Source of the DNA: an uncultured Gammaproteobacteria bacterium
GTDB lineage: Bacteria; Patescibacteriota; Microgenomatia; CAYQLK01
Direction of reading: 5' to 3'
Assembly: GCA_964404855.1 (NCBI GenBank)
Contig: CAYOLO010000001.1
Span: forward strand, 94,245 to 158,244
DNA: 64,000 bases
Position 1 is the first letter of the stretch. Every line of letters starts with the position of its first letter. The notes beneath the pieces are model-generated. The model was not told the DNA's origin. It searched no databases and worked only from the letters and a program-made list of their open reading frames with translations. Below are positions 1 through 64,000 of the stretch, one piece after another. The position numbers were made by a program, and so were the translations under genes.

Positions 1-102
1 TTTACGTTTCAGAATATCCTCGATTACTGTTCGAGTATTGCGAATTTTTGCCATTTCTGTCGGACTTGGTGCACTTGCCCAAATTTTTAATTGGTCTTCC
101 GA
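1..102 (-). CDS. 5' end of a gene truncated by the window edge; product unknown (hsdR candidate by position only)
   Basis: Minus-strand ATG at 102..100, immediately after the hsdS stop. It reads MISEDQLKIWASAPSPTEMAKIRNTRTVIEDILKRK... and stays open to position 1. Confidence 0.3.
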
Positions 103-104
103 AA

Positions 105-1370
105 TCATACTTTTAACATCCTCCTTCCACTTACGAGTTGTGGTATAAGCAAATCTCTAATTTTTCTTAACTTTTCATTTTTTTCAGATAAATTATCCTT
201 AAGCTCAAGAATGTTAATGCACTTGTTTTCAAATTCATCTAACAAGCCCTTGTCGGGAACAAGAATTTTATATTCTGAAATTGCAGCAGGTTTTAAATGT
301 AATACGTTTGCCCCATTTGCTTTATTTTTTGTGGTTTCAGTAAATCTATAATCTAAAAGCGTGTAATAAGTAAAAGCTGGTGGAATTTCCTGTGGAACAA
401 TTTTCACAACGTCTGCAGAGAATGTAATCTTCTGATTTCTGATATTTGGAATTCTTGCTGGTCTAGAAATAACTGCACGATCTGTAGTCATATCAGTAAC
501 AGCGACAACTATATCTCCTCGCTTTAATAACTGCTCTTCTTTTACTGAACCATTAAAATATTTAACTCCATCAAAGCGAAATCCTCCACCTCTATTAAAA
601 CTCTTAAGATTAACTAAATAATAGTTACCATCTTTATCGTTTATTTCCTCTGAAGAGTACGATGTTCCTCTTACAATTTTTGCAACCTCATCTATTCTTT
701 TCTCAACCCATCCTATAGGAACCTTACCCATAGAAGAGTCAATAAATTTAACAGTTTTATATCCAGGGTACTTAAAATTTACAAACCATTCAACGTAAAG
801 TCTTTGAGCGCTTTCTTCGAGAATCTTTATTCTTTTTGTATTGTTTTCAATTAAACTATCATACCTTTCTAGAATGTCTCCTACAGATTGCTGGGTTTTA
901 AAATCAGGAATCAAAATTTGAAAATTTTCAATGTCTGATTTAGTAAGTGCTTCTCTAGTTCCGCCTGTAGCAGAGTATCCCAGTAGACGTTTTTTGATAA
1001 ATGGATTTACTAAAAAGTATTTTAAGTACTTTCTGCTTAGGTTAATTTCATCTGCTCTAATTATTGAAACATGCTGGTTCACTCTCGCGGGCACTAAATC
1101 TTTGGGAACGCTCGTGATTCTGCCGACTGAAGCACCAGTTATATTAAGTAATACATCACCTTCTTCTACAATTACATTCTCAAGTTTTTTTGCTTGAACT
1201 TCATTTATAAAAGCAAGGTCATCGTAATTAAATTCTAGATCGTAAATATTCAGGCTTCTTATTAATGGTATTCCATTTTTAACATATGAGGATTTTCCGC
1301 CTCTTGGAGTAGCCCCGCTTCCTATCTTTGTTGTTATTTCTCTTAATTTATAACTATTCAATTTGCTCAT
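105..1370 (-). CDS. hsdS: Type I restriction-modification specificity subunit HsdS
   Basis: 421 aa with two target-recognition half-repeats. Conserved HsdS-like linker motifs include LIPQLVSGRR. Overlaps hsdM by 4 nt. Confidence 0.85.
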   Translation of the reverse strand: MSKLNSYKLREITTKIGSGATPRGGKSSYVKNGIPLIRSLNIYDLEFNYDDLAFINEVQAKKLENVIVEEGDVLLNITGASVGRITSVPKDLVPARVNQHVSIIRADEINLSRKYLKYFLVNPFIKKRLLGYSATGGTREALTKSDIENFQILIPDFKTQQSVGDILERYDSLIENNTKRIKILEESAQRLYVEWFVNFKYPGYKTVKFIDSSMGKVPIGWVEKRIDEVAKIVRGTSYSSEEINDKDGNYYLVNLKSFNRGGGFRFDGVKYFNGSVKEEQLLKRGDIVVAVTDMTTDRAVISRPARIPNIRNQKITFSADVVKIVPQEIPPAFTYYTLLDYRFTETTKNKANGANVLHLKPAAISEYKILVPDKGLLDEFENKCINILELKDNLSEKNEKLRKIRDLLIPQLVSGRRMLKV

Positions 1371-2941
1371 GATATTTTGTTTAAGTCATCACTAATTTTT
1401 ATTTCTAGTTCATGTGCTTCTTGAGTTAGTGTTTTAAAATCATTAGAAAGCGTCCTAATACGAGCATCGAATTCCACATCATCAATTTCTTTTTCAAGAA
1501 TATCAACATATCTTCCGGGGTTCAGTGAATATTCGTTTTGCTTTACTTCATTTATTGTTATAGTCTTGCAGCGCCCGGGGATATTCTCATACTTTCCTGC
1601 ACCTTCTTCATTTCTAAACCTTCTGACTATCCCCGCTAGCTCTTGGATTTGTTCATCTGTCCATTTGTTGTGTGCGCGATCAACTTGTGTGTAAACGTCT
1701 TGAGCGTTGATGAAAAGAATCTGATTTTGTCTATTTGTGCCTCTTTTCCCCTTATCCAAAAACCATAGTGTTGAAGAAAGCGGAACATTTAGAAACATAT
1801 TGGAAGGTGTAGTAATAATTACATCGACCAGACCTTGATCAATAAGATTTTTTCTAATTTCTTTTTCTGCGTTACCTGCATCCGTGGCACTGTTTGCCAT
1901 GACAAAACCGGCACGACCTTTCCCCGAGAGAGCGCTTGCAAACATCTGAATCCAAAGATAATTTGCATTACTTATCTCTTTCTTACCAGTTAGCGGAAGT
2001 CCCAAAAAATACCGTGGATCTCCTTGAATTCTTGAAGGGTCAATTACAAGTTGTCCTCTAGAATCTCTTCCTTTTACATTGAAAGGTGGATTAGCTAGTA
2101 CAAAATCAAATTTTCCTACACTTTGATAAACGTCTTCATAAAAAGAGTTGGCTGGAGTAATTTTTCCAGATAATCCATGTATAGCGAGGTTCATTTTGGC
2201 AATCTTTACTGTAGAATCGGTCTTCTCTTGTCCGTAGATTGCAACCTCATCCATGACTTGGGTGTGATTTTTCAAATGAGCTTTGACAAAGTTTGCAGAC
2301 TGAACAAACATACCACCACTTCCACAAGCAGGATCGTAAATTCGTCCGTGATATGGTTCGATAATTTCGACAAGCAGTTTAACTATTGATTGAGCAGTGA
2401 AAAACTCCCCTCCATCTTGGCCTTCTGCTTTTGCAAACTCACCTAAAAAGTATTCGTATATTTCACCAAACGCATCACCCTCAATATCATCTGGGATCTG
2501 ATTGAAATTCTTCAAAAGGGTGACGATAATTCTATTGTTTTCATCTGCTCTTGAAGAAAGAGTGGTATAGTTTTGAGGCAGTACTCCTGCGAGGTCACGA
2601 TTCTCTTCTTCGATAGCAGCCATTGCTTCATTTACTGCTTTTCCAAGATTTTCGTTTTCTGGAAGACTGATTAAATATGAGAAGGTAGCTTTTTCAGGAA
2701 CGAAAAGGACGCCACGAGCCTTATAATCATCCGGGGATACAGGACGTTGTCTGCCAGATTGAGATGCGGTTTTGCTTTTTTCTAATTCACCCTGAGCTTT
2801 TTTAAAACGAACGTCAGCAAATTTAAGAAATATAAGACCCAGAATTGGTTCAGAGATTTCATTTAGTTTAAGGCTGCTATTGGCACGCATGTGTTCTGCC
2901 GCTGCCCATAGTTGTCTTTGTAGTTGTTTCTTATCGCTCAT
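1367..2941 (-). CDS. hsdM: Type I restriction-modification N6-adenine DNA methyltransferase HsdM
   Basis: 524 aa. NPPFN catalytic motif (VLANPPFNVKG), an AdoMet-binding region and the HsdM N-terminal domain. Confidence 0.9.
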   Translation of the reverse strand: MSDKKQLQRQLWAAAEHMRANSSLKLNEISEPILGLIFLKFADVRFKKAQGELEKSKTASQSGRQRPVSPDDYKARGVLFVPEKATFSYLISLPENENLGKAVNEAMAAIEEENRDLAGVLPQNYTTLSSRADENNRIIVTLLKNFNQIPDDIEGDAFGEIYEYFLGEFAKAEGQDGGEFFTAQSIVKLLVEIIEPYHGRIYDPACGSGGMFVQSANFVKAHLKNHTQVMDEVAIYGQEKTDSTVKIAKMNLAIHGLSGKITPANSFYEDVYQSVGKFDFVLANPPFNVKGRDSRGQLVIDPSRIQGDPRYFLGLPLTGKKEISNANYLWIQMFASALSGKGRAGFVMANSATDAGNAEKEIRKNLIDQGLVDVIITTPSNMFLNVPLSSTLWFLDKGKRGTNRQNQILFINAQDVYTQVDRAHNKWTDEQIQELAGIVRRFRNEEGAGKYENIPGRCKTITINEVKQNEYSLNPGRYVDILEKEIDDVEFDARIRTLSNDFKTLTQEAHELEIKISDDLNKIS

Positions 2942-2942
2942 A

Positions 2943-3869
2943 TTATTTTTTCTCTAACTTAAAGCTAATCTTGTAAGTGTAAAAATCAATGTTTGGAGCA
3001 ACAACTAAAGCCCTGTGTATTTTGATGTCGTCTTCGAATGCTATGACAACACCTTTTACTTTTTGATTTTCTTCCGCAAGTTCTTCTTGGACATAACCCA
3101 TATATCTTTGAATCTGTCCAATGACTACATCACTCACGCGTCCTTTTTTTAACTCAACGACTAGAATTTCTTTTTTGTCTTTGCTTATGGCAAGGATATC
3201 AATGGGGCCGGTGTCGCTGGGGTATTGTTGACCGACAATTTCACCGTCTTCTTCATAAATATCATAGTTTTTTCCAAGTTCCGTATGGTGCCAATTCTGT
3301 ACCAGGAAGTCTTCAAGATGCTTTTCAAGCGCGAATATACTTGGATCTTCTATAGTTTCATCTGTAGATATAATTGAGGCCGGATGACTACCGGATATTA
3401 ATCCTTCAATCTCTTCTGCATATTTAGAGATATTGCTTACCGTTCCGATACTTCCTGCGGAGTTTCTTAAGGATTCACCAACTTCATCTCGTGAGATGGT
3501 TCTTGCATACCATCGAACATTTCGTCTGTGAGGTAAGTTTGCGCCTTTGTGATACTCATAGCCACCTGTGACTTCTCCAACCAAGTAACTACCTTGGCCG
3601 TCAGGGCAAAGTATAATATCTCCTACTAGAATCCCTTTTGCGATTGTATGAAGCATTCCACAAGCAAGTCCGGCAGATACTTTAGTCTTTTCTGGATTGT
3701 GTTCTAAGTAAATGGGAATGTATTTTTGATTAAATTCGCGCCAATTATCGGGTAATTCGTTTGTGAGGTCTACTTCGGGGAGCCATCCTGCACCAATATA
3801 GTTACCAACGTGCGCTTCTTTTGCGTAAGCACTCCTTCTGCCTAGCATTATACGATAGTAATTCTTCAT
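2943..3869 (-). CDS. Nuclease with C-terminal NucS/DUF91-like PD-(D/E)XK domain and an uncharacterised N-terminal domain
   Basis: 308 aa. C-terminus GPIDILAISKDKKEILVVELKKGRVSDVVIGQIQRYMGY matches the NucS/EndoMS catalytic-core pattern (D...E.K...Q..RY). Lies 1 nt upstream of hsdM. Confidence 0.5.
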   Translation of the reverse strand: MKNYYRIMLGRRSAYAKEAHVGNYIGAGWLPEVDLTNELPDNWREFNQKYIPIYLEHNPEKTKVSAGLACGMLHTIAKGILVGDIILCPDGQGSYLVGEVTGGYEYHKGANLPHRRNVRWYARTISRDEVGESLRNSAGSIGTVSNISKYAEEIEGLISGSHPASIISTDETIEDPSIFALEKHLEDFLVQNWHHTELGKNYDIYEEDGEIVGQQYPSDTGPIDILAISKDKKEILVVELKKGRVSDVVIGQIQRYMGYVQEELAEENQKVKGVVIAFEDDIKIHRALVVAPNIDFYTYKISFKLEKK

Positions 3870-3870
3870 T

Positions 3871-4602
3871 TTATTTTTCTACTTCCTTCGATTCTATTCT
3901 ATAAATACAGTGTTCACAGGTGGGGTCGGAGTCGGGAAGTGTGTTGGATTCGAGACAGTCACGGGCTTTGAGAAGGGCGTCTTCTACCCAACTAGCATCT
4001 CCAGTGTAAGGGAAAATCTCGACGTCAAATTCTAGTTTGCCATCGAAGGCTTTACGGTCTGTTCTTCCGTTTGCATAAACGAAATATCCAGTATTACTAA
4101 CATCGAATCCGCTGGAACGAAGAAGCCATTGATAGATTTCTATTTGTCTTTTGTAACCATCCTTATATGGACCATCCATGTCGATGCCTTTTTCCGAGGC
4201 GGTGCTTTTGTAATCAACGACATGAAGTTGATTGTCTGGTGTAACCCAGATGTCATCAATTGCTCCAGTGACGATAAAATTGCTGAGTGGATGATGGACT
4301 TGGATGCCTTGAAAGTTCTCACGCCAAATATCCATTTTGGGATGCTGGAATGGAACTGCATTTATTTTGTAATGTTCCATTAATGGATGGGCGGTGCCGT
4401 TGGCGCGGTGGACATCAAATTCTTTTTTGAATAATGTATCGACTGCGGAGTTGAGATTAAAAGAAGGCATCGAAGGTCGACCGACACCGAGACGGCGGTC
4501 GAGATAAAAACATCTTGGACATCTAGTAAAATCTTCAAGTTTGGAACGACTTAGTTTGAATGGGACTTTTGGGTCGGGGTTGAAGATGTTGCGTTGACGC
4601 AT
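3871..4602 (-). CDS. Cas4/RecB-family PD-(D/E)XK nuclease with a 4-Cys cluster
   Basis: 243 aa. N-terminal CPRCFY and C-terminal CEHCIY cysteine pairs flank a VVDYKST...EIYQW core, giving a Cas4-like architecture. No cas genes or CRISPR array nearby. Confidence 0.55.
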   Translation of the reverse strand: MRQRNIFNPDPKVPFKLSRSKLEDFTRCPRCFYLDRRLGVGRPSMPSFNLNSAVDTLFKKEFDVHRANGTAHPLMEHYKINAVPFQHPKMDIWRENFQGIQVHHPLSNFIVTGAIDDIWVTPDNQLHVVDYKSTASEKGIDMDGPYKDGYKRQIEIYQWLLRSSGFDVSNTGYFVYANGRTDRKAFDGKLEFDVEIFPYTGDASWVEDALLKARDCLESNTLPDSDPTCEHCIYRIESKEVEK

Positions 4603-4661
4603 TGGTATATTTTGAATTCGTGTATTTTAGCTTATTGAGGCAAGTAATGGGAGGATTTGTT

Positions 4662-4833
4662 AAATATTATGGATTTTATTAGTTTTTTACATTACATTCT
4701 TTTTTCAATATGTTTTCTTGGCACACCAAAAATCCCAGCGTGATTTTTGTTTTTCACTTTTTCTTCGTTCTTTTGCTTAAAGACAAAAACCATGCCCACT
4801 CAGAAAAAGAGATCCAAGAAAACATATTGAGGG
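4662..4833. repeat. Structured intergenic repeat element, copy A (5' module, hairpin module variant 1 and 3' attgagg module)
   Basis: Shares ttcttggcacaccaaaaatcccagcgtgatttttgtttttcactttttc...ccatgcccac...aaaaagagatccaagaaa...attgaggg with copies B, E and D. Contains nested inverted repeats. Confidence 0.8.
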
Positions 4834-4880
4834 AGTATGAAGTTAAGGGGCTAATAAACAGTTAGAATACGTAGATACTA

Positions 4881-5336
4881 TTAATTTTGTTGAAGTTTTT
4901 TTAATTTTTTATAATCAATTTGTTCTACCTCTCCATGTTCGTTTACAAAAAATAAATATAGATTTAATTTATCGCACACATCGTATGGAATTCGCCTGAT
5001 TGCCATTTCTTTAAAAGAAATGGGGTATCCAACCCCGTACTTGTATCCATATTTATATCCCCTTACTCCAGTTCTTTTCATTCGAGTAATTATTTGACCT
5101 AACGCAAGATTAAAATGAACCTCGCGATGAGATGATGGAAATTTTGCTCTTGTACTAGCATCACCCTTACATTCAATTAAAAAGTACCTTGAGACCTTAT
5201 TGTTTTTTACTTTTATATCAACGCCGTGCTGTTTAAGTGTTTTTGATTGAAGATTTTTGCTCCACCCTGATTTTGATAAAAATTCAATTATCTTTTCTTG
5301 AATAAAGTCCTCGGGTATTAATATTTGTTTATTCAC
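4881..5336 (-). CDS. Hypothetical protein, possible small PD-(D/E)XK-fold protein
   Basis: 151 aa. GVDIKV...YFLIECKGD resembles a D-x(n)-E-x-K nuclease core. Lies 20 nt downstream of dnaJ on the same strand. Confidence 0.4.
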   Translation of the reverse strand: MNKQILIPEDFIQEKIIEFLSKSGWSKNLQSKTLKQHGVDIKVKNNKVSRYFLIECKGDASTRAKFPSSHREVHFNLALGQIITRMKRTGVRGYKYGYKYGVGYPISFKEMAIRRIPYDVCDKLNLYLFFVNEHGEVEQIDYKKLKKLQQN

Positions 5337-5355
5337 GTTTCTATTAACTAAGCTG

Positions 5356-6225
5356 TTAAAACCAACTTTTCTTTTTGCCGGCTTCTTGGAATTGTTTGAG
5401 TAAATCTTTTTGTTTGGAGTTAAGAGTTTTGGGAACTGTGATGGTAATTATGATGTAATGATCCCCTTTGGTTTTGGTGTTAATTTTTGTCACACCTTTG
5501 CCAGCAAGTCTTATTTTGCTATCTGGTTGAGTACCAGCTGGGACTTTGACTTTTACCATTCCATCGATTGTTTCTACTTCGATGACATCACCGAGAGCGG
5601 CTTGAGTAAAATCTATTTTGGCTTCGGTATAAATATCATGACCGCGACGAGCGAATTTGCTAGAAGCAGATACCTGACAAACAATTGCAAAATCTTTAAA
5701 ACGAATCGTAGTGCCGTCGTCAACACCAGCTGGGATTTTGACTTTTTGGCGTTTGCCGTTTATCTCGAACTCTTTGGTGACACCATGAACTGCTTCGTCA
5801 AAAGAAATATGCAGACCGTATTGTGGCATGCGCTGTCTGGAACCAAATGGAGATTGACCGCCGAACATCATGTCAAAAATATCAAAAGCATCTTCAAAAC
5901 CACCAAACCCTTGATTGCCTTGTGTGCTTGACCATTGATAATTAAACCCGCCTGGGTTGCCTGCACCACCTGGTCGGCCGCCACCAAAACCTGCATTTTG
6001 GTCAAAAGCAGAGTGGCCGTACTGATCGTAAGCTGCTCTTTTGTCCTTGTCAGATAAAATTTGATAGGCTTCGTTAACTTCTTTAAAACGACTTTCGGCA
6101 CCTGCGGTTTTGTCGACGTCAGGATGAGATTTGCGGGCTTTGGCCCTGTAAGCTTTTTTTATATCATCATCTGAGGCGTTTTTTGAAACGCCTAGAGTTT
6201 CATATGGATCTTTTTTGGTACTCAT
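5356..6225 (-). CDS. dnaJ: J-domain co-chaperone, DnaJ/CbpA-like, lacking the Cys-rich zinc-finger region
   Basis: 289 aa. J domain with HPD (KSHPDVDK), a Gly/Phe-rich linker and a DnaJ C-terminal substrate-binding region. No CxxCxGxG repeats. Confidence 0.8.
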
Positions 6226-6240
6226 GGTCTTTATTTAATT

Positions 6241-6482
6241 TAATATATTATTTTTCCAATTTACTTTTCTTGCACGTTCAAAATCCCAGCGAGATTTTGC
6301 ACTTTCACTTTTTGCTCGCTCTTTTGCGAACGCAAAATCCGTGCCCGCTTGCAAAAAGAGATCAAGAAAAATAAATCGGCGGGTAGATTTGGAAAAAAAC
6401 AAAAGGCGTCCACAGTAAAATATTGGGCTAGTTAGTTTGCTTATCAGCAAACGGGAGAGATCCACTAAAGAAAATTGAGAGA
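6241..6482. repeat. Structured intergenic repeat element, copy B (variant 1 core plus a partial variant 2 fragment)
   Basis: Core caaaatcccagcgagattttgcactttcactttttgctcgctcttttgcgaacgcaaaatccgtgcccgcttgcaaaaagagatcaagaaa, then caaaaggcgtccacagtaaaatattggg and gagatccactaaagaaaattgagag. Confidence 0.8.
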
Positions 6483-6520
6483 TAGGAGATTGGAATGAGA
6501 AAAATGGGAGATGCATGGGG

Positions 6521-7129
6521 TTATTTTTTGAATTTTTGACTTACACGAGGTTGTTTGTCTTCGCGAAAGTGGCGAGGACTTCTATCAGAAGGATGTTGAT
6601 AATATTGTCCAAAGACTCCAGGAGTTTTTTCTACGATATCGATTTCGCTTGTGTCGGTGAAAAATAATTCTATTGGAAATTCTTCCGGATCTTTGCCATC
6701 AAGATCAACCTCGCCAGATAATTGTCTTGCGATAGTTCTTTTACGTTTATCACCAAAAATTTCTTCCTCAGATCTAACGGCCTCACCCTGCATTTTGGCA
6801 ATTGGCAAAGCAGGAATAGATTTGTCTGGTCTTGGCATGGTAGGTTTGGGTTCGGCGGGCCTGGGTCTTGGGCGGCGGTCGATAACTAAATCTCGAGAAG
6901 ATCCTATTTTGGGTGCTTGTTTTGACTCTTCCCAAAGTTCGATTGCTAAGAAATATGTTTCAACCAGCCAACCACGATAACGACGATTGCCTTCGTCCTT
7001 AGCTTTTTGCGCATCACGCCTTAAAGCTTCTAGTCCTCGATGTGAAGATTGATATTGCTGAGCAACAACTAGTGCGGCTTGGCGTTTGTTTTGTTCTAAT
7101 TCTGATAATTCTGGATTTTCAAGTGACAT
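6521..7129 (-). CDS. Hypothetical protein (Pro/Arg-rich central region) embedded in the heat-shock operon
   Basis: 202-aa ORF between dnaK and dnaJ on the same strand. No recognisable motif. Confidence 0.5.
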   Translation of the reverse strand: MSLENPELSELEQNKRQAALVVAQQYQSSHRGLEALRRDAQKAKDEGNRRYRGWLVETYFLAIELWEESKQAPKIGSSRDLVIDRRPRPRPAEPKPTMPRPDKSIPALPIAKMQGEAVRSEEEIFGDKRKRTIARQLSGEVDLDGKDPEEFPIELFFTDTSEIDIVEKTPGVFGQYYQHPSDRSPRHFREDKQPRVSQKFKK

Positions 7130-7157
7130 TGTTTGATTTAATTAAATATTTTATAGG

Positions 7158-7176
7158 TTTTCTCCATATGGAGAAA
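7158..7176. promoter_or_regulatory. Perfect 16-bp palindrome TTCTCCATATGGAGAA, about 30 bp upstream of the start codon of the 202-aa gene
   Basis: tttctccatatggagaaa is read directly from the sequence. The homologous position in copy F is a hairpin with a different loop (ttctctaacgagaa). Confidence 0.5.
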
Positions 7177-7181
7177 CAGAG

Positions 7182-7319
7182 TTTTTTTAATCACACTTTT
7201 CACTTCAGCTCTTTGGACTGGTGTCGTCGAGCACCTTGTTTTGCCGTCGCAAAACAAAAGGCGTTCAAAGTGTGATTGGAAGTAAAGGAAACAAAATGCG
7301 TTCATAACGAAATTGAGAG
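7182..7319. repeat. Structured intergenic repeat element, copy C (variant 2 hairpin module, no 5' module)
   Basis: A 130-nt stretch nearly identical to 16381..16480. The outer 11-bp inverted repeat is AATCACACTTT...AAAGTGTGATT. The inner hairpin is ttttgccgtcgcaaaa. Confidence 0.85.
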
Positions 7320-7367
7320 TGATGACAAAAATGTCGGAGATAGTTTTTGGAAGAATTTGGCGAGTAA

Positions 7368-7703
7368 CTATTTCCTTTCTTTTTCTTGGTCTTCTGGATG
7401 TTTGGCTCTAATTGCAGCGACGGCCTCTCGTCGCATCCTAAGAATATTGAAGTTAATTATTCGTCCACGCTCGTCTTTGAAAGGAAGATTAGAAGCAGGA
7501 AGCGGAGATTCAGGAACGTTGACACCAGAAAGAGCTTCTTTGTGGTTGAGACGAGTAAGCGCTTCGGATATTTGGCCTTGAGTATAACCATCAGCACTGC
7601 CAGCTGGACTATCATCGGCTTTGTCCCAAAGAGCTTCTAGCTCTTCACGAGTTTTGGATTCTAGCCCAGTTGGTTTGGGTTGTGCTTCTGGCGTAAATGC
7701 CAT
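7368..7703 (-). CDS. Hypothetical protein directly downstream of dnaK
   Basis: 111-aa ORF, 10 nt after the dnaK stop on the same strand. Its GC content is higher than that of its neighbours. Confidence 0.5.
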   Translation of the reverse strand: MAFTPEAQPKPTGLESKTREELEALWDKADDSPAGSADGYTQGQISEALTRLNHKEALSGVNVPESPLPASNLPFKDERGRIINFNILRMRREAVAAIRAKHPEDQEKERK

Positions 7704-7713
7704 TTTTATTTTT

Positions 7714-9621
7714 TTACTTTTTTTCTTCTACGACTTCACCTTCTTGAGTCTCGCCTTCGGCGGTAGGCTCTTCGGATGGTTTTTCTTCTGATTCAGAGGC
7801 TTGGTCATTTGAAGCTTGTGGGCCTTCGGCTTGGTCATACATTGCCTGACCTACTTTTTGAGTCGAGGTACTAAGCTCATCGGTAGCTTTTTTGATGGTA
7901 TCGATATCATCAGCCTCGAGAGCTTCTTTAGCTAGTTTGACCTTTTCTTCAACCTCGGTTTTGACCTCGGCACTAACCTTGTCGCCAGCATCTTTGAGAG
8001 CTTTTTCGCTCTGGTAGATTAAGCTTTCGGCATTGTTGCGAACCTCAATGAGCTCTTTTTTCTTGTCATCTTCGGCCTTGTGAGCTTCGGCTTCTTTCAT
8101 CTTGGTTTCGACTTCTTCTTTACTTAGTGAAGTAGAACCTGTGATGGTAATCTTCTGCTCTTTGCCTGTAGCTTTGTCTTTGGCTGAGACAGCAAGGATT
8201 CCATTAGCGTCAATGTCGAATGTAACTTCGACTTGTGGAACACCGCGAGGTGCGGTTGGAATTCCATCAAGAATAAATCTTCCTAAACTCTTGTTGTCGG
8301 TAGCCATTTCGCGCTCACCTTGTAGGACGTTAATCTCTACAGAGGTTTGGTTGTCGGCCGCAGTTGAGAAAATCTGCGACTTGGAAGTCGGGATCGTACT
8401 GTTGCGGTCGATAAGCGGAGTGCGAACACCACCTAGGGTTTCGAGACCTAGGGTAAGCGGTGTGACATCAAGGAGAAGAATGTCTTTGACGTCTCCAGAT
8501 AGAACAGCTCCTTGGATAGCCGCGCCGATGGCGACAACTTCGTCAGGATTAATACCTTTGTTAGGATCTTTGCCAAAGAATTCTTTGACCTTCTCCTGAA
8601 CTTTTGGCATTCTGGTCATTCCACCTACGAGGATAACTTCGTCGATTGCCGTTGCTTCGACACCAGCATCTTTAAGGGTGTTTTTGACTGGAGTTAGGGT
8701 TTTTTCGATTAAATCTGTAACTAGCTCTTCGAGTTTTGCCCTACTTAGTTTGGTCTGCATGTGCTTAGGTCCAGAGTTGTCGGCCGTAAGATACGGAAGA
8801 CTTATTTCGGACTCTGTTGCACTAGATAGTTCGATTTTGGCTTTTTCGGCTGCGTCGCGAATTCGCTGCATTGCTGCTTTGTCGCCTGAGATATCAACAC
8901 CTTCGGTATTTTTGTACTCAGTTACAAGATGGTCGATGATAACTTGGTCAAAGTCGTCGCCTCCGAGGTGAGTGTCACCGCCGGTTGCTTTAACTTCGAA
9001 AACTCCATCGCCTAGCTCTAGAACAGAGACGTCGAATGTTCCACCACCAAGGTCGTAGACTACGATAGTGTGAGCATTTTTCTTGTCTAGCCCGTAAGCC
9101 AGAGCGGCTGCGGTTGGCTCGTTGATAATACGTTTGACATCAAGACCTGCGATTTCGCCTGCTTGTTTGGTAGCCTGACGCTGTGCATCGTCGAAGTATG
9201 CAGGAACAGTAATAACTGCTTCTTTGACATCTTCGCCTAGATAGCTCTCGGCATCTTTTTTGAGTTTGGCTAAGATCATTGCTGAGATTTCTTGTGGGGT
9301 ATAGGTTTTGCCGTCGACTTTGACGTCAGCAGAACCGTTTTTGCCCTCGACAACTTCGTAAGGAATCCACTTGAGTAGACTCTGAACTTCTTTGTCTTTT
9401 AATTTACGCCCCATTAGACGCTTAACACTGAAAATCGTGTTTTTTGAATTGACGACGATTTGGCGTTTGGCCACATCTCCGACAATGTTTTTGGTTGGAT
9501 CAACAACTGAAGGTACAGTATTACGACCTTCGGCTGAGTGGATAACTTTTGGTTCTCCACCTTCCATTACTGAAACAACCGAGTTGGTTGTACCTAGATC
9601 AATTCCTATTATTTTTGACAT
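7714..9621 (-). CDS. dnaK: Molecular chaperone DnaK (Hsp70)
   Basis: 635 aa. N-terminal [18 protein letters not shown] and the other conserved Hsp70 signatures, plus an acidic C-terminal tail. Confidence 0.97.
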
Positions 9622-9644
9622 ATATTTTGTCTCCTTTTTTTATT

Positions 9645-10118
9645 TTACTTATTTTTTCTATTAACTGTGACTGTTGCGGGACGAATAACCTTGTTGTTAA
9701 GCGTGAAGCCGTTTTTTAGTACTTCGGCAATAGTGCCGTCGGGCTCCCCTGTTACTTCGGTAACCGCCTCGTGGAAGTGCGGATCAAACTCGGTTACACC
9801 AAGTTCGATACTTATTTCCTGCAAACCCTCGTCCTCAAAAACCTTGCGGAACTGAGCGAGCACCATATCAAGCCCTGGGTCTTTGAGATGGTTTTGGGCA
9901 GTTAGCAGGTTATCGAAAACTTCAAGAAATTTGTAGAGAATGACGGAGCCAGAAAATTCTAATATCTGCTCTTTTTCTCTTTCTACTCTTTTTTGAAGAT
10001 TCTGATAATCGGCTAAAGCACGATGATAAGATTCTTTGTAATCAAGATTGGCTTCGACCTCACTAAGGTTTTGATCTATTTCGGGGTCGATTTTGGTTTT
10101 TGGTTTTTTGGTTTTCAT
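9645..10118 (-). CDS. grpE: Nucleotide exchange factor GrpE
   Basis: 157 aa. RALADYQNLQKRVEREKE, FDPHFHEAV and VIRPATVTV are GrpE signatures. Confidence 0.9.
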   Translation of the reverse strand: MKTKKPKTKIDPEIDQNLSEVEANLDYKESYHRALADYQNLQKRVEREKEQILEFSGSVILYKFLEVFDNLLTAQNHLKDPGLDMVLAQFRKVFEDEGLQEISIELGVTEFDPHFHEAVTEVTGEPDGTIAEVLKNGFTLNNKVIRPATVTVNRKNK

Positions 10119-10165
10119 GGTTTTTGTTTGGTGTTTTGACTTAATAACTAATACTGGCTAACTAA

Positions 10166-10897
10166 TTACCAGTTGCGCGAAACCTCATTAAGAAGGGATC
10201 CGAAATAGCGCAAAGTTGGGATGACGGTTTGGTATGGCAAACGACATGGACCAACAACGCCAATATAGCCTTCGCGTCCGTTGCCTGAGGAATATTTGGT
10301 AAAAGCAAATCCACATGGGACGAACTCAGCTAGAGCTAACTCATCACCAAAAACAACATGGACAACTTCGTCGCCATAGGTTCTACCAAAGACGTCGTTT
10401 AGTAATTCGTATCTATCGATAAGTCCCAGAACTGCCTTGGTTAAATCGATGTCGTAGAACTCCGGTTTGTCTAAGATGTTGGACATACCTGCAGCGTAAA
10501 CATCACCCGTTGCACTGGTAGCTAGAGCAAGAGTGTTGGTCTGCTCAGCGAGTGCGCGGGTAGCTTGACGCATTAGTTTGTCGTACTCAAATCTTTGATC
10601 CCAAAGACTTTCTTTGATACTAACCTCGTCGCGAACGGAGAGGTTTTTTTCTTCCATTAACTGGTTAATGTACAACTTGATGGCTTGTGAGGTTGGAATA
10701 CGCCCAGCAGATGTATGAGGCTGAACGAGATAACCCACCTTGGTTAAAGTAGCCATTTCGTTTCGAATAGTTGCGGGCGAAACACCAAGCCCTGCAATTT
10801 TTTCGATTGATTCTGAACCAACTGGTTCAGCTGTATCGATGTAGCGCTCTACGATTGATCGTAGGAGTTTGCGCTGGCGGTCTGTAAGATCCGTCAT
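10166..10897 (-). CDS. hrcA: Heat-inducible transcription repressor HrcA (short form)
   Basis: 243 aa. N-terminal winged-helix region LTDRQRKLLRSIVERYIDTAEPVGSESI, typical of HrcA. It is the first gene of the hrcA-grpE-dnaK operon, with a CIRCE element upstream. Confidence 0.85.
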   Translation of the reverse strand: MTDLTDRQRKLLRSIVERYIDTAEPVGSESIEKIAGLGVSPATIRNEMATLTKVGYLVQPHTSAGRIPTSQAIKLYINQLMEEKNLSVRDEVSIKESLWDQRFEYDKLMRQATRALAEQTNTLALATSATGDVYAAGMSNILDKPEFYDIDLTKAVLGLIDRYELLNDVFGRTYGDEVVHVVFGDELALAEFVPCGFAFTKYSSGNGREGYIGVVGPCRLPYQTVIPTLRYFGSLLNEVSRNW

Positions 10898-10933
10898 AAA
10901 TTGTTAGTAACACAAGTTTCAGTCTGCGAAAAC

Positions 10934-10975
10934 TTGTATTAGCACTAATGTACTACAAGTGCTAAATTGTGTCAA
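10934..10975 (-). promoter_or_regulatory. Putative sigma-70 promoter of the hrcA operon (TTGACA-N17-TACATT) overlapping CIRCE
   Basis: The minus strand reads TTGACAcaatttagcacttgtagTACATT. CIRCE spans the spacer and the -10 element. Confidence 0.6.
10939..10965. promoter_or_regulatory. CIRCE operator (HrcA binding site) TTAGCACTA-N9-AAGTGCTAA
   Basis: ttagcactaatgtactacaagtgctaa is a 9-N9-9 inverted repeat matching the CIRCE consensus TTAGCACTC-N9-GAGTGCTAA. It lies 42 nt upstream of the hrcA start. Confidence 0.85.
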
Positions 10976-11102
10976 TACTTATGTATAAATAGGAAAAATT
11001 TAAGGTTTTTCTTCTAAAGAAACAATGGGTTAATTCTTTTATTAAAAGATAATTTTTTATATTTCCTTCTTCACTTTTTGCTGAGTGGTATAGCTAGGCT
11101 AG

Positions 11103-11265
11103 AAAATATTAATTTAATTACAATTTGCTTTTCAATTCGCTTGCTCGCACACTTGAATCCCCTGCGAGGATTCTGCATTTTCAGTTTTTGTTTACTGTTT
11201 TTACCTAATGGTAAAAAGCCATGCCAGTTAAACAAAAACAGATCTTCGCAAAGCAAATTGAGAGG
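11103..11265. repeat. Structured intergenic repeat element, copy D (diverged variant 1)
   Basis: aatttaattacaatttgcttttcaat...gaatcccctgcgaggattctgcattttcagtttttg...ctttttacctaatggtaaaaag...ccatgccagt...caaattgagagg. The hairpins are kept by compensatory substitutions relative to copies A, B and E. Confidence 0.7.
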
Positions 11266-11293
11266 ATAAGATAAAGGAAAAGATTAAGAAAAA

Positions 11294-11314
11294 GGCCCCG
11301 AGGTTAGTCGGGGC
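11294..11314 (-). terminator. Intrinsic terminator hairpin ggccccga-ggttag-tcggggc
   Basis: GC-rich stem followed by a T-tract on the minus strand (tttttcttaatct), at the 3' end of the GC-rich membrane-protein gene. Confidence 0.55.
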
Positions 11315-11582
11315 GGTCGTTGGTGAGGCTGCCACCTGTGAGAACCGTGTACGCGAAACCCAACAAGATGTGCAGAAGCGAAAAAATTAGCCACATGTAA
11401 GCAGTAGTAAACATGGATAGAATCCAGAATGTTTTCCACTGCCCATATGGTAGTTCGTCGTCGAATGTGTAGATTGCCCCTACCGTTAATCCGACAGCAA
11501 AAGTAGCTGCGGGAATAAGAATAAAGGCGAATCCGTGAAGGTATTTGCGCAGGCAAATGCCTATCAGAATCGGCGCAGACAT
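11304..11582 (-). CDS. Small multi-pass membrane protein (possibly the 3' part of a frameshifted gene)
   Basis: 92 aa with two to three hydrophobic helices in a GC-rich region. The upstream ORF 11564..11728 lies in the +1 frame and encodes another TM helix. Confidence 0.4.
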   Translation of the reverse strand: MSAPILIGICLRKYLHGFAFILIPAATFAVGLTVGAIYTFDDELPYGQWKTFWILSMFTTAYMWLIFSLLHILLGFAYTVLTGGSLTNDRPD

Positions 11583-11728
11583 GGGAGCGAGTGTCCAGAT
11601 GAGTCTGGTGTGAGGTAGTCTTGGTCTGTGTCGAAAGATTTGAGACCAAGATAGAATCCGGCTTCAGCAAAAACTGCAGCGATCAGCGTCAAATAAATGA
11701 CGAACTGGACTAGACATAATCGATTCAT
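11564..11728 (-). pseudogene. Possible 5' fragment of a frameshifted membrane-protein gene (MNRLCLVQFVIYLTLIAAVFAEAGFYLGL...)
   Basis: Overlaps the start of ORF 11304..11582 in a different frame. Joining the two would give a single 3-4 TM protein of about 146 aa. Confidence 0.3.
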
Positions 11729-11803
11729 CTCCGCCTCTTTTTTGTTTTGAAGGAACCTTAAGTGTGGAATTGTAGCTACTTGTGAGTAAATTGGCAAGAA
11801 AAT

Positions 11804-11825
11804 GCCCTCCGTTTGACGGGAGGGC
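11804..11825 (-). terminator. Hairpin gccctccg-tttg-acgggagggc downstream of gene 11859..12230
   Basis: GC stem with a one-base bulge, followed on the minus strand by attttcttgcc. Confidence 0.4.
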
Positions 11826-11858
11826 TTAATAGGATGAACTCTGGCGATGGTGCTTAGC

Positions 11859-12230
11859 TTAGTGCCAGTCAGGGACGATGATGTGGAAGAAGTACTTGCC
11901 TCTCGAGTCAGGATCGTCTACCTGCTCCTCGATTTCTTCCAGCTCCTCGTGGGTCACGAAGGCTTCGCGAGGACTGTCTTCGACCCAGACGCTGGCGGTG
12001 AAGTCGACCTTGCCTGGAACAATGACGTAGACCTTGATGTGAATCTTGTGATTGTCGAGTCCGCCGTAGTACGAGAAGTACCAGTGTGGAGAGTCGCTTG
12101 CGGGTTCGTACCGGATGAGATTGGCCTCGAAAGGCGCTCCAATCCGATGGGCGTCAGCGATCTGGGCGAGTGTCAAAGGGTTCGACACATAGTGGCCAGG
12201 CGCTAAGACGCGGGTTGCGACCGTGGACAA
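11859..12230 (-). CDS. Hypothetical protein (GC-rich island)
   Basis: 123-aa ORF at about 55-60% GC. A terminator hairpin lies downstream on the minus strand. The antisense plus-strand ORF was rejected. Confidence 0.5.
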   Translation of the reverse strand: MSTVATRVLAPGHYVSNPLTLAQIADAHRIGAPFEANLIRYEPASDSPHWYFSYYGGLDNHKIHIKVYVIVPGKVDFTASVWVEDSPREAFVTHEELEEIEEQVDDPDSRGKYFFHIIVPDWH

Positions 12231-12420
12231 GGAAACACCTTACCTTTGTAATGTTCTGACCCTGATTATATCTCTTTTGAGGCTAAATGTCAAATACTAC
12301 AGGATACTTTTGCTTGCAAAAGGATCATGCAGGACGTAGTGAGAATTTATGAAATAACGAGCTTTACCGAAGTTATGAATAAATACGAGCGAGTAACTAT
12401 AGGCACTGGAGGGCGTTGGG

Positions 12421-12576
12421 AAATATATTAATTTTAATTACAATTTTTTTTCAATCCACTTTCTTGGCACAACAAAAATTCCAGCGTGATTTTTGTTTTT
12501 CACTTTTTGCTCGCTCTTTTGTTTACACAAAAACCATGCCCACTTACAAAAAGAGATCCAAGAAAGTAAATTGAGG
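12421..12576. repeat. Structured intergenic repeat element, copy E (5' module plus variant 1), located inside the GC-rich island
   Basis: aaatatattaattttaattacaattttttttcaatccactttcttggcacaacaaaaattccagcgtgatttttgtttttcactttttgctcgctcttttgtttacacaaaaaccatgcccacttacaaaaagagatccaagaaagtaaattgagg. Confidence 0.85.
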
Positions 12577-12577
12577 A

Positions 12578-12620
12578 GATAGAAAAAAGACAAAAAAGGC
12601 CCTCCTTTTTAGGGGAGGGC
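12578..12620 (-). terminator. Intrinsic terminator gccctcc-tttttagg-ggagggc with a U-tract on the minus strand
   Basis: 7-bp GC stem. Its flank aaaaaagacaaaaaag gives a tttttt run for minus-strand transcripts ending after gene 12642..13157. Confidence 0.65.
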
Positions 12621-12641
12621 TTGGAGGGAGGAGAAATCGTT

Positions 12642-13157
12642 TCAAACGATTCTTCCATCGTGACGGTTGGCGAGCATCCTGCGGACTTTCTCATAAGTAG
12701 TAATAAGCTTGTCCTCTTCGACGCCGCCGTTGTGTCGAAGGTTTTGGCGACCAGAGCCGTAGCAGATAGGAAAAATTCCACCTGCCTTGTCGCCAAGGTA
12801 GTTGAGAACCGTGAGCAGTTCCTGGCCTGCAGCTTGGAAGCGCAGGAAGGGATCTTTCATCGCCTCGTAGTACGAGTCGAGTACTGCGACCATTGCCTGG
12901 TCTTCATCGTTTTCCGCTTCCTTCTGTTTAGCTTGCCAAGCATCGAACTCTTCGCGGACGAAGCGCTCTTTAAGTTCGCCGTGGAGCTTGTCCCACTCAG
13001 CCTTGATGGCATCGTGGCGAGGACGGAAATCGATCATGACCTGTTCGATTTTGAGGCCGTAATTCCCCCATGCTTTGACGGCGTCTTCGTAGCCATCGCG
13101 AGCCTCGAGGAATTCGACCAGGACTGAGCCTAGTCGCTCGTAAGGGTTCTGAACCAA
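12642..13157 (-). CDS. Hypothetical protein (GC-rich island)
   Basis: 171-aa ORF at about 55% GC. Supported by the downstream terminator and by co-orientation with its neighbours. Confidence 0.5.
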   Translation of the reverse strand: MVQNPYERLGSVLVEFLEARDGYEDAVKAWGNYGLKIEQVMIDFRPRHDAIKAEWDKLHGELKERFVREEFDAWQAKQKEAENDEDQAMVAVLDSYYEAMKDPFLRFQAAGQELLTVLNYLGDKAGGIFPICYGSGRQNLRHNGGVEEDKLITTYEKVRRMLANRHDGRIV

Positions 13158-13178
13158 GTTGCTGTTACTCCTTTTGAC

Positions 13179-13916
13179 TTACCACCACGTGATCCTAGCA
13201 AAGAGTGCTCTGCCAACGATTTTGCGCGGTGTTGCGGACAAGCCTCTGGTTTGCTGAGCCAGATGCCTGCGAAGGCTAATTGGCGCGTACTCGTTGACGA
13301 TCGAGTGGGTTTTGCCATCTCTTACGGCTCGGAGAAAGTCCCCGGCGGTGTGGCCGTCGAAGTACGTGACGGTTGAGCCGACATGCTCGAGGAAGTGCGC
13401 GTCTGAAGAGCCTATTTCAGGCAGATGCCAGCCTGAGCTGTTGAACTGTCTGACTAGCGGGTCACGAGCACGTCCTGCCGGTGTTGGATTACCAACTTCG
13501 ACTCCATCCAAATAGACCTGTGGATCGGGAGAGTTTTGAATTCTCCTGATTGTTTCGGAACTGAAACTGAGCGGAACTCTGGCCATTGGATGAGCCGGAA
13601 TCGCTAAGCCTCCGTGTTCGTGGATGAACTTGATTGTGTCTTCGGCCGAAGCGAGAAGTGGTGGTTGATCGGTGATGCCAAGAGCAATGAGATGTCCGTG
13701 ACGAGTAGTGATTTCTACACCACAGATGACCTCAAAGCGATAAGCACCCCGCTCTCTTAGTGAGACGGCTTGAATGCCGCCTCTGATGTCGTCGTGTTCA
13801 GTGACGGCAATCACATCCAGCTTGGTGTGCTCTTGAACGTATTCAAAAAGCTCGCCGAGGCTAAATGTTCCGTCGCTGGACTTGGTGTGAATATGCAGAT
13901 CGGCTAGACCCACCAA
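13179..13916 (-). CDS. PHP-domain metal-dependent phosphoesterase (TrpH/YciV-like)
   Basis: 245 aa. N-terminal DLHIHTKSSDG is the PHP motif-I His/Asp signature, and the conserved His residues continue (EHDD, HGH, AHP). Confidence 0.8.
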   Translation of the reverse strand: MVGLADLHIHTKSSDGTFSLGELFEYVQEHTKLDVIAVTEHDDIRGGIQAVSLRERGAYRFEVICGVEITTRHGHLIALGITDQPPLLASAEDTIKFIHEHGGLAIPAHPMARVPLSFSSETIRRIQNSPDPQVYLDGVEVGNPTPAGRARDPLVRQFNSSGWHLPEIGSSDAHFLEHVGSTVTYFDGHTAGDFLRAVRDGKTHSIVNEYAPISLRRHLAQQTRGLSATPRKIVGRALFARITWW

Positions 13917-14341
13917 TCCCCCCTTTTTAGCAGAAAGCGCTCGATTTTTTCTGAGGTGATGTCACTGTCAGAAAAGCCTAAACCTTTGACAATGAAAAGT
14001 CCCTGGGCGCTGGATAGCAGGGTGAGTTGTTGAGCTATGTCGAGTTGACATCTTTCTAGCTCAGCAAGGAATGCAGGAGTGGCGAGCTTTGCAAGCTCAA
14101 GTTCTGTCTTTGAGACGCCACAGTTGTGTCTAACACAAGTAGCGACTGCCCCAAGAATGCCAAGGTGATGTTCGGTATGAGTAAGGCCTTTCCGGCAGCG
14201 TTCCCAGTAGACAGCTTGGCCGAAAAGTGTTGCTTGTCGGTGGATGATGTTGAGGTCGACGGTCGGGGTGAGGAATGAGGGCACATTAGCCATTGCTTGT
14301 TTAGCAATTGCTTCGAACTGGGCAAGAATGTCGTCAGACAC
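13904..14341 (-). CDS. Hypothetical protein co-transcribed with the PHP phosphoesterase (13-nt overlap)
   Basis: 145-aa ORF at about 55% GC with a His-rich segment (LTHTEHHLG). Its stop overlaps the start of the PHP gene. Confidence 0.5.
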   Translation of the reverse strand: MSDDILAQFEAIAKQAMANVPSFLTPTVDLNIIHRQATLFGQAVYWERCRKGLTHTEHHLGILGAVATCVRHNCGVSKTELELAKLATPAFLAELERCQLDIAQQLTLLSSAQGLFIVKGLGFSDSDITSEKIERFLLKRGDWWV

Positions 14342-14417
14342 AAGTTCTCCTTTTAACTTAAAGTGCTAGGAGTTAACTAAGGTCAGGATTTTAGCTTATT
14401 GCAAAGCTGAAAACAAA

Positions 14418-16175
14418 TTATTTACGAAGAAGGGCGGTAAAGACTTCTTGAGAGATTTGAATATTACCGATGCTTTTGAGTCTTTTTTTACCTTTTTTCT
14501 GTTTGTCTAGAAGTTTATTTTTGCGTGTAACGTCTCCACCGTAGAGTTTGGCCGTGACGTCTTTTCTAAAAGCCGGTACTGTTTCTCTGGCGATTATTTT
14601 GCCTCCGACAATAGCCTGAATGGGTAGTGAGAACTGCTGACGCGGGAGGACTTCCTTGAGCTTGAGGGCTGTAGCACGACCGGAACTTTCGGCTCGAGAG
14701 CTGGGTACAATTTGGGCAAGAGCGTCTAGTGGGTCGTTATTTATGTAGATTTCTAGCTTGCTAACTATGACGGATTCGTAGCTAGTGACTTCAAAGTTAA
14801 GCGAGGCGTAACCTTGGGTGCGGCTTTTGAGTTCGTCATAAAAATCGGTAATTATTTCTGAAAGTGGAATTTTGTAGGTAGCTTTTATCTGATCAGCGAG
14901 GTTTTCCACAGCAAGCTGAACTCCCCTTTTGGTGTGGATAAGTTCGCCAATTGGACCAAGATACAGTGAAGGAGCAATTATTTCGACTGTGGCGATTGGC
15001 TCGAGGATTTCCATTGTGGAGGCTGGTAGTTGAGAGGTTTTGGATATTTCGGTGCCATCAAGAAGTTTGTAATTGACTGAGGGTGAGGTTGCAATAAGGT
15101 CGAGATTATATTCACGACTAAGCCTTTCGATGGTTATTTCTGAGTGAAGAAGTCCTAGAAAACCACAACGAAAGCCTTGTCCAAGCGAAGGTGAAGATTC
15201 GGCAGAGTATTCGAGTGCATAGTCATTGAGTTTGAGTTTACCCATTGCTTCTCTTAACGGTAAGAAGTCCGAAGGGTCGATTGGATAAAGTGAAAGATAG
15301 ACAACTGGAAAAGCAGGTTTGTACCCAGGAAGTGCCTCTGGAGATTGGTTTTTGTGGGTAATTGTGTCACCGACACGCGCGTTTTCGATGGTTTTGAGGG
15401 CTGTTACAAAAAAACCTACTTCACCTGAAGAGAGTGTGTCGACTTCTTTGACAAGAGGTGTGAGTTTGTAGATTGAAAGGATTTCTGTATCGGCATTGGT
15501 GGCTAGAAACTTGATTTTGTCGCCTTTTTTGAACTGACCATCGACGACTTTGACGGCTGTAACTACACCTTTGTAAAGATCGTAGAGAGAGTCGAAGACA
15601 AGTGCGCGATTAATATCGGCTTGAGTTGGGGTCGGAGGTGGAACTCTTTTGATTATTTCTTCGATAAGCTCGATGACATTTGTGCCTGTTTTTGCGGAAA
15701 CTTGCAGGATTTCTTTGTCCAAAAATCCTAAACCCTGAAGCTCTCTAATTGTTCTATCTACTTCGGCGCCTGGAGCGTCTATCTTGTTAACGACTGGAAT
15801 AATTGCGAGATTTTCGTCGAGGGCATGATTGAGGTTAGCAATGGTTTGAGCCTGAACACCTTTGGTGGCGTCGACAAGCAAGACTGCCCCTTCGCAGGCA
15901 GATAATGAACGGGAGACTTCGTAGCTAAAATCTACATGCCCTGGGGTGTCGATAAGATTAAGCAAATATTCGGTATTATTAAGCGTGTAATGAAGAGAAA
16001 TAGCTTTGAGTTTGATTGTGATTCCCCGCTCTTTTTCGAGATCCATTGAGTCGAGAAGCTGTTTGTTGTACACACTGGTATTGACCGCGTGAGTGATCTC
16101 AAGAATACGGTCGGCTAGAGTTGATTTGCCGTGGTCAATGTGGGCAATAATGGCAAAGTTGCGAATATTTAACAT
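14418..16175 (-). CDS. lepA: Elongation factor 4 (LepA)
   Basis: 585 aa. IRNFAIIAHIDHGKSTLADRIL G-domain motifs and the LepA C-terminal domain. Confidence 0.95.
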   Translation of the reverse strand: MLNIRNFAIIAHIDHGKSTLADRILEITHAVNTSVYNKQLLDSMDLEKERGITIKLKAISLHYTLNNTEYLLNLIDTPGHVDFSYEVSRSLSACEGAVLLVDATKGVQAQTIANLNHALDENLAIIPVVNKIDAPGAEVDRTIRELQGLGFLDKEILQVSAKTGTNVIELIEEIIKRVPPPTPTQADINRALVFDSLYDLYKGVVTAVKVVDGQFKKGDKIKFLATNADTEILSIYKLTPLVKEVDTLSSGEVGFFVTALKTIENARVGDTITHKNQSPEALPGYKPAFPVVYLSLYPIDPSDFLPLREAMGKLKLNDYALEYSAESSPSLGQGFRCGFLGLLHSEITIERLSREYNLDLIATSPSVNYKLLDGTEISKTSQLPASTMEILEPIATVEIIAPSLYLGPIGELIHTKRGVQLAVENLADQIKATYKIPLSEIITDFYDELKSRTQGYASLNFEVTSYESVIVSKLEIYINNDPLDALAQIVPSSRAESSGRATALKLKEVLPRQQFSLPIQAIVGGKIIARETVPAFRKDVTAKLYGGDVTRKNKLLDKQKKGKKRLKSIGNIQISQEVFTALLRK

Positions 16176-16245
16176 AAAAATTTAAGTTTAGTGGCGCTAT
16201 TCTAGCAGGAAATGAGGGTTTTGTGCGTAATTGGGAGATTTTTAT

Positions 16246-16518
16246 AAATATTTATTTTTAAATTACATTCTTTTTTCAATCTACTTTCTTGGCGCACTGT
16301 AGTTTTCTCTAACGAGAAACAAGGTTTTTAGACTTCCCTTTTGTTGAGAGATTTGGTTTTCTTCTACGAAGAAGCAAAGTTTTTTTAATCACACTTCTCA
16401 CTTCAGCTCTTTGGACTGGTGTCGTCGAGCACCTTGTTTTGCCGTCGCAAAACAAAAGGCGTTCAAAGTGTGATTAGGAATAAAGGAAAAGAAAGAGATC
16501 CACTAAAAGGTATTGAGG
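16246..16518. repeat. Structured intergenic repeat element, copy F (5' module, linker hairpins, variant 2 and a 3' gagatccactaaa..attgagg module)
   Basis: The longest copy. It combines the 5' module seen in A and E with the complete variant 2 module seen in C. Confidence 0.85.
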
Positions 16519-16611
16519 AATATGGGAAAGAAACGGTGGTTTTGATTTGGGGAAGGAGAAGGAAAAGAATCTATTACTTAGACGAAACTAAACTCGGAGG
16601 AGTACGGTACT

Positions 16612-16848
16612 GTGGCTGACAAAAACTTCATCAAATTGTTCAGCAACGGCTCGCCAGAATGCCTGGCGATCATCGAGGAGCTGACGAAACAAGGTCGAGA
16701 GTTTGTTGCCATATCGGCTGTGGCAACTGACGAATGGCCTGTGCCGAGAACGGTACTGTTGTACTTTACGTTCAACGGGTACAACAACATTCGGCGGTAT
16801 CTACTGCCTGAACTTCCACCAAGCTACGAGCTCGTAGCAGTTTCGTAA
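16612..16848 (+). CDS. Small thioredoxin-fold-like protein with an SPEC motif (GC-rich islet); GTG start
   Basis: 78 aa. SD-like GGAGG at 16596..16600, 11 nt before the GTG. An intrinsic terminator follows. IKLFSNGSPECLAIIEELTKQGREF resembles a glutaredoxin/NrdH N-terminus with Ser in place of the first Cys. Confidence 0.5.
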   Translation: MADKNFIKLFSNGSPECLAIIEELTKQGREFVAISAVATDEWPVPRTVLLYFTFNGYNNIRRYLLPELPPSYELVAVS

Positions 16849-16857
16849 TTATCCCTT

Positions 16858-16892
16858 GCGCCACCTTAAAAAGTGGCGCTTTTTCTGTTTTT
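16858..16892 (+). terminator. Intrinsic terminator gcgccac-cttaaaaa-gtggcgc followed by tttttctgttttt
   Basis: Perfect 7-bp GC stem with a U-tract, directly after the stop of 16612..16848. Confidence 0.7.
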
Positions 16893-16907
16893 ATTATTAT
16901 CTGATTC

Positions 16908-18641
16908 TCAGGAAATTTTTTGGTCGGTGGAACCTGGAGTGTCGTCGTCTATTAAGGTTGTAATTATGCCAGTTTGAGGAGTTTCTTTTCTAATGGTTGA
17001 GCGGATTTTTCTGGCAAGTGACCAGAAAAGACGAATTTCTTCGACTCTTAAAACATGCGTTAAAAATAAATAAACTGTAAAACCAGCGGCAGTAGAAATG
17101 CCTGTAAGAATAATTAGATTAACCGTTTTGGTGGTGTCAAAAATAAGTTGATCAAGAAGTTTGATGGGGATGTACAAACTAAGAGCCATAAAAAATCCTG
17201 CGGTAAATATTTTGAATGCCGGAAGAAGCAGTTCATGACGAGAGAATTTGCCAACTTTGCGGTCAAGAAAAATAATTAATAAGGTTAGATTGATAATCGC
17301 TGAAATCGAACCAGACAATCCCAATGCCCAAACGGGGAGGATTAATATTTTGACAAAAATTAGACTTAAAACAATATTTGTTCCGACGGAAATTAAGCCA
17401 ATTTTTAAGGGTGTTACTGTATCGTGAAATGCATAAAAAGCACGAACGATTAGCAATAAAACGCTTTGGGCGGCAATTCCAAACGAAAGAGTGGCAAGCG
17501 TTCTACCTGTTAGTACAGTTGCCGGCCAATCAAACTCGCTGGCACCGAAAATAAGTCTAACTAATGGGATTCTTAAAACGATTAAACAAATTGCAGCCGG
17601 CACGACCAAAAAAAGCATCTGGTGCATGGAGGTCAAAATTGTTTTTTTGAAAGCTTCGATGTTGTTTTTGGCATATTCAAGGGAAAGTGCTGGAAGTGCA
17701 GCTTGGGCAATTGTGGCACCAAAAAGTCCTATTGGAACAACATATAAGTGACTGGCAAAGTTAAATGCGACCACACTTTTGGCGGAAATAATAGAAGCTA
17801 AAGCGATATCGACTGTTTCGTTTATTTGGGAGGCAAACATTCCGACACTACGAGGAAGGCCGAGACGGAGAAGTTTGACAAGGCTTGGCTCTTTGAAATT
17901 GAGAACAAATTGATAATTAAAACCTGAAGCATAGATTGCTGGAACCTGAATCAGAAAATGCATAATTGCACCCAAAACGACACCAATGGCTGGACCATAA
18001 ATACCGAGATTGTTGGAAAGTAGTACTGCGCCTAAAATAATGCCTAAGTTGTAAAAAACCGGCGCTAGAGCGGGTATCAAAAATCTCTGACTTGACTGTA
18101 ATATTCCTGTAAAAAAACTAGAAACAGCCAAAAATATTTGGGAAATAATCATTACCCTTGTCAGATTGACCAGAGTTGCGTGTTGAGCTGGATCGGCAAC
18201 TAACCCTGGAGCGATTAAGGCAACAAGCGGCTCAACAAAGATAAAACAAATCAAAGAAATTGCAACAAAGAATAGAAAAGCGATATTAATAATGTTACTG
18301 ACCGTACTCCAGAGTTTTTTCGCTTCTTGTTTTTGGGAAAGATCGGTAAAAATTGGAATGAACGAAACAGTAATTGTTCCAAATATTAAAACCTGAAAAA
18401 TAAAGTCAGGCAGGCGGAAAGCTGCCAAGTATGCAGCTAGGTCTGGGCCTGAACCAAAATATGCGGCAAGTAATCGGTCTCTGACTAAGCCTAATATTCT
18501 GGAAGCCAGTGAAAGCCCCATAATAAGGAAGGCAGCTGAAAGAATTGTTTTCTGCTTACGAAAAAGAAACTGTTGAGCCGCGCTAAGAGCTTTGGATTGT
18601 GATTGGGCTTTTGGAATCTTGGTTTTATTGGTTTTTGGCAT
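16908..18641 (-). CDS. murJ: Lipid II flippase MurJ (MviN)
   Basis: 577 aa and 14 TM. LASRILGLVRDRLLAAYFGSGPDLAAYLAAFRLPDFIFQ is the MurJ N-terminal signature. Confidence 0.9.
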   Translation of the reverse strand: MPKTNKTKIPKAQSQSKALSAAQQFLFRKQKTILSAAFLIMGLSLASRILGLVRDRLLAAYFGSGPDLAAYLAAFRLPDFIFQVLIFGTITVSFIPIFTDLSQKQEAKKLWSTVSNIINIAFLFFVAISLICFIFVEPLVALIAPGLVADPAQHATLVNLTRVMIISQIFLAVSSFFTGILQSSQRFLIPALAPVFYNLGIILGAVLLSNNLGIYGPAIGVVLGAIMHFLIQVPAIYASGFNYQFVLNFKEPSLVKLLRLGLPRSVGMFASQINETVDIALASIISAKSVVAFNFASHLYVVPIGLFGATIAQAALPALSLEYAKNNIEAFKKTILTSMHQMLFLVVPAAICLIVLRIPLVRLIFGASEFDWPATVLTGRTLATLSFGIAAQSVLLLIVRAFYAFHDTVTPLKIGLISVGTNIVLSLIFVKILILPVWALGLSGSISAIINLTLLIIFLDRKVGKFSRHELLLPAFKIFTAGFFMALSLYIPIKLLDQLIFDTTKTVNLIILTGISTAAGFTVYLFLTHVLRVEEIRLFWSLARKIRSTIRKETPQTGIITTLIDDDTPGSTDQKIS

Positions 18642-18906
18642 TAAAAATGTTTAGGGTGTAATTGTTTAGACGGCAAGATTGTATAGAAGCACTAGAATTA
18701 AGTATATAGCTTGCGTTTTGACAGCCTCAAGTGCTAGAATTGCGCAGCTTCGGAGTTAAAGTTAAAATTCTAAAGCAGTGAGTGCCTCTTAAGAATTACT
18801 CGCTAAAAATAATTTGAAATTCTGCTTCCAGCAAATTTCACTTTAATTTTAGCTATGTCTTCTAATTGGCATTTAATTTTATTTATAAAATTATTTTAAT
18901 TGAATA

Positions 18907-19212
18907 ATGCCAATTATTAAGTCAGCGATTAAAAAAATGCGTCAGGACAAGGTCCGAACCGCACGAAATGCAAAAATAAAATCAAACATTAAAAGAGTTT
19001 TGAAGAATGTCCGCAAGGATGTTGCTAACCCAAAACTTGGATCTGAAGTTTTTTCAACTTTGGACAGAGCAAGTAAAAAGGGATTTATTTCTAAGAGAAA
19101 AGCCTCAAGACTCAAATCTAGAATGGCAAAAGCTGCTTCAAAAGTTAGCACAGCTACAGTTGCCAAATCTCCTGTTAAGACAACCAAAACGGTTGTTAAA
19201 AAATCCAAATAA
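18907..19212 (+). CDS. rpsT: 30S ribosomal protein S20 with a Lys/Ala-rich C-terminal extension
   Basis: MPIIKSAIKKMRQDKVRTARNAKIKSNIKRVLKNV matches bS20. Confidence 0.9.
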   Translation: MPIIKSAIKKMRQDKVRTARNAKIKSNIKRVLKNVRKDVANPKLGSEVFSTLDRASKKGFISKRKASRLKSRMAKAASKVSTATVAKSPVKTTKTVVKKSK

Positions 19213-19272
19213 TTAGCTTAAAATAGTTTTTTAGAGGTTGCCAAAAGTCTCCTGCTTTGGTAAATTTACCCT

Positions 19273-19503
19273 ATGAGAAAGTTAACTGCCTTGCCACTTG
19301 CGGCTGCAACATATTTAACCCAAGTATCTGGCGCATTTGCGGCTGGAACAACTCCAGCTAAGGTAGCTACCCCCTCCTCTTCCACAGCTAGTTCAACTTT
19401 GCCAAACACTGGCGTTTTTGAACCAACCGTATTGGTTTTTGTAGCCGCTGTAGGACTATTGTTTGTTGGGGCGTACTACGTAAATCGCGCTTTTTCGAAA
19501 TAG
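19273..19503 (+). CDS. Minimal LPXTG-type (LPNTG) cell-wall-sorting-signal protein, 76 aa
   Basis: Signal peptide (MRKLTALPLAAATYLTQVSGAFAAG), a Ser/Thr/Ala-rich linker, LPNTG, a hydrophobic segment and a charged tail NRAFSK. Confidence 0.55.
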   Translation: MRKLTALPLAAATYLTQVSGAFAAGTTPAKVATPSSSTASSTLPNTGVFEPTVLVFVAAVGLLFVGAYYVNRAFSK

Positions 19504-19589
19504 ATATTATTTTCCTATTTTTTGGGAACAGAATTGGTGAGTGACTAGAATTTAATAATTTTGGTTGCTTGCTTTTTTTGTGGAAAAAA

Positions 19590-20795
19590 CTAGTTAGACG
19601 GAGTTGGTGTTGGGACTGGATAAAGCGTGTCTTGGATAAACTTGTGAATCTGATCAAGATTACCTGAAGCTGGAGTTAAAACGTATTGGAGACCATAGGT
19701 GTTCGAGATGGGCGGGTTGATAAGAAGCGGATTGTCTCCATCAGTTGAGATAACTGAAGAAGATATTTGTCCTGCTCTGGCCTGTTGGAATAGTTCGAAA
19801 AAGTCTGGGAATTCTGAAGGCGAAATATTAGTGTCGATTGACTGACTAAAGGTATTGTAAAGCGAAAGGATTTTGGTTGGATTAAAAACTCCCTCAAGTG
19901 AGAAGATTTTGTCTTTGACAGCACTAATTACTTTTTCTTGACGCTTAGAACGAGCAAAGTCGGAGTTTTCGTCATTAGTGCCTTTTCTGGAGCGGACATA
20001 TTTAAGTGCTGTTTGACCATCCATGTGAGTAAGCCCTGCCTCAAAATGCAGATGTTCGTACCTGCAAGTAAAAGGGTCCTCGCCTTCTACTATTTGATTG
20101 TTGGAATCAAGAAGTTTAATTCTTCCGACTCCATCTCCATCTGTAACGGTTTCATATTTTAGACCACACATGTTTTTTTCTTCGCCACTAATTGGATACA
20201 TATAATCATCGAAGGTTTGGTCGACAATGATATCGACGCCGCCAAGTTCGTCTATAGCTCTGGTAAAGCCGTTAAAGTCCAGGCGAACGACATAATGGAT
20301 TGGTACACCCAATATCTCACTAACAGCGTCTGAGGCCTGAGCAATGCCCTGAGTTTTGCTTTTTTCGACGCCAAAAGCATAAGCTGTATTAATTTTGGCT
20401 TTTATGGAATCAACCCAAAAATCTCTTGGGATAGAAATCAGGTTGGTGTTTTTGGTGTTCTGATTGTAGGAAGCAAGAATAAGCGTATCGGTAAGGTTGG
20501 GACCATCGTGGCCTTCGCCACCAGTACCAAGAATAAGAATATTGGTTCTACCTCTGTCATTAATTATGTTTGGACCAGAATTGATAATAGGATTGTTGAG
20601 AATATTTTGCGTAGCGTTTCTTAAATAAGGAACAAAAACCGATGTTACAGCTAAAGCGAAAAAAGCAATTAATATAAGTCCAATTATTTTAAGTTTGCGA
20701 GAGGATTTTGCACTAACTTTGTCGGATTTTGTATTCGTACTTGCACTGATAACTTTCCCCTTTTTTTTAACAGGGGTTGAATTAAGGCTTTGCAT
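19590..20795 (-). CDS. LytR-CpsA-Psr (LCP) family cell-envelope phosphotransferase
   Basis: 401 aa. N-terminal TM anchor followed by an LCP domain (RTNILILGTGGEGHDGPNLTDTLILASYN, SIPRDFWV). Confidence 0.85.
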   Translation of the reverse strand: MQSLNSTPVKKKGKVISASTNTKSDKVSAKSSRKLKIIGLILIAFFALAVTSVFVPYLRNATQNILNNPIINSGPNIINDRGRTNILILGTGGEGHDGPNLTDTLILASYNQNTKNTNLISIPRDFWVDSIKAKINTAYAFGVEKSKTQGIAQASDAVSEILGVPIHYVVRLDFNGFTRAIDELGGVDIIVDQTFDDYMYPISGEEKNMCGLKYETVTDGDGVGRIKLLDSNNQIVEGEDPFTCRYEHLHFEAGLTHMDGQTALKYVRSRKGTNDENSDFARSKRQEKVISAVKDKIFSLEGVFNPTKILSLYNTFSQSIDTNISPSEFPDFFELFQQARAGQISSSVISTDGDNPLLINPPISNTYGLQYVLTPASGNLDQIHKFIQDTLYPVPTPTPSN

Positions 20796-21457
20796 TATTT
20801 GCAGAGATTAATTATTTGATTAAATAAATTGATATCAGTTGAAGCTTTGCCAACTAGGGCACCGTCGATATTTTCTGCGTCAAAAAAATCTTTAATATTT
20901 TCGATTGTAACGCTGCCACCATATAACACAGTCTGACAGCCGGTTATATCTTTAATAGATTTAATTTTTTCATCTGCAACTTTGCCAGTTAAAGGCTGAG
21001 CACCTGGGTTGGTTGAAATTGATTCTTCCGGCTCGAAAGCCAAAACTAAATCTGAATAATCTCCTAAACTTTCAGAAGTAAGTTCAGAATAATTACCACA
21101 AACAATCGGATGAATATTTTGTCCTCTTAGATTCTCGACTTTTAGTTGAATATCATCGGCGGTAACACCAAAAAGTCGGCGAGTTTCGGAGTGTCCAACA
21201 AGCGAGTATTTTGCCAAACCTTGGATGATTTCAGCAGGAACTTGTCCGGTAAAGGCGCCAATTGATTTGACTGAAACATCTTGAGCGCCAAAAGAGATAT
21301 TGCCAGAAACCGGCAAATTTGCAATTGCTCCAAGAACAGGGAAACTGGGACAGACAACAATTTCTAGAGAAGAGTCGGAGATATTTGTAAACCAATCACT
21401 TGCCTGATCAACGGTAAGGTTAGCCTTCCAGTTGGCGACAAGCATGAAATTTTTCAT
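20795..21457 (-). CDS. tpiA: Triosephosphate isomerase (short form)
   Basis: 220 aa. ANWKAN, VGHSETRR and AFEPE...TNPG motifs match TIM catalytic signatures. Confidence 0.75.
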   Translation of the reverse strand: MKNFMLVANWKANLTVDQASDWFTNISDSSLEIVVCPSFPVLGAIANLPVSGNISFGAQDVSVKSIGAFTGQVPAEIIQGLAKYSLVGHSETRRLFGVTADDIQLKVENLRGQNIHPIVCGNYSELTSESLGDYSDLVLAFEPEESISTNPGAQPLTGKVADEKIKSIKDITGCQTVLYGGSVTIENIKDFFDAENIDGALVGKASTDINLFNQIINLCK

Positions 21458-21462
21458 AATTT

Positions 21463-21729
21463 TCAGACAAGATTATCTGAAAGAAATTTGTCGAATTTGT
21501 CTGGAGTGGTTGCTCCTAAATGACGAGCAACTTCTACATCATCTTTTAAAATAATGTAGGTTGGGATTGAAGCGACATTATATTTAATGGAGTCATCGGG
21601 GGTTTCGTCGACGTTTATTTCTACGAATTCTATCTTCCCATCGTATTTTTTCTTCATATCTTCAATAATAGGATGCATCAGTTTGCATGGGCCACACCAC
21701 TCTGCCCAGAAATCAAGGAGTTTAATCAT
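21463..21729 (-). CDS. trxA: Thioredoxin
   Basis: 88 aa with the WCGPC active site. Confidence 0.9.
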   Translation of the reverse strand: MIKLLDFWAEWCGPCKLMHPIIEDMKKKYDGKIEFVEINVDETPDDSIKYNVASIPTYIILKDDVEVARHLGATTPDKFDKFLSDNLV

Positions 21730-21757
21730 ATTTTTAAAAAACTTAGAATACTTTTAT

Positions 21758-23539
21758 ATGGATAATAAGGAAATTTTAGCAGGTCTAAATACAGCACAAC
21801 AAGAAGCGGTTGAAAAAACTGATGGTCCAGTGCTGGTTTTGGCGGGAGCTGGGAGCGGAAAAACTAAGGTTTTGACTCAGAAGCTTTGTTATATTTTGGC
21901 CAACCAACTTGCCTATCCTTCAGAAATATTAATGGTGACATTTACCAATAAGGCGGCAGCGGAAATGAAGGAAAGAGTTGTTAAGCTGTTGGGAGAAAAT
22001 TCTGATTTGCCTTTTATGGGAACATTCCATTCTTATGGTGCGAGATTTTTGAGAATTGAGGGTCAACACCTAGGGCTTTCTTCAAATTTTGTGATTTATG
22101 ATGAAAAAGATAGTGTCGATTTAATAGGTACAGTGATGGAAGAGTTGAATATTGGCACCAAAACTACCAAACCTCAGGCGGTCAAATACAACATTAGCAG
22201 TGCAAAAAACGAAATGGTTTCGGCTAAAGAATATTTGGGATATGCCAAAGGTTATTTTCAGGAAACGGTCGCAAAAGTTTATTTGGGATATGAACAAAAA
22301 ATGCAGGAAGTGAATGCGGTTGATTTTGATGATTTACTTAAAAAAGTAGTTGACCTATTAAAAACAAATTCCGAACTAAAAGAAAAATATTCCAACAGAT
22401 ATAAATATGTTTTGGTTGATGAGTATCAAGACGTTAATGCGGCACAATATCAATTAACAAAAATACTATCTAGTAAACATGGAAATATCACTGTTGTTGG
22501 GGATGCATCTCAGGCGATTTATGCTTTTCGGGGAGCTGATTTTCGAAATATCGTTAATTTTGAAAAAGATTTTAAGGATGTAGAAGTTATTAACTTGGAG
22601 GAAAATTATAGATCAACAAACACGATTTTATCTGCAGCTAATACTGTAATTTCGCAAAACAGAAGCCATCCAGTGTTAAAGCTTTGGACAAAAAATGGAC
22701 AAGGAGAATTAATTAGACTTATTCAAGCACCAGACGAACAAGCAGAGGGAAATATTATTGCTTCGGTAATTATTAATTCTGGAAGAGATTTTGATGACTT
22801 TGCAATCCTCTATCGTACAAATGCTCAATCTCGCTCAATTGAAGAGTCATTAATAAAAAGTGGTGTGCCATATAACCTTGTTGGTGGGGTTAGGTTTTAT
22901 GACAGAAAAGAGATAAAAGATGTGTTGGCATACATGCGAATGATTGCCAATGAAAAAGATTTGGTAGCAAGGGAAAGAGTTATGAAATTGGGTAAACGAA
23001 AATATCAGCAATTTATTTTAAGAGTTGGCGAAATAAATAAAGAGCATCCGCCATCAGAAATATTGTCATCAGTACTAGAGATAAGTAATTATCTATCAAG
23101 GTTTGATGAAAAAGACCCTGAAGAAGCAGGGAGAGTTGAAAATATTCGGGAGCTTTCTTCGGTGGCTGAGAAGTTTGATAACTTGGATGAATTTTTGGAA
23201 AATGTTGCGCTTATGGAATCAGGGTCTGACTTAAGAAAGAACGGTGAGCACACTTCTGAAGTGACTTTGATGACGATTCATTCAGCTAAAGGATTGGAAT
23301 TCCCTGTGGTTTTTATGACCGGCATGGAAGAAGGTTTGTTCCCCCATTCTAGGTCTCTTATTGACCCAGCACAGCTCGAGGAAGAAAGAAGACTTTGCTA
23401 TGTTGGAATGACGAGGGCAAAAGAAGTATTGTTTTTGACTTACACCTCTAATCGACTATATTTTGGCGTCAGAGGAAGTAGTATTCCGTCACGATTTTTG
23501 GGTGATTTGCCGGAAGAATTGGTTAAAAATTTGTCGTAG
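21758..23539 (+). CDS. pcrA: ATP-dependent DNA helicase, UvrD/PcrA family
   Basis: Start placed at MDNKEILAGLNTAQQEAV, because the upstream ORF extension overlaps trxA and was rejected. Walker A is AGAGSGKT. The DEYQD and TIHSAKGLEF helicase motifs are present. Confidence 0.9.
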   Translation: MDNKEILAGLNTAQQEAVEKTDGPVLVLAGAGSGKTKVLTQKLCYILANQLAYPSEILMVTFTNKAAAEMKERVVKLLGENSDLPFMGTFHSYGARFLRIEGQHLGLSSNFVIYDEKDSVDLIGTVMEELNIGTKTTKPQAVKYNISSAKNEMVSAKEYLGYAKGYFQETVAKVYLGYEQKMQEVNAVDFDDLLKKVVDLLKTNSELKEKYSNRYKYVLVDEYQDVNAAQYQLTKILSSKHGNITVVGDASQAIYAFRGADFRNIVNFEKDFKDVEVINLEENYRSTNTILSAANTVISQNRSHPVLKLWTKNGQGELIRLIQAPDEQAEGNIIASVIINSGRDFDDFAILYRTNAQSRSIEESLIKSGVPYNLVGGVRFYDRKEIKDVLAYMRMIANEKDLVARERVMKLGKRKYQQFILRVGEINKEHPPSEILSSVLEISNYLSRFDEKDPEEAGRVENIRELSSVAEKFDNLDEFLENVALMESGSDLRKNGEHTSEVTLMTIHSAKGLEFPVVFMTGMEEGLFPHSRSLIDPAQLEEERRLCYVGMTRAKEVLFLTYTSNRLYFGVRGSSIPSRFLGDLPEELVKNLS

Positions 23540-23563
23540 ATAAAAAAAGAATAGAATATAAAA

Positions 23564-24559
23564 ATGATTAGGATTGCAGAGACTAATGATAAAAAGAGAT
23601 TTAGCGAATCAGCAAAGCATATCATGCAGAGCTGGGAGTGGGGTGAATTTCGAGAAAAAACCGGCAACAAGATATTGCGAATAATTGAAGAGAACGATAA
23701 AAATTGGAATGTTTTTTCTTTGACGGTACACAGTGTCCCAAAAACTAAATTTAATATTGGCTATATGCCAAAATCTATTTGGCCGAGTGAACAAGTTTTG
23801 GGATTTTTGGAGGAGTTGGCGAAAAAAGAAAATATTGTTTTTATAAAAATCGAGCCAGACGTAGAAATTGAAAAATTTAAGTTAAAAAAATCAAAAATAA
23901 AAATTATAAAAAGCCAAAAAGATATTTTTGCAAAAAGTACATTTTTGGTTGATTTAACAAAACTTGAAGAAGACCTGTTTAGGAGCCTTAATCAAAAAAC
24001 TCGTTATAACGTACGCGTTGCCCAAAAAAACAATGTGGTGGTTGAAGTTAGTGACAAGGTTGACGATTTTGTAAAACTGCAAAGAGAAACTGCAAAAAGA
24101 AATGGATTTTATTTACACCCTGACTCATACTACAAAACGGTTTTTGAACTATTTGCAGAAAAAAAAATGGCAAAGATAATTAGTGCTAAATATAAAGGAA
24201 AAATTTTGACCTCTTGGATGCTGTTTATCTTTAAGGATGTTTGGTATTACCCGTATGGCGGATCTAGTTCTGAACAGCGTAATTTGATGCACTCGAACTT
24301 AGTTGCATGGGAAGCTATTAAATTAGCCAAACGCGAAGGTGGCAAAATATTTGACATGTGGGGAGCGTTGGGAAAGAATCCAAATGAAAAGGATCCGTGG
24401 TATGGATTTCACCGTTTTAAGTCTGGTTACGGGGGGAAGTTGGTTGAATATCCTGGGGCTTATGATTTGGTTGTAAATCAAAAAATGTATCTACTTATGA
24501 ACACGGTTGATAAAGCTAGATGGGTATTTCTTAGGTTAAAAAAAAGGGTGGCTGTCTAG
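23564..24559 (+). CDS. FemAB-family peptidoglycan interpeptide-bridge aminoacyltransferase
   Basis: 331 aa. FemAB/GNAT-like architecture with a conserved C-terminal WYYPYGGSS...FKSGYGG region. Confidence 0.75.
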   Translation: MIRIAETNDKKRFSESAKHIMQSWEWGEFREKTGNKILRIIEENDKNWNVFSLTVHSVPKTKFNIGYMPKSIWPSEQVLGFLEELAKKENIVFIKIEPDVEIEKFKLKKSKIKIIKSQKDIFAKSTFLVDLTKLEEDLFRSLNQKTRYNVRVAQKNNVVVEVSDKVDDFVKLQRETAKRNGFYLHPDSYYKTVFELFAEKKMAKIISAKYKGKILTSWMLFIFKDVWYYPYGGSSSEQRNLMHSNLVAWEAIKLAKREGGKIFDMWGALGKNPNEKDPWYGFHRFKSGYGGKLVEYPGAYDLVVNQKMYLLMNTVDKARWVFLRLKKRVAV

Positions 24560-24581
24560 TCAAAAAGACTAAACAACCACC
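24545..24581. terminator. Long hairpin gggtggctgtctagtc-aaaaa-gactaaacaaccaccc between convergent genes
   Basis: 16-bp stem with two mismatches, flanked by an A-run on the plus strand and a T-run on the minus strand. It spans the femAB stop and lies 22 nt from the end of the minus-strand gene. Confidence 0.55.
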
Positions 24582-24602
24582 CACTGGCGATTCACAGAAG
24601 AG

Positions 24603-24998
24603 TCATCGCGCCCTTCTTGTCACACGCGGCAATTGTGTTCCTGAAGGTTCTACGCGGTATTTCTGCAGGATTCGGTCGACACCCTCGACGAGTGCGCGTT
24701 TTTGGAGAGGCTGCAAACCAGTGAAACCTGGAGTGACCAGGTGTTGATTTGGTTTGATCTGCTGGGCTTCTTGGTGATAGCCTGGATAATTCTCCAGTTC
24801 GAAAGCGAAGACGCCCTCGATTGCGTGGACAGTATCTTCGACCTTGCTGTCCGTGAGGAGCGCCCGACGATCGTAGGTTGGAATGGGTCGAAGTGTGTCA
24901 ATCCTCCCTTGGTTCATCAGCCTCCAGATGCTCTGGAGCCAAGCGGTAACTTCTTGCACGGCTTTCGCTCGCCGAACTTCGTCTTGTGTAACTTTCAT
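24603..24998 (-). CDS. Hypothetical protein (GC-rich islet)
   Basis: 131-aa ORF at more than 50% GC. Confidence 0.45.
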   Translation of the reverse strand: MKVTQDEVRRAKAVQEVTAWLQSIWRLMNQGRIDTLRPIPTYDRRALLTDSKVEDTVHAIEGVFAFELENYPGYHQEAQQIKPNQHLVTPGFTGLQPLQKRALVEGVDRILQKYRVEPSGTQLPRVTRRAR

Positions 24999-25174
24999 GG
25001 CAAAAGCGGCTCCAGTGTGCGGATAATCTTGTCCTTCTGATCAGGACAAATCCTGTCTGGGCGCATCGGCATGGGTTTTGACGGTGAGAACGGGGTGGTT
25101 GAAGGTGAGGTTCGAGTCGGTGCGGTGGTTGGACTACTGGGCATGTCTAGATGTTCCTCCTTTGAAATATGAAT

Positions 25175-25663
25175 CTAGTCGGTCTCGCTGTCTAACAGCT
25201 TCCAAGTGTCAGGATCGCCGAGATGACGCTTGTCGTGTCTGGTAAAACGTCGATCAAGCGAAGGATCTGCGCTATCAGGAATTCCCAGATCAGGAAACTG
25301 AAATGCGCGGAGGAGGGCGAAGGTTTTTTTGAGCAGGCCGACTCCGATGTTTACGGTGCCGTCCATACTCATGTCTCCGGTTTTGACACAACTCTTGATC
25401 AACCAAAGATCCTCTTCGGTAACGAGAATTTCTTCATAGTTATCCTCGCACCCTTCATAAAAATCGCCGTTTGCAGGAACAAGTTCATCATAAAGATGTC
25501 CCAGTCCTGAAAGAAGCGATCGGTTTGGGTCAACCTCTAAGTATGCTGTTGATCCGCGCTGCTCTGGATGAGGTGACTGTGGAATACCATCGATTGAGTC
25601 CACAAGGTGGACGACTTCGTAGACGTTGAGCTTGAGTCCAAGGACTCTTGCGTTGTCAGACAT
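25175..25663 (-). CDS. Hypothetical protein (GC-rich islet)
   Basis: 162-aa ORF at more than 50% GC. Confidence 0.45.
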   Translation of the reverse strand: MSDNARVLGLKLNVYEVVHLVDSIDGIPQSPHPEQRGSTAYLEVDPNRSLLSGLGHLYDELVPANGDFYEGCEDNYEEILVTEEDLWLIKSCVKTGDMSMDGTVNIGVGLLKKTFALLRAFQFPDLGIPDSADPSLDRRFTRHDKRHLGDPDTWKLLDSETD

Positions 25664-25765
25664 TGATCCTCCTTGAAGACCGAGATGTTTTTCTGCGCTT
25701 TAGGATTAAGGTGCCAGAAAGCGTTAACTTTTCTGTTGGCGGAAATTATATACCTAATGTCTAAT

Positions 25766-28651
25766 TTAGGCTAATGAGGCGGGACAAATCTTATTAAAAG
25801 GACAATTAGTACAACTAAATTTGTCAGGTTTGGGAATGAAATTCTCGGAAACAATTCCTTCTTTTACTTTTGTAATATCACTCATAGCTTTTTGATAAAG
25901 TTTTTCATCAGGTTTGCGCTTGGCATAAATATTATTTTCTACAAAATAAAGTCCGATTTCGTCAGCTGGGTGATGATATTTTTCTTTGTAAGCCAGTGCA
26001 TAAATCTTAAGTTGAATCGAACTATTTACACGTTCTTTGGCTTTTTTCTCATCAACACCTTGTGATGTTTTGAAGTCCATGATGGTTGTTTTGTCTTTGT
26101 CGATGGTAATTAAGTCGAACCTTCCTGTAATCATCACCCCGTCATATACAAGATTGAACTTTTCTTCGACTAACAAATTCTCATATTGAGTGTTTTTTTG
26201 ATTTTGATAAAACTCACTAATTATTTGTTTGCCTTTGTTGAATAACTCTTCCCTGTTTTGGGCATTAAAAAACCCAACATCGGAAAAGTTAGATGTATAA
26301 ACATTAATTAATTCTTCGCTTGTAATTGGGGTATGTGTTTTTTTGGCAAGATAAAAAGCTTCTAGGGATTTGTGAACTGCAGTTCCAAGAACCATTGCTC
26401 CGGTCTGGCTTTTGGGAAGCTTGAGCAGGTAGTTATACCTGTATTGAAGTGGACAAGTTAAATAACTATTAATTGAATCTTGATTAAGTTTGAGCGGAAG
26501 ATTTGGCAATACTTTCTTTTCTTTTTGAACGAGCATTAAAGGGAGCTGTTCGCTTGAAGCAAAGCGGCTGATTTTTTCAATTGCGTTAAGTTTGGTTGGG
26601 ACGACTTCTAAATCTTGTTTACCGAACGACTCTAAAAGAAATTGTGATGGTTTTTTTGATCTTGCCCCACCATAATCTTCTGCCCAGGTAAGAAACAGAT
26701 TTTCTTTTGCTCTGGTAACGGCAACATAAAAAAGTCTTCTCTCCTCTTGAAGATCACTTTGTTTGGAATTATTTGCCGAATCTTCCAGTAACTCGTTAGG
26801 CAAGCTAATTCCTTGAGACTTTGACCTTGATGGAAATCTATCTGAAACCAAATTGATAATAAAAACACTGTCAAACTCCAATCCTTTCGACGAGTGAATC
26901 GTTAATACATTAACCGCTTCAAGTGATTGGTCCAGCGTTGCAGTAGTTGAGGTATCACCAGACTCTTCGAGTAGTACAAAGGTGGTGATGTAGTTAATAA
27001 CGGAAGGGTCGATCGTCGAGCTGATAAATTCCGAGAGTTTTTCAAAAAGTTTAGAAATGTTTTCGATTTTTCTAATATCTTCAGATTTGTTTGATTTTTG
27101 ATAAGTCTGAAAAACTTTGTGATCGAGTAAATATATATATAAAAGTTCAGCAACATTTTTTTGTATTGCTATTGCAGCATATTTTTGTAAATCCGAAACT
27201 AGAGTTTCAATTTTTGTTTTTTCTAAGTCGGGAATTTTTAATTCTTCAAAGTTAGAAATTGTTTCTAGGAGTTCAAATAATTTAATGTGCCTATTCCGCG
27301 TATAAGCGGCCAGCTTAATCATTAGGTCTGGATCAATACTGTAATATTCAGAAACACCTAGGTGATATAGACTCAGATCGTCTTCAAAATTAGTTAAGAC
27401 TTTAAGAAAGAAAATTAGATTTTTAACTTCGGGTGTTTGATATAAAGAAGTCGTTCCAACCGACTGAACAGGAATACCAATATTTTCGAGTGCGCGAATA
27501 AAAGGAATGGCATGACTTGCGGCTCTAGATAATATGGCGATGTTGGAGTATTTTTCCCCTGATTTGTTTAGCTCAATAATTTTTTGCGTTACCAGCTCTA
27601 CCTCGTCACTTAATGTTGTGCCGCGCAAAATTTGCGGCTTGGTTTTGGATGTGTTAACAGCGGCTTCTAATTTTTTATTTATCTTGGCGGCAAACTCTAG
27701 ACGGTCGGGGTTATTATTTTGGATGACTTCATAAGCTAAATCTAGAATTCCTTGATTAGATCTGTAGTTTTTGGTTAAAACAAATTGTTTGGCATTAGGG
27801 TAGTTAGTTTTGAATGAAAGAATATTGGAAATCGATGCGCCACGAAATTTGTAAATTGATTGATCATCGTCCCCAACGACGGTTAAATTGCGATGTTTGT
27901 CGCAAAGCATATTAACCAAATCGTTTTGCGCAAGATTAGTATCTTGGAATTCATCGACAAGAATATATTTGTACCTATTTTGATAGTTTGTAAGAATATT
28001 TGGATGCTCTTTAAAAGCTAGGCGGACCAAATATAGTAAATCCGAAAAATCAACAAAATTACCAAGTCTTTTTAGTTCTTCATACTGGCTAAAACAGTTG
28101 GCAAGCTCTGTAAGTTTGGCTGATTCGGTAGAATCTTCTAGTTTGGAGGCGTGCAAAAGGAGTGATTGGCTGGTAATATTTTCATCTTTTAGGTTGCTGA
28201 AAAATGAGGTCAGGTCACGGAGGAACTTAAGGGGATTATTTACGGGTCTAAAATATTCAAGATTAAGACTATAAAGATGAGACCTTAAAAATAAAATTTG
28301 TTGATTTTGAGTGAGTATTTTGTAGTCTGGAGACAGACCAACATCGTAGGCAATATCCCGTAAAATAGAATCTGCGAATGCGTGGAAGGTAAAAACCGAG
28401 ATTGAAGAAAAAACATCAGGCAATAAATCGTAAACTCGAAAATCCATTTCTTCTGAAGCTTTTTCAGTAAAAGTAAGGGCTAAAATTTCTTCAGGTTTAG
28501 CTAATTTTTGCTCAATTAAATACGCAATCCTTCTGGAAATTACCGCTGTTTTACCGGTGCCGGCTCCGGCAATTATCAATACAGGACCCTCTGTTTCAAT
28601 AACGGCATTTTTTTGCTCAGGATTAAGGTTTTTTAGGATGTCTGGTTTCAT
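25766..28651 (-). CDS. UvrD-family helicase fused to a C-terminal Cas4/RecB-like PD-(D/E)XK nuclease with a Cys cluster (AddA-like)
   Basis: 961 aa. N-terminal GAGTGKT Walker A with DEFQD and VTRAK helicase motifs. C-terminal YLTCPLQYRY...DFKTS...CTNCPFNKICP nuclease domain with an iron-sulfur-type Cys cluster. Confidence 0.85.
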   Translation of the reverse strand: MKPDILKNLNPEQKNAVIETEGPVLIIAGAGTGKTAVISRRIAYLIEQKLAKPEEILALTFTEKASEEMDFRVYDLLPDVFSSISVFTFHAFADSILRDIAYDVGLSPDYKILTQNQQILFLRSHLYSLNLEYFRPVNNPLKFLRDLTSFFSNLKDENITSQSLLLHASKLEDSTESAKLTELANCFSQYEELKRLGNFVDFSDLLYLVRLAFKEHPNILTNYQNRYKYILVDEFQDTNLAQNDLVNMLCDKHRNLTVVGDDDQSIYKFRGASISNILSFKTNYPNAKQFVLTKNYRSNQGILDLAYEVIQNNNPDRLEFAAKINKKLEAAVNTSKTKPQILRGTTLSDEVELVTQKIIELNKSGEKYSNIAILSRAASHAIPFIRALENIGIPVQSVGTTSLYQTPEVKNLIFFLKVLTNFEDDLSLYHLGVSEYYSIDPDLMIKLAAYTRNRHIKLFELLETISNFEELKIPDLEKTKIETLVSDLQKYAAIAIQKNVAELLYIYLLDHKVFQTYQKSNKSEDIRKIENISKLFEKLSEFISSTIDPSVINYITTFVLLEESGDTSTTATLDQSLEAVNVLTIHSSKGLEFDSVFIINLVSDRFPSRSKSQGISLPNELLEDSANNSKQSDLQEERRLFYVAVTRAKENLFLTWAEDYGGARSKKPSQFLLESFGKQDLEVVPTKLNAIEKISRFASSEQLPLMLVQKEKKVLPNLPLKLNQDSINSYLTCPLQYRYNYLLKLPKSQTGAMVLGTAVHKSLEAFYLAKKTHTPITSEELINVYTSNFSDVGFFNAQNREELFNKGKQIISEFYQNQKNTQYENLLVEEKFNLVYDGVMITGRFDLITIDKDKTTIMDFKTSQGVDEKKAKERVNSSIQLKIYALAYKEKYHHPADEIGLYFVENNIYAKRKPDEKLYQKAMSDITKVKEGIVSENFIPKPDKFSCTNCPFNKICPASLA

Positions 28652-28686
28652 GTGCTACAATCATATCACTTGAAAGAAAAACACCA

Positions 28687-29796
28687 ATGTTACCCGAAAG
28701 TTTAATTGTAATTATTTCCAGTTTAGTGTTAATTGTTGCAGTTCTTGCGATGTTTTTTTGGTTGTTTAAAAAATATTTTCAACAGAATTTTGAAGCGATG
28801 AGTGATAGGGCGATGAATAAGAATGTTAAAAATATTATTGAACTGGCGAAAAGCGAACTATCGAGTGAGAAAGATTCGATAAACATAGATCTCAAAAACA
28901 AACAAGATTCGATTGAAAAACTAGTTAAAGGTCTACAGGATGAAATAAATGCTCGACAAAAAGAGATAAAGGAGATGGAACAAAATCGAAATAAGAGCTA
29001 CGGGGAAATTGCGCGCGCAATAACCGATCATCAAAAAATTACAGAAGACCTAAAAATAACAACGCAAAATCTTGGCAGGGTTCTGTCAAATAATCAATCT
29101 CGTGGTCAGTGGGGTGAACATATAATTGAAGGCCTACTTGAGCAGGCTGGATTGATTGAAAATATTCATTTCTTAAGACAGACACCTCTTGGTAACTCTG
29201 ATGTGAAACCAGATATTACTTTGCTTTTGCCCGGGAAAAAAGTAATTGCCGTTGATGTTAAATTCCCTTATCAAGCTATACAACGAATGGTTGATGCCGA
29301 TAATGCTTCTGAAAGAGACTTGGAAAAAAAGATGTTTAAAACTGATGTGGCTGCTAAATTAAAACAAGTTGAAAAATATATTGACACAACCAAAGGAACA
29401 CTTGATTACGCGGTAATGTTTGTACCGAATGAGGCATTATTTAGTTTTATTGCTAAGGAGTTTACTGATGTAATAAATGATGCTTTTAAAAAGAAAATAC
29501 TAATTGTTTCCCCTTTTTCTTTTATACCAATTACGAAAACAGTTTTGGAAATGCATAAGAGTTTCACCATGGAAAACAGTTTAAGAAACTTGATGGTTAT
29601 GTTTGCGGATTTTTCCAAACAGTGGGGAATGTTTAAAGGTGAGTTCGAAAAATTTGATAAATCAATTAAGTCTTTAAGGGTTAACTATGATCAAATTAAC
29701 TCAACGAGGTTTAAGGAAATGGATAGAAGAGTAAAAAAAATAGAAGGTCATAGTGTTGGCCAAATTGAGAAAGACGAACTTAAACTAATTGAGTAA
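28687..29796 (+). CDS. rmuC: DNA recombination protein RmuC
   Basis: 369 aa. N-terminal TM helix and coiled coil, the RGQWGE motif and a RmuC C-terminal nuclease-like domain. Confidence 0.85.
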   Translation: MLPESLIVIISSLVLIVAVLAMFFWLFKKYFQQNFEAMSDRAMNKNVKNIIELAKSELSSEKDSINIDLKNKQDSIEKLVKGLQDEINARQKEIKEMEQNRNKSYGEIARAITDHQKITEDLKITTQNLGRVLSNNQSRGQWGEHIIEGLLEQAGLIENIHFLRQTPLGNSDVKPDITLLLPGKKVIAVDVKFPYQAIQRMVDADNASERDLEKKMFKTDVAAKLKQVEKYIDTTKGTLDYAVMFVPNEALFSFIAKEFTDVINDAFKKKILIVSPFSFIPITKTVLEMHKSFTMENSLRNLMVMFADFSKQWGMFKGEFEKFDKSIKSLRVNYDQINSTRFKEMDRRVKKIEGHSVGQIEKDELKLIE

Positions 29797-29831
29797 TATA
29801 AATATATCTACCGATATAATTATTACCTAAA

Positions 29832-30203
29832 ATGAAAAGACCTATTGTAATTATTTGGTTAATTATCTTGTTCAGCTGGTCTGGAGTGATTTGGGTTGGA
29901 AAATCCGGAAATGTCGAAAAAGAGAAGGATCATTTAATATTATTTTTACTACTACTTCCAGCTTTGACTTTTTTACTCTCTTTCGTGGTTTTTTTGATAA
30001 GAATCTTACTAAGAAAAGGTCAAGATGAACGGATTGTGTTTAAATCCAGTTTTTGGTGGACGTTACTATTTGTTTCTGTTATTTTGACTGGCTGGTTTTT
30101 GAATGCAAGAAAGATGCTGGACTTGGTATATATAGGAATACTTCTAGGAATTATAGTTTGTGGAGGAATGTTTTTGAAACTCGGACTAAAACGGGGCTAC
30201 TAA
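29832..30203 (+). CDS. Small integral membrane protein
   Basis: 123 aa with four predicted hydrophobic helices. Confidence 0.45.
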   Translation: MKRPIVIIWLIILFSWSGVIWVGKSGNVEKEKDHLILFLLLLPALTFLLSFVVFLIRILLRKGQDERIVFKSSFWWTLLFVSVILTGWFLNARKMLDLVYIGILLGIIVCGGMFLKLGLKRGY

Positions 30204-30724
30204 GGTGTCGAAGTTGGAATAATAACTATATCTTCCTGCCAACCATTACTATTTGTATTGAGAATGTTACCATCGTTGTCCGTAACATGAATATCTAATG
30301 TAACCGACTGAACCGGAAGCTTTGAGACATCCCAGTCATAAACATAAGGAGCTGAGTTAAGCGTTGTGAGCTTTTGCCATAAACCTTTTGTTTTGTAAAA
30401 TATTTCTACCGACTTAACACCACTCTGATCGTCGGAGGCTTCAACAGAAATAGTTACTTTATTACCGTAAATTACAGATCCTGTTGTGGGGCTTATTATT
30501 TTACCGATTGGTGAAGTTACATCGCCTGAAAGGCTAATATTGTTCTTGTTTTTGGAGACGGCTTGATAGGTCAAAAAAAGAGCTAAAGAAAAAATAATCA
30601 CCAAGACGATTAGACCTATTTTATTTACGTTTTTTGATTGTTCTTTTTTTACTAAAACCTTATCTTCTAAAAGTGGTTTTGATTTATTGGGTGTCATTTG
30701 AATAATTCTTGTGTATTTTATCAT
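30200..30724 (-). CDS. Membrane-anchored protein with an Ig-like (Big-type) domain
   Basis: 174 aa with a TM helix. The segment KVTISVEASDDQSGVKSVEIFYK is reminiscent of a bacterial Ig-like domain. Confidence 0.45.
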   Translation of the reverse strand: MIKYTRIIQMTPNKSKPLLEDKVLVKKEQSKNVNKIGLIVLVIIFSLALFLTYQAVSKNKNNISLSGDVTSPIGKIISPTTGSVIYGNKVTISVEASDDQSGVKSVEIFYKTKGLWQKLTTLNSAPYVYDWDVSKLPVQSVTLDIHVTDNDGNILNTNSNGWQEDIVIIPTSTP

Positions 30725-30798
30725 TAACTGCTAGAGCTGTAATTAGCCATAATTACGCAGGATGTTTTTGCTATAATTTGACTTCGAAAGAATACTTC

Positions 30799-33036
30799 AT
30801 GCAAAAGGAACTGAAATCCCAAAAAAATAAATTACCTCAACTTAAAAAACACAGGAGGAGTATTCCTGAAAAAGTGGCATGGGGAACACTCTGGTTAATC
30901 TTCCCGCCAAAGGATAGGGTTTTTAGGGGAACACTTTTTAGGGTATCGACTTTTGTTTTTTTAGTTTTGGTTTCAATGTTTTGGTGGATTACTAAGGATT
31001 TGCCGACAAAAAACCTGACAGAACGGGATATAGATTTAACGACAAAAATTTATGACCGTAACGGTAAGCTTCTATATAATATATATGCTGACAAGAACAG
31101 AACCTTACTTCCTTTTGATCAAATCCCCCAAAATATAAAGAGCGCAACAATTGCCATCGAAGATAAGGATTTTTATAAACATAAAGGTTTTGATATTTTG
31201 GGCGTAATACGTGCAGCGACTTCGATTGCTTTTAAACAGGAGCTACAGGGAGGATCAACAATCACACAACAGTTAGTAAAAACCGCTTTTTTGTCACCTG
31301 AACGAAACCTCACTAGAAAAATTAAGGAATTGTATTTGGCTTATCAAGTTGAAAGTAAATTTAGTAAAAATCAAATACTTGAAATGTATCTAAACGAGGT
31401 ACCATATGGGGGTACAGCGTATGGCATTGAAGCAGCGTCACAAACTTATTTTGGTAAAAAAGTTAGCGAATTAACTCTTGGAGAATCTGCTTTGATTGCC
31501 GGCCTACCTCAAAGTCCGACAACTTACTCCCCTTTCGGGAATAATCCAAAATTAGCTAAACAAAGACAAGCGGAAGTATTGAGAAGAATGGTTGAGGACA
31601 AAACAATAACTGCGGAGGAATCTGAAAATGCAATTTCTGAAGTATTGATTTTTTCTCAGCCGAATATTGATATAAAAGCACCACACTTTGTGCTTTTTAT
31701 TAAAGATCAACTGGCACAAAAATATGGCGATAAATTAGTTGAACAGGGAGGATTAAAAGTAACTACTACTTTGGATTTGGACATTCAAGAGACTGCGCAA
31801 GATGCGGTTACCACTGAGGTCGCTAAATTAAAAAACTACAATGTTGGAAACGGGGCTGCTATGGTCACTAATCCAAAAACCGGTGAGATATTAGCAATGG
31901 TGGGTTCGAGAGATTATTTTGATACAGCTAACGACGGCAATGTGAATGTGACAACTTCACTTAGACAACCTGGATCTTCGATTAAACCAATTAATTACGC
32001 AGGCGGACTAATGAACGGGCTAACAGCGGGAACGGTCATTGTTGATGGCCCTGTTACATTTAAGGGAACACCGCCATATACTCCAAAAAACTATGATGGA
32101 AAATTCCACGGAGCTGTAACTTTTAGAAAAGCACTAGCCAACTCATACAATATCCCCGCAGTTAAAGTCTTGGCATATAATACTGTGCCATTTATGTTGG
32201 AGCTAGCTCAGAAAATGGGAATTACTACATTTGGTGACTCTTCAAGACATGGGCTTTCGTTAACCTTAGGTGGCGGCGAGGTAAAGATGATTGAGATGAC
32301 AACAGCTTTTAGCGCCTTTGCGAATAAAGGCATTACACACGAAGCTTACGGAATTATTAAAGTTGAAGACAAAGATGGAAAAATTTTGGAGGAACACTTA
32401 CCCGAGAATGGTAAGCAAGCAATACCAGAAGAGGTTGCGTTTATTATTTCGCATATTTTGGCAGACAATCAAGCTAGAGCAGACGCATTTGGAACAGGAA
32501 GCCAATTAAATATTCCTGGCAAAGTGGTCTCTGTAAAAACAGGAACGACTGATGATATTCGTGATAACTGGACAATTGGATACACGCCTTCTTATTTGAC
32601 CGCAGTTTGGGTCGGCAACAACGATAACAAACCACTAAACAGATCATTAACCTCGGGAGTAACGGGAGCTGCGCCAATTTGGAATAAAATAATGAAAAGT
32701 TTGCTTAAAAACAAAGAGATAGAAAACTTAGTGACACCTGAAAATGTTGTTTCTAGAGCGACTTGCGTGGGCATTGGGGAGAAGAAAGATGATGGAACAA
32801 CAAGTTGTAAATCTCAAATTGAATTTTATGTTAAGGGCACTGAACCAAAAAATGAAGAAAGTAAGTTTGTGAAGGGCGACGTTTGGTTTGATCCAAAAAC
32901 TAGAAAAATTGTACAACCTGGAACAGCCGAAGCGATTGAGAAAAAAGATGCAGTCGTAGTAACAGACTTTTATCAACCTGGTGAAGGATATTGTGTAAAC
33001 TGTGTCGAGGAAGATAAACCAGAAGATCAACAATAA
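30799..33036 (+). CDS. Class A penicillin-binding protein (PBP1A; glycosyltransferase GT51 plus transpeptidase)
   Basis: Start placed at MQKELKS. GT51 motifs EDKDFYKHKGFD and QGGSTITQQLVK are present. The transpeptidase motifs are SSIKP, SYN and KTGTT. Confidence 0.9.
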   Translation: MQKELKSQKNKLPQLKKHRRSIPEKVAWGTLWLIFPPKDRVFRGTLFRVSTFVFLVLVSMFWWITKDLPTKNLTERDIDLTTKIYDRNGKLLYNIYADKNRTLLPFDQIPQNIKSATIAIEDKDFYKHKGFDILGVIRAATSIAFKQELQGGSTITQQLVKTAFLSPERNLTRKIKELYLAYQVESKFSKNQILEMYLNEVPYGGTAYGIEAASQTYFGKKVSELTLGESALIAGLPQSPTTYSPFGNNPKLAKQRQAEVLRRMVEDKTITAEESENAISEVLIFSQPNIDIKAPHFVLFIKDQLAQKYGDKLVEQGGLKVTTTLDLDIQETAQDAVTTEVAKLKNYNVGNGAAMVTNPKTGEILAMVGSRDYFDTANDGNVNVTTSLRQPGSSIKPINYAGGLMNGLTAGTVIVDGPVTFKGTPPYTPKNYDGKFHGAVTFRKALANSYNIPAVKVLAYNTVPFMLELAQKMGITTFGDSSRHGLSLTLGGGEVKMIEMTTAFSAFANKGITHEAYGIIKVEDKDGKILEEHLPENGKQAIPEEVAFIISHILADNQARADAFGTGSQLNIPGKVVSVKTGTTDDIRDNWTIGYTPSYLTAVWVGNNDNKPLNRSLTSGVTGAAPIWNKIMKSLLKNKEIENLVTPENVVSRATCVGIGEKKDDGTTSCKSQIEFYVKGTEPKNEESKFVKGDVWFDPKTRKIVQPGTAEAIEKKDAVVVTDFYQPGEGYCVNCVEEDKPEDQQ

Positions 33037-33038
33037 TA

Positions 33039-34445
33039 ATGAAAAATAATTATTTTTTAACTACCGCAATTTCATATGCCAACGGGTCGCCGCATATTGG
33101 ACATATTACTGAAGCAGTGATTGCTGATGTAATTGCCAGATTTCGAACTAAGTTTCTGAATGAAAAAGTATTTTTTTTAACGGGAACAGATGAACATGGA
33201 GTAAAAATTAAAGAGGCGGCAGAAAAATCAGGTGAGGATATTCAAAGTTTTGTTGACAAGATTTCAGATGAATTTAAGGCAGCGTGGAACGAAATGGATA
33301 TTGAATATTCGAGATTTATCAGAACTACTGATAAAGACCACGAAGAGAAAGTTGTAGAGTTTTATAAAAAACTGTATGAGAACGGATATATCGACAAACG
33401 ATTATATGAAGGACTTTATTGTGTGGGATGTGAAAAATTTTACTCCAAGGAAGAGTTGGTCGAAGGGTTGTGTCCAGACCATCAAAAACCACCAATAAAT
33501 TATAAGGAGGAAAATTACTTCTTTAAACTTAGTAATTTTGAGGAACGATTAATTAAGGAAATAGAAGATGAAAGTATTAAAATCCTACCTGATACTAAGA
33601 AAAATGAAACTTTGGGCAAACTTAAAAAAGGTCTTGAAGATATTTCTGTCTCTAGAAAATTAGATTGGGGAATAAAACTTCCATTTGACGATAGTCAGGT
33701 TGCTTATGTTTGGGTGGATGCGTTAATAAACTATTTAACTTATGGAGAGAGTGAAAATATTTGGCCTGCCGATTTACACATAATAGGTAAAGATATTTTG
33801 TGGTTTCACACAGTTATTTGGCCAGCTTTGCTTTGGGCAGCGGGATATGATGCTCCGAAGGCCGTGTATGCACACGGGTTTTTTACCATTGAAGGTAAGA
33901 AAATTTCAAAATCACTTGGTAATGTCATTACCCCATCTGAAATGATTACCAAACTTGGATCCAGTGATGCCGCGAGATTTATTTTGTTGTCTTCTTTTAG
34001 TTTGAGAAACGACGGTGATTTTTCTTGGGAGAAAATTTTTGAAAAATATAATAACGTTTTGGCAAATAGTTTGGGAAATTTTGCATCACGATTAGCTAAA
34101 CTTTCAAACGATTCTCAAATAGTAAATATTGAACTACCAGAAGTAGACAAGTTGGAAATTAATCGATTAAAAAAATATATAGAAACTCAAGATATATTTG
34201 CGTATTGTGAATATTTAGAAACTGCAATGTCTGAGCTTAATTTGGAGTTTGACCAACAAGCACCATGGAAAAAAGATGGTGAGGAGAAAAAACAAATATT
34301 AGTGCAACTTATTACAAAATATCTAAAAATTGTAATTCTATTTGAACCGATTATGCCTAACAAATCCAAGGAAATAATTAATGTATTTGTAAATACGCAA
34401 ATAAAACCTGTATCTAATCCGATTTTTTTAAGAATTAACAACTAA
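33039..34445 (+). CDS. metG: Methionyl-tRNA synthetase (compact form)
   Basis: 468 aa. HIGH-type motif (SPHIGHITEAV), a zinc knuckle CVGCEKF...CPDH and a KISKS (KMSKS) motif. Confidence 0.9.
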   Translation: MKNNYFLTTAISYANGSPHIGHITEAVIADVIARFRTKFLNEKVFFLTGTDEHGVKIKEAAEKSGEDIQSFVDKISDEFKAAWNEMDIEYSRFIRTTDKDHEEKVVEFYKKLYENGYIDKRLYEGLYCVGCEKFYSKEELVEGLCPDHQKPPINYKEENYFFKLSNFEERLIKEIEDESIKILPDTKKNETLGKLKKGLEDISVSRKLDWGIKLPFDDSQVAYVWVDALINYLTYGESENIWPADLHIIGKDILWFHTVIWPALLWAAGYDAPKAVYAHGFFTIEGKKISKSLGNVITPSEMITKLGSSDAARFILLSSFSLRNDGDFSWEKIFEKYNNVLANSLGNFASRLAKLSNDSQIVNIELPEVDKLEINRLKKYIETQDIFAYCEYLETAMSELNLEFDQQAPWKKDGEEKKQILVQLITKYLKIVILFEPIMPNKSKEIINVFVNTQIKPVSNPIFLRINN

Positions 34446-34448
34446 AAG

Positions 34449-35240
34449 GTGTTAATCGATACTCACGCTCACCCAGAACAAGCCGAGTTTGATTACGACA
34501 GAAATAAGATAATATCTGACTCGTTCAGTTCAGGCATTGAAGCAATTATTGCTGTTGGAACAAGTATTGAAAATACGAAAAAAGTAATTGAACTTTCTGA
34601 AAAATATAAAAATATTTTTTCAACAGCTGGAATACACCCAACTGATGGCGGAGCTGAAACGAAAAATGAATATAGAGAAGAGTTTGAAAAAATTGTAGAT
34701 ACTTATAAAAAAAAGATTGTCGCAATTGGCGAGTGTGGGCTTGATATATATATTGAAGGAGAAAGGCCAACCTCAAAAGAAGAGTTATTAAAACAAATAG
34801 AATTATTTGATTTTCAGCTACAAATTGCAAAAAAATATAATCTACCTGTAGTTATTCACTGTCGGAATGGATGGGATAAGGTGTTTGAAATTATTGACAA
34901 AAATAATGTTACTAATGGAGTTTTTCATTGCTGGACCGGCAATTTGGATCAATTAAAACAGGCAGAAATTAGAGGATTTTATGTGGCTTTTGGTGGAATA
35001 TTAACTTTTAAAAATGCTGGTGAAATAGTAAATTCTGCAAAAAAAATTAACATAAATAAATTAGTATTAGAAACAGATAGTCCTTTCTTGGCGCCTGAGG
35101 GCTTAAGAGGAAAAAGAAATGAACCTAAAAATGTTAGAATAGTCGCCGAGTTCATAGCACAGCTAAGAGGAGTAGAATTAGGCTATATTGAAGAAGTTAC
35201 TACGGCAAATGCTAAAAGGCTTTTTAATTTGAAAATATGA
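34449..35240 (+). CDS. tatD: TatD-family metal-dependent hydrolase (DNase)
   Basis: 263 aa. IDTHAHP, GECGLD and HCR motifs. Confidence 0.9.
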   Translation: MLIDTHAHPEQAEFDYDRNKIISDSFSSGIEAIIAVGTSIENTKKVIELSEKYKNIFSTAGIHPTDGGAETKNEYREEFEKIVDTYKKKIVAIGECGLDIYIEGERPTSKEELLKQIELFDFQLQIAKKYNLPVVIHCRNGWDKVFEIIDKNNVTNGVFHCWTGNLDQLKQAEIRGFYVAFGGILTFKNAGEIVNSAKKININKLVLETDSPFLAPEGLRGKRNEPKNVRIVAEFIAQLRGVELGYIEEVTTANAKRLFNLKI

Positions 35241-36736
35241 TTGGTGAATGGATAGCAAAATTTGTAAATAATCATGACAAGTCAGTGCATCGTGCGTTGG
35301 AAATTTTGCCTGGCGCATTTAGTTGGACTTTGATTCTCTTCCCTTTGTGGGGATCATTTTGGGTCCCTCATTATGTGGCCTACTTTGTAATTTTGTTTGA
35401 TATTTTTTGGTTTTATAAATCTGGCACTTTGGCAGTAACAGTTGTACTGTCGCATATTAAAATTAGAGCAGCCGAAAGATACTCATGGATGAACGATCTC
35501 AAGAAACTTCCTGATTGGAAAAAAATTCATCATGTAGTAATAATTCCAACTTATAAAGAGCCAGAATTAACATTGATTAGAGGAATTGACTCGATCGCGC
35601 AACAAGATTTAGGCCCTAAACAAATAACTGTGGTACTCGCAATGGAAGATCGTGAAGCAGGAGCATTGCAAAAAGGTAATGCGCTTAAGAAAAAATATGA
35701 TGGGGTTTTTGGCAACTTTTTTATTACTATTCACCCTGATATAGAAGGTGAAGTTAAAGGCAAATCGTCAAATGAGGCGTGGGCTGGAAGATGGGTAAAA
35801 AAAGAGCTTATTGATAGGCAAAAAATGGATATTGAATATATGACTGTTACTAGTAAAGATGCTGATTCAATAATGCATAAAAAATATTACTCTTGCCTTA
35901 GTTATAAGTTTTTGACTAACCCAGATAGACACTTTAGATTTTGGCAGGCCGCAATCATGTTCTATTCAAATATTTGGAGGATTCCTGCACCAATTAGGGT
36001 GGTTAATACTTTTTGTACTTTGTGGCAGACTGCGCAACTGATGAGAAAAGATCGAATCATTAACTATTCGACCTATTCATTGTCAATGAAAATGCTTCAT
36101 GAAGTTGATTATTGGGATGTTGATGTAATACCTGAGGATTACAGACTATTTTTTAAGTCATATTTTAAGCTTGATGGCAAGGTTGAGGTTGAACCGGTGT
36201 ATTTGAGCGTTCATGCAGATGCGGCCGAAGCTAACGGTTATGTCAACACAATGATAAACCAGTACGAACAGATGAAAAGATGGGCGTGGGGAGCATCAGA
36301 TGATGCATATATTATTAAAAATTGGATGACAAACCATCAAATTCCATTTTGGACACGAACGATGAGAGTGGTAAAAGTACTAGAAGACCACTTTTTGTGG
36401 CCCGTTAATTGGTTTGTGATTACACTTGGTGCCAATATTCCACTGGTATTAAACCCGGAATTTTCTCAGACTGTACTTGGAACAAACTTACCAAAAATTA
36501 CTTTTGGACTAATGACATTGGCGTGGGTATTTTTGATAGTTATGATTATTGTAGATTTAAGACAAAGACCTAAGTCTGATGTGCCTTTATCGCCAATCAA
36601 GAGAATGCTTATGCCTTTTGAATTCATTCTTATGCCTGTGACAGGATTATTCTTCTCAGCTCTCCCTGGACTGGATGCGCACACGCGTTTAATGCTTGGT
36701 AAATATATCGAATATCGAGTTACAGAAAAAGTTTAG
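35237..36736 (+). CDS. Membrane-bound family 2 glycosyltransferase (processive type with QxxRW)
   Basis: 499 aa. GT-A core (IIPTYKEPE, DAD) and QMKRWAWG (QxxRW), with flanking TM helices. Confidence 0.75.
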   Translation: MIGEWIAKFVNNHDKSVHRALEILPGAFSWTLILFPLWGSFWVPHYVAYFVILFDIFWFYKSGTLAVTVVLSHIKIRAAERYSWMNDLKKLPDWKKIHHVVIIPTYKEPELTLIRGIDSIAQQDLGPKQITVVLAMEDREAGALQKGNALKKKYDGVFGNFFITIHPDIEGEVKGKSSNEAWAGRWVKKELIDRQKMDIEYMTVTSKDADSIMHKKYYSCLSYKFLTNPDRHFRFWQAAIMFYSNIWRIPAPIRVVNTFCTLWQTAQLMRKDRIINYSTYSLSMKMLHEVDYWDVDVIPEDYRLFFKSYFKLDGKVEVEPVYLSVHADAAEANGYVNTMINQYEQMKRWAWGASDDAYIIKNWMTNHQIPFWTRTMRVVKVLEDHFLWPVNWFVITLGANIPLVLNPEFSQTVLGTNLPKITFGLMTLAWVFLIVMIIVDLRQRPKSDVPLSPIKRMLMPFEFILMPVTGLFFSALPGLDAHTRLMLGKYIEYRVTEKV

Positions 36737-36784
36737 TGAAAGAGTGATATATTTGAGTAAGGACTCAATATTCTGCCTAGTTAA

Positions 36785-38272
36785 ATGACAAAACCAAAAA
36801 GTCTAACGCTAAAAATAGAAATCTTACTAGTTGCTGCGTTAGCATTCGTTTTCATATTAAGAATTCCATCGCTTTTTGAACCGTTTTGGTACGGGGATGA
36901 AGGTATTTTTGCGGCCGTTGGCCACGGACTAAACAAGGGACATATGCTCTACCTACAGACTTGGGACAATAAACCTCCGATGATTTACCTCTATTACTCT
37001 GCAATTTTTAGAATTTTTGGCGAGTCAATGTTTTGGTTAAGAATGGTTACTGCTATTTGGGTAACACTTACTGCTTTGGTGGTGTTTGACATTGTTAGAA
37101 GAATTTTAAGCGATAAAAGAGCATTGGTTGCTATAGTTCTATTTGGATTACTTACTTCCCTACCTGTAATTGAGGGTAATTTGGCTTTAACAGAAATATT
37201 AATGCTACTTCCAACTGCTTTAGGGTTTTGGTTAATTTTATTGAAGAATAAGGGGCTATTTAAAAATTTTGATGATGTGTTTGTGTATTTAATTGCGGGC
37301 GCATGTTTTTGTATTGCATTTTTGTTTAAACAGATGGCTGTATTTGACGCAATTGCGGCAGGGATCATAATCTTGACGATGCAGGAAAAACCAATTAAAA
37401 GAGCTGCTAGTTTGACTATTGGTTTTTTGGCTGTTTTTGGGATCGTATCTTTATACTTTTTACTACGAGGAACATTAGGTGACTTTATTTTTGCTGCTTA
37501 CACTTATTACTTTATCTATTTATCAGAAGGTCCAGGTTTACCAAAATATTTTGTAGTTTTTAAAGTATTACCCGCAGCAATTGCTACACTTTTTCTTTTT
37601 TACAAATTATTTAGTGGTAAAAAAGTTACATTTACGAATGTTTTTTTGATGTGGGTATGTTTTGCATTGATGGGAAGTATTTTTTCAGGTAGGCCTTATG
37701 GACATTATTTAATTCAAATAATATTACCTTTAACAATATTATTAGTTGGACTTAACTTTAGAAAAATTAAACTTTTGGATGTTGCTGTATCGGCTGTAAT
37801 TTTAGTGATTGCAATTTTTGTTTTGAACAAGGCGTTTGGACTTAGTAATTTTCAGGGAGATGTATTACGAACGGGTTATTACAAAAATTTTGTTGATTTT
37901 GCCAAAGGAAACAAAACATACAGACAGTACAGCGATAGCTTTGATGGAAATGCCTACAAACTTAGAAGTGTATCTGAATACTTAATAACAAAAGGCTCAT
38001 CGAATAAATATGTTTATATATGGGGAGACTATTCTTGGGCGTATGTTTTGGCTGATGCTAAGGAATCAAGCAGATATGTTACCTCCTTTCATGTTCGCGG
38101 GCTTCCAAATGGAGACAAGGAAGTTATTGAAAGCCTTGAGAGAAATAGGCCAAAGTTTATTGTCAAAACTCCTAATGCAATCGGAGGCTTTGAAGAACTT
38201 GATGAATTCATTTTGAAATACAGATATAAACTTATTAACACGATTGAAGGTTCGGAGATATTTGCTATTTAG
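36785..38272 (+). CDS. GT-C fold glycosyltransferase (ArnT/PMT-like, polyprenyl-phosphate-sugar dependent)
   Basis: 495 aa with more than 10 TM. N-terminal FEPFWYGDEGIFA loop motif typical of GT39/GT83-like enzymes. Confidence 0.6.
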   Translation: MTKPKSLTLKIEILLVAALAFVFILRIPSLFEPFWYGDEGIFAAVGHGLNKGHMLYLQTWDNKPPMIYLYYSAIFRIFGESMFWLRMVTAIWVTLTALVVFDIVRRILSDKRALVAIVLFGLLTSLPVIEGNLALTEILMLLPTALGFWLILLKNKGLFKNFDDVFVYLIAGACFCIAFLFKQMAVFDAIAAGIIILTMQEKPIKRAASLTIGFLAVFGIVSLYFLLRGTLGDFIFAAYTYYFIYLSEGPGLPKYFVVFKVLPAAIATLFLFYKLFSGKKVTFTNVFLMWVCFALMGSIFSGRPYGHYLIQIILPLTILLVGLNFRKIKLLDVAVSAVILVIAIFVLNKAFGLSNFQGDVLRTGYYKNFVDFAKGNKTYRQYSDSFDGNAYKLRSVSEYLITKGSSNKYVYIWGDYSWAYVLADAKESSRYVTSFHVRGLPNGDKEVIESLERNRPKFIVKTPNAIGGFEELDEFILKYRYKLINTIEGSEIFAI

Positions 38273-38307
38273 AGTTTTTAATTTACAATCTATAGCATCA
38301 AAATAGG

Positions 38308-38715
38308 ATGAAAACAAAAGTAAGACCATCGGTCAAAGTTACACATTTCCGACTAAAGGACGTTAGGCAGGAATGGGACGAAGTTGACGCGGATAAAATA
38401 ACTAAAATAGTTTTTTTGATTTCTGCGGCTATATATTTACTTACCTTGGGTTTTTTTCTTTATAATCGCAAACTACTTCCACCTGAACTGCCTATTTTTT
38501 ACTCAAAACCTTGGGGTCAAGAACGACTGGCACCGTCTGATGCAATATGGATACCTGTCTTGATTGGTATGGTGTTACTAATAATTAATGGATTTTTATC
38601 GTTAAAAATATATTCGAAAGAAAAGTTTTTACAAAAAGTTATTGCATGGACTAATTTGGCTACGACAACTTTAATATCCGTGACCTTGGTTAAAATCATG
38701 AGATTATTCGTTTAA
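38308..38715 (+). CDS. Small membrane protein
   Basis: 135 aa with three to four TM helices. Lies inside the glycosyltransferase cluster. Confidence 0.45.
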   Translation: MKTKVRPSVKVTHFRLKDVRQEWDEVDADKITKIVFLISAAIYLLTLGFFLYNRKLLPPELPIFYSKPWGQERLAPSDAIWIPVLIGMVLLIINGFLSLKIYSKEKFLQKVIAWTNLATTTLISVTLVKIMRLFV

Positions 38716-38723
38716 TTATCTAA

Positions 38724-39803
38724 GTGATAGAAATTTTGTCTAATCAATTATTTTTAGGTTTTTTATTTTCTCTTTCAGTAACTTTGTGTGTAACACCTAT
38801 TGTTATAAAGCTTGCGACAAAATATGGTTATGTGGATGATCCGGCAAAACACAAACATCCAGCAATATTGCACAAAAAAATCATTCCGCGTGCAGGAGGA
38901 CTGGCGATAGGGGTTGGAATAATTTTGGCTATTTTATTTTTTATCCCAATTAATAAACAAATTGTAGGTATTATCGCGGGTTCGGTTATTGCGATTGTTA
39001 TTGGTGTACTTGATGACAAATATGACCTCAATCCTTATTTAAGATTTTTTAGTAATTTTTTAATTGCTGCTGTTGTTGTGCTGTCGGGAATTGGAATATC
39101 TTTTATTACAAATCCTTTTGGAGGAGTATTTCGACTTGATGAGTTAATAATTAGATTTGATTTGTTCGGACCTCACTCGATAATTGTTTTGGCAGATTTA
39201 TTTGCAATTCTTTGGATTGTTTGGGTGATGAATATGCTTAATTGGTCAAAAGGCGTGGATGGCCAACTTGCAGGAATTGCGGCAGTGGGTTTTATTGTGC
39301 TTGGCATTACAAGTTTAAGATTTGCAGAAAATGACCCTTCACAAACAATTGTGGCACTTTTGGCTTTTATTGCGGCGGGTGCTTCATTAGGTTTTTTGCC
39401 GTTTAACTGGCATCCGGCTAAAATATTTCCAGGATATTCCTCAACAATTTTAGGTTTTCTGATTGCGGTTTTATCAATAATGTCTGGAGCAAAGGTAGCA
39501 ATCGCAATTTTGGCTATGGCTGTTCCGTTACTGGATGGCCTTTTTACGATCGTGCGCAGGTTGCTTATGAAAAAGTCTCCATTCTGGGGAGACAAACGAC
39601 ATTTACATCATCATTTGATGCGATTAGGATGGGGTCATAGAAAAATTTCTTTATTTTATTGGACAGTCTGTGCTATTTTAGGATTAATAGCATTAACCAC
39701 AAGTGGTATCGAAAAGCTGTTTGCGGGACTGTTAGTGTTTAGTATCATTATCGCAGCCATCCTTTGGATAAACTTAATTATTTGGTCAAAGGAAGATTTA
39801 TAG
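38724..39803 (+). CDS. Polyprenyl-phosphate N-acetylhexosamine-1-phosphate transferase (WecA/MraY family, GT4)
   Basis: 359 aa with 10-11 TM. Conserved DD (VLDDKYDL) and the NMLNWSKGVDG motif. Confidence 0.8.
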   Translation: MIEILSNQLFLGFLFSLSVTLCVTPIVIKLATKYGYVDDPAKHKHPAILHKKIIPRAGGLAIGVGIILAILFFIPINKQIVGIIAGSVIAIVIGVLDDKYDLNPYLRFFSNFLIAAVVVLSGIGISFITNPFGGVFRLDELIIRFDLFGPHSIIVLADLFAILWIVWVMNMLNWSKGVDGQLAGIAAVGFIVLGITSLRFAENDPSQTIVALLAFIAAGASLGFLPFNWHPAKIFPGYSSTILGFLIAVLSIMSGAKVAIAILAMAVPLLDGLFTIVRRLLMKKSPFWGDKRHLHHHLMRLGWGHRKISLFYWTVCAILGLIALTTSGIEKLFAGLLVFSIIIAAILWINLIIWSKEDL

Positions 39804-39807
39804 ACTT

Positions 39808-40740
39808 ATGTTAATTGCAATTATTAAATCGGTTCGCCCAAGACAGTGGTTAAAGAACTTTTCACTTTTTGCACCAATTGTGTTTGAGGGAACTTTGTTT
39901 TCAGAAGGAAACATCTTAAGGCTGATTTATGGCTTTTTTGTATTTTGTATTTTGGCTTCATCAATATATTTACTTAATGATGTTGTAGACATTGAGCTTG
40001 ATAGGCAGCATCCATTTAAGAAATTCCGCCCGATAGCTAAGGGAAGTTTGCCTGTTCCAATTGCACTACTACTATCAATTACTGGAATAGGATTGGTTTT
40101 TGTTTTTGGGTATATTTTGTCTCCATATTTTTTAGCTGCTTGTTTACTTTATCTTGGACTTCAACTTGCTTATACCTTCTATTTAAAAAATCAAATTTTA
40201 TTAGATGTAATGGTTATTGCGTCAGGATTTTTAATTAGAGTTTACGCAGGGGCCTTAATTGTTGAAGCTCATGTAACTGTTTGGTTTTTACTGGCTGTCC
40301 TTTGTTTATCTTTATTCTTAGCTATTGGAAAAAGACGATCAGAACGAACTTTGTTATCAGGAGCAACCAAAATTGACGACGTGAGAAAAACACTAAAAGG
40401 TTATCCAAATAGTTTGCTTGATAGTTTAACGATTATGTTTGCAACAGCGACTTGGCTTTCGTACGCAATGTTTACTTTTTTACAACCGCCAGTGTCAGCT
40501 GATATAAAACAGTCCTTAACTTTTTTAAGCACATATTTACCAGACACGCTGACTAATACCTCAAAATGGTTAATGATTACCATACCTTTTGTTATTTATG
40601 GGGTAATGAGATATCTGTATATTATTTATGAAAAACGCGAAGGAGAATCGCCAGAGAGAGTTATGCTTTCTGATAAGCCGATATTGATTACAATAATTTT
40701 GTGGAGCATTACGGTTATGACAATAATTTACGCAATCTAA
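39808..40740 (+). CDS. UbiA-family prenyltransferase resembling decaprenyl-phosphate 5-phosphoribosyltransferase (DPPR synthase)
   Basis: 310 aa. N-terminal RPRQWLKN and an NDxxDxxxD motif (LLNDVVDIELD), with 8-9 TM helices. Confidence 0.7.
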   Translation: MLIAIIKSVRPRQWLKNFSLFAPIVFEGTLFSEGNILRLIYGFFVFCILASSIYLLNDVVDIELDRQHPFKKFRPIAKGSLPVPIALLLSITGIGLVFVFGYILSPYFLAACLLYLGLQLAYTFYLKNQILLDVMVIASGFLIRVYAGALIVEAHVTVWFLLAVLCLSLFLAIGKRRSERTLLSGATKIDDVRKTLKGYPNSLLDSLTIMFATATWLSYAMFTFLQPPVSADIKQSLTFLSTYLPDTLTNTSKWLMITIPFVIYGVMRYLYIIYEKREGESPERVMLSDKPILITIILWSITVMTIIYAI

Positions 40741-41495
40741 AGATTTTGGATATATTCACTTGATACCCAGCCAGTTGTTAGTTCATCAATTTTAATCTGG
40801 GCAAAATTATTATTTAGTTCTAAAACTTCAAATTCTTGACCTGGTTGGACCTGAGTAATTTCTGCGGAATTAATATCTGGATTTTCTCTGACTCTTAAAA
40901 AACCGGTCGGACTTTCCTTAATTACAATTTTTGGTAAAGGATTAGTTTTGGGACTATCAATTGTAGCCAGCTGAGAATTAACAATTACTGAATAGTTTGA
41001 CTGAATATGAACACGAACAGACCTCTCAACAAAACCTTCTTTTTTGACCGTAATCCTGTGATCTCCAAGGCTAAGATTGTCAATATTTATTGGTGTATTT
41101 CCTTTAAATTCGCCATCAATAAATACGTGAGAGGCCAAAGGAAAAGAGATTACTTTAAGGCCATTTGTGCCTTTTGCAAGACTAACCGTCTCACCTTGTG
41201 ATTTCTGGTCTTCGAGAGATAATTGCCTGTTAATGATACTGAGCGTGTTAGGCAATAGCCTTAACTCTTCGACGTGACCACCAGAATTAGTCTGAATGTT
41301 AATCTGATAGGTCTGATTGGCCGACAGTTGATCTGAAAAAAATGGTGTTTGTCCAAAATCTGTTCCATTAATAATAATTTTGGCTTGTGGGTCGGAAGTT
41401 ATTTGAAGCGAGGCTTTTGCGCCTGAAATTGAACCGCAGCCAAATATAGGTATAACAAATAAAAATAAAGAAATTAACTTGAAATATTTTGCCAT
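40737..41495 (-). CDS. Lipoprotein with tandem PEGA domains and a C-terminal SH3b-like domain
   Basis: Signal peptide with a lipobox (IFGCGS), PEGA-like repeats (IIINGTDFGQTP and VFIDGEFKGNTP) and a C-terminal ENPDINSAEITQVQPGQEFEVLE...WVSSEYI. Confidence 0.6.
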   Translation of the reverse strand: MAKYFKLISLFLFVIPIFGCGSISGAKASLQITSDPQAKIIINGTDFGQTPFFSDQLSANQTYQINIQTNSGGHVEELRLLPNTLSIINRQLSLEDQKSQGETVSLAKGTNGLKVISFPLASHVFIDGEFKGNTPINIDNLSLGDHRITVKKEGFVERSVRVHIQSNYSVIVNSQLATIDSPKTNPLPKIVIKESPTGFLRVRENPDINSAEITQVQPGQEFEVLELNNNFAQIKIDELTTGWVSSEYIQNL

Positions 41496-41609
41496 AAACG
41501 TAGACAGATTTTACATAAAATGTGCATTGATTGACATCTACAGATTTGACTTTTTCCCCTTTTTCTGATATTATAGGTCGTTCATATCTCCATTTTTGGA
41601 GGTTAAATT

Positions 41610-42368
41610 ATGAAAAAAACAACAAATAAGAGACCGAAAAAGCCTCATTTATCTTTGCCTTGCGCGAGCTGGATAGCTTCGCAGGGCTTAAAATCACTCC
41701 CCTTCACTAGAGAAACAGCTAGCTTAATAGTCGAGAAAACTGTAAGTTTATTAATGTTAATTATTATAGGTTTTCTTAAACTTGTAATAAAAAACTATAG
41801 AAAAATAGTTGCGTTTCCTCATAAAAGAATCAGTATTAAATATGGTTTAATGCTGTCAATTTTTGTGGTTATTTTTGGACTTATTTCGATTGATCAAAGC
41901 CAAAATAAAAAACAAGAACAAATTGAAATTGTTATAGCAGCAAGTGAAGAAAAAAACGAATTTGGACAGGTATCTAACACAATTGGATGGGAAGCATGGG
42001 ATGAGGACTTTATTATTCCTGTTGGTGGATACAAGAGCCAAGGATATCGCCGCGGACATAGTGGTATAGATTATGCAGCAGAAATTTATAGCCCTGTTCA
42101 CCCTATTACAGCTGGTAAGGTTGTACATACAGGATGGGAAGCTGGTGGTTATGGAATAACTGTTATTGTTGACCACGGCCACGAACTAATTGCTAGATAT
42201 GCACACCTTGCGAATACTAGCGTAAAAATTGGCCAAGAAGTGAGAACTGAAGACACACTAGGAGAAGTGGGTTTAACCGGACGAACTACTGGTCCTCATG
42301 TACACGTAGAAATCTACGACCAAAACCAAAATATTAACCCTGAAAATTTTATTCCCCTCGTAAACTAA
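41610..42368 (+). CDS. M23-family metallopeptidase (LytM-like)
   Basis: HSGIDY, DHGHE and GPHVHVEI motifs, preceded by an N-terminal TM anchor. Confidence 0.85.
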   Translation: MKKTTNKRPKKPHLSLPCASWIASQGLKSLPFTRETASLIVEKTVSLLMLIIIGFLKLVIKNYRKIVAFPHKRISIKYGLMLSIFVVIFGLISIDQSQNKKQEQIEIVIAASEEKNEFGQVSNTIGWEAWDEDFIIPVGGYKSQGYRRGHSGIDYAAEIYSPVHPITAGKVVHTGWEAGGYGITVIVDHGHELIARYAHLANTSVKIGQEVRTEDTLGEVGLTGRTTGPHVHVEIYDQNQNINPENFIPLVN

Positions 42369-42374
42369 AATACC

Positions 42375-42908
42375 TTATCGAGGTCTGAGTTTGCGTATTT
42401 TAGGTGTAAACTCGTAGTTTTCTTTGCTTTGTTTGTGCAATTTTTTGGATAATTCCATATCTGACAGTTCTTCAAATAAAACTTTAAGTTTTATAGGATT
42501 GGCGACTTTTTCCATAACAATTGCATGCTTATCGTAACCTGCGGTAACAATATCAAGATCGCCAGAGTTATATAAAAACCTCTCAAAAAAAGATTGTTCA
42601 ACTGTGACATGAGTAACCCGATTAATTGGAGCGGAGGTTATTTTTTTGGAAAAAATACCTTCGATAATAATAAATCGACGATTTGTAATTGCATAACTGA
42701 TTTCACGATTTTTTCTTAAAACACCAAGTAGTTTGGGGAGTCCGAGTAAAACAAAGGCAGGAGGAAGCCATAAAATTATTTGAATAATGTAATATCTTTG
42801 GCTGATACCACTAAAGTATAAAACCTCCTCATTTTTAATTAGGTATTTTTTAAGCTTTTTTAACGACTTTGGTTTTGGTTTTTTGAAACCGAACTTAGAG
42901 ATGTCCAT
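42375..42908 (-). CDS. Membrane protein with a bacterial PH domain (YdbT/bPH_2-like)
   Basis: 177 aa. Two TM helices followed by a C-terminal PH-like fold. Confidence 0.5.
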   Translation of the reverse strand: MDISKFGFKKPKPKSLKKLKKYLIKNEEVLYFSGISQRYYIIQIILWLPPAFVLLGLPKLLGVLRKNREISYAITNRRFIIIEGIFSKKITSAPINRVTHVTVEQSFFERFLYNSGDLDIVTAGYDKHAIVMEKVANPIKLKVLFEELSDMELSKKLHKQSKENYEFTPKIRKLRPR

Positions 42909-42970
42909 TATTCTTATTATAGTAGAGGTTTTACTCTACAGGTTAGAAATATAAAGCATTCAAAAAGTAA

Positions 42971-43594
42971 TTAGTCGGAAAAGTCAGCGTTTAGAATAAC
43001 TGGTCCTGGCCTAGGATCGCTTTCGGCAAGATTTGAATCAAATGATTCAAGTGTAACAATTAGGGAATCATAACTAACAAAGTTGGCGTTAGGCAGAGTA
43101 AATGTGAGTGTGTAAAATTCCCCTTCTTTTTTGAGTGTGCCTAATGGTTGAACAAAAGGAGCAAGATCAATATTCCTTTTGTAAGACAAATTATTAAAAA
43201 ATGTTCCGTATTTTTCGTCTAAGTCTGAACTATTAGTCTTACCCGGCCCACCGTTTAGGCCTGCGTCCACTAAATAAGCGTTTAGGGTTGTTTTCTCGGG
43301 TAAAATCAGATTTTTGAGATCGATATTAATTTTTAGCTGACCGTTTTCAAAATCAATTACAGCATTACCGCTAATACCATCAAGATTGGCGACTTGGGCT
43401 AAGGCAGTTTGGTTAAGTTTAAAATCTTTACCATTAATGGCATTTTTGATCGTAATATTTTCTTCAACTGAAATGTCGGGAACTCGGGTCTGGGAAAATA
43501 TATAGCCAAGAATGATACCTATAAAAATTAGGGCAAAATAAACTACAAACGAAAACCGATTAATTGTCGCTCTTTTGCCTTTTTTCTTAGCCAT
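42971..43594 (-). CDS. Membrane-anchored hypothetical protein
   Basis: 207 aa with a single N-terminal TM helix. Confidence 0.45.
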   Translation of the reverse strand: MAKKKGKRATINRFSFVVYFALIFIGIILGYIFSQTRVPDISVEENITIKNAINGKDFKLNQTALAQVANLDGISGNAVIDFENGQLKINIDLKNLILPEKTTLNAYLVDAGLNGGPGKTNSSDLDEKYGTFFNNLSYKRNIDLAPFVQPLGTLKKEGEFYTLTFTLPNANFVSYDSLIVTLESFDSNLAESDPRPGPVILNADFSD

Positions 43595-43691
43595 GAATTG
43601 AATGTTTTGAAGGCAGATTTATTTTTTAAAGCAAAATAATTAGCCAAGTGGCAGTAAATATTTAATTTCTTGGTTTGTAGAATAACACAAA

Positions 43692-45317
43692 CTACATTCC
43701 CATATCGCCCATGCCACCCATGCCGGACATTGGGTTTTTGTTTTCATCAGCTTTTTCTGCAACAAGCGCCTCGGTAGTGATCACCATAATTGCGACCGAA
43801 GTTGCGTTTTCAACTGCTGATCTCGTAACTTTTGCGGGGTCAACAATACCAGAGGTAAGCATTGATTCAAACTCATTAGTCATGACGTTAAATCCTGTGT
43901 CGTCATCCTTAGACTCGATTTCTTTAATGACCCACCCTGCTTCGACGCCTGCATTGAGAGCGATCCAGCGCAACGGCTCAACAAGTGCGCTTTTTATAAT
44001 ATTAATCCCAACAGCCTCATCACTATTTATAGCTTTTAACTTAGAGAGCGCTTTGGCGGCACGAACGAGAGTAACTCCTCCACCAGGTACAATTCCCTCT
44101 TCTAGAGCGGCCTTGGTAGCTTCGACAGCGTCCTTGACTCTCTCTAGACGTTCTTTCATTTCGACTTCGGTTGCCGCTCCAACATTAATAACAGCTACGC
44201 CGCCGCCTAGTTTAGCAAGACGTTCCTGTAGTTTTTCTTTGTCAAAATCATTAGTTGCTGATTCTAATTCCTTTTGGATTGCACTAATACGTGCTTTAAC
44301 GGCGGATTTGGTTTGGTCAGCAACAATTATCGTCGACTCTTTGTCTGATTGGACTTTTTTGGCAAAACCTAAATCTTCAGTTGTAGCAGAATCGAGTTTT
44401 CTACCTAATTCTTCAGAAATAACTGTGCCACCTGTTAGAACAGCAATATCCTCAAGCATGGCTTTGCGCCTATCTCCAAAACCTGGAGCTTTGACGGCAA
44501 GCACATTAAATGTGCCACGAAGCTTGTTGACCACCAGAGTTGCTAATGCCTCACCTTCTATTTCGTCAGCAATAATGACAAGATTCTTGGTAGTTTTAAT
44601 GAGATTCTCGAGCATTGGAAGAAGATCATTAATTGAAGAAATTTTGTAGTCCGTAATAAGAACAGCGGCGTCATTAATATCGGCGACCATTCTTTCTTGG
44701 TCGGTGACAAAATATGTAGACGCATAACCCTTATCAAATTCCATACCCTCTTTGTACTCAATACCAGTTTCTAGGCCTTTACTCTCTTCAACAGTTACTA
44801 CCCCATTACTACCGACTTTTTCTAAAGCCTCAGCGACTATTTCGCCAATTGTGGCGTCAGCTGCTGACACTGTGGCAACTTGAGCAATGCCTTCCCTGCC
44901 AGAAACAGGCTTAGCCATCGATTTGATTTCTTTAATAACAGCATCGCGGGCTTTTTCTAGTCCTGATCTAATTGACATCGGATTAGCACCAGCGGTGACA
45001 ACTTTTAATCCTTCTTTGATAATGGCTTCAGCTAAAACAGTAGCGGTAGTTGTACCATCACCAGCAACATCATTAGTACGACTTGCGGCTTCTTTAATAA
45101 GCTGAGCCCCCATGTTTTCAAAAGGATCAGAAAGTTCGATTTCTTTGGCGACACTTACTCCATCATGGATAACCGAAGGGCCACCCCATTTTTTGTCGAG
45201 GGCGACATTTCTACCTTTTGGTCCGAGTGTGGTTTTAACTGCTTTTGCGAGAATTTCGGCTCCTTTTAGGAGTTTTTCGCGAGCCTCTGCGCCAAAAATT
45301 ATTTCTTTTGCTGCCAT
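43692..45317 (-). CDS. groL: Chaperonin GroEL
   Basis: 541 aa. Canonical GroEL sequence with a C-terminal GGM repeat tail. Confidence 0.97.
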
Positions 45318-45326
45318 AATGTTTTT

Positions 45327-45626
45327 TTATTTATTTATTTTTGCCATTAAATCCTCGAATTTAAGTAGAGAATACTCTACCCCATCGATTTTTATTTCAT
45401 TGCCTGCCCATTTTTTGTAGAGAACTTTTTCTCCAACTTTGACGGGAGATTTTTTTTCTTGACCGTCTTCAAAAACAGATTCACCAATTGCCAAAACTTC
45501 GCCTTCTGAAGGTTTTTCAACATTGGCACTGTCAGGCAAAATAATACCTGAAGAGGTTTTAGTTTCGGAATCTTTTGGTTTAATGAGTATGTATCCTGCA
45601 AGAGGATTAATTTTGGTTATATCCAT
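45327..45626 (-). CDS. groS: Co-chaperonin GroES
   Basis: 99 aa. Lies 9 nt upstream of groEL on the same strand. Confidence 0.95.
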   Translation of the reverse strand: MDITKINPLAGYILIKPKDSETKTSSGIILPDSANVEKPSEGEVLAIGESVFEDGQEKKSPVKVGEKVLYKKWAGNEIKIDGVEYSLLKFEDLMAKINK

Positions 45627-45637
45627 AAGGTTTTTTG

Positions 45638-45683
45638 AAAAATTAGCATTGGTATTGTATAAGTGCTAATTTTTTTTGTCAAG
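45638..45683 (-). promoter_or_regulatory. Putative groESL promoter TTGACA-N17-TACAAT overlapping CIRCE
   Basis: The minus strand reads TTGACAaaaaaaattagcacttaTACAAT. This is the same layout as the hrcA promoter. Confidence 0.6.
45643..45669. promoter_or_regulatory. CIRCE operator TTAGCATTG-N9-TAAGTGCTAA upstream of groES
   Basis: ttagcattggtattgtataagtgctaa is a 9-N9-9 inverted repeat. It sits 17 nt upstream of the groES ATG and overlaps the stop of the upstream nucleotidyltransferase gene. Confidence 0.8.
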
Positions 45684-46571
45684 ACTATTGCCAAAGATTA
45701 ATTTATGCTCTTTTTCTTGCAACTTCGATTTTGTTTGACTAATTATTGACTGATATTTTTTAAGAATAATAGATTGATAGTCAATTGGATGAAAACGTAT
45801 CTCGTTAGATTTAACTGTTTCGTTGGTGATATGGCTACGCATATATTGGAATTGAAGCCAAAATAATGGTTTTGAGAATAATTTGGCAAAATTATTTGTT
45901 TTTGGGAAAGCTTGGTTTTGTGGTTTGGAAGGAAAAATAAAATTGGGAAAAATATTAGAGCTCCAAATATTGGTGTGAAGAAATTTTTCATATGTCTGTT
46001 CTCTATTGAGAATAGGAATGATTTGCAATATTTCGCGAGCGGTATATATATTTTTGTTTTCGATACGAAGCTTGTTGGTATCCAAAAACATATTAAGACA
46101 GACCGAGTTTTTGACATGCAAATTATTACGATTTACTCTTTTTCTGTGCAAATGAAAAAGACGCAAAACTAGAACCGAAAAAAGTCTACTTATCCAAACA
46201 GAATCAGGAGAACAAACAATAAACAGGTCAATATCAGAATTTTTTTGCGGTTTTCCGGCTGCTAGCGAGCCAGATATGGCGATTAATTTGATGGTTGGAA
46301 TTATTTTAAGTAAGTTGGCGGCTTTTTGGGCAATTTGCAGTTTTTGGTTATAAATTTTTGCGTGACTAGAAAAATCTGCCTTTATTTTGAGACCAAATTG
46401 ATTATTTTTGTAGGTAATTATTTTCTTCTCTTTTAGTTTTTTTAAAGTCTGATTTAGTTTTTGAGGAGTGGTTTTTTGGATAATTAACCATTTGAGCAGT
46501 TCTTTTTCTGAATATGTCGAATTAAATATTTGACTATAACAAAGCGACAAAATAGCAAAACGTTCTAACAT
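45666..46571 (-). CDS. Nucleotidyltransferase-domain protein (Pol-beta superfamily)
   Basis: GSLAAGKPQKNSDIDLFIV is a GS...D.D nucleotidyltransferase motif. Confidence 0.6.
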   Translation of the reverse strand: MLERFAILSLCYSQIFNSTYSEKELLKWLIIQKTTPQKLNQTLKKLKEKKIITYKNNQFGLKIKADFSSHAKIYNQKLQIAQKAANLLKIIPTIKLIAISGSLAAGKPQKNSDIDLFIVCSPDSVWISRLFSVLVLRLFHLHRKRVNRNNLHVKNSVCLNMFLDTNKLRIENKNIYTAREILQIIPILNREQTYEKFLHTNIWSSNIFPNFIFPSKPQNQAFPKTNNFAKLFSKPLFWLQFQYMRSHITNETVKSNEIRFHPIDYQSIILKKYQSIISQTKSKLQEKEHKLIFGNSLDKKN

Positions 46572-46619
46572 AAAAATATTCTAATTGTTTTTGAAAAATT
46601 GAGTGGCTAGAAAAAAGCT

Positions 46620-47978
46620 TTAGTTACCACTGAATTGGTCAGAGACCTGTTTCCAGCCTTTGGCAAGAGTAATAATTGCCTTATCGATTGCGGACCTAGA
46701 AAGATTGGTGGTATTAGCCTCATCAACGACTTGAGCAAGATAATTAATATTGAGGTCGTTAATTCCATTGTCAAAAGTATTGGATGCGATTGGATAAGAT
46801 GTGGCCTTGACCATATCTTGAAGAACCGCACCAACGACCGGATTAGATATTACAGATTGTGCCAAATCAACTCGAGAGTACGGCTCCCCAAAGTCCCTTG
46901 TTTCTGCTTGATATGAATACATCTTTTGCTGACTTTCCGCTGAGGAAATAAATTTAAGAAATTTCCATGCTGCAGCTTGTTTATCCTCTGAAATTGCAGA
47001 ACTTACACCTTCAGACCAATAAGAGGCCCAGGCGACTTTGCGCCTGGTATCGGTAGTGAGCTGTGGAACAGTAGTGGCTCGAAAATTAAGATTCGGATTA
47101 GCGGCTTTTATTTCAAAATATTTCCATGAAGGAGCAAAATAAAATGCCAAACTCCCCTGCGAAAACATAACGGTTGATTTGGGCAATGTTTCGTCCCAAA
47201 TTTTTGATTGACGGAAGCTTGAATAAAAAATTACAGCATCTGTGGCTAAATTCTTACCGTCTGTAGAAATGCTTTTTTCCAAATCATTAAATTTGACTTG
47301 GTTTTGTGCCATAAGCAAACCTAAAATGTCTGAGAAGTGGTCGACATTACCGCTTGCGCCAAGCGCAACACCAGATGTTTTGATTCTAGCCTGATCATCA
47401 ATTACGGTAATTTGATTGGCCATAGTCCTTAGCTCTTCCCACGTTTGTGGTGGGGCAGAAAAACCAGCAGCTTTAAGCAGATCCTCATTGTAAAAAAGCG
47501 TAAGCCCATCAACCTCTAATGGGACACCAACGATACGATTACCAACAGTCAAGTCCTTAGAAGTAATTGGATAAAAAGTCTGCTGAAATTCTTTTGGAGT
47601 GTAAATTGTTTCTGGAACGGAAGCTAATTTTTGATTAAACATCGGCACCCAAGTATTGTGGAATCGAAATAAATCTGGTCCGGCCTCTGTACCAATAGAC
47701 GAAGACAGTCTTTCTCGGTAATTAGTTATGTTTTGCCTTGCGTAGTTAATAGTAATGTTGGGATTAATAGCGGTGAATTCATCAATAAGTGGCTGAATGA
47801 CTTGTTGATCTTCCCAAAGCCCCCAATAAGTGAGAGTAACTGGTCCGTCTTTTGTGTCAGAGCTACCAATAAACGGCAGTTTTGAACAAGCAGACAAAAA
47901 TATTGAAATAAAAAGTAAAAGGGACAGTTTTTTTATAGGCAGCATAAATAATCGATTAGTTAGCTTTAATGTTAGCAT
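46620..47978 (-). CDS. ABC transporter extracellular solute-binding protein (family 1, sugar-type); orphan
   Basis: 452 aa with a signal peptide or lipobox region. The SBP_bac_1-like layout begins LTYWGLWED. No permease or ATPase gene is adjacent. Confidence 0.75.
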   Translation of the reverse strand: MLTLKLTNRLFMLPIKKLSLLLFISIFLSACSKLPFIGSSDTKDGPVTLTYWGLWEDQQVIQPLIDEFTAINPNITINYARQNITNYRERLSSSIGTEAGPDLFRFHNTWVPMFNQKLASVPETIYTPKEFQQTFYPITSKDLTVGNRIVGVPLEVDGLTLFYNEDLLKAAGFSAPPQTWEELRTMANQITVIDDQARIKTSGVALGASGNVDHFSDILGLLMAQNQVKFNDLEKSISTDGKNLATDAVIFYSSFRQSKIWDETLPKSTVMFSQGSLAFYFAPSWKYFEIKAANPNLNFRATTVPQLTTDTRRKVAWASYWSEGVSSAISEDKQAAAWKFLKFISSAESQQKMYSYQAETRDFGEPYSRVDLAQSVISNPVVGAVLQDMVKATSYPIASNTFDNGINDLNINYLAQVVDEANTTNLSRSAIDKAIITLAKGWKQVSDQFSGN

Positions 47979-48056
47979 AATTTTCCTTAAATATGATGCA
48001 AAATTTGTGTAGTTGTTTTAGGCTACAATTATAGTTACTTGTTATGAACTGTTAAG

Positions 48057-49832
48057 GTGAAAAAAACGAAAGAAAAATCAAAAAAACCCTCCAATACTAA
48101 TCATTGGAAATTGTACTTTCTTGTGGTTTTTGTGGTGCTATTTTTATTTTTACCGATAATTGGCTACTGGTGGTATTTTTCTGACAAGGTTTATTTTGGC
48201 ATTACTTTTTTGGGTGAAAACTTAGGAGGTAAAACTTTTACTGAAGCTAAAATGATAGTCGATCAAAAATCGATTACAACGGTTAGTGAGAAAATTGAGA
48301 TTGTTTCTGACAAAAAATATAATTTGGCCTTAGCCGAAACTGGACTAACAATTGATACAAAGGCATCTACAGAAGCTGTAACGAGTGTTTTTCGAACGCG
48401 AAATATTTTGGCAAATATTACAGGGATGCTATCTGTGTTAAGAGATGAGGTTGAAGTTTTGCCGATAGTTGTCTGGAAAGATGATAATTTTAACCAGATT
48501 ATCAAAACAATTAATAATGAGAGTAGTTTTACTAAGGCCAAGTCGGCAGAATACCAAATTAATAGCGGAGAGGTAAATATTATTCCCAGTGTGAGTGGAT
48601 ATGTGATTGATGAAGATTTATTGAAGAACGAATTAGTCAACACAATTAAAGATAAAGAGTCGATAAAAGTTCCTCTTACTTTGGTTGAACCAGCTTACCG
48701 AACTATAAATGCCGAAGAATCTCTCGAGAAAGCAAAAGCTTTGGTCAATGTAGATATTTTATTAAAATATGACCTTACTACTTATAAGATTGATGGTGAA
48801 GATTTTGTGACTTGGGTAGTAATTTATAAAAATTCGGACAGTTATAAAATTGAACTAAACGGGGATAAATACTTAACTTTTTTTGAAAAAATAAGTAAAG
48901 GTATTGATCGCGAGGTTAAAAATCCGGTATTAAAAATTGAGGGAGATAGAGTTACGGAATTTGTCCCCCCAATGGATGGAAGAAAATTAGATAGCGTTGA
49001 AACCTTGGCCAAAATTACTCAGTCTATAAACAATTTAAAAAAGGATGAAAAATCAGTAAGCCTAGACTTGGTTGTAAGAGTGACGAAACCTGAAGATTTT
49101 GAAAATAATCAATATGGAATTAGAGAATTTTTGGCACGCGGAGTGTCGGATTTTAGTGGTTCATCATCAGGAAGAATCCATAATATTAAATTAGCCTCAT
49201 CGAGAATTAATGGATCTCTTGTGGCTCCTGGCGAAGAATTTTCTTTTAATAAAAGACTCGGTGATATTTCTCAAGCGACCGGATATCAAAGCGCTTATGT
49301 GATTGAGAACGGAAAGACGGTGCTTGGCGACGGGGGAGGAGTATGCCAAGTATCAACAACGGCTTTTAGAGCAGCACTAAATGCTGGACTAGAGATTACA
49401 GCCAGATCGCCTCATGCGTACAGAGTCAGTTACTACGAAAAACTAGGTTTTAAGCCCGGACTGGACGCAGCGATTTATTATCCAAATTTGGATTTTCGCT
49501 TTAAAAACAACACTCCAAAACATATTCTAATTAGCGCTTATGTGGTGGGTACGAGATTAACTTTTGATATTTATGGAACATCGGATGAGAGACAAGTTAC
49601 TATTTCTGAACCAGTTGTAACCAATATAAAACCAGCTCCCGAGCCAAGATATCAAGATGACCCTTCCTTACCACGAGGAACAACAAAACAGGTTGATTTT
49701 GCCGCAAGTGGGGCTACAAGTAAGTTTAATCAAACAGTCGTAAGAGATGGTGAAACTATTATTAATAAACAGTTTACGTCTGTATTCCGACCTTGGCAGG
49801 CGGTATTTTTAGTTGGCACTAAAGATAATTAA
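48057..49832 (+). CDS. VanW-family protein
   Basis: 591 aa. N-terminal TM helix and a C-terminal VanW domain (GGGVCQVSTTAFRAA). Confidence 0.8.
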   Translation: MKKTKEKSKKPSNTNHWKLYFLVVFVVLFLFLPIIGYWWYFSDKVYFGITFLGENLGGKTFTEAKMIVDQKSITTVSEKIEIVSDKKYNLALAETGLTIDTKASTEAVTSVFRTRNILANITGMLSVLRDEVEVLPIVVWKDDNFNQIIKTINNESSFTKAKSAEYQINSGEVNIIPSVSGYVIDEDLLKNELVNTIKDKESIKVPLTLVEPAYRTINAEESLEKAKALVNVDILLKYDLTTYKIDGEDFVTWVVIYKNSDSYKIELNGDKYLTFFEKISKGIDREVKNPVLKIEGDRVTEFVPPMDGRKLDSVETLAKITQSINNLKKDEKSVSLDLVVRVTKPEDFENNQYGIREFLARGVSDFSGSSSGRIHNIKLASSRINGSLVAPGEEFSFNKRLGDISQATGYQSAYVIENGKTVLGDGGGVCQVSTTAFRAALNAGLEITARSPHAYRVSYYEKLGFKPGLDAAIYYPNLDFRFKNNTPKHILISAYVVGTRLTFDIYGTSDERQVTISEPVVTNIKPAPEPRYQDDPSLPRGTTKQVDFAASGATSKFNQTVVRDGETIINKQFTSVFRPWQAVFLVGTKDN

Positions 49833-49883
49833 TTACTAAGTTTTAAATACTTTTTTGACTGTTAGGATTATAATTCTAGGCAA

Positions 49884-50435
49884 ATGAAAAAAGATTTAAG
49901 TATATTGTTTGGACTATTTGCGATTGTTGCAGCGGTGATTATTTATCAAGGAGCGTCAGGTGGAGCCTTTTTGCCTAACTCAAAAATAACAACATCAGAC
50001 GAAGCAAATGTGACACCTGTTAATAATCAAACTAAAATTACAACTAATACAAATAGTAATTTGCAGTCGACTCAAGTAAAAATTCTGAGGTTAAAAGTGA
50101 ATGCTGAGGTGGCGAGTGATGCTAATAGTCGAGCAATAGGACTAGGAGGAAGAGAAAGCTTGGTAAAAGACGCAGGAATGCTTTTTGTGTTTGATTCTGA
50201 GGCTAAACATAGTTTTTGGATGAAGAATGTTAAGTTCCCGTTAGATATTATTTGGCTGGATAAAAACAAAAAGGTTGTTCATTTTGTAAAAAATGCTCAG
50301 CCAGACACTGGTAGCGCATTGGAGATATATACCCCACCAAAAAAAGCTTATTATGTTTTGGAAGTAAATGGCGGAATGATTGACGAGTTTGGACTGGCTC
50401 TTGGCAATAAAGCGACTTTTGAGATTAAAAAATAG
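49884..50435 (+). CDS. DUF192 (COG1430) family protein
   Basis: 183 aa. Signal-peptide/TM segment, then RAIGLGGRESL...GMLFVF...MKNVKFPLDIIWLD, typical of DUF192. Confidence 0.7.
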   Translation: MKKDLSILFGLFAIVAAVIIYQGASGGAFLPNSKITTSDEANVTPVNNQTKITTNTNSNLQSTQVKILRLKVNAEVASDANSRAIGLGGRESLVKDAGMLFVFDSEAKHSFWMKNVKFPLDIIWLDKNKKVVHFVKNAQPDTGSALEIYTPPKKAYYVLEVNGGMIDEFGLALGNKATFEIKK

Positions 50436-50481
50436 TTTTTAAGACTTGGAAAGTTAACCTTAAGCTGATACCTTACATACA

Positions 50482-51468
50482 ATGAAAATCCTAGGCATAG
50501 AAACTAGTTGCGATGAAACAAGTGCTGCTGTTGTAGAGAATGGAGTAAAAGTATTGTCACTCACAACACTGTCATCATTAAAAAAGCAAATTAAATGGGG
50601 TGGGATTGTTCCAGAAGTTGCAGCCAGAGAACAAGTTGAAGCAATTATTCCGGTTATTGAACTTAGTTTGAGTCAAGCAAATCTCAAAATTGAAGACATT
50701 GATGGAATTGCAGTTACTAATGGTCCAGGACTATTGGGGTCATTGTTGGTCGGCGTTGAGTCAGCCAAGACCATTGCGATGGTAAATAATTTGCCTATTA
50801 TGGGTGTCGATCATATGAAAGGCCACACATATGCATCTTTTTTGGAAACCGAAAGACCTCCAGTCTTCCCTTTTGTGGCACTACTGGTTTCTGGGGGGCA
50901 CACTCAAATTGTGAGCTGCAGAAAACATGACGACATAAAAATTATTGGCGAGACAAGAGATGATTCTATTGGTGAAGCATTTGATAAGGTTGCAAGACTA
51001 ATTGGATTACCCTACCCAGGCGGGCCAGAAATATCAAAACTAGCTAAAACAGTCACAAAAACTAACTTAAAACTTTCAAGACCAATGTTAAATAGTGGTG
51101 ATTTTGACTTTTCTTTTTCAGGAATAAAAACCGAGGTGGCGCGCATTGTTGAGGAAGGAAACTTTTCAAAAGCTGAAATTGCGTATGAATTTGAAGAGGC
51201 TGTAACTGATGTTGTCGTAAAAAAACTAAAAAAAGCGAGCGATAAATATAAAATTTCAAATATTGTGACTGGCGGTGGCGTGGCTGCCAATGAAAAACTA
51301 AGAGAAAAAGTCAAAAGTGTTTTTTCAAATGTTTATGAGACTGAACCAAAATATTGTACCGATAACGGGGCGATGATTGCTGCTTATGCCTATTTTAATT
51401 GGAAACCTGTTAACTACCTAGATATCAAGGCTGATCCAAGCCTTAATTTGGAATATGAGAATGTATAG
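50482..51468 (+). CDS. tsaD: tRNA N6-adenosine threonylcarbamoyltransferase TsaD
   Basis: MKILGIETSCDETSAAVV, the HMxGH metal-binding motif (DHMKGH) and GGVAAN. Confidence 0.9.
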   Translation: MKILGIETSCDETSAAVVENGVKVLSLTTLSSLKKQIKWGGIVPEVAAREQVEAIIPVIELSLSQANLKIEDIDGIAVTNGPGLLGSLLVGVESAKTIAMVNNLPIMGVDHMKGHTYASFLETERPPVFPFVALLVSGGHTQIVSCRKHDDIKIIGETRDDSIGEAFDKVARLIGLPYPGGPEISKLAKTVTKTNLKLSRPMLNSGDFDFSFSGIKTEVARIVEEGNFSKAEIAYEFEEAVTDVVVKKLKKASDKYKISNIVTGGGVAANEKLREKVKSVFSNVYETEPKYCTDNGAMIAAYAYFNWKPVNYLDIKADPSLNLEYENV

Positions 51469-51544
51469 AGTTTTTATGCTATTTAAAGCAAATTAATGTA
51501 AAATTCGGAATAAATTATAAATGGTTTAAGGATGAATTTTAAAA

Positions 51545-53692
51545 ATGGAAAAAATCTACGAACATAAGGAAATTGAATCAAAAATATATAAAGATTGGGA
51601 AGAGTCTGGATATTTTAAGCCCGAGACAAATAAAGGTGAGCCTTTTACGATTATCATGCCACCGCCTAATGCCAATGGTTTTATTCATATTGGCCATGCT
51701 CGCGGTAATGTAATTCAAGATATTATGGTGCGCTTTGAAAGAATGCGTGGTAAACGAGCTTTTATATTGCCTGGAGCTGACCATGCAGGAATTCAAACTC
51801 AAGTTGTTTATGAAAGAGAACTAGCTAAAAAAGATTTAAGTAGACACAAGCTGGGCAGAGAGGAATTTTTTAAACAGGTATATGAATTTAGTATCAATAA
51901 TCGTGACAACATGGAAAACCAGATTAGACACTTGGGTATTAGTTGTGACTGGAGCCGTAAAAAGTTTACCTTGGAGCCCGATGTAACAAAAACAGTTTAT
52001 GAGACATTCGTTGAGATGTATGAAGATGGCCTTATTTACCGGGGAGAAAGATTAATTAATTGGTGTTTTAGGTGCGCAACCGCATTGTCGGATTTGGAGG
52101 TTGAACACGAGGAAAAAGTAGACAATCTTTATTACATTAAGTACGAAGTGGTTGACCCTAAAGAAGATGAGCCAAAATATCTAATAGTGGCAACTGTTAG
52201 ACCCGAACCAATAATGATTGATACACATCTGGCGGTAAATCCAAAGGATAAACTGAGGAAAAAATGGATTGGACGAAAAGTTAAAAATCCCATTACGGGC
52301 ATGGAAATGGAAATAATTGGAGATAGCTTTGTTGACTTAAAATTTGGTACAGGAATTGTAAAACTAACACCTGGGCACGACAAAAATGACTATGAGGTCG
52401 CTCAGAAAAATAATTTACCGATTGTAAGCGCTATTGGTCAGGACGGAAAAATGAATAAAAATGCCGGCAAATACGCAGGCATGAAACTTTTGGAGGCAAG
52501 AAGCGAAATGGTAACCGACCTAGTTAGGCTTGGTTTGATTGAAAAAATTGATGAAAAATATACTCACAGTGTTGGTGTTTGTGAACGATGTAAATCAGTA
52601 GTGGAACAATTAATTTCCACGCAGTGGTTCGTGGCGGTCAATAAAAAAGGCGAAAAGTCTGGCAAGGTATTTGCAAAAGATGCTTTAGAAGCGGTTAATA
52701 AGGGTGAAATTAAGTTCATTCAAGCTAGGCAAGAAAAAATATTTAAACACTGGATGAATAATATTCATGACTGGTGTATTAGCAGACAAATATGGTGGGG
52801 CCACCAAATACCAGTATGGTATTGCCAAAAATGTAAAAATGATTCCCCTATCGTTTCTGCAAGTGCGCCTGAAGTGTGCCCAGTCTGCCACGGAAAAGAC
52901 TTAATACAAGACTCAGACACACTTGATACTTGGTTCTCTTCTGGCCAATGGCCTTACTCTACTTTGGGTTTCCCAAAATCTAGTGATTATAACCAGTTTT
53001 ATCCAACTGCTGTTATGGAAACGGCGTACGATATTATCTTCTTTTGGGTGGCAAGAATGATTATGTTTGGTGTCTACAGAACAAACAAAGCACCTTTTAA
53101 AGAAGTTTATTTTCATGGAATAGTAAGAGACGATAAGGGACAAAAAATGAGTAAATCAAAAGGTAATGTGATTAGTCCAATTGATGTCGCTGAACTGTAT
53201 GGAGCCGACGCGGTGCGACTATCATTAATCTATGGATCTAATGCTGATAATGATCTAAACCTAGGTATGGATAAAATCAGAGGCATGAGGAACTTTACAA
53301 ACAAAATATGGAACGCTTCAAGGTTCGTATTAGATTTTTACGAAGGCAGTAATCATTCAAACGGCAAGGTGCCTAAAAAAGAAGAATTTAATCAGGAAAT
53401 TTTAGACAAACTAGACGAGCTAGTTATGAGTACGACAAATAATTACGAAAAACGTAATTTTACAGCTGCAATAAACGATTTGTATGAGTTTTTTTGGCAC
53501 TATTTCTGCGATAAATACCTAGAATTAGCAAAACCTGAACGAGAAAAATTTCAACCAACTCTGGAGTATGTTTTAGGTGCTCAGCTAAAATTATTACACC
53601 CAATTACTCCTTTTATAACGGAAGAAATTTGGAGTAAACTCCCCTACTCTTCAACTAAAATTATTATTACACCATGGCAAAACGAAAAATAA
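51545..53692 (+). CDS. valS: Valyl-tRNA synthetase (compact, lacking the C-terminal coiled coil)
   Basis: 715 aa. PPPNANGFIHIGHA is a HIGH motif. KMSKSKGN is present. An editing-domain insert and WCFRCATALSDLEVE are typical of ValRS. Confidence 0.75.
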   Translation: MEKIYEHKEIESKIYKDWEESGYFKPETNKGEPFTIIMPPPNANGFIHIGHARGNVIQDIMVRFERMRGKRAFILPGADHAGIQTQVVYERELAKKDLSRHKLGREEFFKQVYEFSINNRDNMENQIRHLGISCDWSRKKFTLEPDVTKTVYETFVEMYEDGLIYRGERLINWCFRCATALSDLEVEHEEKVDNLYYIKYEVVDPKEDEPKYLIVATVRPEPIMIDTHLAVNPKDKLRKKWIGRKVKNPITGMEMEIIGDSFVDLKFGTGIVKLTPGHDKNDYEVAQKNNLPIVSAIGQDGKMNKNAGKYAGMKLLEARSEMVTDLVRLGLIEKIDEKYTHSVGVCERCKSVVEQLISTQWFVAVNKKGEKSGKVFAKDALEAVNKGEIKFIQARQEKIFKHWMNNIHDWCISRQIWWGHQIPVWYCQKCKNDSPIVSASAPEVCPVCHGKDLIQDSDTLDTWFSSGQWPYSTLGFPKSSDYNQFYPTAVMETAYDIIFFWVARMIMFGVYRTNKAPFKEVYFHGIVRDDKGQKMSKSKGNVISPIDVAELYGADAVRLSLIYGSNADNDLNLGMDKIRGMRNFTNKIWNASRFVLDFYEGSNHSNGKVPKKEEFNQEILDKLDELVMSTTNNYEKRNFTAAINDLYEFFWHYFCDKYLELAKPEREKFQPTLEYVLGAQLKLLHPITPFITEEIWSKLPYSSTKIIITPWQNEK

Positions 53693-54222
53693 AAAAATCC
53701 CCGCATTATTTACCTCATATTCCCCGCATTTATTCCCGCATAATTATTCTGCTTATTTTTTTGTTTTTAGCTTCGCTTTTGATTGAAAAAGGCAAAACCT
53801 ACAGTTCAGTTAGTAATGAAAATATTGCAGATATTTATGAAAAAATTAAAGAAAGACCTAATTCTGAAATATTACACTATAAGCTAGCAAAAGCACTTCA
53901 AAAGAATGGTAACTTTGAGGAATCAGTTCGTGAATTTTTAATCGCGAAAGAGTTAGGCGTACCCACAAGTTTGATTAACGACGCCTTGATTCAAATTCAA
54001 GATTCAAAAGTTTCGTACGTGAAAATTACAAGCGATTTGGAGAGATGGAAAAAAATTGTGGAGGATAAACCAGACTATCGGGATGGCTGGTATCAAATTG
54101 CACTACTTCAATGGAGACTTTCAGATAGTATTGCTGCAAAAAATTCACTAATAAAAGCACTTGAACTTGACCCAAATTATAAACCAGCTAAGGATTTTTA
54201 CAGCTTTTTGGCTAGTTCTTAA
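53674..54222 (+). CDS. Membrane-anchored TPR-repeat protein
   Basis: 182 aa. One TM helix followed by TPR-like helices. Overlaps the end of valS by 19 nt. Confidence 0.55.
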   Translation: MAKRKIKKSPHYLPHIPRIYSRIIILLIFLFLASLLIEKGKTYSSVSNENIADIYEKIKERPNSEILHYKLAKALQKNGNFEESVREFLIAKELGVPTSLINDALIQIQDSKVSYVKITSDLERWKKIVEDKPDYRDGWYQIALLQWRLSDSIAAKNSLIKALELDPNYKPAKDFYSFLASS

Positions 54223-54232
54223 AATAAAGAAC

Positions 54233-54919
54233 TTAGTTTTCTTGTGAGGAGTCTGAGCCTTCTTCTGTGGCTGGTGCCTCTTCTTCTGCCTGTGCACCCT
54301 CCTGAGACTCATTAGCTGCTTCAGATTCGGCTTCGGCTTCGGCTTCCGCGGCTTCCATTTCTTTGGTCACAAACTCACCAATTGAAGCAACAACAAGCTC
54401 TGCATCAGATAATATCTCAATCTTGTCAGAGAGTTTAATGTCACCAATTGTGATGGTATCCCCTACTGCTTTTAGATTTTCTATATTAACTTCGATTTTT
54501 TCTGGAAGGTCAGCTGGAAGGGCTTCGACTTCTACCTCTGAAACAGGGGTTAGAAGAAGTCCGACTTTTGTTTCAACAGCTTCTGATTCGCCGATTATTT
54601 CAACAGGTACTTGAACTTTAACTTTTTCAGAAAGATTAACCTTGTAAAAATCAACATGAAGAATCTTTAAGGTAACTGGGTCAAGATGCAGACCTTTGAC
54701 TAATACAGGATATTCCTTACTGCCAACTTTTAAGGAAATAACCGAGGTTTCACCAGCTTTGTGAAATATAGATTTAAATTCTTTTTCGTCAACTGAAATA
54801 TTCTCTGATTTGATTTCGTGTCCAAAGACGTGCGCAGGCACAATGCCTTTTGCTCTAAGGGTTTTAACCTTACGGCCAGTTATTTCTCTAGCTTGTGACT
54901 CAAGTGTTATTTTGTCCAT
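54233..54919 (-). CDS. rplY: 50S ribosomal protein L25 / general stress protein Ctc with an acidic C-terminal tail
   Basis: 228 aa. RKVKTLRAKGIVPAHVFGH is the bL25 N-terminus, and the tail is Glu/Ala-rich. Confidence 0.85.
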   Translation of the reverse strand: MDKITLESQAREITGRKVKTLRAKGIVPAHVFGHEIKSENISVDEKEFKSIFHKAGETSVISLKVGSKEYPVLVKGLHLDPVTLKILHVDFYKVNLSEKVKVQVPVEIIGESEAVETKVGLLLTPVSEVEVEALPADLPEKIEVNIENLKAVGDTITIGDIKLSDKIEILSDAELVVASIGEFVTKEMEAAEAEAEAESEAANESQEGAQAEEEAPATEEGSDSSQEN

Positions 54920-55011
54920 AGTAATTAATTATAATCGTAATTTACTCTAATGAATAAATTATAATCGACGCAGAAGTATAATGTTAAAGAAGTTTTATTG
55001 TCAAGATAATT

Positions 55012-57762
55012 TTACCTTCGGGTTTGAAACTCTAAGGAAAGAGACGTGTCTGTAGTCGTTGAAAAAATAGCTTTTTGATCTGAATAGACTAAGTTATTAG
55101 TTGTCGCACTAAGACTAATAAAGTCTGGGTGGTTAAATTCGTAATTAAATTCAATACCGTAAGTACCAGCTTGTTTTTGGTAGTAGAAAAAGTAATCTGA
55201 AGCTTTTTCTGAGAGATTAATACCTTTTGGCTGAGTGTACTCAAACTCAATTGTTTTAGAGCTGCTAAATGGCACATCAAGGTTGCCTGCAAAAAAGGTT
55301 AACTTACCATCATCAAAAGATCCAAATTGACTTGTATAGTTAGCACCATCAATTGAAACCTTTTCTAGCTTCGAACCCCTAGGAACAAAAACCCTAAGAT
55401 AGTTTTTGTAGTCCCCTGCTGGCCAACTATTATTTGGAGATGAATTTTTATAGACAATATTTACACGTGAAAGAAGATTGCCGTTTTTATCTAAATTGAG
55501 AGAATAATTGATTTTTTTGCCTAGAAAAGCGTTTGATTTGTTAGCACCCAGATTGGCATCAACGACCATTAGATAATCATTTATTTTGCCTGTTTTTTCG
55601 GAATAATTACGGCCCGGAACCTCGCCAGTTAACCCAAGGATATCCAGAGCGTTTTGGATGGATTGATCTTCAAAAACGACTTGCATACTTTGTTTGGTCA
55701 ACGACTGATCAATTGCTAAAAGAAACTGAGGTTCGAGATATTTTTTTTCTGTGATGATTTCACTAATTAATTCCCTAGAAAGCGCTGAGAAGAAGTTTTT
55801 TTTCTGCCTAGAACCAGGGAAAAAGTTTACCTCAGAGTATTTTTGGCCAAGTTCGGCAATGTTTTCTGAGGAAACTGTCTCGTTGTAATCTTTTAATTCA
55901 ACTGGTCCTGTAAAATTTAAAACGGCTTTTATAAACTCCAAATCTACAGCGATTACCCCATCGATTTTTTCACCTGTTTCTTTAAAATAAAATTCTTTTA
56001 TGACTGGATAATTGTTTTTGAAATCCGGATCCCAGTTTGCGTCCCTAAGATACCAACTATCGACACCGAGAGCGTCAACAAATGGTGCAGGAGCAGGAAT
56101 TTTTTGCTTGAGCTGCCCATCAATATCGTAAATATCGCCGACTTTTAAGGAAGAAAATTTTCCGCTTATAAAATCAACAGTTGAATAAGAACCAATAAAT
56201 CCCCCACCGGGCCTAAGCTCGTTATTGTTTAAATTAAGAATTAAATATTTCTTATCATCATCTGTGCCGATAAGCTGAGGAATAAGTGGTGCGATAAAAG
56301 TGGCTCTTTGAGATATTTGATAAAGATTTTTGATTTTTTCTTGATAACTAATAATTTTGTCTGCCCCAAATATATGACTTAGTTTTTGAGACTCTAGGTA
56401 TGACAATTGGAGATTATTAGAAATATCAGCAATTTTGACTGAAATATTATTGATTTCTGATTTGAAGATATTACTTTCCTTGCCTTCAAGGGTAATTTGT
56501 AGTTCAGAGGACAACTTGGCAACATATATACCAGACTCAAAAGCCTGAGTTAAATACAAACCACTATTACTAAAGTGGTTAATGTCCCCCATCAATGGAA
56601 TTGTGTCTGAAACACCAGGAAGAATATTAATTATGCCGTAGACGGTTAAATTACGATTGAATTTGGTTTGAGAAAATTTAACTCTTTGTAAGGCCTCATC
56701 ATATTTTGAATCTTGAACTTTGGACCTTGCAATCTCTAGATCGTAAATTGCGGAAAGCGAATTAAGAATAATAAATAAAATAGGGGTCAAAATTATAGAA
56801 ATCAAACCTATAGTTAAGTAAATATAATACTTTTTAAATTTTGTTTTTTTTACTTTTTTATATTTTTTATCATGCTTTAAGGAGGAAACAGATAGATTGG
56901 AAATCGTTTGAATAAAAGAGCTTTTTGGTGACCAATTTATTTTGTCTGAACTTTTTTCAATATCACGAGTGTTGTTTTTTATGGTTGGCACAACCTCTGT
57001 GCTGTTAATGCCTATTTTAAGGTTAATTAAAAATGACTTACGAAATTCATCTTTTATTGTTTTGGCAAGGGAACTAATTGAGATTTGGGTTGGATTTAAT
57101 ATTGTTAAGGTTCGGCCGTTTTTAAAGCTCATTATTGATCTGATAATGCCAAAACTAACATCGTCAATGTGTGTAGGGTGAATATATTCAACGTGATTAC
57201 TTGGCAATAAAATTGATTTTTTTTCTACGGCTTGCCCAACAAAATAATCAATAAGGCTTTTTTGGTTTTGATAATTTTCAGAATAAATTTGGCTAATTTT
57301 AATTACTGAACCTTTGATTTTTTTGTCTTTAATAAGTCGTGTTGTTTTTTCGATTGGATAGACAGAATCATAATTAGTTGAGGTTAAATATTTATATTTT
57401 TTGGGAAAAATTACGGAATTTCCGCGTTTTTCTAATTCGAGAAATGGATCAATGTTTACGACAAGGGATAGTGGTTTACGAATTATTTGAGCAAGATCTA
57501 AAAACTCATCAAATAAACGCTTATTATCTTCGCCATTTTTTATTTTGTTATCGAAATTGTAGATAAACAATAAATGAAAAGGGTGGAACATTGCACGTGG
57601 TTGGGTATTTTGAAAATCTACAACATCATAACCAGTGTCTAATAATTTGTTGAAGACCTTTTCTTTTAATTCAGATTCAGGACCTGCAATTAAAATTTTG
57701 TTTTGGTTGTGAATATTTGAATTAGGCATTGAGGGCAAGTTTAAAAGAATCTTCTCTAACAA
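55012..57762 (-). CDS. Large membrane-anchored protein: degenerate Rossmann-like N-terminus, one TM helix and a large extracytoplasmic domain (DUF4012-like)
   Basis: 916 aa. N-terminal ILIAGPESELKEKVFNKLLDTGYDVVDF, a TM helix at about residue 330, then a roughly 580-aa extracellular region. Confidence 0.5.
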   Translation of the reverse strand: MLEKILLNLPSMPNSNIHNQNKILIAGPESELKEKVFNKLLDTGYDVVDFQNTQPRAMFHPFHLLFIYNFDNKIKNGEDNKRLFDEFLDLAQIIRKPLSLVVNIDPFLELEKRGNSVIFPKKYKYLTSTNYDSVYPIEKTTRLIKDKKIKGSVIKISQIYSENYQNQKSLIDYFVGQAVEKKSILLPSNHVEYIHPTHIDDVSFGIIRSIMSFKNGRTLTILNPTQISISSLAKTIKDEFRKSFLINLKIGINSTEVVPTIKNNTRDIEKSSDKINWSPKSSFIQTISNLSVSSLKHDKKYKKVKKTKFKKYYIYLTIGLISIILTPILFIILNSLSAIYDLEIARSKVQDSKYDEALQRVKFSQTKFNRNLTVYGIINILPGVSDTIPLMGDINHFSNSGLYLTQAFESGIYVAKLSSELQITLEGKESNIFKSEINNISVKIADISNNLQLSYLESQKLSHIFGADKIISYQEKIKNLYQISQRATFIAPLIPQLIGTDDDKKYLILNLNNNELRPGGGFIGSYSTVDFISGKFSSLKVGDIYDIDGQLKQKIPAPAPFVDALGVDSWYLRDANWDPDFKNNYPVIKEFYFKETGEKIDGVIAVDLEFIKAVLNFTGPVELKDYNETVSSENIAELGQKYSEVNFFPGSRQKKNFFSALSRELISEIITEKKYLEPQFLLAIDQSLTKQSMQVVFEDQSIQNALDILGLTGEVPGRNYSEKTGKINDYLMVVDANLGANKSNAFLGKKINYSLNLDKNGNLLSRVNIVYKNSSPNNSWPAGDYKNYLRVFVPRGSKLEKVSIDGANYTSQFGSFDDGKLTFFAGNLDVPFSSSKTIEFEYTQPKGINLSEKASDYFFYYQKQAGTYGIEFNYEFNHPDFISLSATTNNLVYSDQKAIFSTTTDTSLSLEFQTRR

Positions 57763-57873
57763 TCAATTTGGAAGTTATCAACAGAAGTAGATTTTGAACT
57801 ATAACGATGTGAAAACTTAGCTATAAGATCAAGCCGTGTTTATGTCACAAATTATTTTGATAAGTAGAGGAGA

Positions 57874-58365
57874 TTACCGAATGTATTTTCCTGAAATTAC
57901 AACAAAAAAACTTAGGATTACTGCTGCAATTAAGGACGCGCCAATTATTTTTAGGTAGTTAACTTGGACAGCTTGTGTAACAGGTGAAAAGGAAGTGGAA
58001 ATAAGATTAATTTGCTGATTTATGGATTTTAGCTGACTAATAATTATTGGTTCATATTTTTGAAAATTAGCAATTGACTGGTCTTTATTTTTTGCACTGG
58101 TTTTTAGCTCAATAACATTAGCAGTCTTATCAGCCGCAATAACCACTGGTTTAGTTAAACCCATTTGGCTATTAAAATCTGGAGAATTGATAATAACTGT
58201 TACAGATTTTTCAATACTGGTAGCTTGAGTTTTTTCATGTGAAACATAGTATGTTTGACTAGTTAAAAACATTTTGGGATTTTGCCACAAATACAAACAT
58301 GTAAGAACAAAAACCAATGTGAAAATTATTAAAATAAATATTTTTTCTGTTTGAATTAATTTCAC
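57874..58365 (-). CDS. Membrane-anchored hypothetical protein
   Basis: 163 aa with TM helices at both the N- and C-terminus. Confidence 0.45.
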   Translation of the reverse strand: MKLIQTEKIFILIIFTLVFVLTCLYLWQNPKMFLTSQTYYVSHEKTQATSIEKSVTVIINSPDFNSQMGLTKPVVIAADKTANVIELKTSAKNKDQSIANFQKYEPIIISQLKSINQQINLISTSFSPVTQAVQVNYLKIIGASLIAAVILSFFVVISGKYIR

Positions 58366-58369
58366 GGCG

Positions 58370-58777
58370 TTATTTATCTAATACTAAATTGGCTTGTGCG
58401 TCAGCCTCTTGGTTTTGTTCGCGAGGAACATGTGTGTATGTCACCTTAAGAAAAGACGATTCGAGGGCTTTGACTTTTGAATTAAGTATTTTGAGATTTG
58501 GGTGTTTAATTTTGTACCTTCCACTTAGTTGCTCGACGGCTAACTTAGAGTCTAGTCTAAAATTAATGTTCGTTTCTAGGGTGTTTGTGGTTAATTCTTG
58601 AGCTTTCTGAAATGCCTCAATAATTGCTGTGTATTCTGCAATATTGTTTGTAGCCACACCCAAAAAACTTCCACCAGCAAAAATTGTTTCGCCGTCTTTT
58701 TTGATTACAAATCCTGTGGAGGAAAGACCTGGATTACCCCTACTTGCACCGTCAGTAAAAATTGTGAACTCAGTCAT
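58370..58777 (-). CDS. rnhA: Ribonuclease HI
   Basis: TDGASRGNPG, AEYTAIIEA and HVPREQNQEADAQAN are RNase H catalytic signatures. Confidence 0.9.
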   Translation of the reverse strand: MTEFTIFTDGASRGNPGLSSTGFVIKKDGETIFAGGSFLGVATNNIAEYTAIIEAFQKAQELTTNTLETNINFRLDSKLAVEQLSGRYKIKHPNLKILNSKVKALESSFLKVTYTHVPREQNQEADAQANLVLDK

Positions 58778-60017
58778 TTTTTAGTTTGTGTATGAGTATA
58801 ATCGAACCGCCTACTAATATCAGTATTTCACTAATAACTGTAATATACGCTGAAGCGTAAGCGCCGTACTGCGGAATGAAATACAAGTTAGCAACACAGT
58901 TAGCCGTACCCACAATTAAATATAAAATGCTTAATATTTTTTGCTTATTAAAAGTGATTAGTAGCCACATAACTATCGCCGAAAGAAAAAAGAACGGATA
59001 GCCTAGTGACAGAATTCTTAATATATTTGCAGAGTATGAAAAGCTTGGTCCAGAAATTAAATTAATGATCAGGTCAGCAGCAAGAAAAAACAGAATAGAC
59101 AGGGACACAGAAATAACACCAAGTAGTAATACTGACTTTTTAAAAATTCTAATTAAAACTTTTCTATCGTTTAAATGATTTAAAAATACAGGAAAAAGTG
59201 CATTGGAAAAAAAGATTGGAACAACTAATACAGTTTCAAAAATTCTGTATGCAAGCCCGTAAAAGCCCACTTCTTCTGGTGACCTAATAAATCCAAGAAT
59301 GATTGTGTCGATTCTGAAATAAATCAAATTAATAACAAGCGCAACGCCTAAAGATATGGAGCTTAAGGAGAGTGATTTGCTGTATGTTTTGTCGAAAACA
59401 AATTTTGGCTTATAGGTAAGTTTACCTAGGAGTTTGTATGAAACTAAAAATAGAACAGTATTAGCAAATGTGTAGCTAAGAACAAGTAAGTATATGTTTT
59501 TGAATGGAATTACGATGATTACTAAAATTAGGGTTGCAACGCTCGAAATGATTGTCGCAAGAGAGGATAGGTCGTATCTGAGGTTTTTTTGAAAAATAGC
59601 GTTTAAGGCATTGTACAAACCCTGAAAAAGAATTGTAAATGAGGCTAAAAATATGCCGAATTTGACACTATTACTAAACCCAGTACCACTGGATGCATTG
59701 TGTGGAAGTGAAAGGGCAATAAGAATACAAAACAAGGTTAGTAAGGAAGATGTAATAAAGCGCAAGGCAAAAAATTTATTAAAATCGACTTTTATTTTGT
59801 CTGGTGGAGTTAATTTAAGAAATGTTGCATTAAACCCAAAATCTGCAATTAAATAAAATATTGAAACAAACGACATTATTTTGACAAATTCTCCGTAGTC
59901 AGAAACGGTAAGTTGTCTGGTAATAAGTGCAGTAATAAAAAGTGAGACAGAGACGGTCGCGCTTTTGGCGATCATTTGAAAAATCGTATTTTTGGATACT
60001 TCTTTAAGATTTGACAT
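58770..60017 (-). CDS. Polysaccharide/oligosaccharide flippase (MOP superfamily, Wzx-like)
   Basis: 415 aa with about 12 TM. Polysacc_synt-like N-terminus. Confidence 0.6.
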   Translation of the reverse strand: MSNLKEVSKNTIFQMIAKSATVSVSLFITALITRQLTVSDYGEFVKIMSFVSIFYLIADFGFNATFLKLTPPDKIKVDFNKFFALRFITSSLLTLFCILIALSLPHNASSGTGFSNSVKFGIFLASFTILFQGLYNALNAIFQKNLRYDLSSLATIISSVATLILVIIVIPFKNIYLLVLSYTFANTVLFLVSYKLLGKLTYKPKFVFDKTYSKSLSLSSISLGVALVINLIYFRIDTIILGFIRSPEEVGFYGLAYRIFETVLVVPIFFSNALFPVFLNHLNDRKVLIRIFKKSVLLLGVISVSLSILFFLAADLIINLISGPSFSYSANILRILSLGYPFFFLSAIVMWLLITFNKQKILSILYLIVGTANCVANLYFIPQYGAYASAYITVISEILILVGGSIILIHKLKND

Positions 60018-61351
60018 TATTTCAAGTCTAGCATTTTGTTTGACGCCAAAATCAAACCAACTAACAAAGCAAAAATGTAGCTTGTTTGAAATTGTGTCAA
60101 AAAATAATGATCAAATATCATTCCAAAACCGTAGGCTCCGGCTAGTGGCAATAAAAGTTGTGATTTGATTCGTGATTGAGACTTAACAAACTTGCTTACA
60201 GCTTGTTTAAAAAATAAGAGAACTAGTATGAATCCGATGAGTCCATGTTCAGCTAGAAATAAGATTAGGAAATTGTGCGGAGGTTGAAATAGTCTTAAAT
60301 TAAAGTTTTGAAAAAAATAATTTTGCGCAACAATTAAATAATTATTTGGACCAACACCAATAATAAAGTTGTCAAAAAAAACTTTTAACCCAATTAGATT
60401 TAATTCTAATCTTTCTGAGACAGTTTTGGACCCAAAACTAATTCCTGAAACATAAAAGAGTAAAAATAAAATAACGCTTGGTATGAAAAGAATAATAAAT
60501 TTGTGATTAATCGGTAATTTGTTTTTGTATCTTAATAAAATAAATATTGTTGCCATTATTATTCCTGTTCTTGAGAAAGAAATAACAAGACCTATGGTAA
60601 AAATGCCAACAAGTAGACTGCATAAGAATTTTAGATATTTTGTTTTTGACGAATTAATTATGAATATTGAGTAAGCTAAAGCGCTGACAAGAAGTGCGGC
60701 GAGAATGTTAGGGTGGGGAGTGGTTCCATAAGCCCTTAGAAATGAGTAATCAAAAATTAAACCGGATGCAATATTGGGGGTTGTAGAAAAAAACCGATAT
60801 GAACCAATAATTGGAATATTAGGGGATATGCCGGATGAAAATTGAATTAGGCCGATAAAAGTTGAAATAACAGCACCAGATATTAAGCCGATGGAGAAAA
60901 TTTTAATAAAAAGAAATAAAGTTTTGGGTTTTGTTGCGAGATTAAAAATACTAAAAATTAAAAGTGAAATTAATATTAATTTGATTAACCCAAAAACTAA
61001 TAATGTTTTGTTGGCAGAAAAAATAAACCATAAAGCTGTAAGGACAATTAAAAATAATACATAGATAAATTTGGGTGATTTGAGGGGTTTTTCGAAATTA
61101 AGGTTAATACATGAAAATATGGCCAGCAAAATAATTAAAATATCTGAAGGGTGTATTGAGAGAATAAAATAATCACTTAAAAAGCCAAAATAATAGGCTT
61201 GAGAAGTATTTAACTTAATGCCTGCTTGAAAATTGAGACTCAGCCCAAAACAAAAAACGATTAAGGTTAAAAGAAGCTGTGGAGATTTAAGCTTTTGGAG
61301 AGACGATAAGTTTACGGAAGCGACCTTCGCCCTCAGATCTTGTTTCGACAT
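60017..61351 (-). CDS. O-antigen ligase/polymerase-like (Wzy_C family) membrane protein
   Basis: 444 aa with about 12 TM and a periplasmic loop in the C-terminal half. The annotated N-terminus overlaps jag by 65 nt, so the true start may be later or non-ATG. Confidence 0.45.
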   Translation of the reverse strand: MSKQDLRAKVASVNLSSLQKLKSPQLLLTLIVFCFGLSLNFQAGIKLNTSQAYYFGFLSDYFILSIHPSDILIILLAIFSCINLNFEKPLKSPKFIYVLFLIVLTALWFIFSANKTLLVFGLIKLILISLLIFSIFNLATKPKTLFLFIKIFSIGLISGAVISTFIGLIQFSSGISPNIPIIGSYRFFSTTPNIASGLIFDYSFLRAYGTTPHPNILAALLVSALAYSIFIINSSKTKYLKFLCSLLVGIFTIGLVISFSRTGIIMATIFILLRYKNKLPINHKFIILFIPSVILFLLFYVSGISFGSKTVSERLELNLIGLKVFFDNFIIGVGPNNYLIVAQNYFFQNFNLRLFQPPHNFLILFLAEHGLIGFILVLLFFKQAVSKFVKSQSRIKSQLLLPLAGAYGFGMIFDHYFLTQFQTSYIFALLVGLILASNKMLDLK

Positions 61352-61757
61352 CTGGATTGTTTTCTAGAGTGAGGTGAACTATACGCCTTTCGAAAGGTTT
61401 AAGATTAGATAAGCTTTGAGGCTTGTTTGAAAATTTGACCTTTTGTACAACTTTTGCGGCCAAATCTTTGAGTTCGGCTTCTCTATTGGTTTTCCAACTA
61501 TCGACATCTACGACTACATCAGGAAGCTCTTCGGCGGTAAATAATTTGTAAAGCATTGCGTGAAGGATTGTTTGGAGAGAGTCTAAATTTTCTCCATGCC
61601 TGCCAATTAAAATACTAGAGTCGGCGCTTTCGATATTAAATCTTAATGAACCATCCTCTTGGGAGGTGGCGGTTATTTCTGCATTTACATTAAGTCTGGA
61701 AAGTATTTTTTCCAGTTGGTCGAGGATTTTGTCTTCGAGATTATTATTTTTTGCCAT
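61287..61757 (-). CDS. jag: RNA-binding protein Jag/KhpB (KH plus R3H domains)
   Basis: 156 aa. SILIGRHGENLDSLQ (KH) and IVHLTL (R3H). Conserved position downstream of yidC. Confidence 0.8.
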   Translation of the reverse strand: MAKNNNLEDKILDQLEKILSRLNVNAEITATSQEDGSLRFNIESADSSILIGRHGENLDSLQTILHAMLYKLFTAEELPDVVVDVDSWKTNREAELKDLAAKVVQKVKFSNKPQSLSNLKPFERRIVHLTLENNPDVETRSEGEGRFRKLIVSPKA

Positions 61758-62577
61758 TGTTGTTATTTTTTAAGAATGGGAGCCAGTCTACCAAAGATCC
61801 CCAACCCATCACAAGATACTGCTGAATAATACCAAGAACCGAGAAGGTGTTCCAATAGAGAGAAAGACCAATTGGAAGAGTGTATGAAAAATATCCAATT
61901 AAGAGTGGAAGGATAAAAATCATCTGACTTTGCGTCTGCATTAGAGTGTCAGCAAAATCTTCCTTTTCATTTTTGCCTTTTTTGGTCTTAGGTGCATATT
62001 TTGGAAGAGCCATTTTGGACTGAACCATTTGAAATAGTGCAGTAATTACTGGAATAGCGAGTAAGAGTATGCCCGCAGACTGCCAGTCGGAGGGTTTGGT
62101 ATAGAGGTGTATTCCAAGAAATGAAGCGTCAAGAGGTTGGTTAAGATGAAGGAAGTCAAAATATAAAATACTATTAAGCTTGGTAAGCGCTTCGCCTGTG
62201 CCATCGGAGGACACTAACTGGTTAAGTACTTGATACAGAGAGAAAAAGATTGGGATTTGGATTAACAAGGTGACACAGCCTGTTGCAGGATTAACACCAT
62301 GTGTCTTGTAAAGCTCGGACTGTTTTTGAGCGTGGAGAGTTTTGTCTTTGCCGTGTTTTTTCTTAAGATCATCTAGGTGGGGTTTAAGCTCGGCCATTTT
62401 TCTTGTCTGATGAAGCTGTTTGCCAGTTAGGGGCCAAACGATTAAGCGAATTAAAATCGTAAGTGCTAGAACCGCGAAAGCGAGGGGGTAGGGGAAGTTG
62501 GCTGCTTCAAAAAGTTTATAGAAAAAAACTGCGACATTTAAAATCGGGTGAACAAGTATTTGGTTAATGAGGTCCAT
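61744..62577 (-). CDS. yidC: Membrane protein insertase YidC (short Gram-positive type)
   Basis: 277 aa with five TM helices and the conserved LIRLIVWPLT... region. Confidence 0.9.
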   Translation of the reverse strand: MDLINQILVHPILNVAVFFYKLFEAANFPYPLAFAVLALTILIRLIVWPLTGKQLHQTRKMAELKPHLDDLKKKHGKDKTLHAQKQSELYKTHGVNPATGCVTLLIQIPIFFSLYQVLNQLVSSDGTGEALTKLNSILYFDFLHLNQPLDASFLGIHLYTKPSDWQSAGILLLAIPVITALFQMVQSKMALPKYAPKTKKGKNEKEDFADTLMQTQSQMIFILPLLIGYFSYTLPIGLSLYWNTFSVLGIIQQYLVMGWGSLVDWLPFLKNNNNGKK

Positions 62578-62583
62578 TTTTAA

Positions 62584-62877
62584 TTATTTTCTAGTTATAT
62601 ATGGCGAATATGATATCTTATGTTCCTTTTTTTTGCTTGTAGTAGCAACTGGATGGTATCCACCAGCAGAGAACGGATTACAAGATAACACACGATAAAT
62701 AATTTGCGGTAGTGCTTTTAAACCAAAGACTTCTAATGATTGGCTTGCAAATTCTGAACATGTCGGCGTATATCTGCAGACAGGCTTAGAAAAAAATACC
62801 TTTATTAGTCCGTGGTCGGGTGAGAGGGTTTTTTGATAGAGGTGAATAGTTTTAATTAATAGATACGAAATAATCAT
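62584..62877 (-). CDS. yidD: Membrane protein insertion efficiency factor YidD
   Basis: CRYTPTCSEFA and ALPQIIYRVLSCNPFSAGGYHPV motifs. Confidence 0.9.
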   Translation of the reverse strand: MIISYLLIKTIHLYQKTLSPDHGLIKVFFSKPVCRYTPTCSEFASQSLEVFGLKALPQIIYRVLSCNPFSAGGYHPVATTSKKKEHKISYSPYITRK

Positions 62878-62883
62878 AGTTTT

Positions 62884-63183
62884 TTATAATAATTTTTCTA
62901 GTTCAGTTTTAACCTCAAGGGAGTTTTTTTTGGATATATCTTTGCGAACCAATATAGAGATTTCTTTTTTTTGGGCAAAAGAGGGTGAAATTTCTAAAAA
63001 TGCGGCCACGACTATCCTGCGAACCCTATTGCGATCAACCGCTAAGGGACAGGTTTTTTTGGGAACAGTCACAATTAACTTGTTTGTGTCAGCGGGCCTG
63101 GAATTAACAATATAGTAAGGCGACGAAACGGTGTTGGAAAAATTGCGGGAAAATTTTTTGAGGCTCTGAGAGCGCGGGAGCAT
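62884..63183 (-). CDS. rnpA: Ribonuclease P protein component
   Basis: 99 aa, basic. RNR motif region (VDRNRVRRIVVAAF). Its start overlaps the rpmH stop (TAATG). Confidence 0.85.
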   Translation of the reverse strand: MLPRSQSLKKFSRNFSNTVSSPYYIVNSRPADTNKLIVTVPKKTCPLAVDRNRVRRIVVAAFLEISPSFAQKKEISILVRKDISKKNSLEVKTELEKLL

Positions 63184-63341
63184 TACTTATGATTAATAAC
63201 GCTAACGGTTAATGATTTACGGCCTTTTCTTCGACGCGCAGAAAGTACAGCTCGACCAGCTCTGGTTAGTGATCTTTTAAAGAAGCCGTGTTTGCGGGCT
63301 CTTTTTTTCTTTTTTGGTTGATATGTTCTTTTGGTTGCCAT
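63183..63341 (-). CDS. rpmH: 50S ribosomal protein L34 (not in the supplied ORF track; below 60 aa)
   Basis: Translating the minus strand by hand gives [52 protein letters not shown]. This matches the bL34 consensus (KRTYQP..K.R...HGF..R..T..GR.VL..RR.KGR..L). Confidence 0.85.
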
Positions 63342-63399
63342 AATTTGCGTGGGGAATTATATGCCTAATGATTGAGTAAATGCAAGCGCAAAAAATACC

Positions 63400-63439
63400 T
63401 TTTCCACAATTAGACAAATGCTTGACGATATGTGGATAA
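63400..63439. promoter_or_regulatory. DnaA boxes in the rpmH-dnaA spacer (candidate oriC/dnaA promoter region)
   Basis: TGTGGATAA at 63431..63439 is a perfect reverse complement of TTATCCACA. TTTTCCACA at 63400..63408 has one mismatch. The spacer is AT-rich. Confidence 0.7.
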
Positions 63440-63564
63440 ATGCAATATAGTCATAAGAACTTTTCGGGTCGCCAGTGACTGTTTGCCCAGTCTTACCTAA
63501 AAAAGAAAACACCTCCAAAAAAACCTAAATATTGACTTAATTCAGTCAAAAATAAACACGACCT

Positions 63565-64000
63565 ATGGAAGTTGATTCTAAAAAACTTTGGAGTGAAATA
63601 TTAAAAGACATAAAGTCTGATCTTTCTCCTGCGAATTTTCGTACGTGGTTTAGTGCAACAAAACTTGAAAACAACCATGACAATGAAAAAATAATGTTTA
63701 AGGTTGTTGTTTTAAATAATTTTGTTCGAGAGCAGATTCAAGCTAGGTATCTTGATCAAATTAAAGACAGGATAAGCCAGAAATACGATGAGGAAGAATT
63801 TGATCTTACGGTTGAGGTTGGAAAGGTAGAAATACTAAATATTGAGGACGAGCCAAAAATAAATGACGTTTTCAAAGAACAGACAAGTACGAGCGAGATA
63901 AAGGTTGGGTGGAGTAGTGTAAATAATTTGAATCCAAATTTTACCTTTGATAAGTTCGTTGTGGGAAACTCCAATAATCTGGCATTTGCCGCTGCGCAGG
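63565..64000 (+). CDS. dnaA: Chromosomal replication initiator DnaA (N-terminal part, truncated by the window end)
   Basis: Hand translation gives MEVDSKKLWSEILKDIKSDLSPANFRTWFSATKLE...LNPNFTFDKFVVGNSNNLAFAAAQ. The final motif is the classic start of DnaA domain III. Confidence 0.9.
   Translation, partial: MEVDSKKLWSEILKDIKSDLSPANFRTWFSATKLENNHDNEKIMFKVVVLNNFVREQIQARYLDQIKDRISQKYDEEEFDLTVEVGKVEILNIEDEPKINDVFKEQTSTSEIKVGWSSVNNLNPNFTFDKFVVGNSNNLAFAAAQ

What the first reader, a model, noticed from the sequence alone, without database searches (positions are those of the whole stretch)
1..4602. Type I R-M module with two extra nucleases co-transcribed and no recognisable hsdR in view
On the minus strand the gene order is Cas4-like nuclease (3871-4602), NucS/DUF91-like nuclease (2943-3869), hsdM, hsdS, then an unknown gene truncated at the window start. 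Spacings are 1 to 4 nt, so the genes are probably translationally coupled. No SF2-helicase HsdR lies upstream within this window. The only candidate is the truncated downstream gene, whose 34 visible residues show no HsdR hallmark. This is either a conventional M-S-(R) locus with accessory defence nucleases, or a variant in which stand-alone PD-(D/E)XK nucleases supply the restriction function.
Basis: partly seen in the sequence, partly recalled or inferred. Interest (0 to 1): 0.6.

Follow-up and report, generated by a model that had tools for sequence, protein, structure and literature searches.

The report
Type I restriction operon carrying guest defence genes
This is an ordinary type I restriction-modification operon that has picked up extra, probably independent defence genes (two nucleases and the start of a CBASS-type cyclase); its missing restriction subunit most likely lies just past the window edge, so this is a known kind of arrangement rather than a new kind of restriction system.

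Summary
On the minus strand, five tightly packed genes run Cas4-like nuclease, NucS-like nuclease, hsdM, hsdS, then a 36-residue stub. No hsdR lies anywhere in the 64 kb.

The interpretation needs correcting.
- The NucS-like gene is a full-length member of PADLOC candidate family PDC-S02 (E = 1e-159). That family was defined by being embedded in type I R-M, BREX or DISARM loci.
- The stub is not HsdR. It matches the N-terminus of CBASS-type oligonucleotide cyclases, so it is a further guest gene.
- In this hsdM lineage, 45 of 48 informative loci carry hsdR downstream. All eight informative loci with HsdM 82-89% identical read hsdM-hsdS-[variable guest(s)]-hsdR. hsdR is therefore most likely a few kb beyond position 1.
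- Neither nuclease is specific to this R-M system. PDC-S02 often occurs without type I genes. The Cas4-like gene abuts a different defence system in nearly every locus (Gabija, Ppl, HerA, SMODS-SLATT, type III-like).

The idea that the stand-alone nucleases replace HsdR is not supported. This is a new member of a known kind (defence genes embedded in R-M operons).

Two modest by-products emerged. PDC-S02 has a confidently modelled, poorly described N-terminal domain. The Cas4-like gene behaves as a boundary marker of variable defence islands.

The parts
4603..4880 (-). 278-nt AT-rich gap upstream of the Cas4-like gene; presumed promoter region of the operon (inferred)
   Evidence: GC 0.31 in 4501-5000. 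It is the only sizeable non-coding gap between ORF151 and the window edge. No consensus promoter was found on the minus strand, so the assignment is inference.
3871..4602 (-). Cas4-like / RecB-family PD-(D/E)XK nuclease (243 aa) with four invariant cysteines; not CRISPR-associated here
   Evidence: PDDEXK_1 1.1e-13. PADLOC Cas4 models 1e-8 to 2e-5. TIGR00372 scores 27 bits against a cut-off of 65. Invariant residues are C28, C31, D116, D130, K132, Q153, Y157, C229 and C232. No CRISPR array in the window. Homologues abut a different defence gene in each locus.
2943..3869 (-). PDC-S02 candidate defence nuclease (308 aa): N-terminal domain (about residues 1-160) absent from the local Pfam copy, plus a C-terminal NucS-type PD-(D/E)XK nuclease (about residues 180-300)
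   Evidence: PADLOC PDLC04799 1.3e-159, covering 1-307 of 308 positions. NucS_C 6.6e-8 at residues 200-278. PDB profile hit to NucS 2vld, E = 6e-4. Invariant D224, E239, K241, Q252 and Y256 in 31 and in 121 homologues. AlphaFold2 model pLDDT 82. Foldseek top hits NucS/EndoMS, then MspJI and YTH domains.
1367..2941 (-). hsdM, type I DNA methyltransferase subunit (524 aa)
   Evidence: N6_Mtase 1.1e-83 and HsdM_N 8.8e-20. PADLOC MTase_I 5.6e-185. Homologues at 82-89% identity lie in hsdM-hsdS-guest-hsdR operons.
105..1370 (-). hsdS, type I specificity subunit (421 aa, two target-recognition halves)
   Evidence: Methylase_S 3.1e-21 in two stretches. PADLOC Specificity_I 1.6e-90 over residues 4-416. 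Its start overlaps the hsdM stop by 4 nt.
1..108 (-). First 36 codons of a guest gene, most likely a CBASS-type oligonucleotide cyclase (CD-NTase-like); cut by the window edge
   Evidence: Its ATG overlaps the hsdS stop (ATGA). The stub hits PADLOC Cyclase PDLC00801 at E = 1e-4, residues 2-35 aligned to profile positions 4-37 of 295. An exhaustive phmmer search found P0121 (63% identity, E = 4e-6) and P0122. P0121 continues into a GS...DxD nucleotidyltransferase motif and scores 7e-21 against PADLOC Cyclase. There is no similarity to the lineage's HsdR N-terminus.

Best explanation
Window 1-4602 is the upstream four-fifths of a composite defence operon built on a conventional type I restriction-modification system.

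Shown:
- hsdM and hsdS are intact and tightly coupled.
- The gene in front of hsdM is a full-length member of the PADLOC candidate family PDC-S02, with an intact PD-(D/E)XK site (D224, E239-x-K241, Q252...Y256).
- The first gene is a RecB/Cas4-type nuclease with an intact active site.
- The gene after hsdS begins like a CBASS oligonucleotide cyclase.

Inferred from relatives:
- hsdR (about 1040 aa, starting MNQFSEDNLVEQT...) lies beyond window position 1, after the cyclase and probably its effector. This hsdM lineage habitually carries one or more variable guest genes in the hsdS-hsdR slot.

Likely working:
- HsdM2-HsdS1 methylates the host's bipartite target. With HsdR it translocates and cuts unmethylated incoming DNA.
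- The guests are self-contained modules that share the operon's transcription and horizontal transfer, not its chemistry.
- PDC-S02 is most likely an autonomous DNA endonuclease. Its N-terminal domain senses a feature of foreign DNA, possibly a modified base, and so covers phages that escape type I restriction. This follows the TgvAB and BrxU precedents.
- The cyclase would signal infection to an effector (abortive infection).
- The Cas4-like gene is most likely the conserved boundary gene of a defence-cargo hotspot, or a generic accessory exonuclease. It is not a partner of this R-M system.
For: PDC-S02 identity: PADLOC 1.3e-159 over the full length.

PDC-S02 linkage in the 78 of 80 genome loci that could be centred on the gene:
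- 15 are embedded between hsdM/S and hsdR.
- 3 have the window's order, PDC-hsdM-hsdS-hsdR-YgjP (L011, L032, L073).
- 2 sit after hsdR.
- 9 have hsdM/S only and 3 have hsdR only, mostly on contigs that end nearby.
- 46 show no type I genes. This slightly over-counts, because in at least L040 the ORF caller picked an antisense ORF. At least 24 of the 46 have 5 kb or more on both sides.

hsdR in the window's hsdM lineage: 45 of 48 loci with at least 3 kb after hsdS have hsdR on the same strand. In 21 it follows directly and in 23 after a 0.6-3.9 kb insert; one locus has no measurable hsdS-hsdR gap.

Closest relatives (82-89% HsdM identity) are all hsdM-hsdS-guest-hsdR, with different guests: SDH_protease, SduA_C (plus Fic), DUF3644 and an AAA_15/21 ATPase.

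The guest in L179 starts with the same ATGA overlap on the hsdS stop as the window's stub.

Stub is a cyclase. Stub is not HsdR.

Literature:
- Embedding of defence genes in type I R-M, BREX and DISARM; the PDC set; embedded genes share the host system's orientation in 96.7% of cases (bioRxiv 10.1101/2024.01.29.577857).
- TgvAB, a type IV system embedded in a type I operon, acts independently of HsdR (PMC11411939).

Sensor plus nuclease architecture of PDC-S02: AlphaFold2 pLDDT 82, with the N-domain at 85-94. Foldseek hits NucS/EndoMS at 3e-7, MspJI at 1e-3 and YTH domains at about 0.06-0.16.
Against: - The DNA beyond position 1 could not be retrieved, so hsdR, the rest of the cyclase and any effector are inferred, not seen.
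- 3 of 48 related loci lack a downstream hsdR.
- The stub assignment rests on 36 residues. E = 1e-4 and 4e-6 are significant but modest.
- PDC-S02 has no demonstrated function. One homologue gave no protection against T4, T5 or T7 in E. coli B (bioRxiv 10.1101/2024.09.26.614923).
- The modified-base-reader idea rests on weak fold matches; only the PDB and viral fold libraries were available.
- The window copy of PDC-S02 sits in front of hsdM, not strictly between R-M genes.
- Co-transcription is inferred from spacing only.
Confidence: 0.72

Rival explanations
1. R-less variant: the locus has no HsdR at all, and one or both stand-alone PD-(D/E)XK nucleases are recruited by the HsdM-HsdS complex to cut unmethylated DNA.
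For: No hsdR in 64 kb. The nucleases are tightly spaced with hsdM/hsdS. 3 of 48 related loci lack a downstream hsdR.
Against: PDC-S02 in other genomes sits in operons that do have hsdR: 20 loci with both hsdM/S and hsdR against 9 with hsdM/S only, and most of those 9 are on contigs that end nearby. None of 86 loci of this hsdM lineage carries PDC-S02 and only one carries the Cas4-like gene, yet nearly all have hsdR. All eight informative loci with HsdM 82-89% identical have a 1041-aa hsdR or an ORF cut by the contig end that is 80-91% identical to it. Both nucleases occur with unrelated systems or alone.
Confidence: 0.04
2. Orphan methyltransferase: hsdR has been lost from this genome. hsdM-hsdS acts only as a methylase (epigenetic or anti-restriction role), and the flanking nucleases and cyclase are unrelated island cargo.
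For: hsdR is not visible. A minority of related loci (3 of 48) show no downstream hsdR. The apparent host is a small-genome Patescibacteria-type organism; closest homologues come from Patescibacteria and the matching HsdM sits on a 660-kb contig.
Against: Same lineage statistics as above: 45 of 48 loci have hsdR, including every close relative that could be checked. HsdR is 89-91% conserved among those relatives, which argues for purifying selection on the complete system.
Confidence: 0.1
3. Guard model: PDC-S02 is not autonomous but is functionally tied to the type I enzyme, like PrrC with EcoprrI. It is held inactive by the R-M complex and released when a phage anti-restriction protein disables it.
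For: About 40% of PDC-S02 loci lie in or next to type I operons, always on the same strand and usually directly between hsdS and hsdR. The PrrC precedent is cited in 10.1101/2024.01.29.577857. It would explain the negative result when a homologue was tested alone.
Against: At least 24 well-flanked loci have no type I genes nearby, and others sit beside N6_N4 methyltransferases. The host HsdM families differ: about 800-aa HsdM in most loci against the 524-aa family here, at 22-30% identity. That argues against a specific protein-protein interface.
Confidence: 0.12
4. The Cas4-like gene is a true functional accessory of restriction systems, for example an exonuclease that degrades restriction fragments or processes DNA ends. 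On this reading it is not just a neighbour.
For: In 12 of 12 contexts with homologues of at least 53% identity, it lies in or at the edge of a defence island. In 10 of the 11 contexts other than the window, it directly abuts a same-strand gene within 0-15 nt. The active site and the four cysteines are invariant.
Against: The abutting system differs almost every time: Gabija, Ppl, HerA, SLATT, DUF3644, PDC-S18, PDC-S02 and a type III-like Res. There is no consistent partner. Pairs such as L170/L171 and L183/L187 keep the Cas4-like gene and the far-side genes while the cassette is swapped, which is the pattern of a hotspot anchor gene. The genome also encodes an AddA-like helicase-nuclease.
Confidence: 0.2

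Closest known systems
PADLOC phage-defence candidate PDC-S02 (Payne, Hughes, Fineran and Jackson, 'guilt-by-embedding', bioRxiv 10.1101/2024.01.29.577857)
   Same: Full-length HMM match (1.3e-159, 307 of 308 positions). Single-gene module on the same strand as a type I R-M operon. Homologues are embedded between hsdS and hsdR in many phyla.
   Different: Here it sits in front of hsdM rather than between R-M genes; 3 of 80 loci share that order. The family itself has no demonstrated activity.
Type I R-M operons with embedded second systems: EcoprrI-PrrC, V. cholerae VPI-2 T1RM-TgvAB (PMC11411939), BREX-BrxU
   Same: A complete methylase/specificity core with foreign defence genes nested in the same orientation and tightly spaced. 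Complementary or back-up defence is the favoured rationale.
   Different: The guests differ: PDC-S02, a cyclase and a Cas4-like gene rather than an anticodon nuclease or a GmrSD-like enzyme. At least three guests occupy one operon. hsdR is not visible in this window.
NucS / EndoMS mismatch endonuclease (PDB 2vld, 5gke)
   Same: The C-terminal PD-(D/E)XK domain is homologous (Pfam NucS_C 6.6e-8; PDB profile 6e-4; Foldseek 3e-7). Both are two-domain proteins.
   Different: It scores far below the NucS equivalog cut-offs (40 bits against 216). The N-terminal domain has no sequence similarity to NucS. The family is horizontally scattered in defence loci, unlike a repair gene.
Modification-dependent (type IV) restriction enzymes with a PUA-superfamily reader plus PD-(D/E)XK nuclease, e.g. 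MspJI (PDB 4f0q); screen in PMC6765204
   Same: Sensor domain plus PD-(D/E)XK nuclease in a single polypeptide with no methyltransferase of its own. MspJI is a Foldseek hit over both domains (E = 1.2e-3), and YTH readers are weaker hits.
   Different: Reader identity is unproven. There is no sequence-level match to EVE, ASCH, SRA or YTH. Modification dependence has not been tested.
Cas4 / AddB-type RecB-family nucleases with a cysteine cluster
   Same: D...D-x-K...Q-x3-Y motifs and four conserved cysteines flanking the nuclease core. PDDEXK_1 and weak Cas4 model hits.
   Different: No cas genes or CRISPR array nearby. Below the Cas4 equivalog cut-off. The cysteines are arranged 2+2 (CxxC...CxxC), whereas from my own knowledge Cas4/AddB use 1+3. 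Its context is variable defence islands.
CBASS oligonucleotide cyclases (CD-NTases)
   Same: The stub aligns to the extreme N-terminus of PADLOC Cyclase profiles. Its homologue P0121 carries the GS...DxD motif and also sits next to an R-M pair.
   Different: Only 36 residues are visible. The catalytic motif, effector gene and CBASS type are all unseen.

Membership tests
Type I restriction-modification system | HsdM with N6-adenine methyltransferase domain and HsdM_N | tested here: met
   N6_Mtase 1.1e-83 and HsdM_N 8.8e-20; PADLOC MTase_I 5.6e-185
Type I restriction-modification system | HsdS with two target-recognition domains, adjacent to hsdM | tested here: met
   Methylase_S in two stretches, 421 aa; Specificity_I 1.6e-90 over residues 4-416; 4-nt overlap with hsdM
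Type I restriction-modification system | HsdR (HSDR_N nuclease plus SF2 translocase) encoded with hsdM/S | tested here: inconclusive
   Absent from the 64-kb window. Present downstream in 45 of 48 loci of the same hsdM lineage and in every close relative that could be checked. The relevant DNA lies outside the window and could not be fetched.
PADLOC PDC-S02 | Full-length match to a PDC-S02 profile | tested here: met
   PDLC04799 1.3e-159 (1-307 of 308) and PDLC04824 5e-156
PADLOC PDC-S02 | Found embedded in type I R-M, BREX or DISARM loci (the criterion by which PDCs were defined) | tested here: met
   Family level: 15 or more loci between hsdM/S and hsdR, 3 in front of hsdM, 2 after hsdR. The window copy is in front of hsdM.
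PADLOC PDC-S02 | Anti-phage activity | not testable with these tools
   Only a candidate family. One homologue gave no protection against T4, T5 or T7 in E. coli B (10.1101/2024.09.26.614923).
NucS / EndoMS | Score above the NucS equivalog cut-off over the whole protein | tested here: not met
   NF003270 scores 39.9 bits against a cut-off of 216; NF002876 scores 25.2 against 252; only residues 198-280 match
NucS / EndoMS | NucS-type N-terminal dimerisation/DNA-binding domain | tested here: inconclusive
   No sequence match in any of 31 members or in the PDB profile search. Foldseek aligns 213-246 columns of NucS/EndoMS, but with rmsd 13-19 A.
Cas4 (CRISPR-associated) | RecB-type nuclease motifs and a cysteine cluster | tested here: met
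   Invariant D116, D130-x-K132 and Q153...Y157; C28, C31, C229 and C232
Cas4 (CRISPR-associated) | Score above the TIGR00372 cut-off | tested here: not met
   27.1 bits against a cut-off of 65
Cas4 (CRISPR-associated) | Linked to cas1/cas2 or a CRISPR array | tested here: not met
   No repeat array in the window. Its neighbours are PDC-S02 and ORF151. No cas genes were identified among the annotated neighbours of its homologues.
CBASS (CD-NTase cyclase plus effector) | Cyclase with Pol-beta-type GS...DxD catalytic motif | not testable with these tools
   Only residues 1-36 are in the window. They match the cyclase N-terminus. The homologue P0121 has the motif.
CBASS (CD-NTase cyclase plus effector) | Adjacent effector gene | not testable with these tools
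   It would lie beyond window position 1.
Type IV / modification-dependent restriction endonuclease | Modified-base reader domain (PUA superfamily or equivalent) fused to a nuclease | tested here: inconclusive
   Nuclease domain is met. The N-domain is confidently modelled (pLDDT 85-94), but matches to MspJI (1.2e-3) and YTH (0.06-0.16) are weak. There is no Pfam hit in the local copy.

The most novel reading that the evidence does not exclude
The Cas4-like nuclease family is not an incidental neighbour. It is a dedicated component of variable defence islands in Patescibacteria-type genomes and their mobile elements. Either it is the conserved anchor at which defence cassettes are exchanged (a cargo hotspot whose junction falls within 0-15 nt of its start codon), or it is a generic end-processing nuclease co-expressed with whatever restriction or abortive-infection system is installed. 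Neither role is recorded for this family in PADLOC, where only weak Cas4 hits appear.
Probability: 0.25. Interest if true: 0.55.

Novelty: new member of a known kind. Interest (0 to 1): 0.33.

Why it matters
As an R-M variant it does not matter much. The evidence points to a standard type I system whose operon has collected guest defence genes, a phenomenon already described and already used to predict new systems.

Its value is as a clean example and a source of testable candidates:
- A well-conserved but uncharacterised single-gene nuclease, PDC-S02. Its N-terminal domain models confidently and may be a new DNA-feature sensor.
- An hsdS-hsdR slot that holds a different guest in almost every close relative. 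This gives a natural panel for studying how embedding arises.
- A Cas4-like gene that marks the edge of defence islands in small-genome bacteria, where defence repertoires are poorly known.

Tried and rejected
- Exact-sequence look-ups of hsdS, PDC-S02 and the 100%-identical HsdM (P0001, on a 660,813-bp NCBI contig) returned no retrievable contig. The region beyond position 1 could therefore not be read.
- The word-indexed search with the stub failed twice: too short at 36 aa, and no candidates when padded with X. The exhaustive representative search then worked.
- Stub as HsdR N-terminus: rejected.
- Single-sequence AlphaFold2 of PDC-S02 was unusable (pLDDT 36). The MSA-based model was used instead.
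- Sequence identification of the PDC-S02 N-domain failed. No Pfam hit in 31 members at E up to 1, and no PDB sequence hit outside the nuclease domain.
- The 'END nucleases' paper was checked as a possible description of this family. It concerns a different family, PLD nuclease plus inactive EndoIII.
- A specific Cas4-like plus NucS-like gene pair was considered, because L081 has PDC-S18 next to a Cas4-like gene. It was rejected as a rule once ten further contexts showed other neighbours.
- The promoter/terminator scan gave nothing informative.
- No tRNA, Rfam or CRISPR features help to define island borders.


Full report
**1. Observation**

On the minus strand the genes are:
- a 243-aa protein (4602-3871);
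- a 308-aa protein (3869-2943);
- hsdM (2941-1367, 524 aa);
- hsdS (1370-105, 421 aa);
- an ORF that starts at 108 and runs off the window.

The junctions are two 1-nt gaps and two 4-nt ATGA overlaps. The stub has 36 visible residues, not 34, and its frame is the only open one at the edge.

Pfam confirms the domain calls: PDDEXK_1 (1.1e-13), NucS_C (6.6e-8, residues 200-278), N6_Mtase plus HsdM_N (1e-83 and 9e-20), and Methylase_S in two stretches (3e-21).

No hsdR-like gene exists anywhere in the 64 kb. tblastn with five diverse HsdR proteins gives a best E of 0.5. The ten large ORFs scanned are housekeeping genes, a DUF4012 protein, one ORF with no Pfam match, or SF1 UvrD-type helicases. Promoter and terminator scans show nothing above chance inside the operon, so co-transcription remains an inference from spacing.

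**2. The 'NucS-like' gene is a known candidate defence family**

Against PADLOC-DB the 308-aa protein matches PDC-S02 over its full length (PDLC04799, E = 1.3e-159, 307 of 308 positions).

PDC systems were defined by Payne et al. as genes found embedded in BREX, DISARM and type I R-M loci. They are untested candidates (bioRxiv 10.1101/2024.01.29.577857). One PDC-S02 representative gave no protection against T4, T5 or T7 in E. coli B (10.1101/2024.09.26.614923).

The family is very well conserved (55-83% identity) across Patescibacteria, Bacteroidota, Planctomycetota, Chloroflexota, proteobacterial groups and archaea. That is the signature of a horizontally mobile module.

**3. Linkage of PDC-S02**

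I called genes in the 80 genome loci and clustered the neighbours. The recurrent neighbours were confirmed by Pfam. They are hsdM/hsdS, an HsdR of about 1020 aa (HSDR_N, SWI2_SNF2/ResIII, T1R_D3-like) and a YgjP-like metallopeptidase.

| Arrangement (78 loci that could be centred) | Loci |
|---|---|
| PDC-S02 between hsdM/S and hsdR | 15 (at least one more hidden by an antisense ORF call) |
| Window's order, PDC-hsdM-hsdS-hsdR(-YgjP): L011, L032, L073 | 3 |
| PDC-S02 after hsdR | 2 |
| hsdM/S only (mostly on contigs that end nearby) | 9 |
| hsdR only | 3 |
| No type I genes detected | 46 (24 with at least 5 kb on both sides) |

Where hsdM/S are present and the contig has room, hsdR is almost always present, sometimes from a different HsdR family. 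Some loci place PDC-S02 beside N6_N4 methyltransferases instead.

PDC-S02 is therefore a self-contained single-gene module that frequently, but not always, lodges in type I operons that keep their hsdR.

**4. Where is hsdR?**

The window's HsdM belongs to a different family from the roughly 800-aa HsdM found beside PDC-S02 in most other loci (22-30% identity). So I examined its own lineage.

- A 100%-identical HsdM exists on a 660,813-bp NCBI contig, but its DNA could not be retrieved.
- All eight informative loci with HsdM 82-89% identical read hsdM-hsdS-[guest(s)]-hsdR.
- The guests differ from locus to locus:
  - a 60-aa ORF plus an SDH_protease;
  - SduA_C, with Fic between hsdM and hsdS;
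  - DUF3644, in two different lineages;
  - an AAA_15/21 ATPase.
- Across 86 loci of the lineage, 48 have at least 3 kb after hsdS. Of those, 45 carry hsdR on the same strand: 21 directly (35-125 nt), 23 after a 0.6-3.9 kb insert, and one with no measurable hsdS-hsdR gap.
- HsdR in the close relatives is 89-91% identical, with a nearly invariant N-terminus MNQFSEDNLVEQT(A/V)IKLIK... The stub bears no resemblance to it.
- In L179 the guest starts with the same ATGA overlap on the hsdS stop as in the window.

The best-supported inference is that the window ends inside a guest gene and hsdR follows a few kb further on.

**5. What the stub is**

- The word-indexed search could not use 36 residues.
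- An exhaustive phmmer search of 1.84 billion representatives found two significant relatives, P0121 (63% identity, E = 4e-6) and P0122 (E = 1e-4).
- P0121 continues into ...YLQGSYANSTNVKFDSDVDIVV..., the G-S...D-x-D signature of Pol-beta-fold nucleotidyltransferases. It scores 7e-21 against PADLOC's CBASS 'Cyclase' models from profile position 3, and 9.5e-5 against Pfam NTP_transf_2.
- The stub alone scores E = 1e-4 against Cyclase PDLC00801, with residues 2-35 on profile positions 4-37 of 295.
- P0121 sits directly after a HindIII-like endonuclease and an N6_N4 methyltransferase. P0122 is followed about 190 nt downstream by an IS1595 transposase gene.

The gene after hsdS is therefore most likely a CBASS-type cyclase, a third guest, and not HsdR.

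**6. The Cas4-like gene**

It carries a complete RecB-family signature. Invariant residues are D116, D130-x-K132 and Q153...Y157, plus four invariant cysteines arranged C28-x2-C31 ... C229-x2-C232.

It scores below the Cas4 equivalog cut-off (27 bits against 65). It has no solved-structure relative by sequence. There is no CRISPR array in the window.

It is not linked to the window's hsdM lineage: only 1 of 86 loci, L081, has it. It lies within about 1-6 kb of PDC-S02 in only three of the 80 PDC-S02 loci, at 53-55% identity.

In all 12 distinct contexts with homologues of at least 53% identity, it lies at the edge of a defence island. Usually it sits 0-15 nt from a same-strand gene, and that neighbour is different almost every time:

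| Locus | Genes abutting the Cas4-like gene |
|---|---|
| Window | PDC-S02 (downstream) |
| L081 | PDC-S18, after a type I operon |
| L170 | SLATT_4, after SMODS-AGS_C, after type I hsdM-hsdS-hsdR |
| L171 | DUF3644, after ResIII, two methyltransferases and NOV_C |
| L169 | type III-like Mod/Res upstream; PIF1-type helicase downstream |
| L182 | unknown 407-aa gene, after an SNF2 helicase and a C5 methyltransferase |
| L183/L184 | Ppl-like, after a type IIG enzyme |
| L186 | Ppl-like |
| L185 | HerA |
| L187 | GajB, after GajA, after type I hsdR |
| L001 | unknown 168- and 212-aa genes, then PDC-S02 and a PDC-S02 paralogue |
| L027 | about 6 kb from PDC-S02 and a frameshifted hsdR |

L170/L171 (Cas4-like genes 92% identical) and L183/L187 keep the Cas4-like gene and some downstream genes (L183/L187 by inspection of N-termini) while the cassette is swapped. 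That is the pattern of an anchor gene at a defence-cargo hotspot. A generic accessory role cannot be excluded.

**7. Mechanism of PDC-S02**

Shown:
- The C-terminal domain is a NucS-type PD-(D/E)XK nuclease (Pfam; PDB profile hit to 2vld at 6e-4).
- D224, E239, K241, Q252 and Y256 are invariant in 31 diverse and 121 close homologues. All are intact in the window copy.

Tried on the N-terminal domain (about residues 1-160):
- It has no Pfam match in the local copy in any of 31 members.
- The precomputed annotations assign a newer family, PF28530.
- The MSA-based AlphaFold2 model is confident (pLDDT 82, pTM 0.76; N-domain 85-94). It shows a mixed alpha/beta domain with long paired strands.
- Foldseek against the PDB ranks NucS/EndoMS first (3e-7, about 215-245 aligned columns). 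Next come the modification-dependent enzyme MspJI (1.2e-3, both domains) and, more weakly, YTH m6A readers (0.06-0.16).

Inferred:
- PDC-S02 is a sensor-plus-nuclease enzyme acting on DNA. The sensor may read a modified or otherwise aberrant base.
- That would make it complementary to type I restriction, as shown for TgvAB within a type I operon (PMC11411939) and for BrxU within BREX. It also fits the modular logic of modification-dependent nucleases (PMC12191111; PMC6765204).
- This step is a hypothesis. I put it at roughly one in three.

**8. Comparison, novelty and verdict**

The locus works like, and is best filed as, a conventional type I R-M operon with embedded or appended guest defence genes. 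That phenomenon is documented. The central 'extra nuclease' already has a PADLOC family.

The R-less alternative is not, at about 4%, and it survives only because the downstream DNA is unseen. An orphan hsdMS methylase with hsdR lost is a second minor possibility (about 10%).

- **Novelty:** new member of a known kind.
- **Interest:** low to moderate (0.33). It rests on three by-products: a confidently modelled but poorly characterised sensor domain in PDC-S02, the highly variable hsdS-hsdR guest slot in this lineage, and the Cas4-like gene as a marker of defence-island boundaries in small-genome bacteria.

Noticed in passing
window 3871-4602; loci L081, L169-L171, L182-L187, L001, L027: The Cas4-like gene is a recurrent boundary gene of hypervariable defence islands. 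In 12 contexts the gene abutting it (mostly 0-15 nt, same strand) belongs to a different system almost every time: PDC-S02, PDC-S18, SMODS-SLATT, DUF3644, type III-like Res, Ppl (two loci), HerA and Gabija. The gene and its far-side neighbours stay conserved within groups.
   Followed up: partly
window 4881-5336 (minus strand): A 151-aa ORF lies just upstream of the operon, across the 278-nt gap. It has a weak NOV_C (restriction-endonuclease-like) hit at E = 8.8e-4, below the cut-off, and a D...ExK-like motif (GVDIKV...YFLIECKG). A full NOV_C protein sits in the equivalent cassette of L171. It may be a further island gene.
   Followed up: partly
loci L081-L086, L174, L179-L181: In the window's hsdM lineage the hsdS-hsdR slot holds a different guest in almost every close relative (SDH_protease, SduA_C, DUF3644, AAA_15/21 ATPase, and here a cyclase). 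Meanwhile HsdM (82-89% identity to the window's) and HsdR (78-91% identity to the L081 reference) stay conserved. This looks like a very active insertion or exchange site.
   Followed up: partly
window 2943-3869, residues 1-160 of the product: The N-terminal domain of PDC-S02 has no match in the local Pfam copy but is labelled PF28530 in the precomputed annotations. It models at pLDDT 85-94. Its identity could not be looked up.
   Followed up: partly
L001 10001-12140: Tandem PDC-S02 and a 379-aa paralogue (37-44% identity), preceded by two unknown genes and the Cas4-like gene.
   Followed up: no
window 25766-28651 and 21587-23539: An AddA-like helicase-nuclease (UvrD-helicase, UvrD_C, PDDEXK_1; 961 aa) has no ORF of 450 aa or more directly adjacent that could be AddB. 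A second UvrD-type helicase (650 aa) lies nearby.
   Followed up: no
window 5356-9621: dnaK and a 289-aa dnaJ-like gene are separated by two unannotated ORFs: 111 aa at 7368-7703 and 202 aa at 6521-7129. The 202-aa ORF has no Pfam hit. No grpE was recognised between them.
   Followed up: no
window 1-64000: No tRNA gene, no Rfam family at gathering threshold and no CRISPR-like array in the whole 64 kb.
   Followed up: yes
P0001 (HsdM) versus the other window proteins: The HsdM sequence is in the protein collection at 100% identity, on a 660,813-bp NCBI contig. The window's hsdS and PDC-S02 products are not found by exact look-up, and the best PDC-S02 relative is 95% identical. Either the record is only partly indexed, or hsdM is shared between strains that differ in the flanking genes.
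   Followed up: partly
L167/L168 and L173: The stub's only detectable relatives are fragments. One is a 98-aa ORF directly after a HindIII-like endonuclease and methyltransferase pair. The other is an 89-aa ORF followed about 190 nt downstream by an IS1595 transposase gene. This cyclase subfamily appears rare.
   Followed up: partly

Follow-up and report, generated by a model that had tools for sequence, protein, structure and literature searches.

Six intergenic elements, A to F, in the 64,000-nucleotide stretch of DNA analyzed here (the window) turn over rapidly. At shared sites, one core type replaces another, elements nest within each other and fragment, and it is the chromosome strand, not transcription, that their polarity tracks. 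These behaviors add to a first-pass annotation that had described a modular, highly structured repeat family, a description that alignment of the modules and a fold with covariation support. The family is small and, judged from sequence comparisons, lineage specific and outside described families. Our best explanation, held tentatively, is that the elements are dispersed mosaic repeats, a variant of the REP/BIME, ERIC, Correia, and attC-like kind, whose movement or exchange would pass through one strand in a folded, single-stranded state.

All six elements lie where they had been placed. A repeat finder groups A (4688-4825), B (6239-6376), and E (12434-12571) into one family and matches C (7167-7296) to F (16365-16494) with 92% identity over 130 nt; D is a diverged variant 1 (V1), and MAFFT aligns A, B, D, and E across the whole V1 core (∼135 nt). 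The AT-rich module recurs in A, D, E, and F in a repeat search, and the end modules recur too. Similarity extends beyond low-complexity runs: AAAAAGAGATCCAAGAAA, with ≤3 mismatches, has 4 matches versus 0.43 expected. The strand originally written is not the one that folds best; its reverse complement is, so the AT-rich module, taken as the 5′ end, is 3′-terminal in the folded element. On this folding (minus) strand, a pyrimidine-rich leader ending in CTCAAT is followed by the core, then ATTG and an A run, and then at least one small H hairpin or an AT-rich, promoter-like module. The core is either V1, a three-way junction of ∼125 nt, or V2, a closed two-hairpin fold of ∼90 nt. The parts in the window are as follows.

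4662-4698, minus strand: AT-rich module of A, ATTGAAAAAAGAATGTAATGTAAAAAACTAATAAAATCC on the minus strand (repeat family D3)
4699-4837, minus strand: V1 core of A (cmsearch, 157 bits; alignment)
6250-6386, minus strand: V1 core of B (cmsearch, 139 bits; alignment)
6387-6490, minus strand: distal module of B (repeat D6)
7157-7177, minus strand: H hairpin of C, GTTTTCTCC-ATAT-GGAGAAAC, then CAGAG and a T run on the plus strand
7189-7277, minus strand: V2 core of C (92% identical to F; seven-copy alignment)
7300-7319, minus strand: leader of C (...CTCTCAATTTCG on the minus strand)
11103-11125, minus strand: AT-rich module of D (TTGAAA-N18-TAATAT on the minus strand, 11135-11106)
11126-11268, minus strand: diverged V1 core of D (cmsearch, 101 bits; fold, −36.4 kcal/mol, z −2.8)
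12421-12444, minus strand: AT-rich module of E (TTGAAA-N18-TAATAT on the minus strand, 12454-12425)
12445-12581, minus strand: V1 core of E (cmsearch, 145 bits; fold computed)
16246-16523, minus strand: composite F (weak full-length V1 match by cmsearch, 20.7 bits)

The minus strand of A folds at −32.9 kcal/mol (z −2.5) into a three-way junction made of an outer stem P1 (GTTTTCTTGG/CCAAGAAAAC), P2 with an inner hairpin P2a, and P3. Read on that strand, A lies 44 nt past the stop codon of a 151-aa gene and upstream of a PD-(D/E)XK nuclease gene (3871-4602), and its AT-rich module has a promoter-like match on the plus strand (4686-4714). On the minus strand, 24 nt separate the 3′ end of the B core from the dnaJ start codon (6225) downstream. 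The distal module of B contains a hairpin (GTTTGCTGATAAGCAAAC), a fragment resembling the 5′ part of V2 (GGACGCCTTTTG), and a second copy of the leader and P1 5′ strand (CTCTCAATTTTCTTTAGTGGATCTC, minus strand); it terminates in a repeated element end, GAGATCCACTAAAG.AATTGAG. This same module also follows V1 in the related loci L157, L151/L146, and L174. The V2 fold of C consists of an outer stem (AATCACACTTT/AAAGTGTGATT), a hairpin (CCTTTTGTTTTGC-GACG-GCAAAACAAGG), and a GCTC/GAGC stem that closes the conserved loop GACGACACCAGTCC; in L169, the stems of the V2 copy are compensated (AAATTGACTTC/GAAGTTAATTT and GCCC/GGGC). The H hairpin pattern GTTTTCTN{5,12}AGAAAC has 3 matches versus 0.06 expected, and H hairpins with compensated stems follow cores in F, L063, L112, L126, L169, L172, and L174. 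The leader motif of C opens every element on the minus strand.

Composite F is a V1 “shell” whose core has been replaced by two small hairpins and V2, with an outer-stem half and leader on one side and an outer-stem half and AT module on the other. In plus-strand coordinates, the AT module (16246-16269) and a V1 outer-stem half with GGCGCA (16270-16297) are followed by H hairpins 1 (16302-16320) and 2 (16355-16375), the V2 core (16387-16475), and the other outer-stem half with the leader GAGATCCACTAAAAGGTATTGAGG (16495-16518). F is flanked by lepA on the minus strand and by a 78-aa gene on the plus strand; a composite in L157, in a different context, is 91% identical to F over 220 nt.

Covariation supports the V1 fold. 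The proposed structure pairs 93.8% of cells, and in 18 of its 47 pairs both partners changed; no shuffle out of 500 did as well, and slid controls gave at most 6 pairs with both partners changed. P1 can be wholly different, yet complementary, between copies (ACTTTCTTGG/CCAAGAAAGT, CCCCTTATCTGG/CCTGATAAGGGG, TTTAGTGG/CCACTAAA; in L172, CAACCTGCC.AG/CT.GGCAGGTTG), and D has compensated stems of its own (GAATCC/GGATTC, GTTTTTGTTT/AAACAAAAAC, TTTTTACC/GGTAAAAA). The supposed 3′ module, gagatccactaaa, does recur, but it is really one strand of P1, a covarying variant of ccaagaaagt. The loop and junction motifs GGGCAYGG, GTGAAA, CGCTGGG, and GTGCC are nearly invariant. Several features identify the minus strand as the one that folds: it has 22 G·U-type cells (11 columns), compared with 9 (6 columns) of the converse type; a possible tertiary helix contributes a further 13 and 0, respectively; the intermediate in the five columns with both Watson-Crick states is always a minus-strand wobble; and minus-strand folds are more stable by 2 to 10 kcal/mol. 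The wobble asymmetry is the same in every copy regardless of context. On the other hand, a five-pair extension of P1 (T run versus GAGGA) would favor the opposite strand.

Compensatory stem changes would not be expected of a duplex protein-binding site, and this bears on the idea that the elements are DNA-level promoter and operator regions of a heat shock regulon around hrcA-grpE-dnaK-dnaJ. Four of the six elements flank heat shock genes, and the minus-strand sequence of the AT module is TTGAAA-N17/18-TAATAT. The real HrcA operator, however, is a CIRCE-like TTAGCACT-N11-AGTGCTAA (10940-10966) that overlaps TTGACA-17-TACATT; it is separate from and downstream of D, and it is conserved in L169 and L172 although the element differs there. 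Moreover, groEL (43692-45317) has no element, and other copies adjoin rpoD, tuf/glpX, sufS, recD-like, NUDIX, and two-component genes. Contradicted on all these counts, the operator reading is very hard to credit.

A multicopy, RNA-like fold with covariation and conserved loops could instead mark each core as an independently transcribed small RNA gene, encoding paralogous trans-acting regulators or an unrecognized ribozyme or ribonucleoprotein RNA. By eye, a −10-like hexamer (CATATT, TATAAT, or TTAAT) stands just ahead of CTCAAT on the folding strand in many copies, and 8 copies carry on their other strand a conserved TACAAT, 7 nt ahead of the outer stem, which in E takes the form TTGGGA-17-TACAAT (plus strand, across 12416-12444). 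Yet the folding strand has no −35 element at the proper spacing, and the TACAAT promoter would transcribe the worse-folding strand and is missing in about half of the copies (B, L063, L126, L128, and L162). No intrinsic terminator follows the core, and no promoter-plus-terminator pair brackets it, on either strand; several copies start 10 to 50 nt past an upstream stop codon within operons, and fragments and chimeras are common. The discrete small RNA suggested in the first-pass annotation is thus poorly supported, and we judge it improbable.

Comparison of shared sites shows turnover and mosaicism. In L166, the dnaJ/nuclease junction is an empty site where the two genes overlap (TAATG). The same junction contains V1 and H in L063 and the 151-aa gene and A in the window; L169 has an FtsK-gamma gene with V2 there, and L175 has a two-component system. 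Upstream of hrcA are V1 in the window and L172 and V2 in L169; upstream of dnaJ, V1 in the window and L063 and V2 in L174, whose DnaJ is 97% identical to that of the window, and in L175; and upstream of lepA, F in the window and a D-type V1, 91% identical to D, in L138. In all, V1 in one genome and V2 in another occur upstream of four genes, hrcA, dnaJ, lepA, and the PD-(D/E)XK nuclease gene. Fragments with only GTGCC, the P1 3′ strand, and ATTGAAAAA lie after complete elements in L172, L174, and L157.

In our preferred reading, these noncoding, nonautonomous elements, built of interchangeable modules, act like DNA that moves or recombines and not like fixed sites of regulation: at a few permissive intergenic sites, they are inserted, replace one another, and nest inside each other. 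Movement or exchange would proceed via the folded single-stranded form of one particular DNA strand, recognized by a putative trans-acting protein; together, these would explain the compensatory stems, the strand-specific wobbles, and the chromosome-strand polarity. Copies inside operons would be carried passively in mRNA, and the AT-rich module may supply a promoter to the downstream gene. Against this reading, shared sites are occupied even between genomes that differ by 18% in DnaJ, and, upstream of hrcA in L172, a strongly diverged copy has retained the fold and the loops GGGCATGG and CGCAGGGG; such persistence and retention would also be expected of an RNA useful to the host.

The main rival reading treats the cores as host-selected cis-acting RNA structures in mRNAs, comparable to REP/ERIC elements in operon transcripts, with V1 and V2 interchangeable for the same job. 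The gene-sense fold would protect upstream mRNA 3′ ends, make an intercistronic processing site, or insulate transcription units. Covariation and wobble bias match the transcribed strand in the window and the whole dnaK/lepA block, where all copies are gene-sense (six of six in the window; also in L063, L169, L172, L174, and L175). A, B, and C lie within operon-like runs with no terminator ahead of them, one variant or the other is retained at shared sites in genomes 82 to 97% identical in DnaJ, and the loop and junction motifs are near-invariant. However, about 5 of 11 independent contexts have the folding strand antisense to their neighboring genes or diverging from them (L146/L151, two copies in L157, and L112). 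Some copies are preceded by an intrinsic terminator and followed by a promoter belonging to the next gene, so that only read-through would transcribe them: D, between a terminator (11295-11314) and the promoter of hrcA with its CIRCE operator; E, which begins ∼20 nt past the terminator of a 171-aa gene (12599-12620) and has a perfect TTGACA-17-TATAAT promoter (12293-12265) ∼130 nt downstream; and the L148 copy. The empty site in L166 shows that the element is dispensable at that junction, and conservation is about equal in paired and unpaired columns (entropy, 0.50 versus 0.57). Polarity also goes with the chromosome strand and not with transcription. Overall, we regard a cis-acting RNA role as rather unlikely.

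The polarity is consistent. Wherever a contig has at least two copies, all share one orientation (six in the window; three each in L169 and L174; two each in L063, L175, L157, and L146), and the orientation relative to neighboring genes is mixed. In 9 of 10 loci (plus- and minus-strand genes averaged), the G-rich strand of the chromosome is the one written in the first-pass annotation; about nine independent contexts underlie this test, and no reversal of GC skew occurs at rpmH/dnaA. For comparison, IS608 and ISDra2 have the template of the lagging strand as their target (PMC5027513, PMC6006769), and attC bottom strands lie along the template of the leading strand in 25 of 30 sedentary chromosomal integrons (PMC5371416).

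If the G-rich strand is leading, the folding strand would be on the leading-strand template, like attC bottom strands. By analogy with integron attC, the elements might be structure-specific recombination sites of a cassette system, in which a recombinase would recognize the folded strand (CAAT/ATTG boxes, variable stem) and insert or excise small accessory genes. The single orientation per contig would fit, as would a variable stem that keeps its complementarity between invariant outermost boxes. Small adjoining genes vary between close relatives (151-aa, 123-aa, 202/206-aa, FtsK-gamma, two-component system, and NUDIX), and a block of a response regulator, a kinase, and a 169-aa gene between two elements in L157 is found elsewhere, inverted, in L063 and L174. 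But the boxes RYYYAAC/GTTRRRY are absent, the V1 three-way junction with conserved loops differs from the single bulged hairpin of attC, and no integrase was found in the 64 kb or in related loci. The housekeeping operons hrcA-grpE-dnaK and lepA, which lie between sites and are conserved in the element-free outgroup L173, argue that the region is no cassette array. Together with the fragments, the nonmatching P1 halves of F indicate exchange within elements, not at a fixed crossover point. We think a cassette system unlikely.

Some observations also weigh against our preferred reading of mobile or exchanging mosaic repeats. No transposase, Y1/HUH enzyme, integrase, or reverse transcriptase turned up in the window or in any of the related loci examined. 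Apart from CAAT/ATTG, no terminal sequence was constant, and target-site duplications were not seen. The elements are neither a CRISPR array nor an insertion sequence, as had been stated. The label “MITE or intergenic punctuation element” was in the right neighborhood, but a classical MITE is unsupported, given the absent target-site duplication and a “terminal inverted repeat” (P1) that varies in sequence between copies while remaining complementary. Copy number also looks low, at 1 or 2 per draft genome in four metagenome-assembled genomes with a strict pattern, unlike that of a burst-type MITE. An RNase H/RVT_3-like open reading frame (58370-58777) is a conserved gene of housekeeping type that occurs in L177 too.

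Pattern searches and cmsearch found no further copy in the other 48 kb of the window, and the elements matched none of 4,227 Rfam families, even at E values up to 5, nor any viral contig, phage, or plasmid. Additional copies do occur in relatives, which defeats the refutation test set in the first-pass annotation. True copies are limited to those with 82 to 97% DnaJ identity, and the outgroup L173 (61%) has the same gene order and no element. On this sequence evidence, the family is confined to a single narrow clade of CPR genomes that resemble Curtissbacteria. The best named relatives of DnaJ and YidC are from “Candidatus Curtissbacteria,” in agreement with the CPR host proposed earlier.

Six intergenic elements, A to F, form one family between 4662 and 16523. 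A repeat finder and MAFFT recovered the groupings proposed in the first-pass annotation: a V1 core of ∼135 nt in A, B, and E and, in diverged form, in D; a V2 core in C and F, which are 92% identical over 130 nt; and an AT-rich, promoter-like module in A, D, E, and F. The elements, 120 to 280 nt long and 0.7 to 6 kb apart, fill the six large gaps in a 12-kb run of minus-strand genes (murJ, lepA, a 145-aa gene, a PHP-domain gene, a 171-aa gene, a 123-aa gene, an uncertain 128-aa ORF, hrcA, grpE, dnaK, a 111-aa gene, a 202-aa gene, dnaJ, a 151-aa gene, a PD-(D/E)XK nuclease gene, a NucS-like nuclease gene, hsdM, and hsdS). Up to one fifth of the 12-kb stretch around the main chaperone operon consists of such modules. 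Pattern and covariance-model searches found no further copies in the other 48 kb of the window, and gaps there are mostly <130 nt. Two exclusions made from the sequence alone hold. The family is not a CRISPR array, the copies being long, unevenly spaced, and separated by genes, with no short identical regularly spaced repeats; nor is it an insertion sequence (IS), as no transposase, and no autonomous element carrying one, was found in the 64 kb or in ∼200 kb of related loci. Features of the window referred to below are as follows.

105-5336: variable defense-type island downstream of dnaJ, with type I hsdS/hsdM and genes for a NucS-like nuclease, a PD-(D/E)XK nuclease, and a NOV_C-like 151-aa protein
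4602, 6225, 7129, 10897, and 16175, minus strand: nuclease gene, dnaJ, 202-aa gene, hrcA, and lepA, the first genes after elements, all without a Shine-Dalgarno sequence
7320-7367: 48-nt tail after the 111-aa gene
10940-10966: CIRCE-like inverted repeat TTAGCACT-N11-AGTGCTAA, overlapping TTGACA-17-TACATT, directly upstream of hrcA (region 10940-10975)
11008-11064: AT-rich block near D
11295-11314: intrinsic terminator adjoining D
11300-14400: stretch of ∼50% G+C in a 35% genome, carrying the 123-aa, 171-aa, PHP-domain, and 145-aa genes
12265-12319: consensus-promoter block; the genes that it drives differ between the window and the related contig L162
12329-12404: 75-nt block near E
12599-12620: intrinsic terminator adjoining E
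61744-64000: classical origin neighborhood, with yidC-yidD-rnpA-rpmH (minus strand), DnaA boxes at 63400 and 63431, and dnaA (plus strand)

All four V1 copies of the window fold independently into the same architecture: an outer stem of 12 to 17 bp (P1), an arm (P2, CTTTTTG/CAAAAAG) enclosing the hairpin P2a (TTTTG..CAAAA), and a hairpin P3 (AAAATC..GATTTT). In a minus-strand alignment of 13 distinct copies from the window and related contigs, 93.8% of cells are paired and 18 of the 47 pairs show changes on both sides; none of 500 shuffles was as good, and slid controls reached at most 6 pairs with both-side changes. P1 can differ totally in sequence between copies yet remain complementary (ACTTTCTTGG/CCAAGAAAGT, CCCCTTATCTGG/CCTGATAAGGGG, TTTAGTGG/CCACTAAA, and CAACCTGCC.AG/CT.GGCAGGTTG), only its outermost CAAT/ATTG being constant. 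The junction and loop motifs GGATCTC, GGGCAYGG, GTGAAA, CGCTGGG, and GTGCC are almost unchanged, except that a diverged copy in L172 has GAAGCCCTA for GGATCTC. V2 is likewise a closed fold: in L169 its outer stem differs but is complementary, its inner hairpin is replaced, and the stem around the conserved loop GACGACACCAGTCC is GCCC/GGGC, versus GCTC/GAGC in the window. A tertiary helix, GGCAYG x YGUGCC, is possible, with 47 of 48 cells compatible, but it shows wobble changes only and zero double changes. The elements do not appear to be coding, since the ORFs that overlap B, D, and E (93, 61, and 98 aa) lack conservation of frame or strand across copies; stems vary by compensation and loops by indels.

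The first-pass annotation had read the elements on the plus strand of the window, which we now correct. Most non-Watson-Crick stem cells on that strand are A.C, which read as G.U (or G.T) on the opposite strand; the minus strand is favored by 22 cells in 11 columns and the plus strand by 9 cells in 6 columns, and the putative tertiary helix contributes 13 more for the minus strand against none. In the five columns with both Watson-Crick states, the intermediate is a minus-strand wobble every time, and the bias is the same in each copy. Minus-strand folds are also more stable. Our reading of the element therefore runs along the minus strand: a leader ending in CCTCAAT, the core, ATTG plus an A run, and then one or more small H hairpins or the AT module, with the caveat that the plus-strand T run could pair with the GAGGA run and lengthen P1 by five T.G/T-A pairs.

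D, E, and a copy in L148 begin 20 to 25 nt past intrinsic terminators, and D and E are followed downstream by the consensus promoter that belongs to the next gene (for hrcA, TTGACA-17-TACATT with the CIRCE-like operator; for the 123-aa gene, a perfect TTGACA-17-TATAAT), whereas A, B, and C sit within operon-like runs. A riboswitch, T-box, or RNA thermometer leader is rejected because D and E precede the genes' own promoters and some copies are antisense or lie between convergent genes. The CIRCE-like repeat is a genuine heat-shock operator separate from D; no CIRCE/HrcA operator (TTAGCACTC-N9-GAGTGCTAA) lies within any element, groEL is without an element, and other copies flank unrelated genes, so that the elements are not heat-shock operators either. 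The cores lack a GC-rich hairpin with a U run on both strands and hence are not intrinsic terminators; the H hairpin is AT-rich, with a T run that begins 4 to 5 nt past the stem on the plus strand only. Three further candidates, each prompted by a local feature, were discarded: a hammerhead-like core (GTGAAA junction), for which CUGANGA is absent and Rfam gives no hit; a sigma-54 promoter (TGGCAC), for which there is no TTGC at N5; and a class C group II intron (position of D and E after terminators), the elements being far too small and without a domain V hit. Comparison with Rfam, proposed at first pass, matched no family to the elements: no covariance model scored near its gathering threshold, the 64 kb gave zero hits at that threshold, and a search of 4500-16700 at E values up to 5 returned only four chance-level hits (E ≥1), none on a core. 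No tRNA or tmRNA genes were found.

The hrcA gene is short (243 aa), and its CIRCE-like repeat is kept in L169 and L172. Operon-internal genes such as dnaK do have AGGAGA; the dnaJ start codon lies 5 nt beyond an AAATAA hexamer, which suggests a leader that is very short or absent. In the G+C-rich stretch, the 171-aa, PHP-domain, and 145-aa genes adjoin lepA also in L169 and L172, and the window has in addition the 123-aa gene, the uncertain 128-aa ORF, and elements E and D. The four short intergenic modules listed (7320-7367, 11008-11064, 12265-12319, and 12329-12404) recur elsewhere and in other orientations in relatives; the clade's intergenic DNA is largely an assembly of shared modules.

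Orientation of the elements follows the chromosome and not the genes. Outside the window, copies adjoin rpoD, tuf/glpX, sufS, a recD-like helicase gene, and NUDIX, two-component, and FtsK-gamma genes, and are oriented either way relative to these neighbors, some lying between convergent genes or antisense. Copies sharing a contig always have one orientation, and the strand first read is the G-rich contig strand at 9 of 10 loci, with genes of both orientations averaged. On this same strand the element is C-rich, and so it is not the source of the contig's G-skew. At the origin neighborhood, GC skew does not change sign at rpmH/dnaA in the window, nor within at least 9 kb on either side in two relatives (L177 and L178); either oriC is elsewhere or the skew of this clade is unusual.

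Comparison of related loci revealed rapid turnover, even between genomes at 97% DnaJ identity, along with small accessory, restriction-modification, and nuclease genes. V1 and V2 replace each other at the same sites, and the junction between dnaJ and the nuclease gene is the most variable of those compared.

Upstream of hrcA, window (D) and L172: V1
Upstream of hrcA, L169: V2 and two H hairpins
Upstream of dnaJ, window (B) and L063: V1
Upstream of dnaJ, L174 (97% DnaJ identity) and L175: V2
Upstream of lepA, window: composite F
Upstream of lepA, L138: D-type V1
dnaJ-nuclease junction, L166: genes overlap (TAATG), element absent
dnaJ-nuclease junction, L063: V1 and H
dnaJ-nuclease junction, window: 151-aa gene and A
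dnaJ-nuclease junction, L169: FtsK-gamma gene and V2
dnaJ-nuclease junction, L175: two-component system

Chimeras and fragments are frequent among the copies. F is a V2 core within a V1 shell; the halves of its P1 do not match at two positions in the center, which would fit an origin from different parents. Fragments made of GTGCC, the P1 3' strand, ATTG, and the A run stand behind complete elements in L172, L174, and L157, and larger blocks, e.g., window 11039-11145 and F, are found in other contexts in L174 and L157.

The elements may behave as mobile or recombining DNA, a reading that draws on mixed gene orientation, chromosome polarity, the empty site, core-for-core replacement, and nesting; covariation and strand-specific wobble pairs suggest that a folded single-stranded form matters. 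Folded single strands have precedents in attC bottom strands and IS200/IS605 ends (PMC5371416, PMC5027513, PMC6006769, PMC3333891). Against mobile DNA stand the failure to find any enzyme in the window or related loci examined, an apparently low copy number, and sites that are persistently occupied, and close behind it comes the main rival, that the elements are RNA useful to the host within transcripts, as a stabilizer, processing site, or insulator. The first-pass interpretation stands insofar as the family is lineage specific, structured, and, in a broad sense, MITE-like in a host of the CPR; its sRNA idea is weak. As in MITEs, presence/absence polymorphism is seen, the dnaJ-nuclease junction holding an element in L063, the window, and L169 but none in L166. 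Fixed terminal inverted repeats are absent, CAAT/ATTG alone being constant while the outer stem of 12 to 17 bp varies but is complementary, and copies in different contexts have no direct repeats, i.e., no target-site duplications, at their boundaries, which are fuzzy because of extra modules. Movement through a folded single strand would make the elements markers of an unknown DNA-processing activity in the CPR and of a mechanism by which genes are exchanged locally; should the elements be functional RNAs, V1 and V2 would be two structured RNA motifs, both new and well supported by covariation, which RNA family databases could take up. CPR genomes are tiny and streamlined, and the literature searched yielded no account of structured repeats dispersed in them.

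Among known systems, the elements resemble REP/BIME, ERIC, Correia, and BOX repeats in lifestyle and have some formal properties of attC sites, but they do not appear to belong to any of these. Like REP/BIME and REPINs (moved by RAYT Y1/HUH transposases), they are intergenic, noncoding mosaics of a few recurring modules, often located between convergent genes or within operons, and both contain small imperfect palindromes; for REP/BIME, processing in single-stranded form has been proposed (PMC3333891). The H hairpins (GTTTCTYY..RRAGAAAAC) are of REP size and occur in tandem with linker fragments, but the V1 and V2 cores are not REP-like: REP/BIME hairpins are 20 to 40 nt, whereas the main modules of the elements are multihelix folds of 90 to 135 nt, in apparently low copy number and without a conserved GTAG-type tetranucleotide. 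No RAYT gene was seen in the window or related loci examined.

ERIC/IRU and Correia (NEMIS/CREE) elements are transcribed imperfect palindromes of 100 to 160 bp from enterobacteria and Neisseria, with fixed terminal inverted repeats and TA duplications. Size, a closing stem spanning the whole element, a transcribed intergenic place, and promoter-like hexamers at one end are shared; in contrast, the closing stem of our elements varies in sequence, no duplication is seen, and an internal three-way junction carries conserved loops. To our knowledge, polarity relative to the chromosome strand has not been described for ERIC or Correia elements. In Streptococcus pneumoniae, BOX elements consist of boxA, boxB, and boxC modules with a variable number of internal units. 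They have in common with A to F an A-B-C style modularity, strong predicted folding, and an intergenic site, but there is no sequence similarity, and our elements have two alternative cores that substitute for each other at one and the same place in the genome. What is unusual about the family is its polarity and the exchange of V1 for V2.

The attC sites of integrons (e.g., VCRs in Vibrio chromosomal integrons) are alike in keeping structure over sequence, in short invariant outer boxes, in a single folding strand, and in the single orientation of sites among small neighboring genes that vary between strains; attC polarity follows the replication strand (PMC5371416), and our elements also have one orientation per contig and G-rich-strand polarity. 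However, attC boxes are RYYYAAC...GTTRRRY (AAC/GTT), versus (Y)TCAAT...ATTGA(R) (CAAT/ATTG) in all copies here, and attC is a single imperfect hairpin of 57 to 141 nt with extrahelical bases and a variable loop, whereas V1 is a three-way junction with conserved loops. Unlike attC arrays, the elements are interleaved with conserved housekeeping operons; no Phage_integrase-type hit was obtained among the window ORFs scanned, and no IntI was found in the window or related loci examined. It is conceivable, though we consider it quite improbable, that the V1 and V2 folds are attC-like sites of a strand-polar, structure-specific CPR recombination system with an unrecognized recombinase, which would capture, swap, and delete small accessory genes beside essential operons (hrcA-dnaK-dnaJ and lepA) and be integron-like but unrelated to IntI/attC.

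PATEs, gene-less derivatives of IS200/IS605 moved as single strands, are alike in having one-strand hairpins and neither terminal inverted repeats nor target-site duplications, and IS200/IS605 orientation is tied to replication (PMC5027513, PMC6006769). Unlike PATEs, whose subterminal hairpins are similar at both ends, the elements have H hairpins at one end only, and their best-folding strand is apparently C-rich, by the usual skew rule not the lagging-strand template. No hit to TnpA/Y1_Tnp was found in the window or related loci examined. We conclude that the family is none of the following: IS, CRISPR array, riboswitch-type leader, HrcA operator, or Rfam family.

Copies exist in relatives, for which the first-pass annotation had proposed a covariance-model scan, both in MAGs and at metagenome loci. 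A 22-nt degenerate pattern run on one genome per species gave 109 matches, of which five, in four MAGs, are real; a gapped pattern over JGI metagenomes gave 46 matches, and a covariance-model search placed V1 at 11 loci. Viral contigs, phages, and plasmids showed no similarity to the elements. Related loci were reached from DnaJ and YidC homologs to their contigs, and those syntenic with the window have DnaJ identities of 97, 88, 83, 83, and 82%. The outgroup L173 (61%) retains murJ-lepA...hrcA-grpE-dnaK-dnaJ, with no element. The closest named relatives by DnaJ and YidC are “Candidatus Curtissbacteria,” and the gene content (LytR-CpsA-Psr, FemAB, VanW, DUF4012, and PMT_2) is CPR-like, in agreement with the host assigned at first pass. 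Synteny with the window and Curtissbacteria-closest proteins overrule the titles “uncultured Gammaproteobacteria” and “Pseudomonadales” of the public MAG records with true copies (L024, L063, L077, L109, and L112); judged by their sequences, these records look mistitled.

Several other observations concern the neighborhood of the elements. The defense-type island has counterparts in L166 (1686-6356), L170 (3938-6839), and L172 (1-1405), with other restriction-modification and nuclease genes, GmrSD, and Fic. A stand-alone FtsK-gamma-domain protein of 106 to 118 aa recurs near elements (L112, 323-1262; L166, 6798-7734; L169, 10945-11286; L170, 9282-9806), often with a treble-clef zinc-finger protein of 174 to 189 aa; in L112 it begins 59 nt from a V1 copy. 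Upstream of intact dnaJ, L174 (1251-1438) and L175 (956-1143) carry a 26-codon remnant of the dnaJ 5' end (MADKKDPYSILGV..., of the L063 allele type), separated from it by a repeat of ∼110 nt with three hairpins (GTTTCAGGTATCCTGAAACGCAGGCTTGTAGCTCAAACTGAGC...), which also adjoins V1 in L159 and L162; remnant and repeat resemble a scar left in dnaJ by replacement or integration. Finally, most of the Logan contigs with identical hrcA (L001 to L010, ten runs) stop 181 to 186 nt upstream of hrcA, at the repeated block beside D, mostly ∼25 nt or less from D itself; in practice, the elements break short-read assemblies.

Follow-up and report, generated by a model that had tools for sequence, protein, structure and literature searches.

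Folded mosaic repeats, probably mobile or exchanged by recombination, in intergenic slots around lepA and dnaK of a Patescibacteria genome

Correia elements (CREE/NEMIS) of Neisseria are intergenic repeats of 100-155 bp with terminal inverted repeats and long hairpins. They form subtypes, lie near genes, can carry outward promoters and are polymorphic in presence or absence between strains. The BIMEs/REP sequences of enterobacteria and the BOX elements of Streptococcus pneumoniae are mosaics of a few modules with stable folds, in combinations that vary by site; they too are intergenic and frequently located at the 3' end of a transcription unit. Class C group II introns prefer positions just downstream of intrinsic terminators, in the same orientation, and so avoid gene disruption. 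Patescibacteria have very small, streamlined genomes that are generally thought to be poor in repetitive and mobile DNA. Mosaic intergenic repeats as a general class have been surveyed (PMC2267715). We describe a folded repeat, M1, in a 64-kb stretch of Patescibacteria DNA (the window), together with the modules that lie beside it: M2 hairpins, M3, M4 and a portable consensus sigma-70 promoter.

The intergenic repeats of the window are confined to 4.67-16.53 kb (Table 1), as judged by direct repeats, a covariance model (R1) and blastn of every spacer. R1 was run with default filters and again with filters off across all 64 kb, where it gave four matches at 148-181 bits and a next best of 19.8 bits. 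The repeats all lie on the minus strand, and the copies share that strand with their flanking genes. Clustering this tight had a chance probability of p = 0.002 over gene junctions (6/62), 0.01 over 5 sites and 0.001 over base pairs. A sequence-only reading had restricted six copies of one element (A to F) to 4.6-16.5 kb; the restriction was borne out, with nothing elsewhere in the window matching in the filter-free R1 search or the spacer blastn. The copies do not form one element: M1 is intact in A, B, D and E, F is chimeric, and C has M3 with just a remnant of an M1 arm. The same reading counted many comparable spacers in the other 47 kb, but only four there reach at least 170 nt, and the spacers inside the cluster are long because the repeats sit in them.

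Table 1. Coordinates of repeats, modules and associated features in the window
Feature	Position	Strand	Basis
Copy A, intact M1 + A-run + AT-rich box	4668..4844	-	CM 179.5 bits
Copy B, intact M1, ends at dnaJ start codon	6223..6392	-	CM 179.3 bits
Remnants upstream of B: truncated M1 5' parts (arm + GGATCTC...), small hairpin module GTTTGCTGATAAGCAAAC	6393..6516	-	direct-repeat family D5
Copy C, mosaic without M1 core	7130..7367	-	92-93% identical over 136 nt to 16355-16489
M2 hairpin TTGTTTCTTTAGAAGAAAA between D and hrcA promoter	11007..11025	-	pattern search
Copy D, intact M1, subfamily 1	11098..11275	-	CM 148.5 bits
GC-richer block: genes of 128 aa, 123 aa, 171 aa, PHP-domain 245 aa, 145 aa	11284..14341	-	GC/GC3 (0.49-0.56 GC); Pfam PHP/PHP_C
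E-accompanying sequence: M4-like (~12300-12416) + promoter module (12265-12297)	12265..12416	-	12/12 promoter match
Copy E, intact M1, GC 0.30	12417..12588	-	CM 181.1 bits
Intrinsic terminator of 171-aa gene, GCCCTCCC...GGAGGGC + T-run	12599..12620	-	terminator scan
Copy F, chimera upstream of lepA	16240..16529	-	CM only 32 bits; sequence parse
Spacers of at least 170 nt outside the cluster	18642-18906, 24999-25174, 61352-61743, 63184-63755		

The M1 core (~135 nt) folds into a three-way junction with a 17-bp outer stem (P1), a long P2 and a P3 hairpin, and is followed on its 3' side by an A-run and an AT-rich box. Its conserved loops and junctions are the P2 internal loop GGGCAYGG, AAAAGAGYGA, the P3 loop CGCNGGG (CGCWGGG in the element description) and a GUGC junction. 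The ends of P1 are conserved as TCAATT...AATTGA, forming terminal inverted repeats. Inner P1 varies with compensatory changes, which is unusual for transposase-binding inverted repeats, and the outer stem is conserved in structure more than in sequence. In an alignment that had been fitted to the model, 24 of 44 pairs changed on both sides, M1 cells were paired in 91.8% of cases against 43-55% with slid partners, and none of 500 shuffles reached the observed values. G-U outnumbered A-C by 43:13, favouring the gene-sense strand, and the minus-strand fold was more stable than the plus-strand fold in all four intact copies. A 29-position M1 pattern matched four times against 0.00 expected, and 26 M1 copies were found among related MAGs and metagenomes. 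Rfam 15 gave no M1 family match at gathering score over the whole 64 kb and no relevant match at E<=5 over 4000-17500.

The usual place of M1 is between a terminator T-run and the next promoter; it has no promoter of its own and, like the other modules, lies mostly on the strand of the terminator. We considered and rejected M1 as an intrinsic terminator: on the gene-sense strand P1 is followed by an A-run, which excludes terminator function, and on the other strand by AGGAG...; genuine terminators are placed just upstream. A cis-regulatory 5' leader for heat-shock genes was also rejected. Such a leader would have a fixed place after the promoter and before the start codon of functionally related genes, whereas M1 lies upstream of promoters: that of hrcA, with CIRCE, comes downstream of D, and the consensus promoter downstream of E. 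Its orientation in relatives is mixed (convergent for rpoD and a 395-aa gene, divergent for other genes), which argues against a dedicated leader.

The individual copies differ in makeup. Copy A, between a 151-aa gene and a PD-(D/E)XK gene, folds at -41.5 kcal/mol on the minus strand (z -4.5), and copy B at -44.3 kcal/mol on the minus strand versus -28.6 on the plus strand. The remnants upstream of B have blastn matches to loci L027, L022, L024 and L043. A 93-aa ORF at 6235-6516 is probably spurious, since it falls almost wholly inside B and these remnants. Copy C joins the 5' half of M4, an M1 5'-arm remnant, M3 (~7156-7291) and an M2 hairpin (7159-7176). Upstream of copy D is a terminator (11295-11314), and ~120 nt separate D from the hrcA promoter and CIRCE downstream of it; copy E starts directly after the T-run of the terminator of the 171-aa gene. 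Copy F opens with an M1 5' flank and arm, M3 (16355-16489) and two M2 hairpins, and continues with a degenerate 3' arm, after which come the 3' portion and AT box of a second M1; the two outer arms of F show no mutual complementarity. M3 (~130 nt) has a three-stem fold of its own and is 92% identical between C and F. Truncated and chimeric copies are common, and stacks of shortened M1 5' parts lie upstream of complete copies. Short-read assemblies are broken by these repeats, and Logan contigs stop there.

We compared the slots with those of related loci. In this comparison the slots are hypervariable between near-identical strains, which have them empty or filled with other M1 subfamilies or other modules. 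In four close strains (L034-L037) and the more distant L033 the E slot holds no repeat, and the terminator runs straight into the promoter; LepA of L034 is 100% identical to that of the window. The D slot contains a different ~125-nt module in L038, L041 and L005, and the hairpin between D and hrcA is an insertion/deletion polymorphism (21 nt absent in L005, present in L001, L003, L004 and L006). Other M1 subfamilies, 58-77% identical, occupy the A slot in L009 and L008. The B slot has an M1 of another subfamily in L009 (75% identical) and an M3-type module in L041, and the C slot is M4-like without M3 in L009 and a spacer of merely 33 nt in L032. The slot upstream of lepA has six states counting chimera F: D-type M1 (L026, L020, L041, L042), E-type M1 (L043), a divergent M1 (L032), an M3-like module (L039) and only 39 nt (L038). 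The L032 copy is 60-70% diverged but fully compensated, in a strain whose LepA is 89% identical. Because a given gap may contain one version in one strain and another, or no repeat at all, in a close relative, the behaviour of the repeats is that of small mobile or recombining DNA.

M1 subfamilies do not track loci. Copy D, at the hrcA site, is 90-100% identical to M1s upstream of lepA (L026, L020, L041) and downstream of rpoD (L007), whereas M1s at the same locus in different strains are only 58-77% identical. The closest relatives of copy E also lie at other loci, upstream of dnaJ in L009 (90%) and at copy A (87%).

Copy E had been placed, with its low GC, inside a foreign island of 55-60% GC. 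The compositional contrast stands, E at 0.30 lying between genes of 0.56 and 0.53, but the island figure was overstated: GC ranges over 0.49-0.56 for the genes of the block and peaks at 0.58 in 200-nt windows. Copy F, said to flank a GC-rich gene, lies beyond lepA (GC 0.44), beside a 78-aa plus-strand ORF (GC 0.50). Across eleven related loci, the genes for 145 aa, PHP and 171 aa adjoin lepA in every relative examined, with LepA identity from 100% down to 88%, and have a GC of 0.51-0.55 in all of them. Since this core block keeps its place and composition, it is, by gene order and GC, ancestral to the clade rather than a recent import, and a foreign island is not supported as a recent event. 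The small genes of the block have their own consensus promoters and terminators in the promoter/terminator scan. The terminator stem sequence of the 171-aa gene recurs at other genes (for example 11804-11825), and blastn of 12589-12633 matches several loci.

If E were ancestral island sequence, relatives should carry it at the same position; the opposite was found, with E absent from L034-L037 and L033 and the block present. That the elements arrived after the GC-rich genes, and are thus mobile, is accordingly supported for copy E. A second proposal, that the elements mark junctions through which DNA was captured, fared less well. Strain-variable genes do abut the slots: the 151-aa gene and a type I R-M island adjoin A, L041 has different small genes between D and E, L009 has an extra 206-aa gene at B, and synteny in L043 breaks after PHP. 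This association is correlative, and no repeat lies between lepA and the GC-richer core block in any genome compared.

Copy E came with ~150 nt of other modules and replaced the promoter spacer, which resembles recombinational replacement rather than clean transposition. Its promoter module (TTGACA-17-TATAAT) is the predicted promoter of the 123-aa gene, and the same module, with conserved spacer, accompanies repeats upstream of unrelated genes in L025, L031, L016, L038, L041 and L043. M4 is an insertion in L026 and is also present in L023. Comparing filled and empty E slots revealed no target-site duplication, and no shared k-mer flanks the M1 copies; the one candidate, a weak direct repeat of 7 nt (CAAAACC), lies on either side of the entire F slot. 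Among ~53 window ORFs, Pfam/NCBIfam searches found no transposase, integrase or reverse transcriptase. Two MITE properties are present in M1, terminal inverted repeats and presence/absence polymorphism at orthologous sites. Apparent mobility of M1 may equally be explained by exchange through recombination.

We favour the explanation that M1 belongs to a lineage-specific family of mosaic MITE/BIME/Correia-like repeats, mobile or swapped by recombination and sometimes accompanied by a consensus promoter. The 4.6-16.5 kb cluster would then mostly represent inherited slots around lepA-hrcA-grpE-dnaK-dnaJ, and the repeats would be of a broadly familiar kind, probably not markers of freshly imported foreign DNA. 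The slots that the modules fill run from the T-run of one gene's terminator to the promoter of the following gene. M1 would be a present or recent non-autonomous mobile element, and/or would be copied between slots and strains by recombination through shared terminator-side and promoter-side sequences. Selection on a single-stranded minus-strand form, for which read-through RNA or an ssDNA intermediate are candidates, may keep the fold. Copy E would be a derived addition inside the old GC-richer block.

M1 resembles Correia elements as a short, folding intergenic repeat with inverted-repeat ends, subtypes and strain polymorphism. It differs in its three-way junction with conserved internal loops, its location after terminator T-runs, its Patescibacteria host and a promoter that is a separate neighbouring module outside the inverted repeat; the two are not similar in sequence, and a TA target duplication was not observed. 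Compared with BIME/REP/BOX, module sequences and sizes are unrelated, the core is far larger than the REP palindrome, no RAYT-type transposase was seen in the window, and slot-by-slot replacement between near-identical strains is unusually dense for an apparently small genome. Like class C group II introns, M1 lies directly downstream of intrinsic terminators, but it is ~135 nt long, lacks intron domains and an associated reverse transcriptase, and gave no match to Rfam Intron_gpII or group-II-D1D4.

The strongest rival, which we rate as less likely though serious, is that M1 is chiefly a host-functional structured RNA. Read-through transcripts would fold into an insulator or a processing/stability element between transcription units (the 17-bp stem being, for example, of RNase III type), and slot variation would be a swap of equivalent alleles. 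The strong covariation, conserved unpaired loops, G-U bias and shared strand of flanking genes fit this, as does the lepA-upstream M1 kept across the clade to the compensated L032 copy; the loops and this persistence count against the mobile reading. However, M1 lies downstream of good intrinsic terminators without a promoter of its own, and its A-run leaves it no terminator role. Empty slots in strains with identical neighbouring genes weaken essentiality, neighbours and orientation are inconsistent in relatives, and chimeric and truncated copies are common.

We also regard as unlikely, if worth stating, that M1 is an undescribed structured element of Patescibacteria. It might be mobilised by a new route that needs the conserved three-way junction, for example by a trans-acting enzyme that reads the fold in ssDNA or RNA and targets terminator T-runs, or act as a "punctuation" RNA that insulates transcription units. 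If so, M1 and the portable promoter would together make up cassettes, running from terminator to promoter, whose exchange rewires the expression of a minimal genome.

An attC-like or other site-specific recombination site, at which a dedicated recombinase would insert and excise the GC-richer and strain-specific genes as integron/CALIN-like cassettes, is improbable. M1 shares with attC sites its strand specificity, with one orientation for all window copies, pairing conserved above sequence in the outer stem, and a position beside variable genes (at A, at B in L009, between D and E in L041 and at the L043 break). It has no RYYYAAC/GTTRRRY core sites and forms a three-way junction instead of a single bulged hairpin, and no integrase or recombinase occurs in the window ORFs scanned. 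Promoters and terminators of their own set the variable genes apart from promoterless cassettes, and the inserted 151-aa gene does not have an element on each side. Housekeeping genes (dnaJ, hrcA-grpE-dnaK, lepA) lie between copies in conserved order, and the core block lacks an element on its lepA side; we rejected attC identity. Chance or low-complexity similarity, suggested by an AT-rich region with promoter-like and terminator-like strings in its flanks, is refuted by the pattern count, the covariance-model scores, the related copies in other genomes and the frequent compensatory changes.

It was the comparison with relatives that reversed the island reading; GC-rich DNA can adjoin an AT-rich repeat without having been acquired recently. 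A handful of slots near essential genes for chaperones and translation differ in content from strain to strain even where the adjacent proteins agree at 97-100%, and these slots draw repeatedly on the same folded module and on a ready-made promoter of consensus sequence. If M1 is a functional RNA, it would be a new motif with good covariation support; if it is mobile, it would offer a handle on the mobilisation machinery of an uncultured phylum.

All six places named by the sequence-only reading do carry repeated intergenic sequence, as shown by alignment and by searches for direct repeats and patterns. As that reading held, the repeats exist and cluster, but they are not six copies of one element. 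Because site F is chimeric, site C lacks an M1 core and truncated M1 parts are stacked near B, the "six copies of an element" are a composite of four or more modules. M1, a ~135-nt repeat that folds into a three-way junction, is intact at A, B, D and E. In minus-strand reading, a 5' flank rich in pyrimidines precedes the outer stem P1, which has 17 bp (TCAATT...AATTGA). P2 is a long stem that carries a conserved internal loop (GGGCAYGG / AAAAGAGYGA) and ends in a hairpin; P3 is a hairpin of 9 bp whose loop is CGCWGGG. A GUGC junction and, at the 3' end, an A-run followed by the AT-rich box TTGTAATTAAAATTAATAT complete the module. The two outer arms of F do not match one another. The M3 modules of C and F are 92% identical, and stacks like the one upstream of B occur in relatives.

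Features of the repeat region and other window features discussed in the text
Feature	Position	Strand	Remarks
M1 copy A	4668-4844	minus	intact
M1 copy B	6223-6392	minus	intact
Stacked truncated M1 5' parts	6393-6516		upstream of B
C mosaic	7130-7367		M3, one M2 hairpin, half of M4, remnant only of an M1 arm
M1 copy D	11098-11275	minus	intact
M1 copy E	12417-12588	minus	intact
F chimera	16240-16529		M1 5' part, ~130-nt three-stem M3, two M2, degenerate 3' arm, 3' part of another M1
Portable promoter module	12265-12297
Terminator stems	11804-11825, 12599-12620		near-identical
R-M and nuclease block	105-4602		type I R-M (hsdS, hsdM), NucS-like and PD-(D/E)XK genes
PD-(D/E)XK nuclease	3871-4602	minus
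151-aa gene		minus	listed between PD-(D/E)XK nuclease and dnaJ
dnaJ	5356-6225	minus	short
202-aa and 111-aa genes		minus	listed between dnaJ and dnaK
dnaK	7714-9621	minus
grpE		minus	listed between dnaK and hrcA
hrcA	10166-10897	minus	243 aa, unusually short
CIRCE-like inverted repeat	10929-10955	minus	upstream of hrcA; overlaps promoter 10947-10975
Five small genes	11284-14341	minus	include PHP-domain protein
lepA	14418-16175	minus
AsrC sub-threshold match	16095-16182	plus	31.9 bits; gathering score 111
78-aa ORF	16612-16848	plus	GC 0.50; between repeat F and murJ
Terminator of 78-aa ORF	16858-16879
murJ		minus	listed after lepA
GC-richer patch	24603-25663		131 aa (GC 0.53), 162 aa (GC 0.49)
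MetRS	33039-34445		468 aa
ValRS	51545-53692		715 aa
Long spacers	61352-61743, 63184-63755		392 and 572 nt; near yidC and two ~98-aa genes

A 29-position M1 pattern matched four times against 0.00 expected, and intact copies scored 148-181 bits with R1, a covariance model of M1. With all filters off, R1 found nothing above 20 bits in the rest of the 64 kb, and blastn of all other window spacers detected no module. Clustering under random placement has p ~0.001-0.01. The claim that many spacers of comparable size lie elsewhere failed: only four outside the cluster reach 170 nt. The two long spacers near yidC contain no repeat module or Rfam match and could be the rnpA/rpmH-oriC neighbourhood. 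Rfam 15 holds no family matching M1, and we found no described equivalent in the literature.

The M1 fold was evaluated on 26 copies, 24 of them distinct, taken from both the window and its relatives. Paired cells reach 91.8%, compared with 43-55% when partners are slid, and 24 of the 44 pairs vary on both sides. In 500 shuffles the observed values were never reached; the alignment was fitted to the model, and the figures are inflated somewhat. G-U pairs outnumber A-C mismatches (43 versus 13), and in each of the four intact window copies the minus strand gives the more stable fold. The pairing and strand data therefore argue that M1 structure is important when the gene-sense strand is single-stranded. 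A pseudoknot (GGCAY/GUGCC), plausible in most copies and not in the D-type or L032 copies, is not claimed.

We recovered orthologous regions from related contigs (L numbers) through PHP and LepA homologues. LepA identity to the window is 100% in L034, 98% in L041, L042 and L043, 97% in L038, 90% in L039, 89% in L032 and 88% in L040. Also recovered were L033 (with the PHP protein of L032), L035-L037 (with that of L034), L009, and L026 and L020 (tblastn: 98% to lepA in both, and to murJ as well in L026). In the E slot of L033 and L034-L037, the terminator is followed directly by the compact promoter GGAGGGTTTTTTCTTGACTTTTATCAAACTATAGGGTATAAT with no repeat, whereas the window carries ~330 nt made up of M1, M4 and a promoter module. 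L038 and L041 carry other composites that end in the same promoter module. Since the compact form is common to the outgroup, the filled slot is derived; E arrived after the GC-rich genes, as one of the two alternatives in the sequence-only reading had it, and the repeats are dynamic. The E junctions fall within short shared strings (…TATC and TATAAT) and no target duplication marks them; on sequence comparison, the arrival resembles recombinational replacement.

The remaining slots also differ among strains. At D, upstream of hrcA, the window and L034 both carry M1, and a different ~125-nt module lies between the same flanks in L038, L041 and L005. Slot F, upstream of lepA, shows six states between fixed flanks: the chimera in the window, a D-type M1 in L026, L020, L041 and L042, an E-type M1 in L043, a divergent but fully compensated M1 in L032, an M3-like module in L039 and a 39-nt residue in L038. 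Three M1 subfamilies occupy slot A across the window, L009 and L008; slot B holds two (window, L009) and an M3-type module in L041. In an identity matrix, D-type M1 copies from the hrcA, lepA and rpoD sites share 90-100% identity, and same-locus copies in sister strains share 58-77%. M1 subfamilies do not follow loci. These patterns are what marks a repeat family that is mobile or exchanged by recombination, rather than regulatory sequence that evolves vertically.

E does lie within a GC-richer block, although the GC figures first quoted for this island need correction. The core of the block (145aa-PHP-171aa) is immediately downstream of lepA in every recovered genome, with no repeat between the two in any of them. 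Its GC is 0.51-0.55 throughout, and that of flanking genes is 0.39-0.52. Because the core is kept beside lepA with the same GC in all relatives, the block is old in the clade; GC-richer than its surroundings, it nonetheless appears to be no recent acquisition, contrary to the idea of a recently captured foreign island. Between the block and hrcA, the small genes vary: 123-aa and 128-aa genes in the window, an unrelated 137-aa gene in L041 and two 122-aa genes in L033. The second GC-richer patch, whose two genes have no Pfam match, has no repeat nearby, and ORFs of matching size are found at the equivalent position in L041 and L042.

For the proposal that repeats mark capture junctions, the support is correlative. 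Beyond slot A, the PD-(D/E)XK, NucS-like and type I R-M genes occur in the window only, relative to L041. L041 lacks the 105-4602 block after dnaJ and has other genes there, so the block is strain-specific and bounded by repeat A. Its GC skew runs opposite to that of the remaining window, and the PD-(D/E)XK gene itself is found in L009 and L008. Next to the conserved block, synteny is lost in L043 from 5368 on, right after PHP (SMC-like, Fpg and FtsH genes follow), and in L020 at 2023-2098, immediately beyond its M1; either genuine rearrangement or chimeric assembly at repeats may account for these breaks. Short-read contigs often end at or within M1-related sequence (the first ~180 nt of L001-L006, the ends of L034 and L037; one break point upstream of hrcA is GCAAAAAGTGAAG), which indicates that the repeats break this organism's assemblies.

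Target-site duplications, sought at E, at an M4 insertion in L026, at an M2 indel and at slot F, yielded weak candidates and none that is clear. The M4 insertion (~105 nt) lies straight after the terminator stem of the 78-aa ORF, with GGCGC partly duplicated; 78-aa ORFs also occur at the matching position in L039 and L043. Among the ~53 window ORFs scanned there was no transposase, integrase or RT. The closest analogues of the M1 family are Correia elements and BIME/REP, BOX and ERIC-type repeats, which are likewise structured, modular, intergenic, polymorphic and sometimes promoter-bearing. This analogy is strengthened by the portable promoter module, which recurs beside repeats and upstream of unrelated genes in L025, L031, L016, L038, L041 and L043. 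Its recurrence suggests that whole terminator-to-promoter cassettes are exchanged. A near-identical stem (GCCCTCCC...GGAGGGC) appears in many terminators, both in the window and in L023, L016, L041 and L038, and the terminators of this lineage themselves look like a repeated module.

A host function is possible and would not exclude mobility: in read-through transcripts, folded M1 RNA might serve as an insulator or be a site of processing. Such a role is favored by the conserved loops and by the fact that an M1 persists upstream of lepA, but healthy strains with empty slots, and the frequency of truncated copies, speak against its necessity. The genes listed for 3.8-18.7 kb, from the PD-(D/E)XK nuclease to murJ, are all on the minus strand, and each window copy sits after one gene and ahead of the promoter of the next. 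D and E directly follow good intrinsic terminators; ~120 nt beyond D are the hrcA promoter and CIRCE, and ~125 nt beyond E is a perfect TTGACA-17-TATAAT promoter. The CIRCE-like repeat (TTAGCACT-N11-AGTGCTAA), which overlaps the hrcA promoter (TTGACA-17-TACATT), is perfectly conserved in six Logan contigs. In relatives, M1 converges with rpoD and a 395-aa gene and runs divergently from other genes; given these mixed neighbors and orientations, it is not a dedicated 5' leader. A heat-shock RNA thermometer or leader was rejected because M1 lies upstream of promoters and, in relatives, beside rpoD and unrelated genes. M1 is not a terminator, since an A-run follows its outer stem. An independent sRNA gene was dismissed for want of a conserved promoter on either strand: a TTGAAA-18-TAATAT match at the 3' end occurs in D and E only, and the plus-strand TACAAT box has inconsistent spacing. 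The Rfam AsrC match lies inside the 5' coding end of lepA and probably reflects lepA conservation. A replication origin was also rejected: GC skew changes sign near 4 kb, but there is no dnaA/dnaN context, and the reversed-skew segment is the strain-specific R-M island. T-box, riboswitch and ribozyme identities (nothing in Rfam at gathering or E<=5; no hammerhead-like core on inspection by hand), an integron-like reading (defining tests failed) and a phage, plasmid or viral origin (nothing similar to M1 in those collections) were discarded.

M1 pattern scans matched only a few MAGs and metagenome contigs, and exact look-ups of the window LepA, the window PHP and P0121 gave no match. The nearest named LepA homologues are from Saccharimonadales and Patescibacteria (57% identity), and the gene content includes truncated ValRS and MetRS, FemAB, LytR, DUF4012, PMT_2 and a short HrcA. 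Together, these features indicate on protein sequence that the source is a CPR bacterium (Patescibacteria/Saccharimonadales); they contradict a Gammaproteobacteria/Pseudomonadales affiliation. ValRS and MetRS are shorter than the usual bacterial models, and the zinc-finger domain seems to be missing from DnaJ. Truncated ValRS/MetRS and reduced DnaJ are typical of reduced CPR proteomes. We conclude that the M1 repeats form a new family within a broadly familiar class; their interest is moderate and derives mainly from their presence in an apparently streamlined CPR genome and from an unusually well-supported fold.
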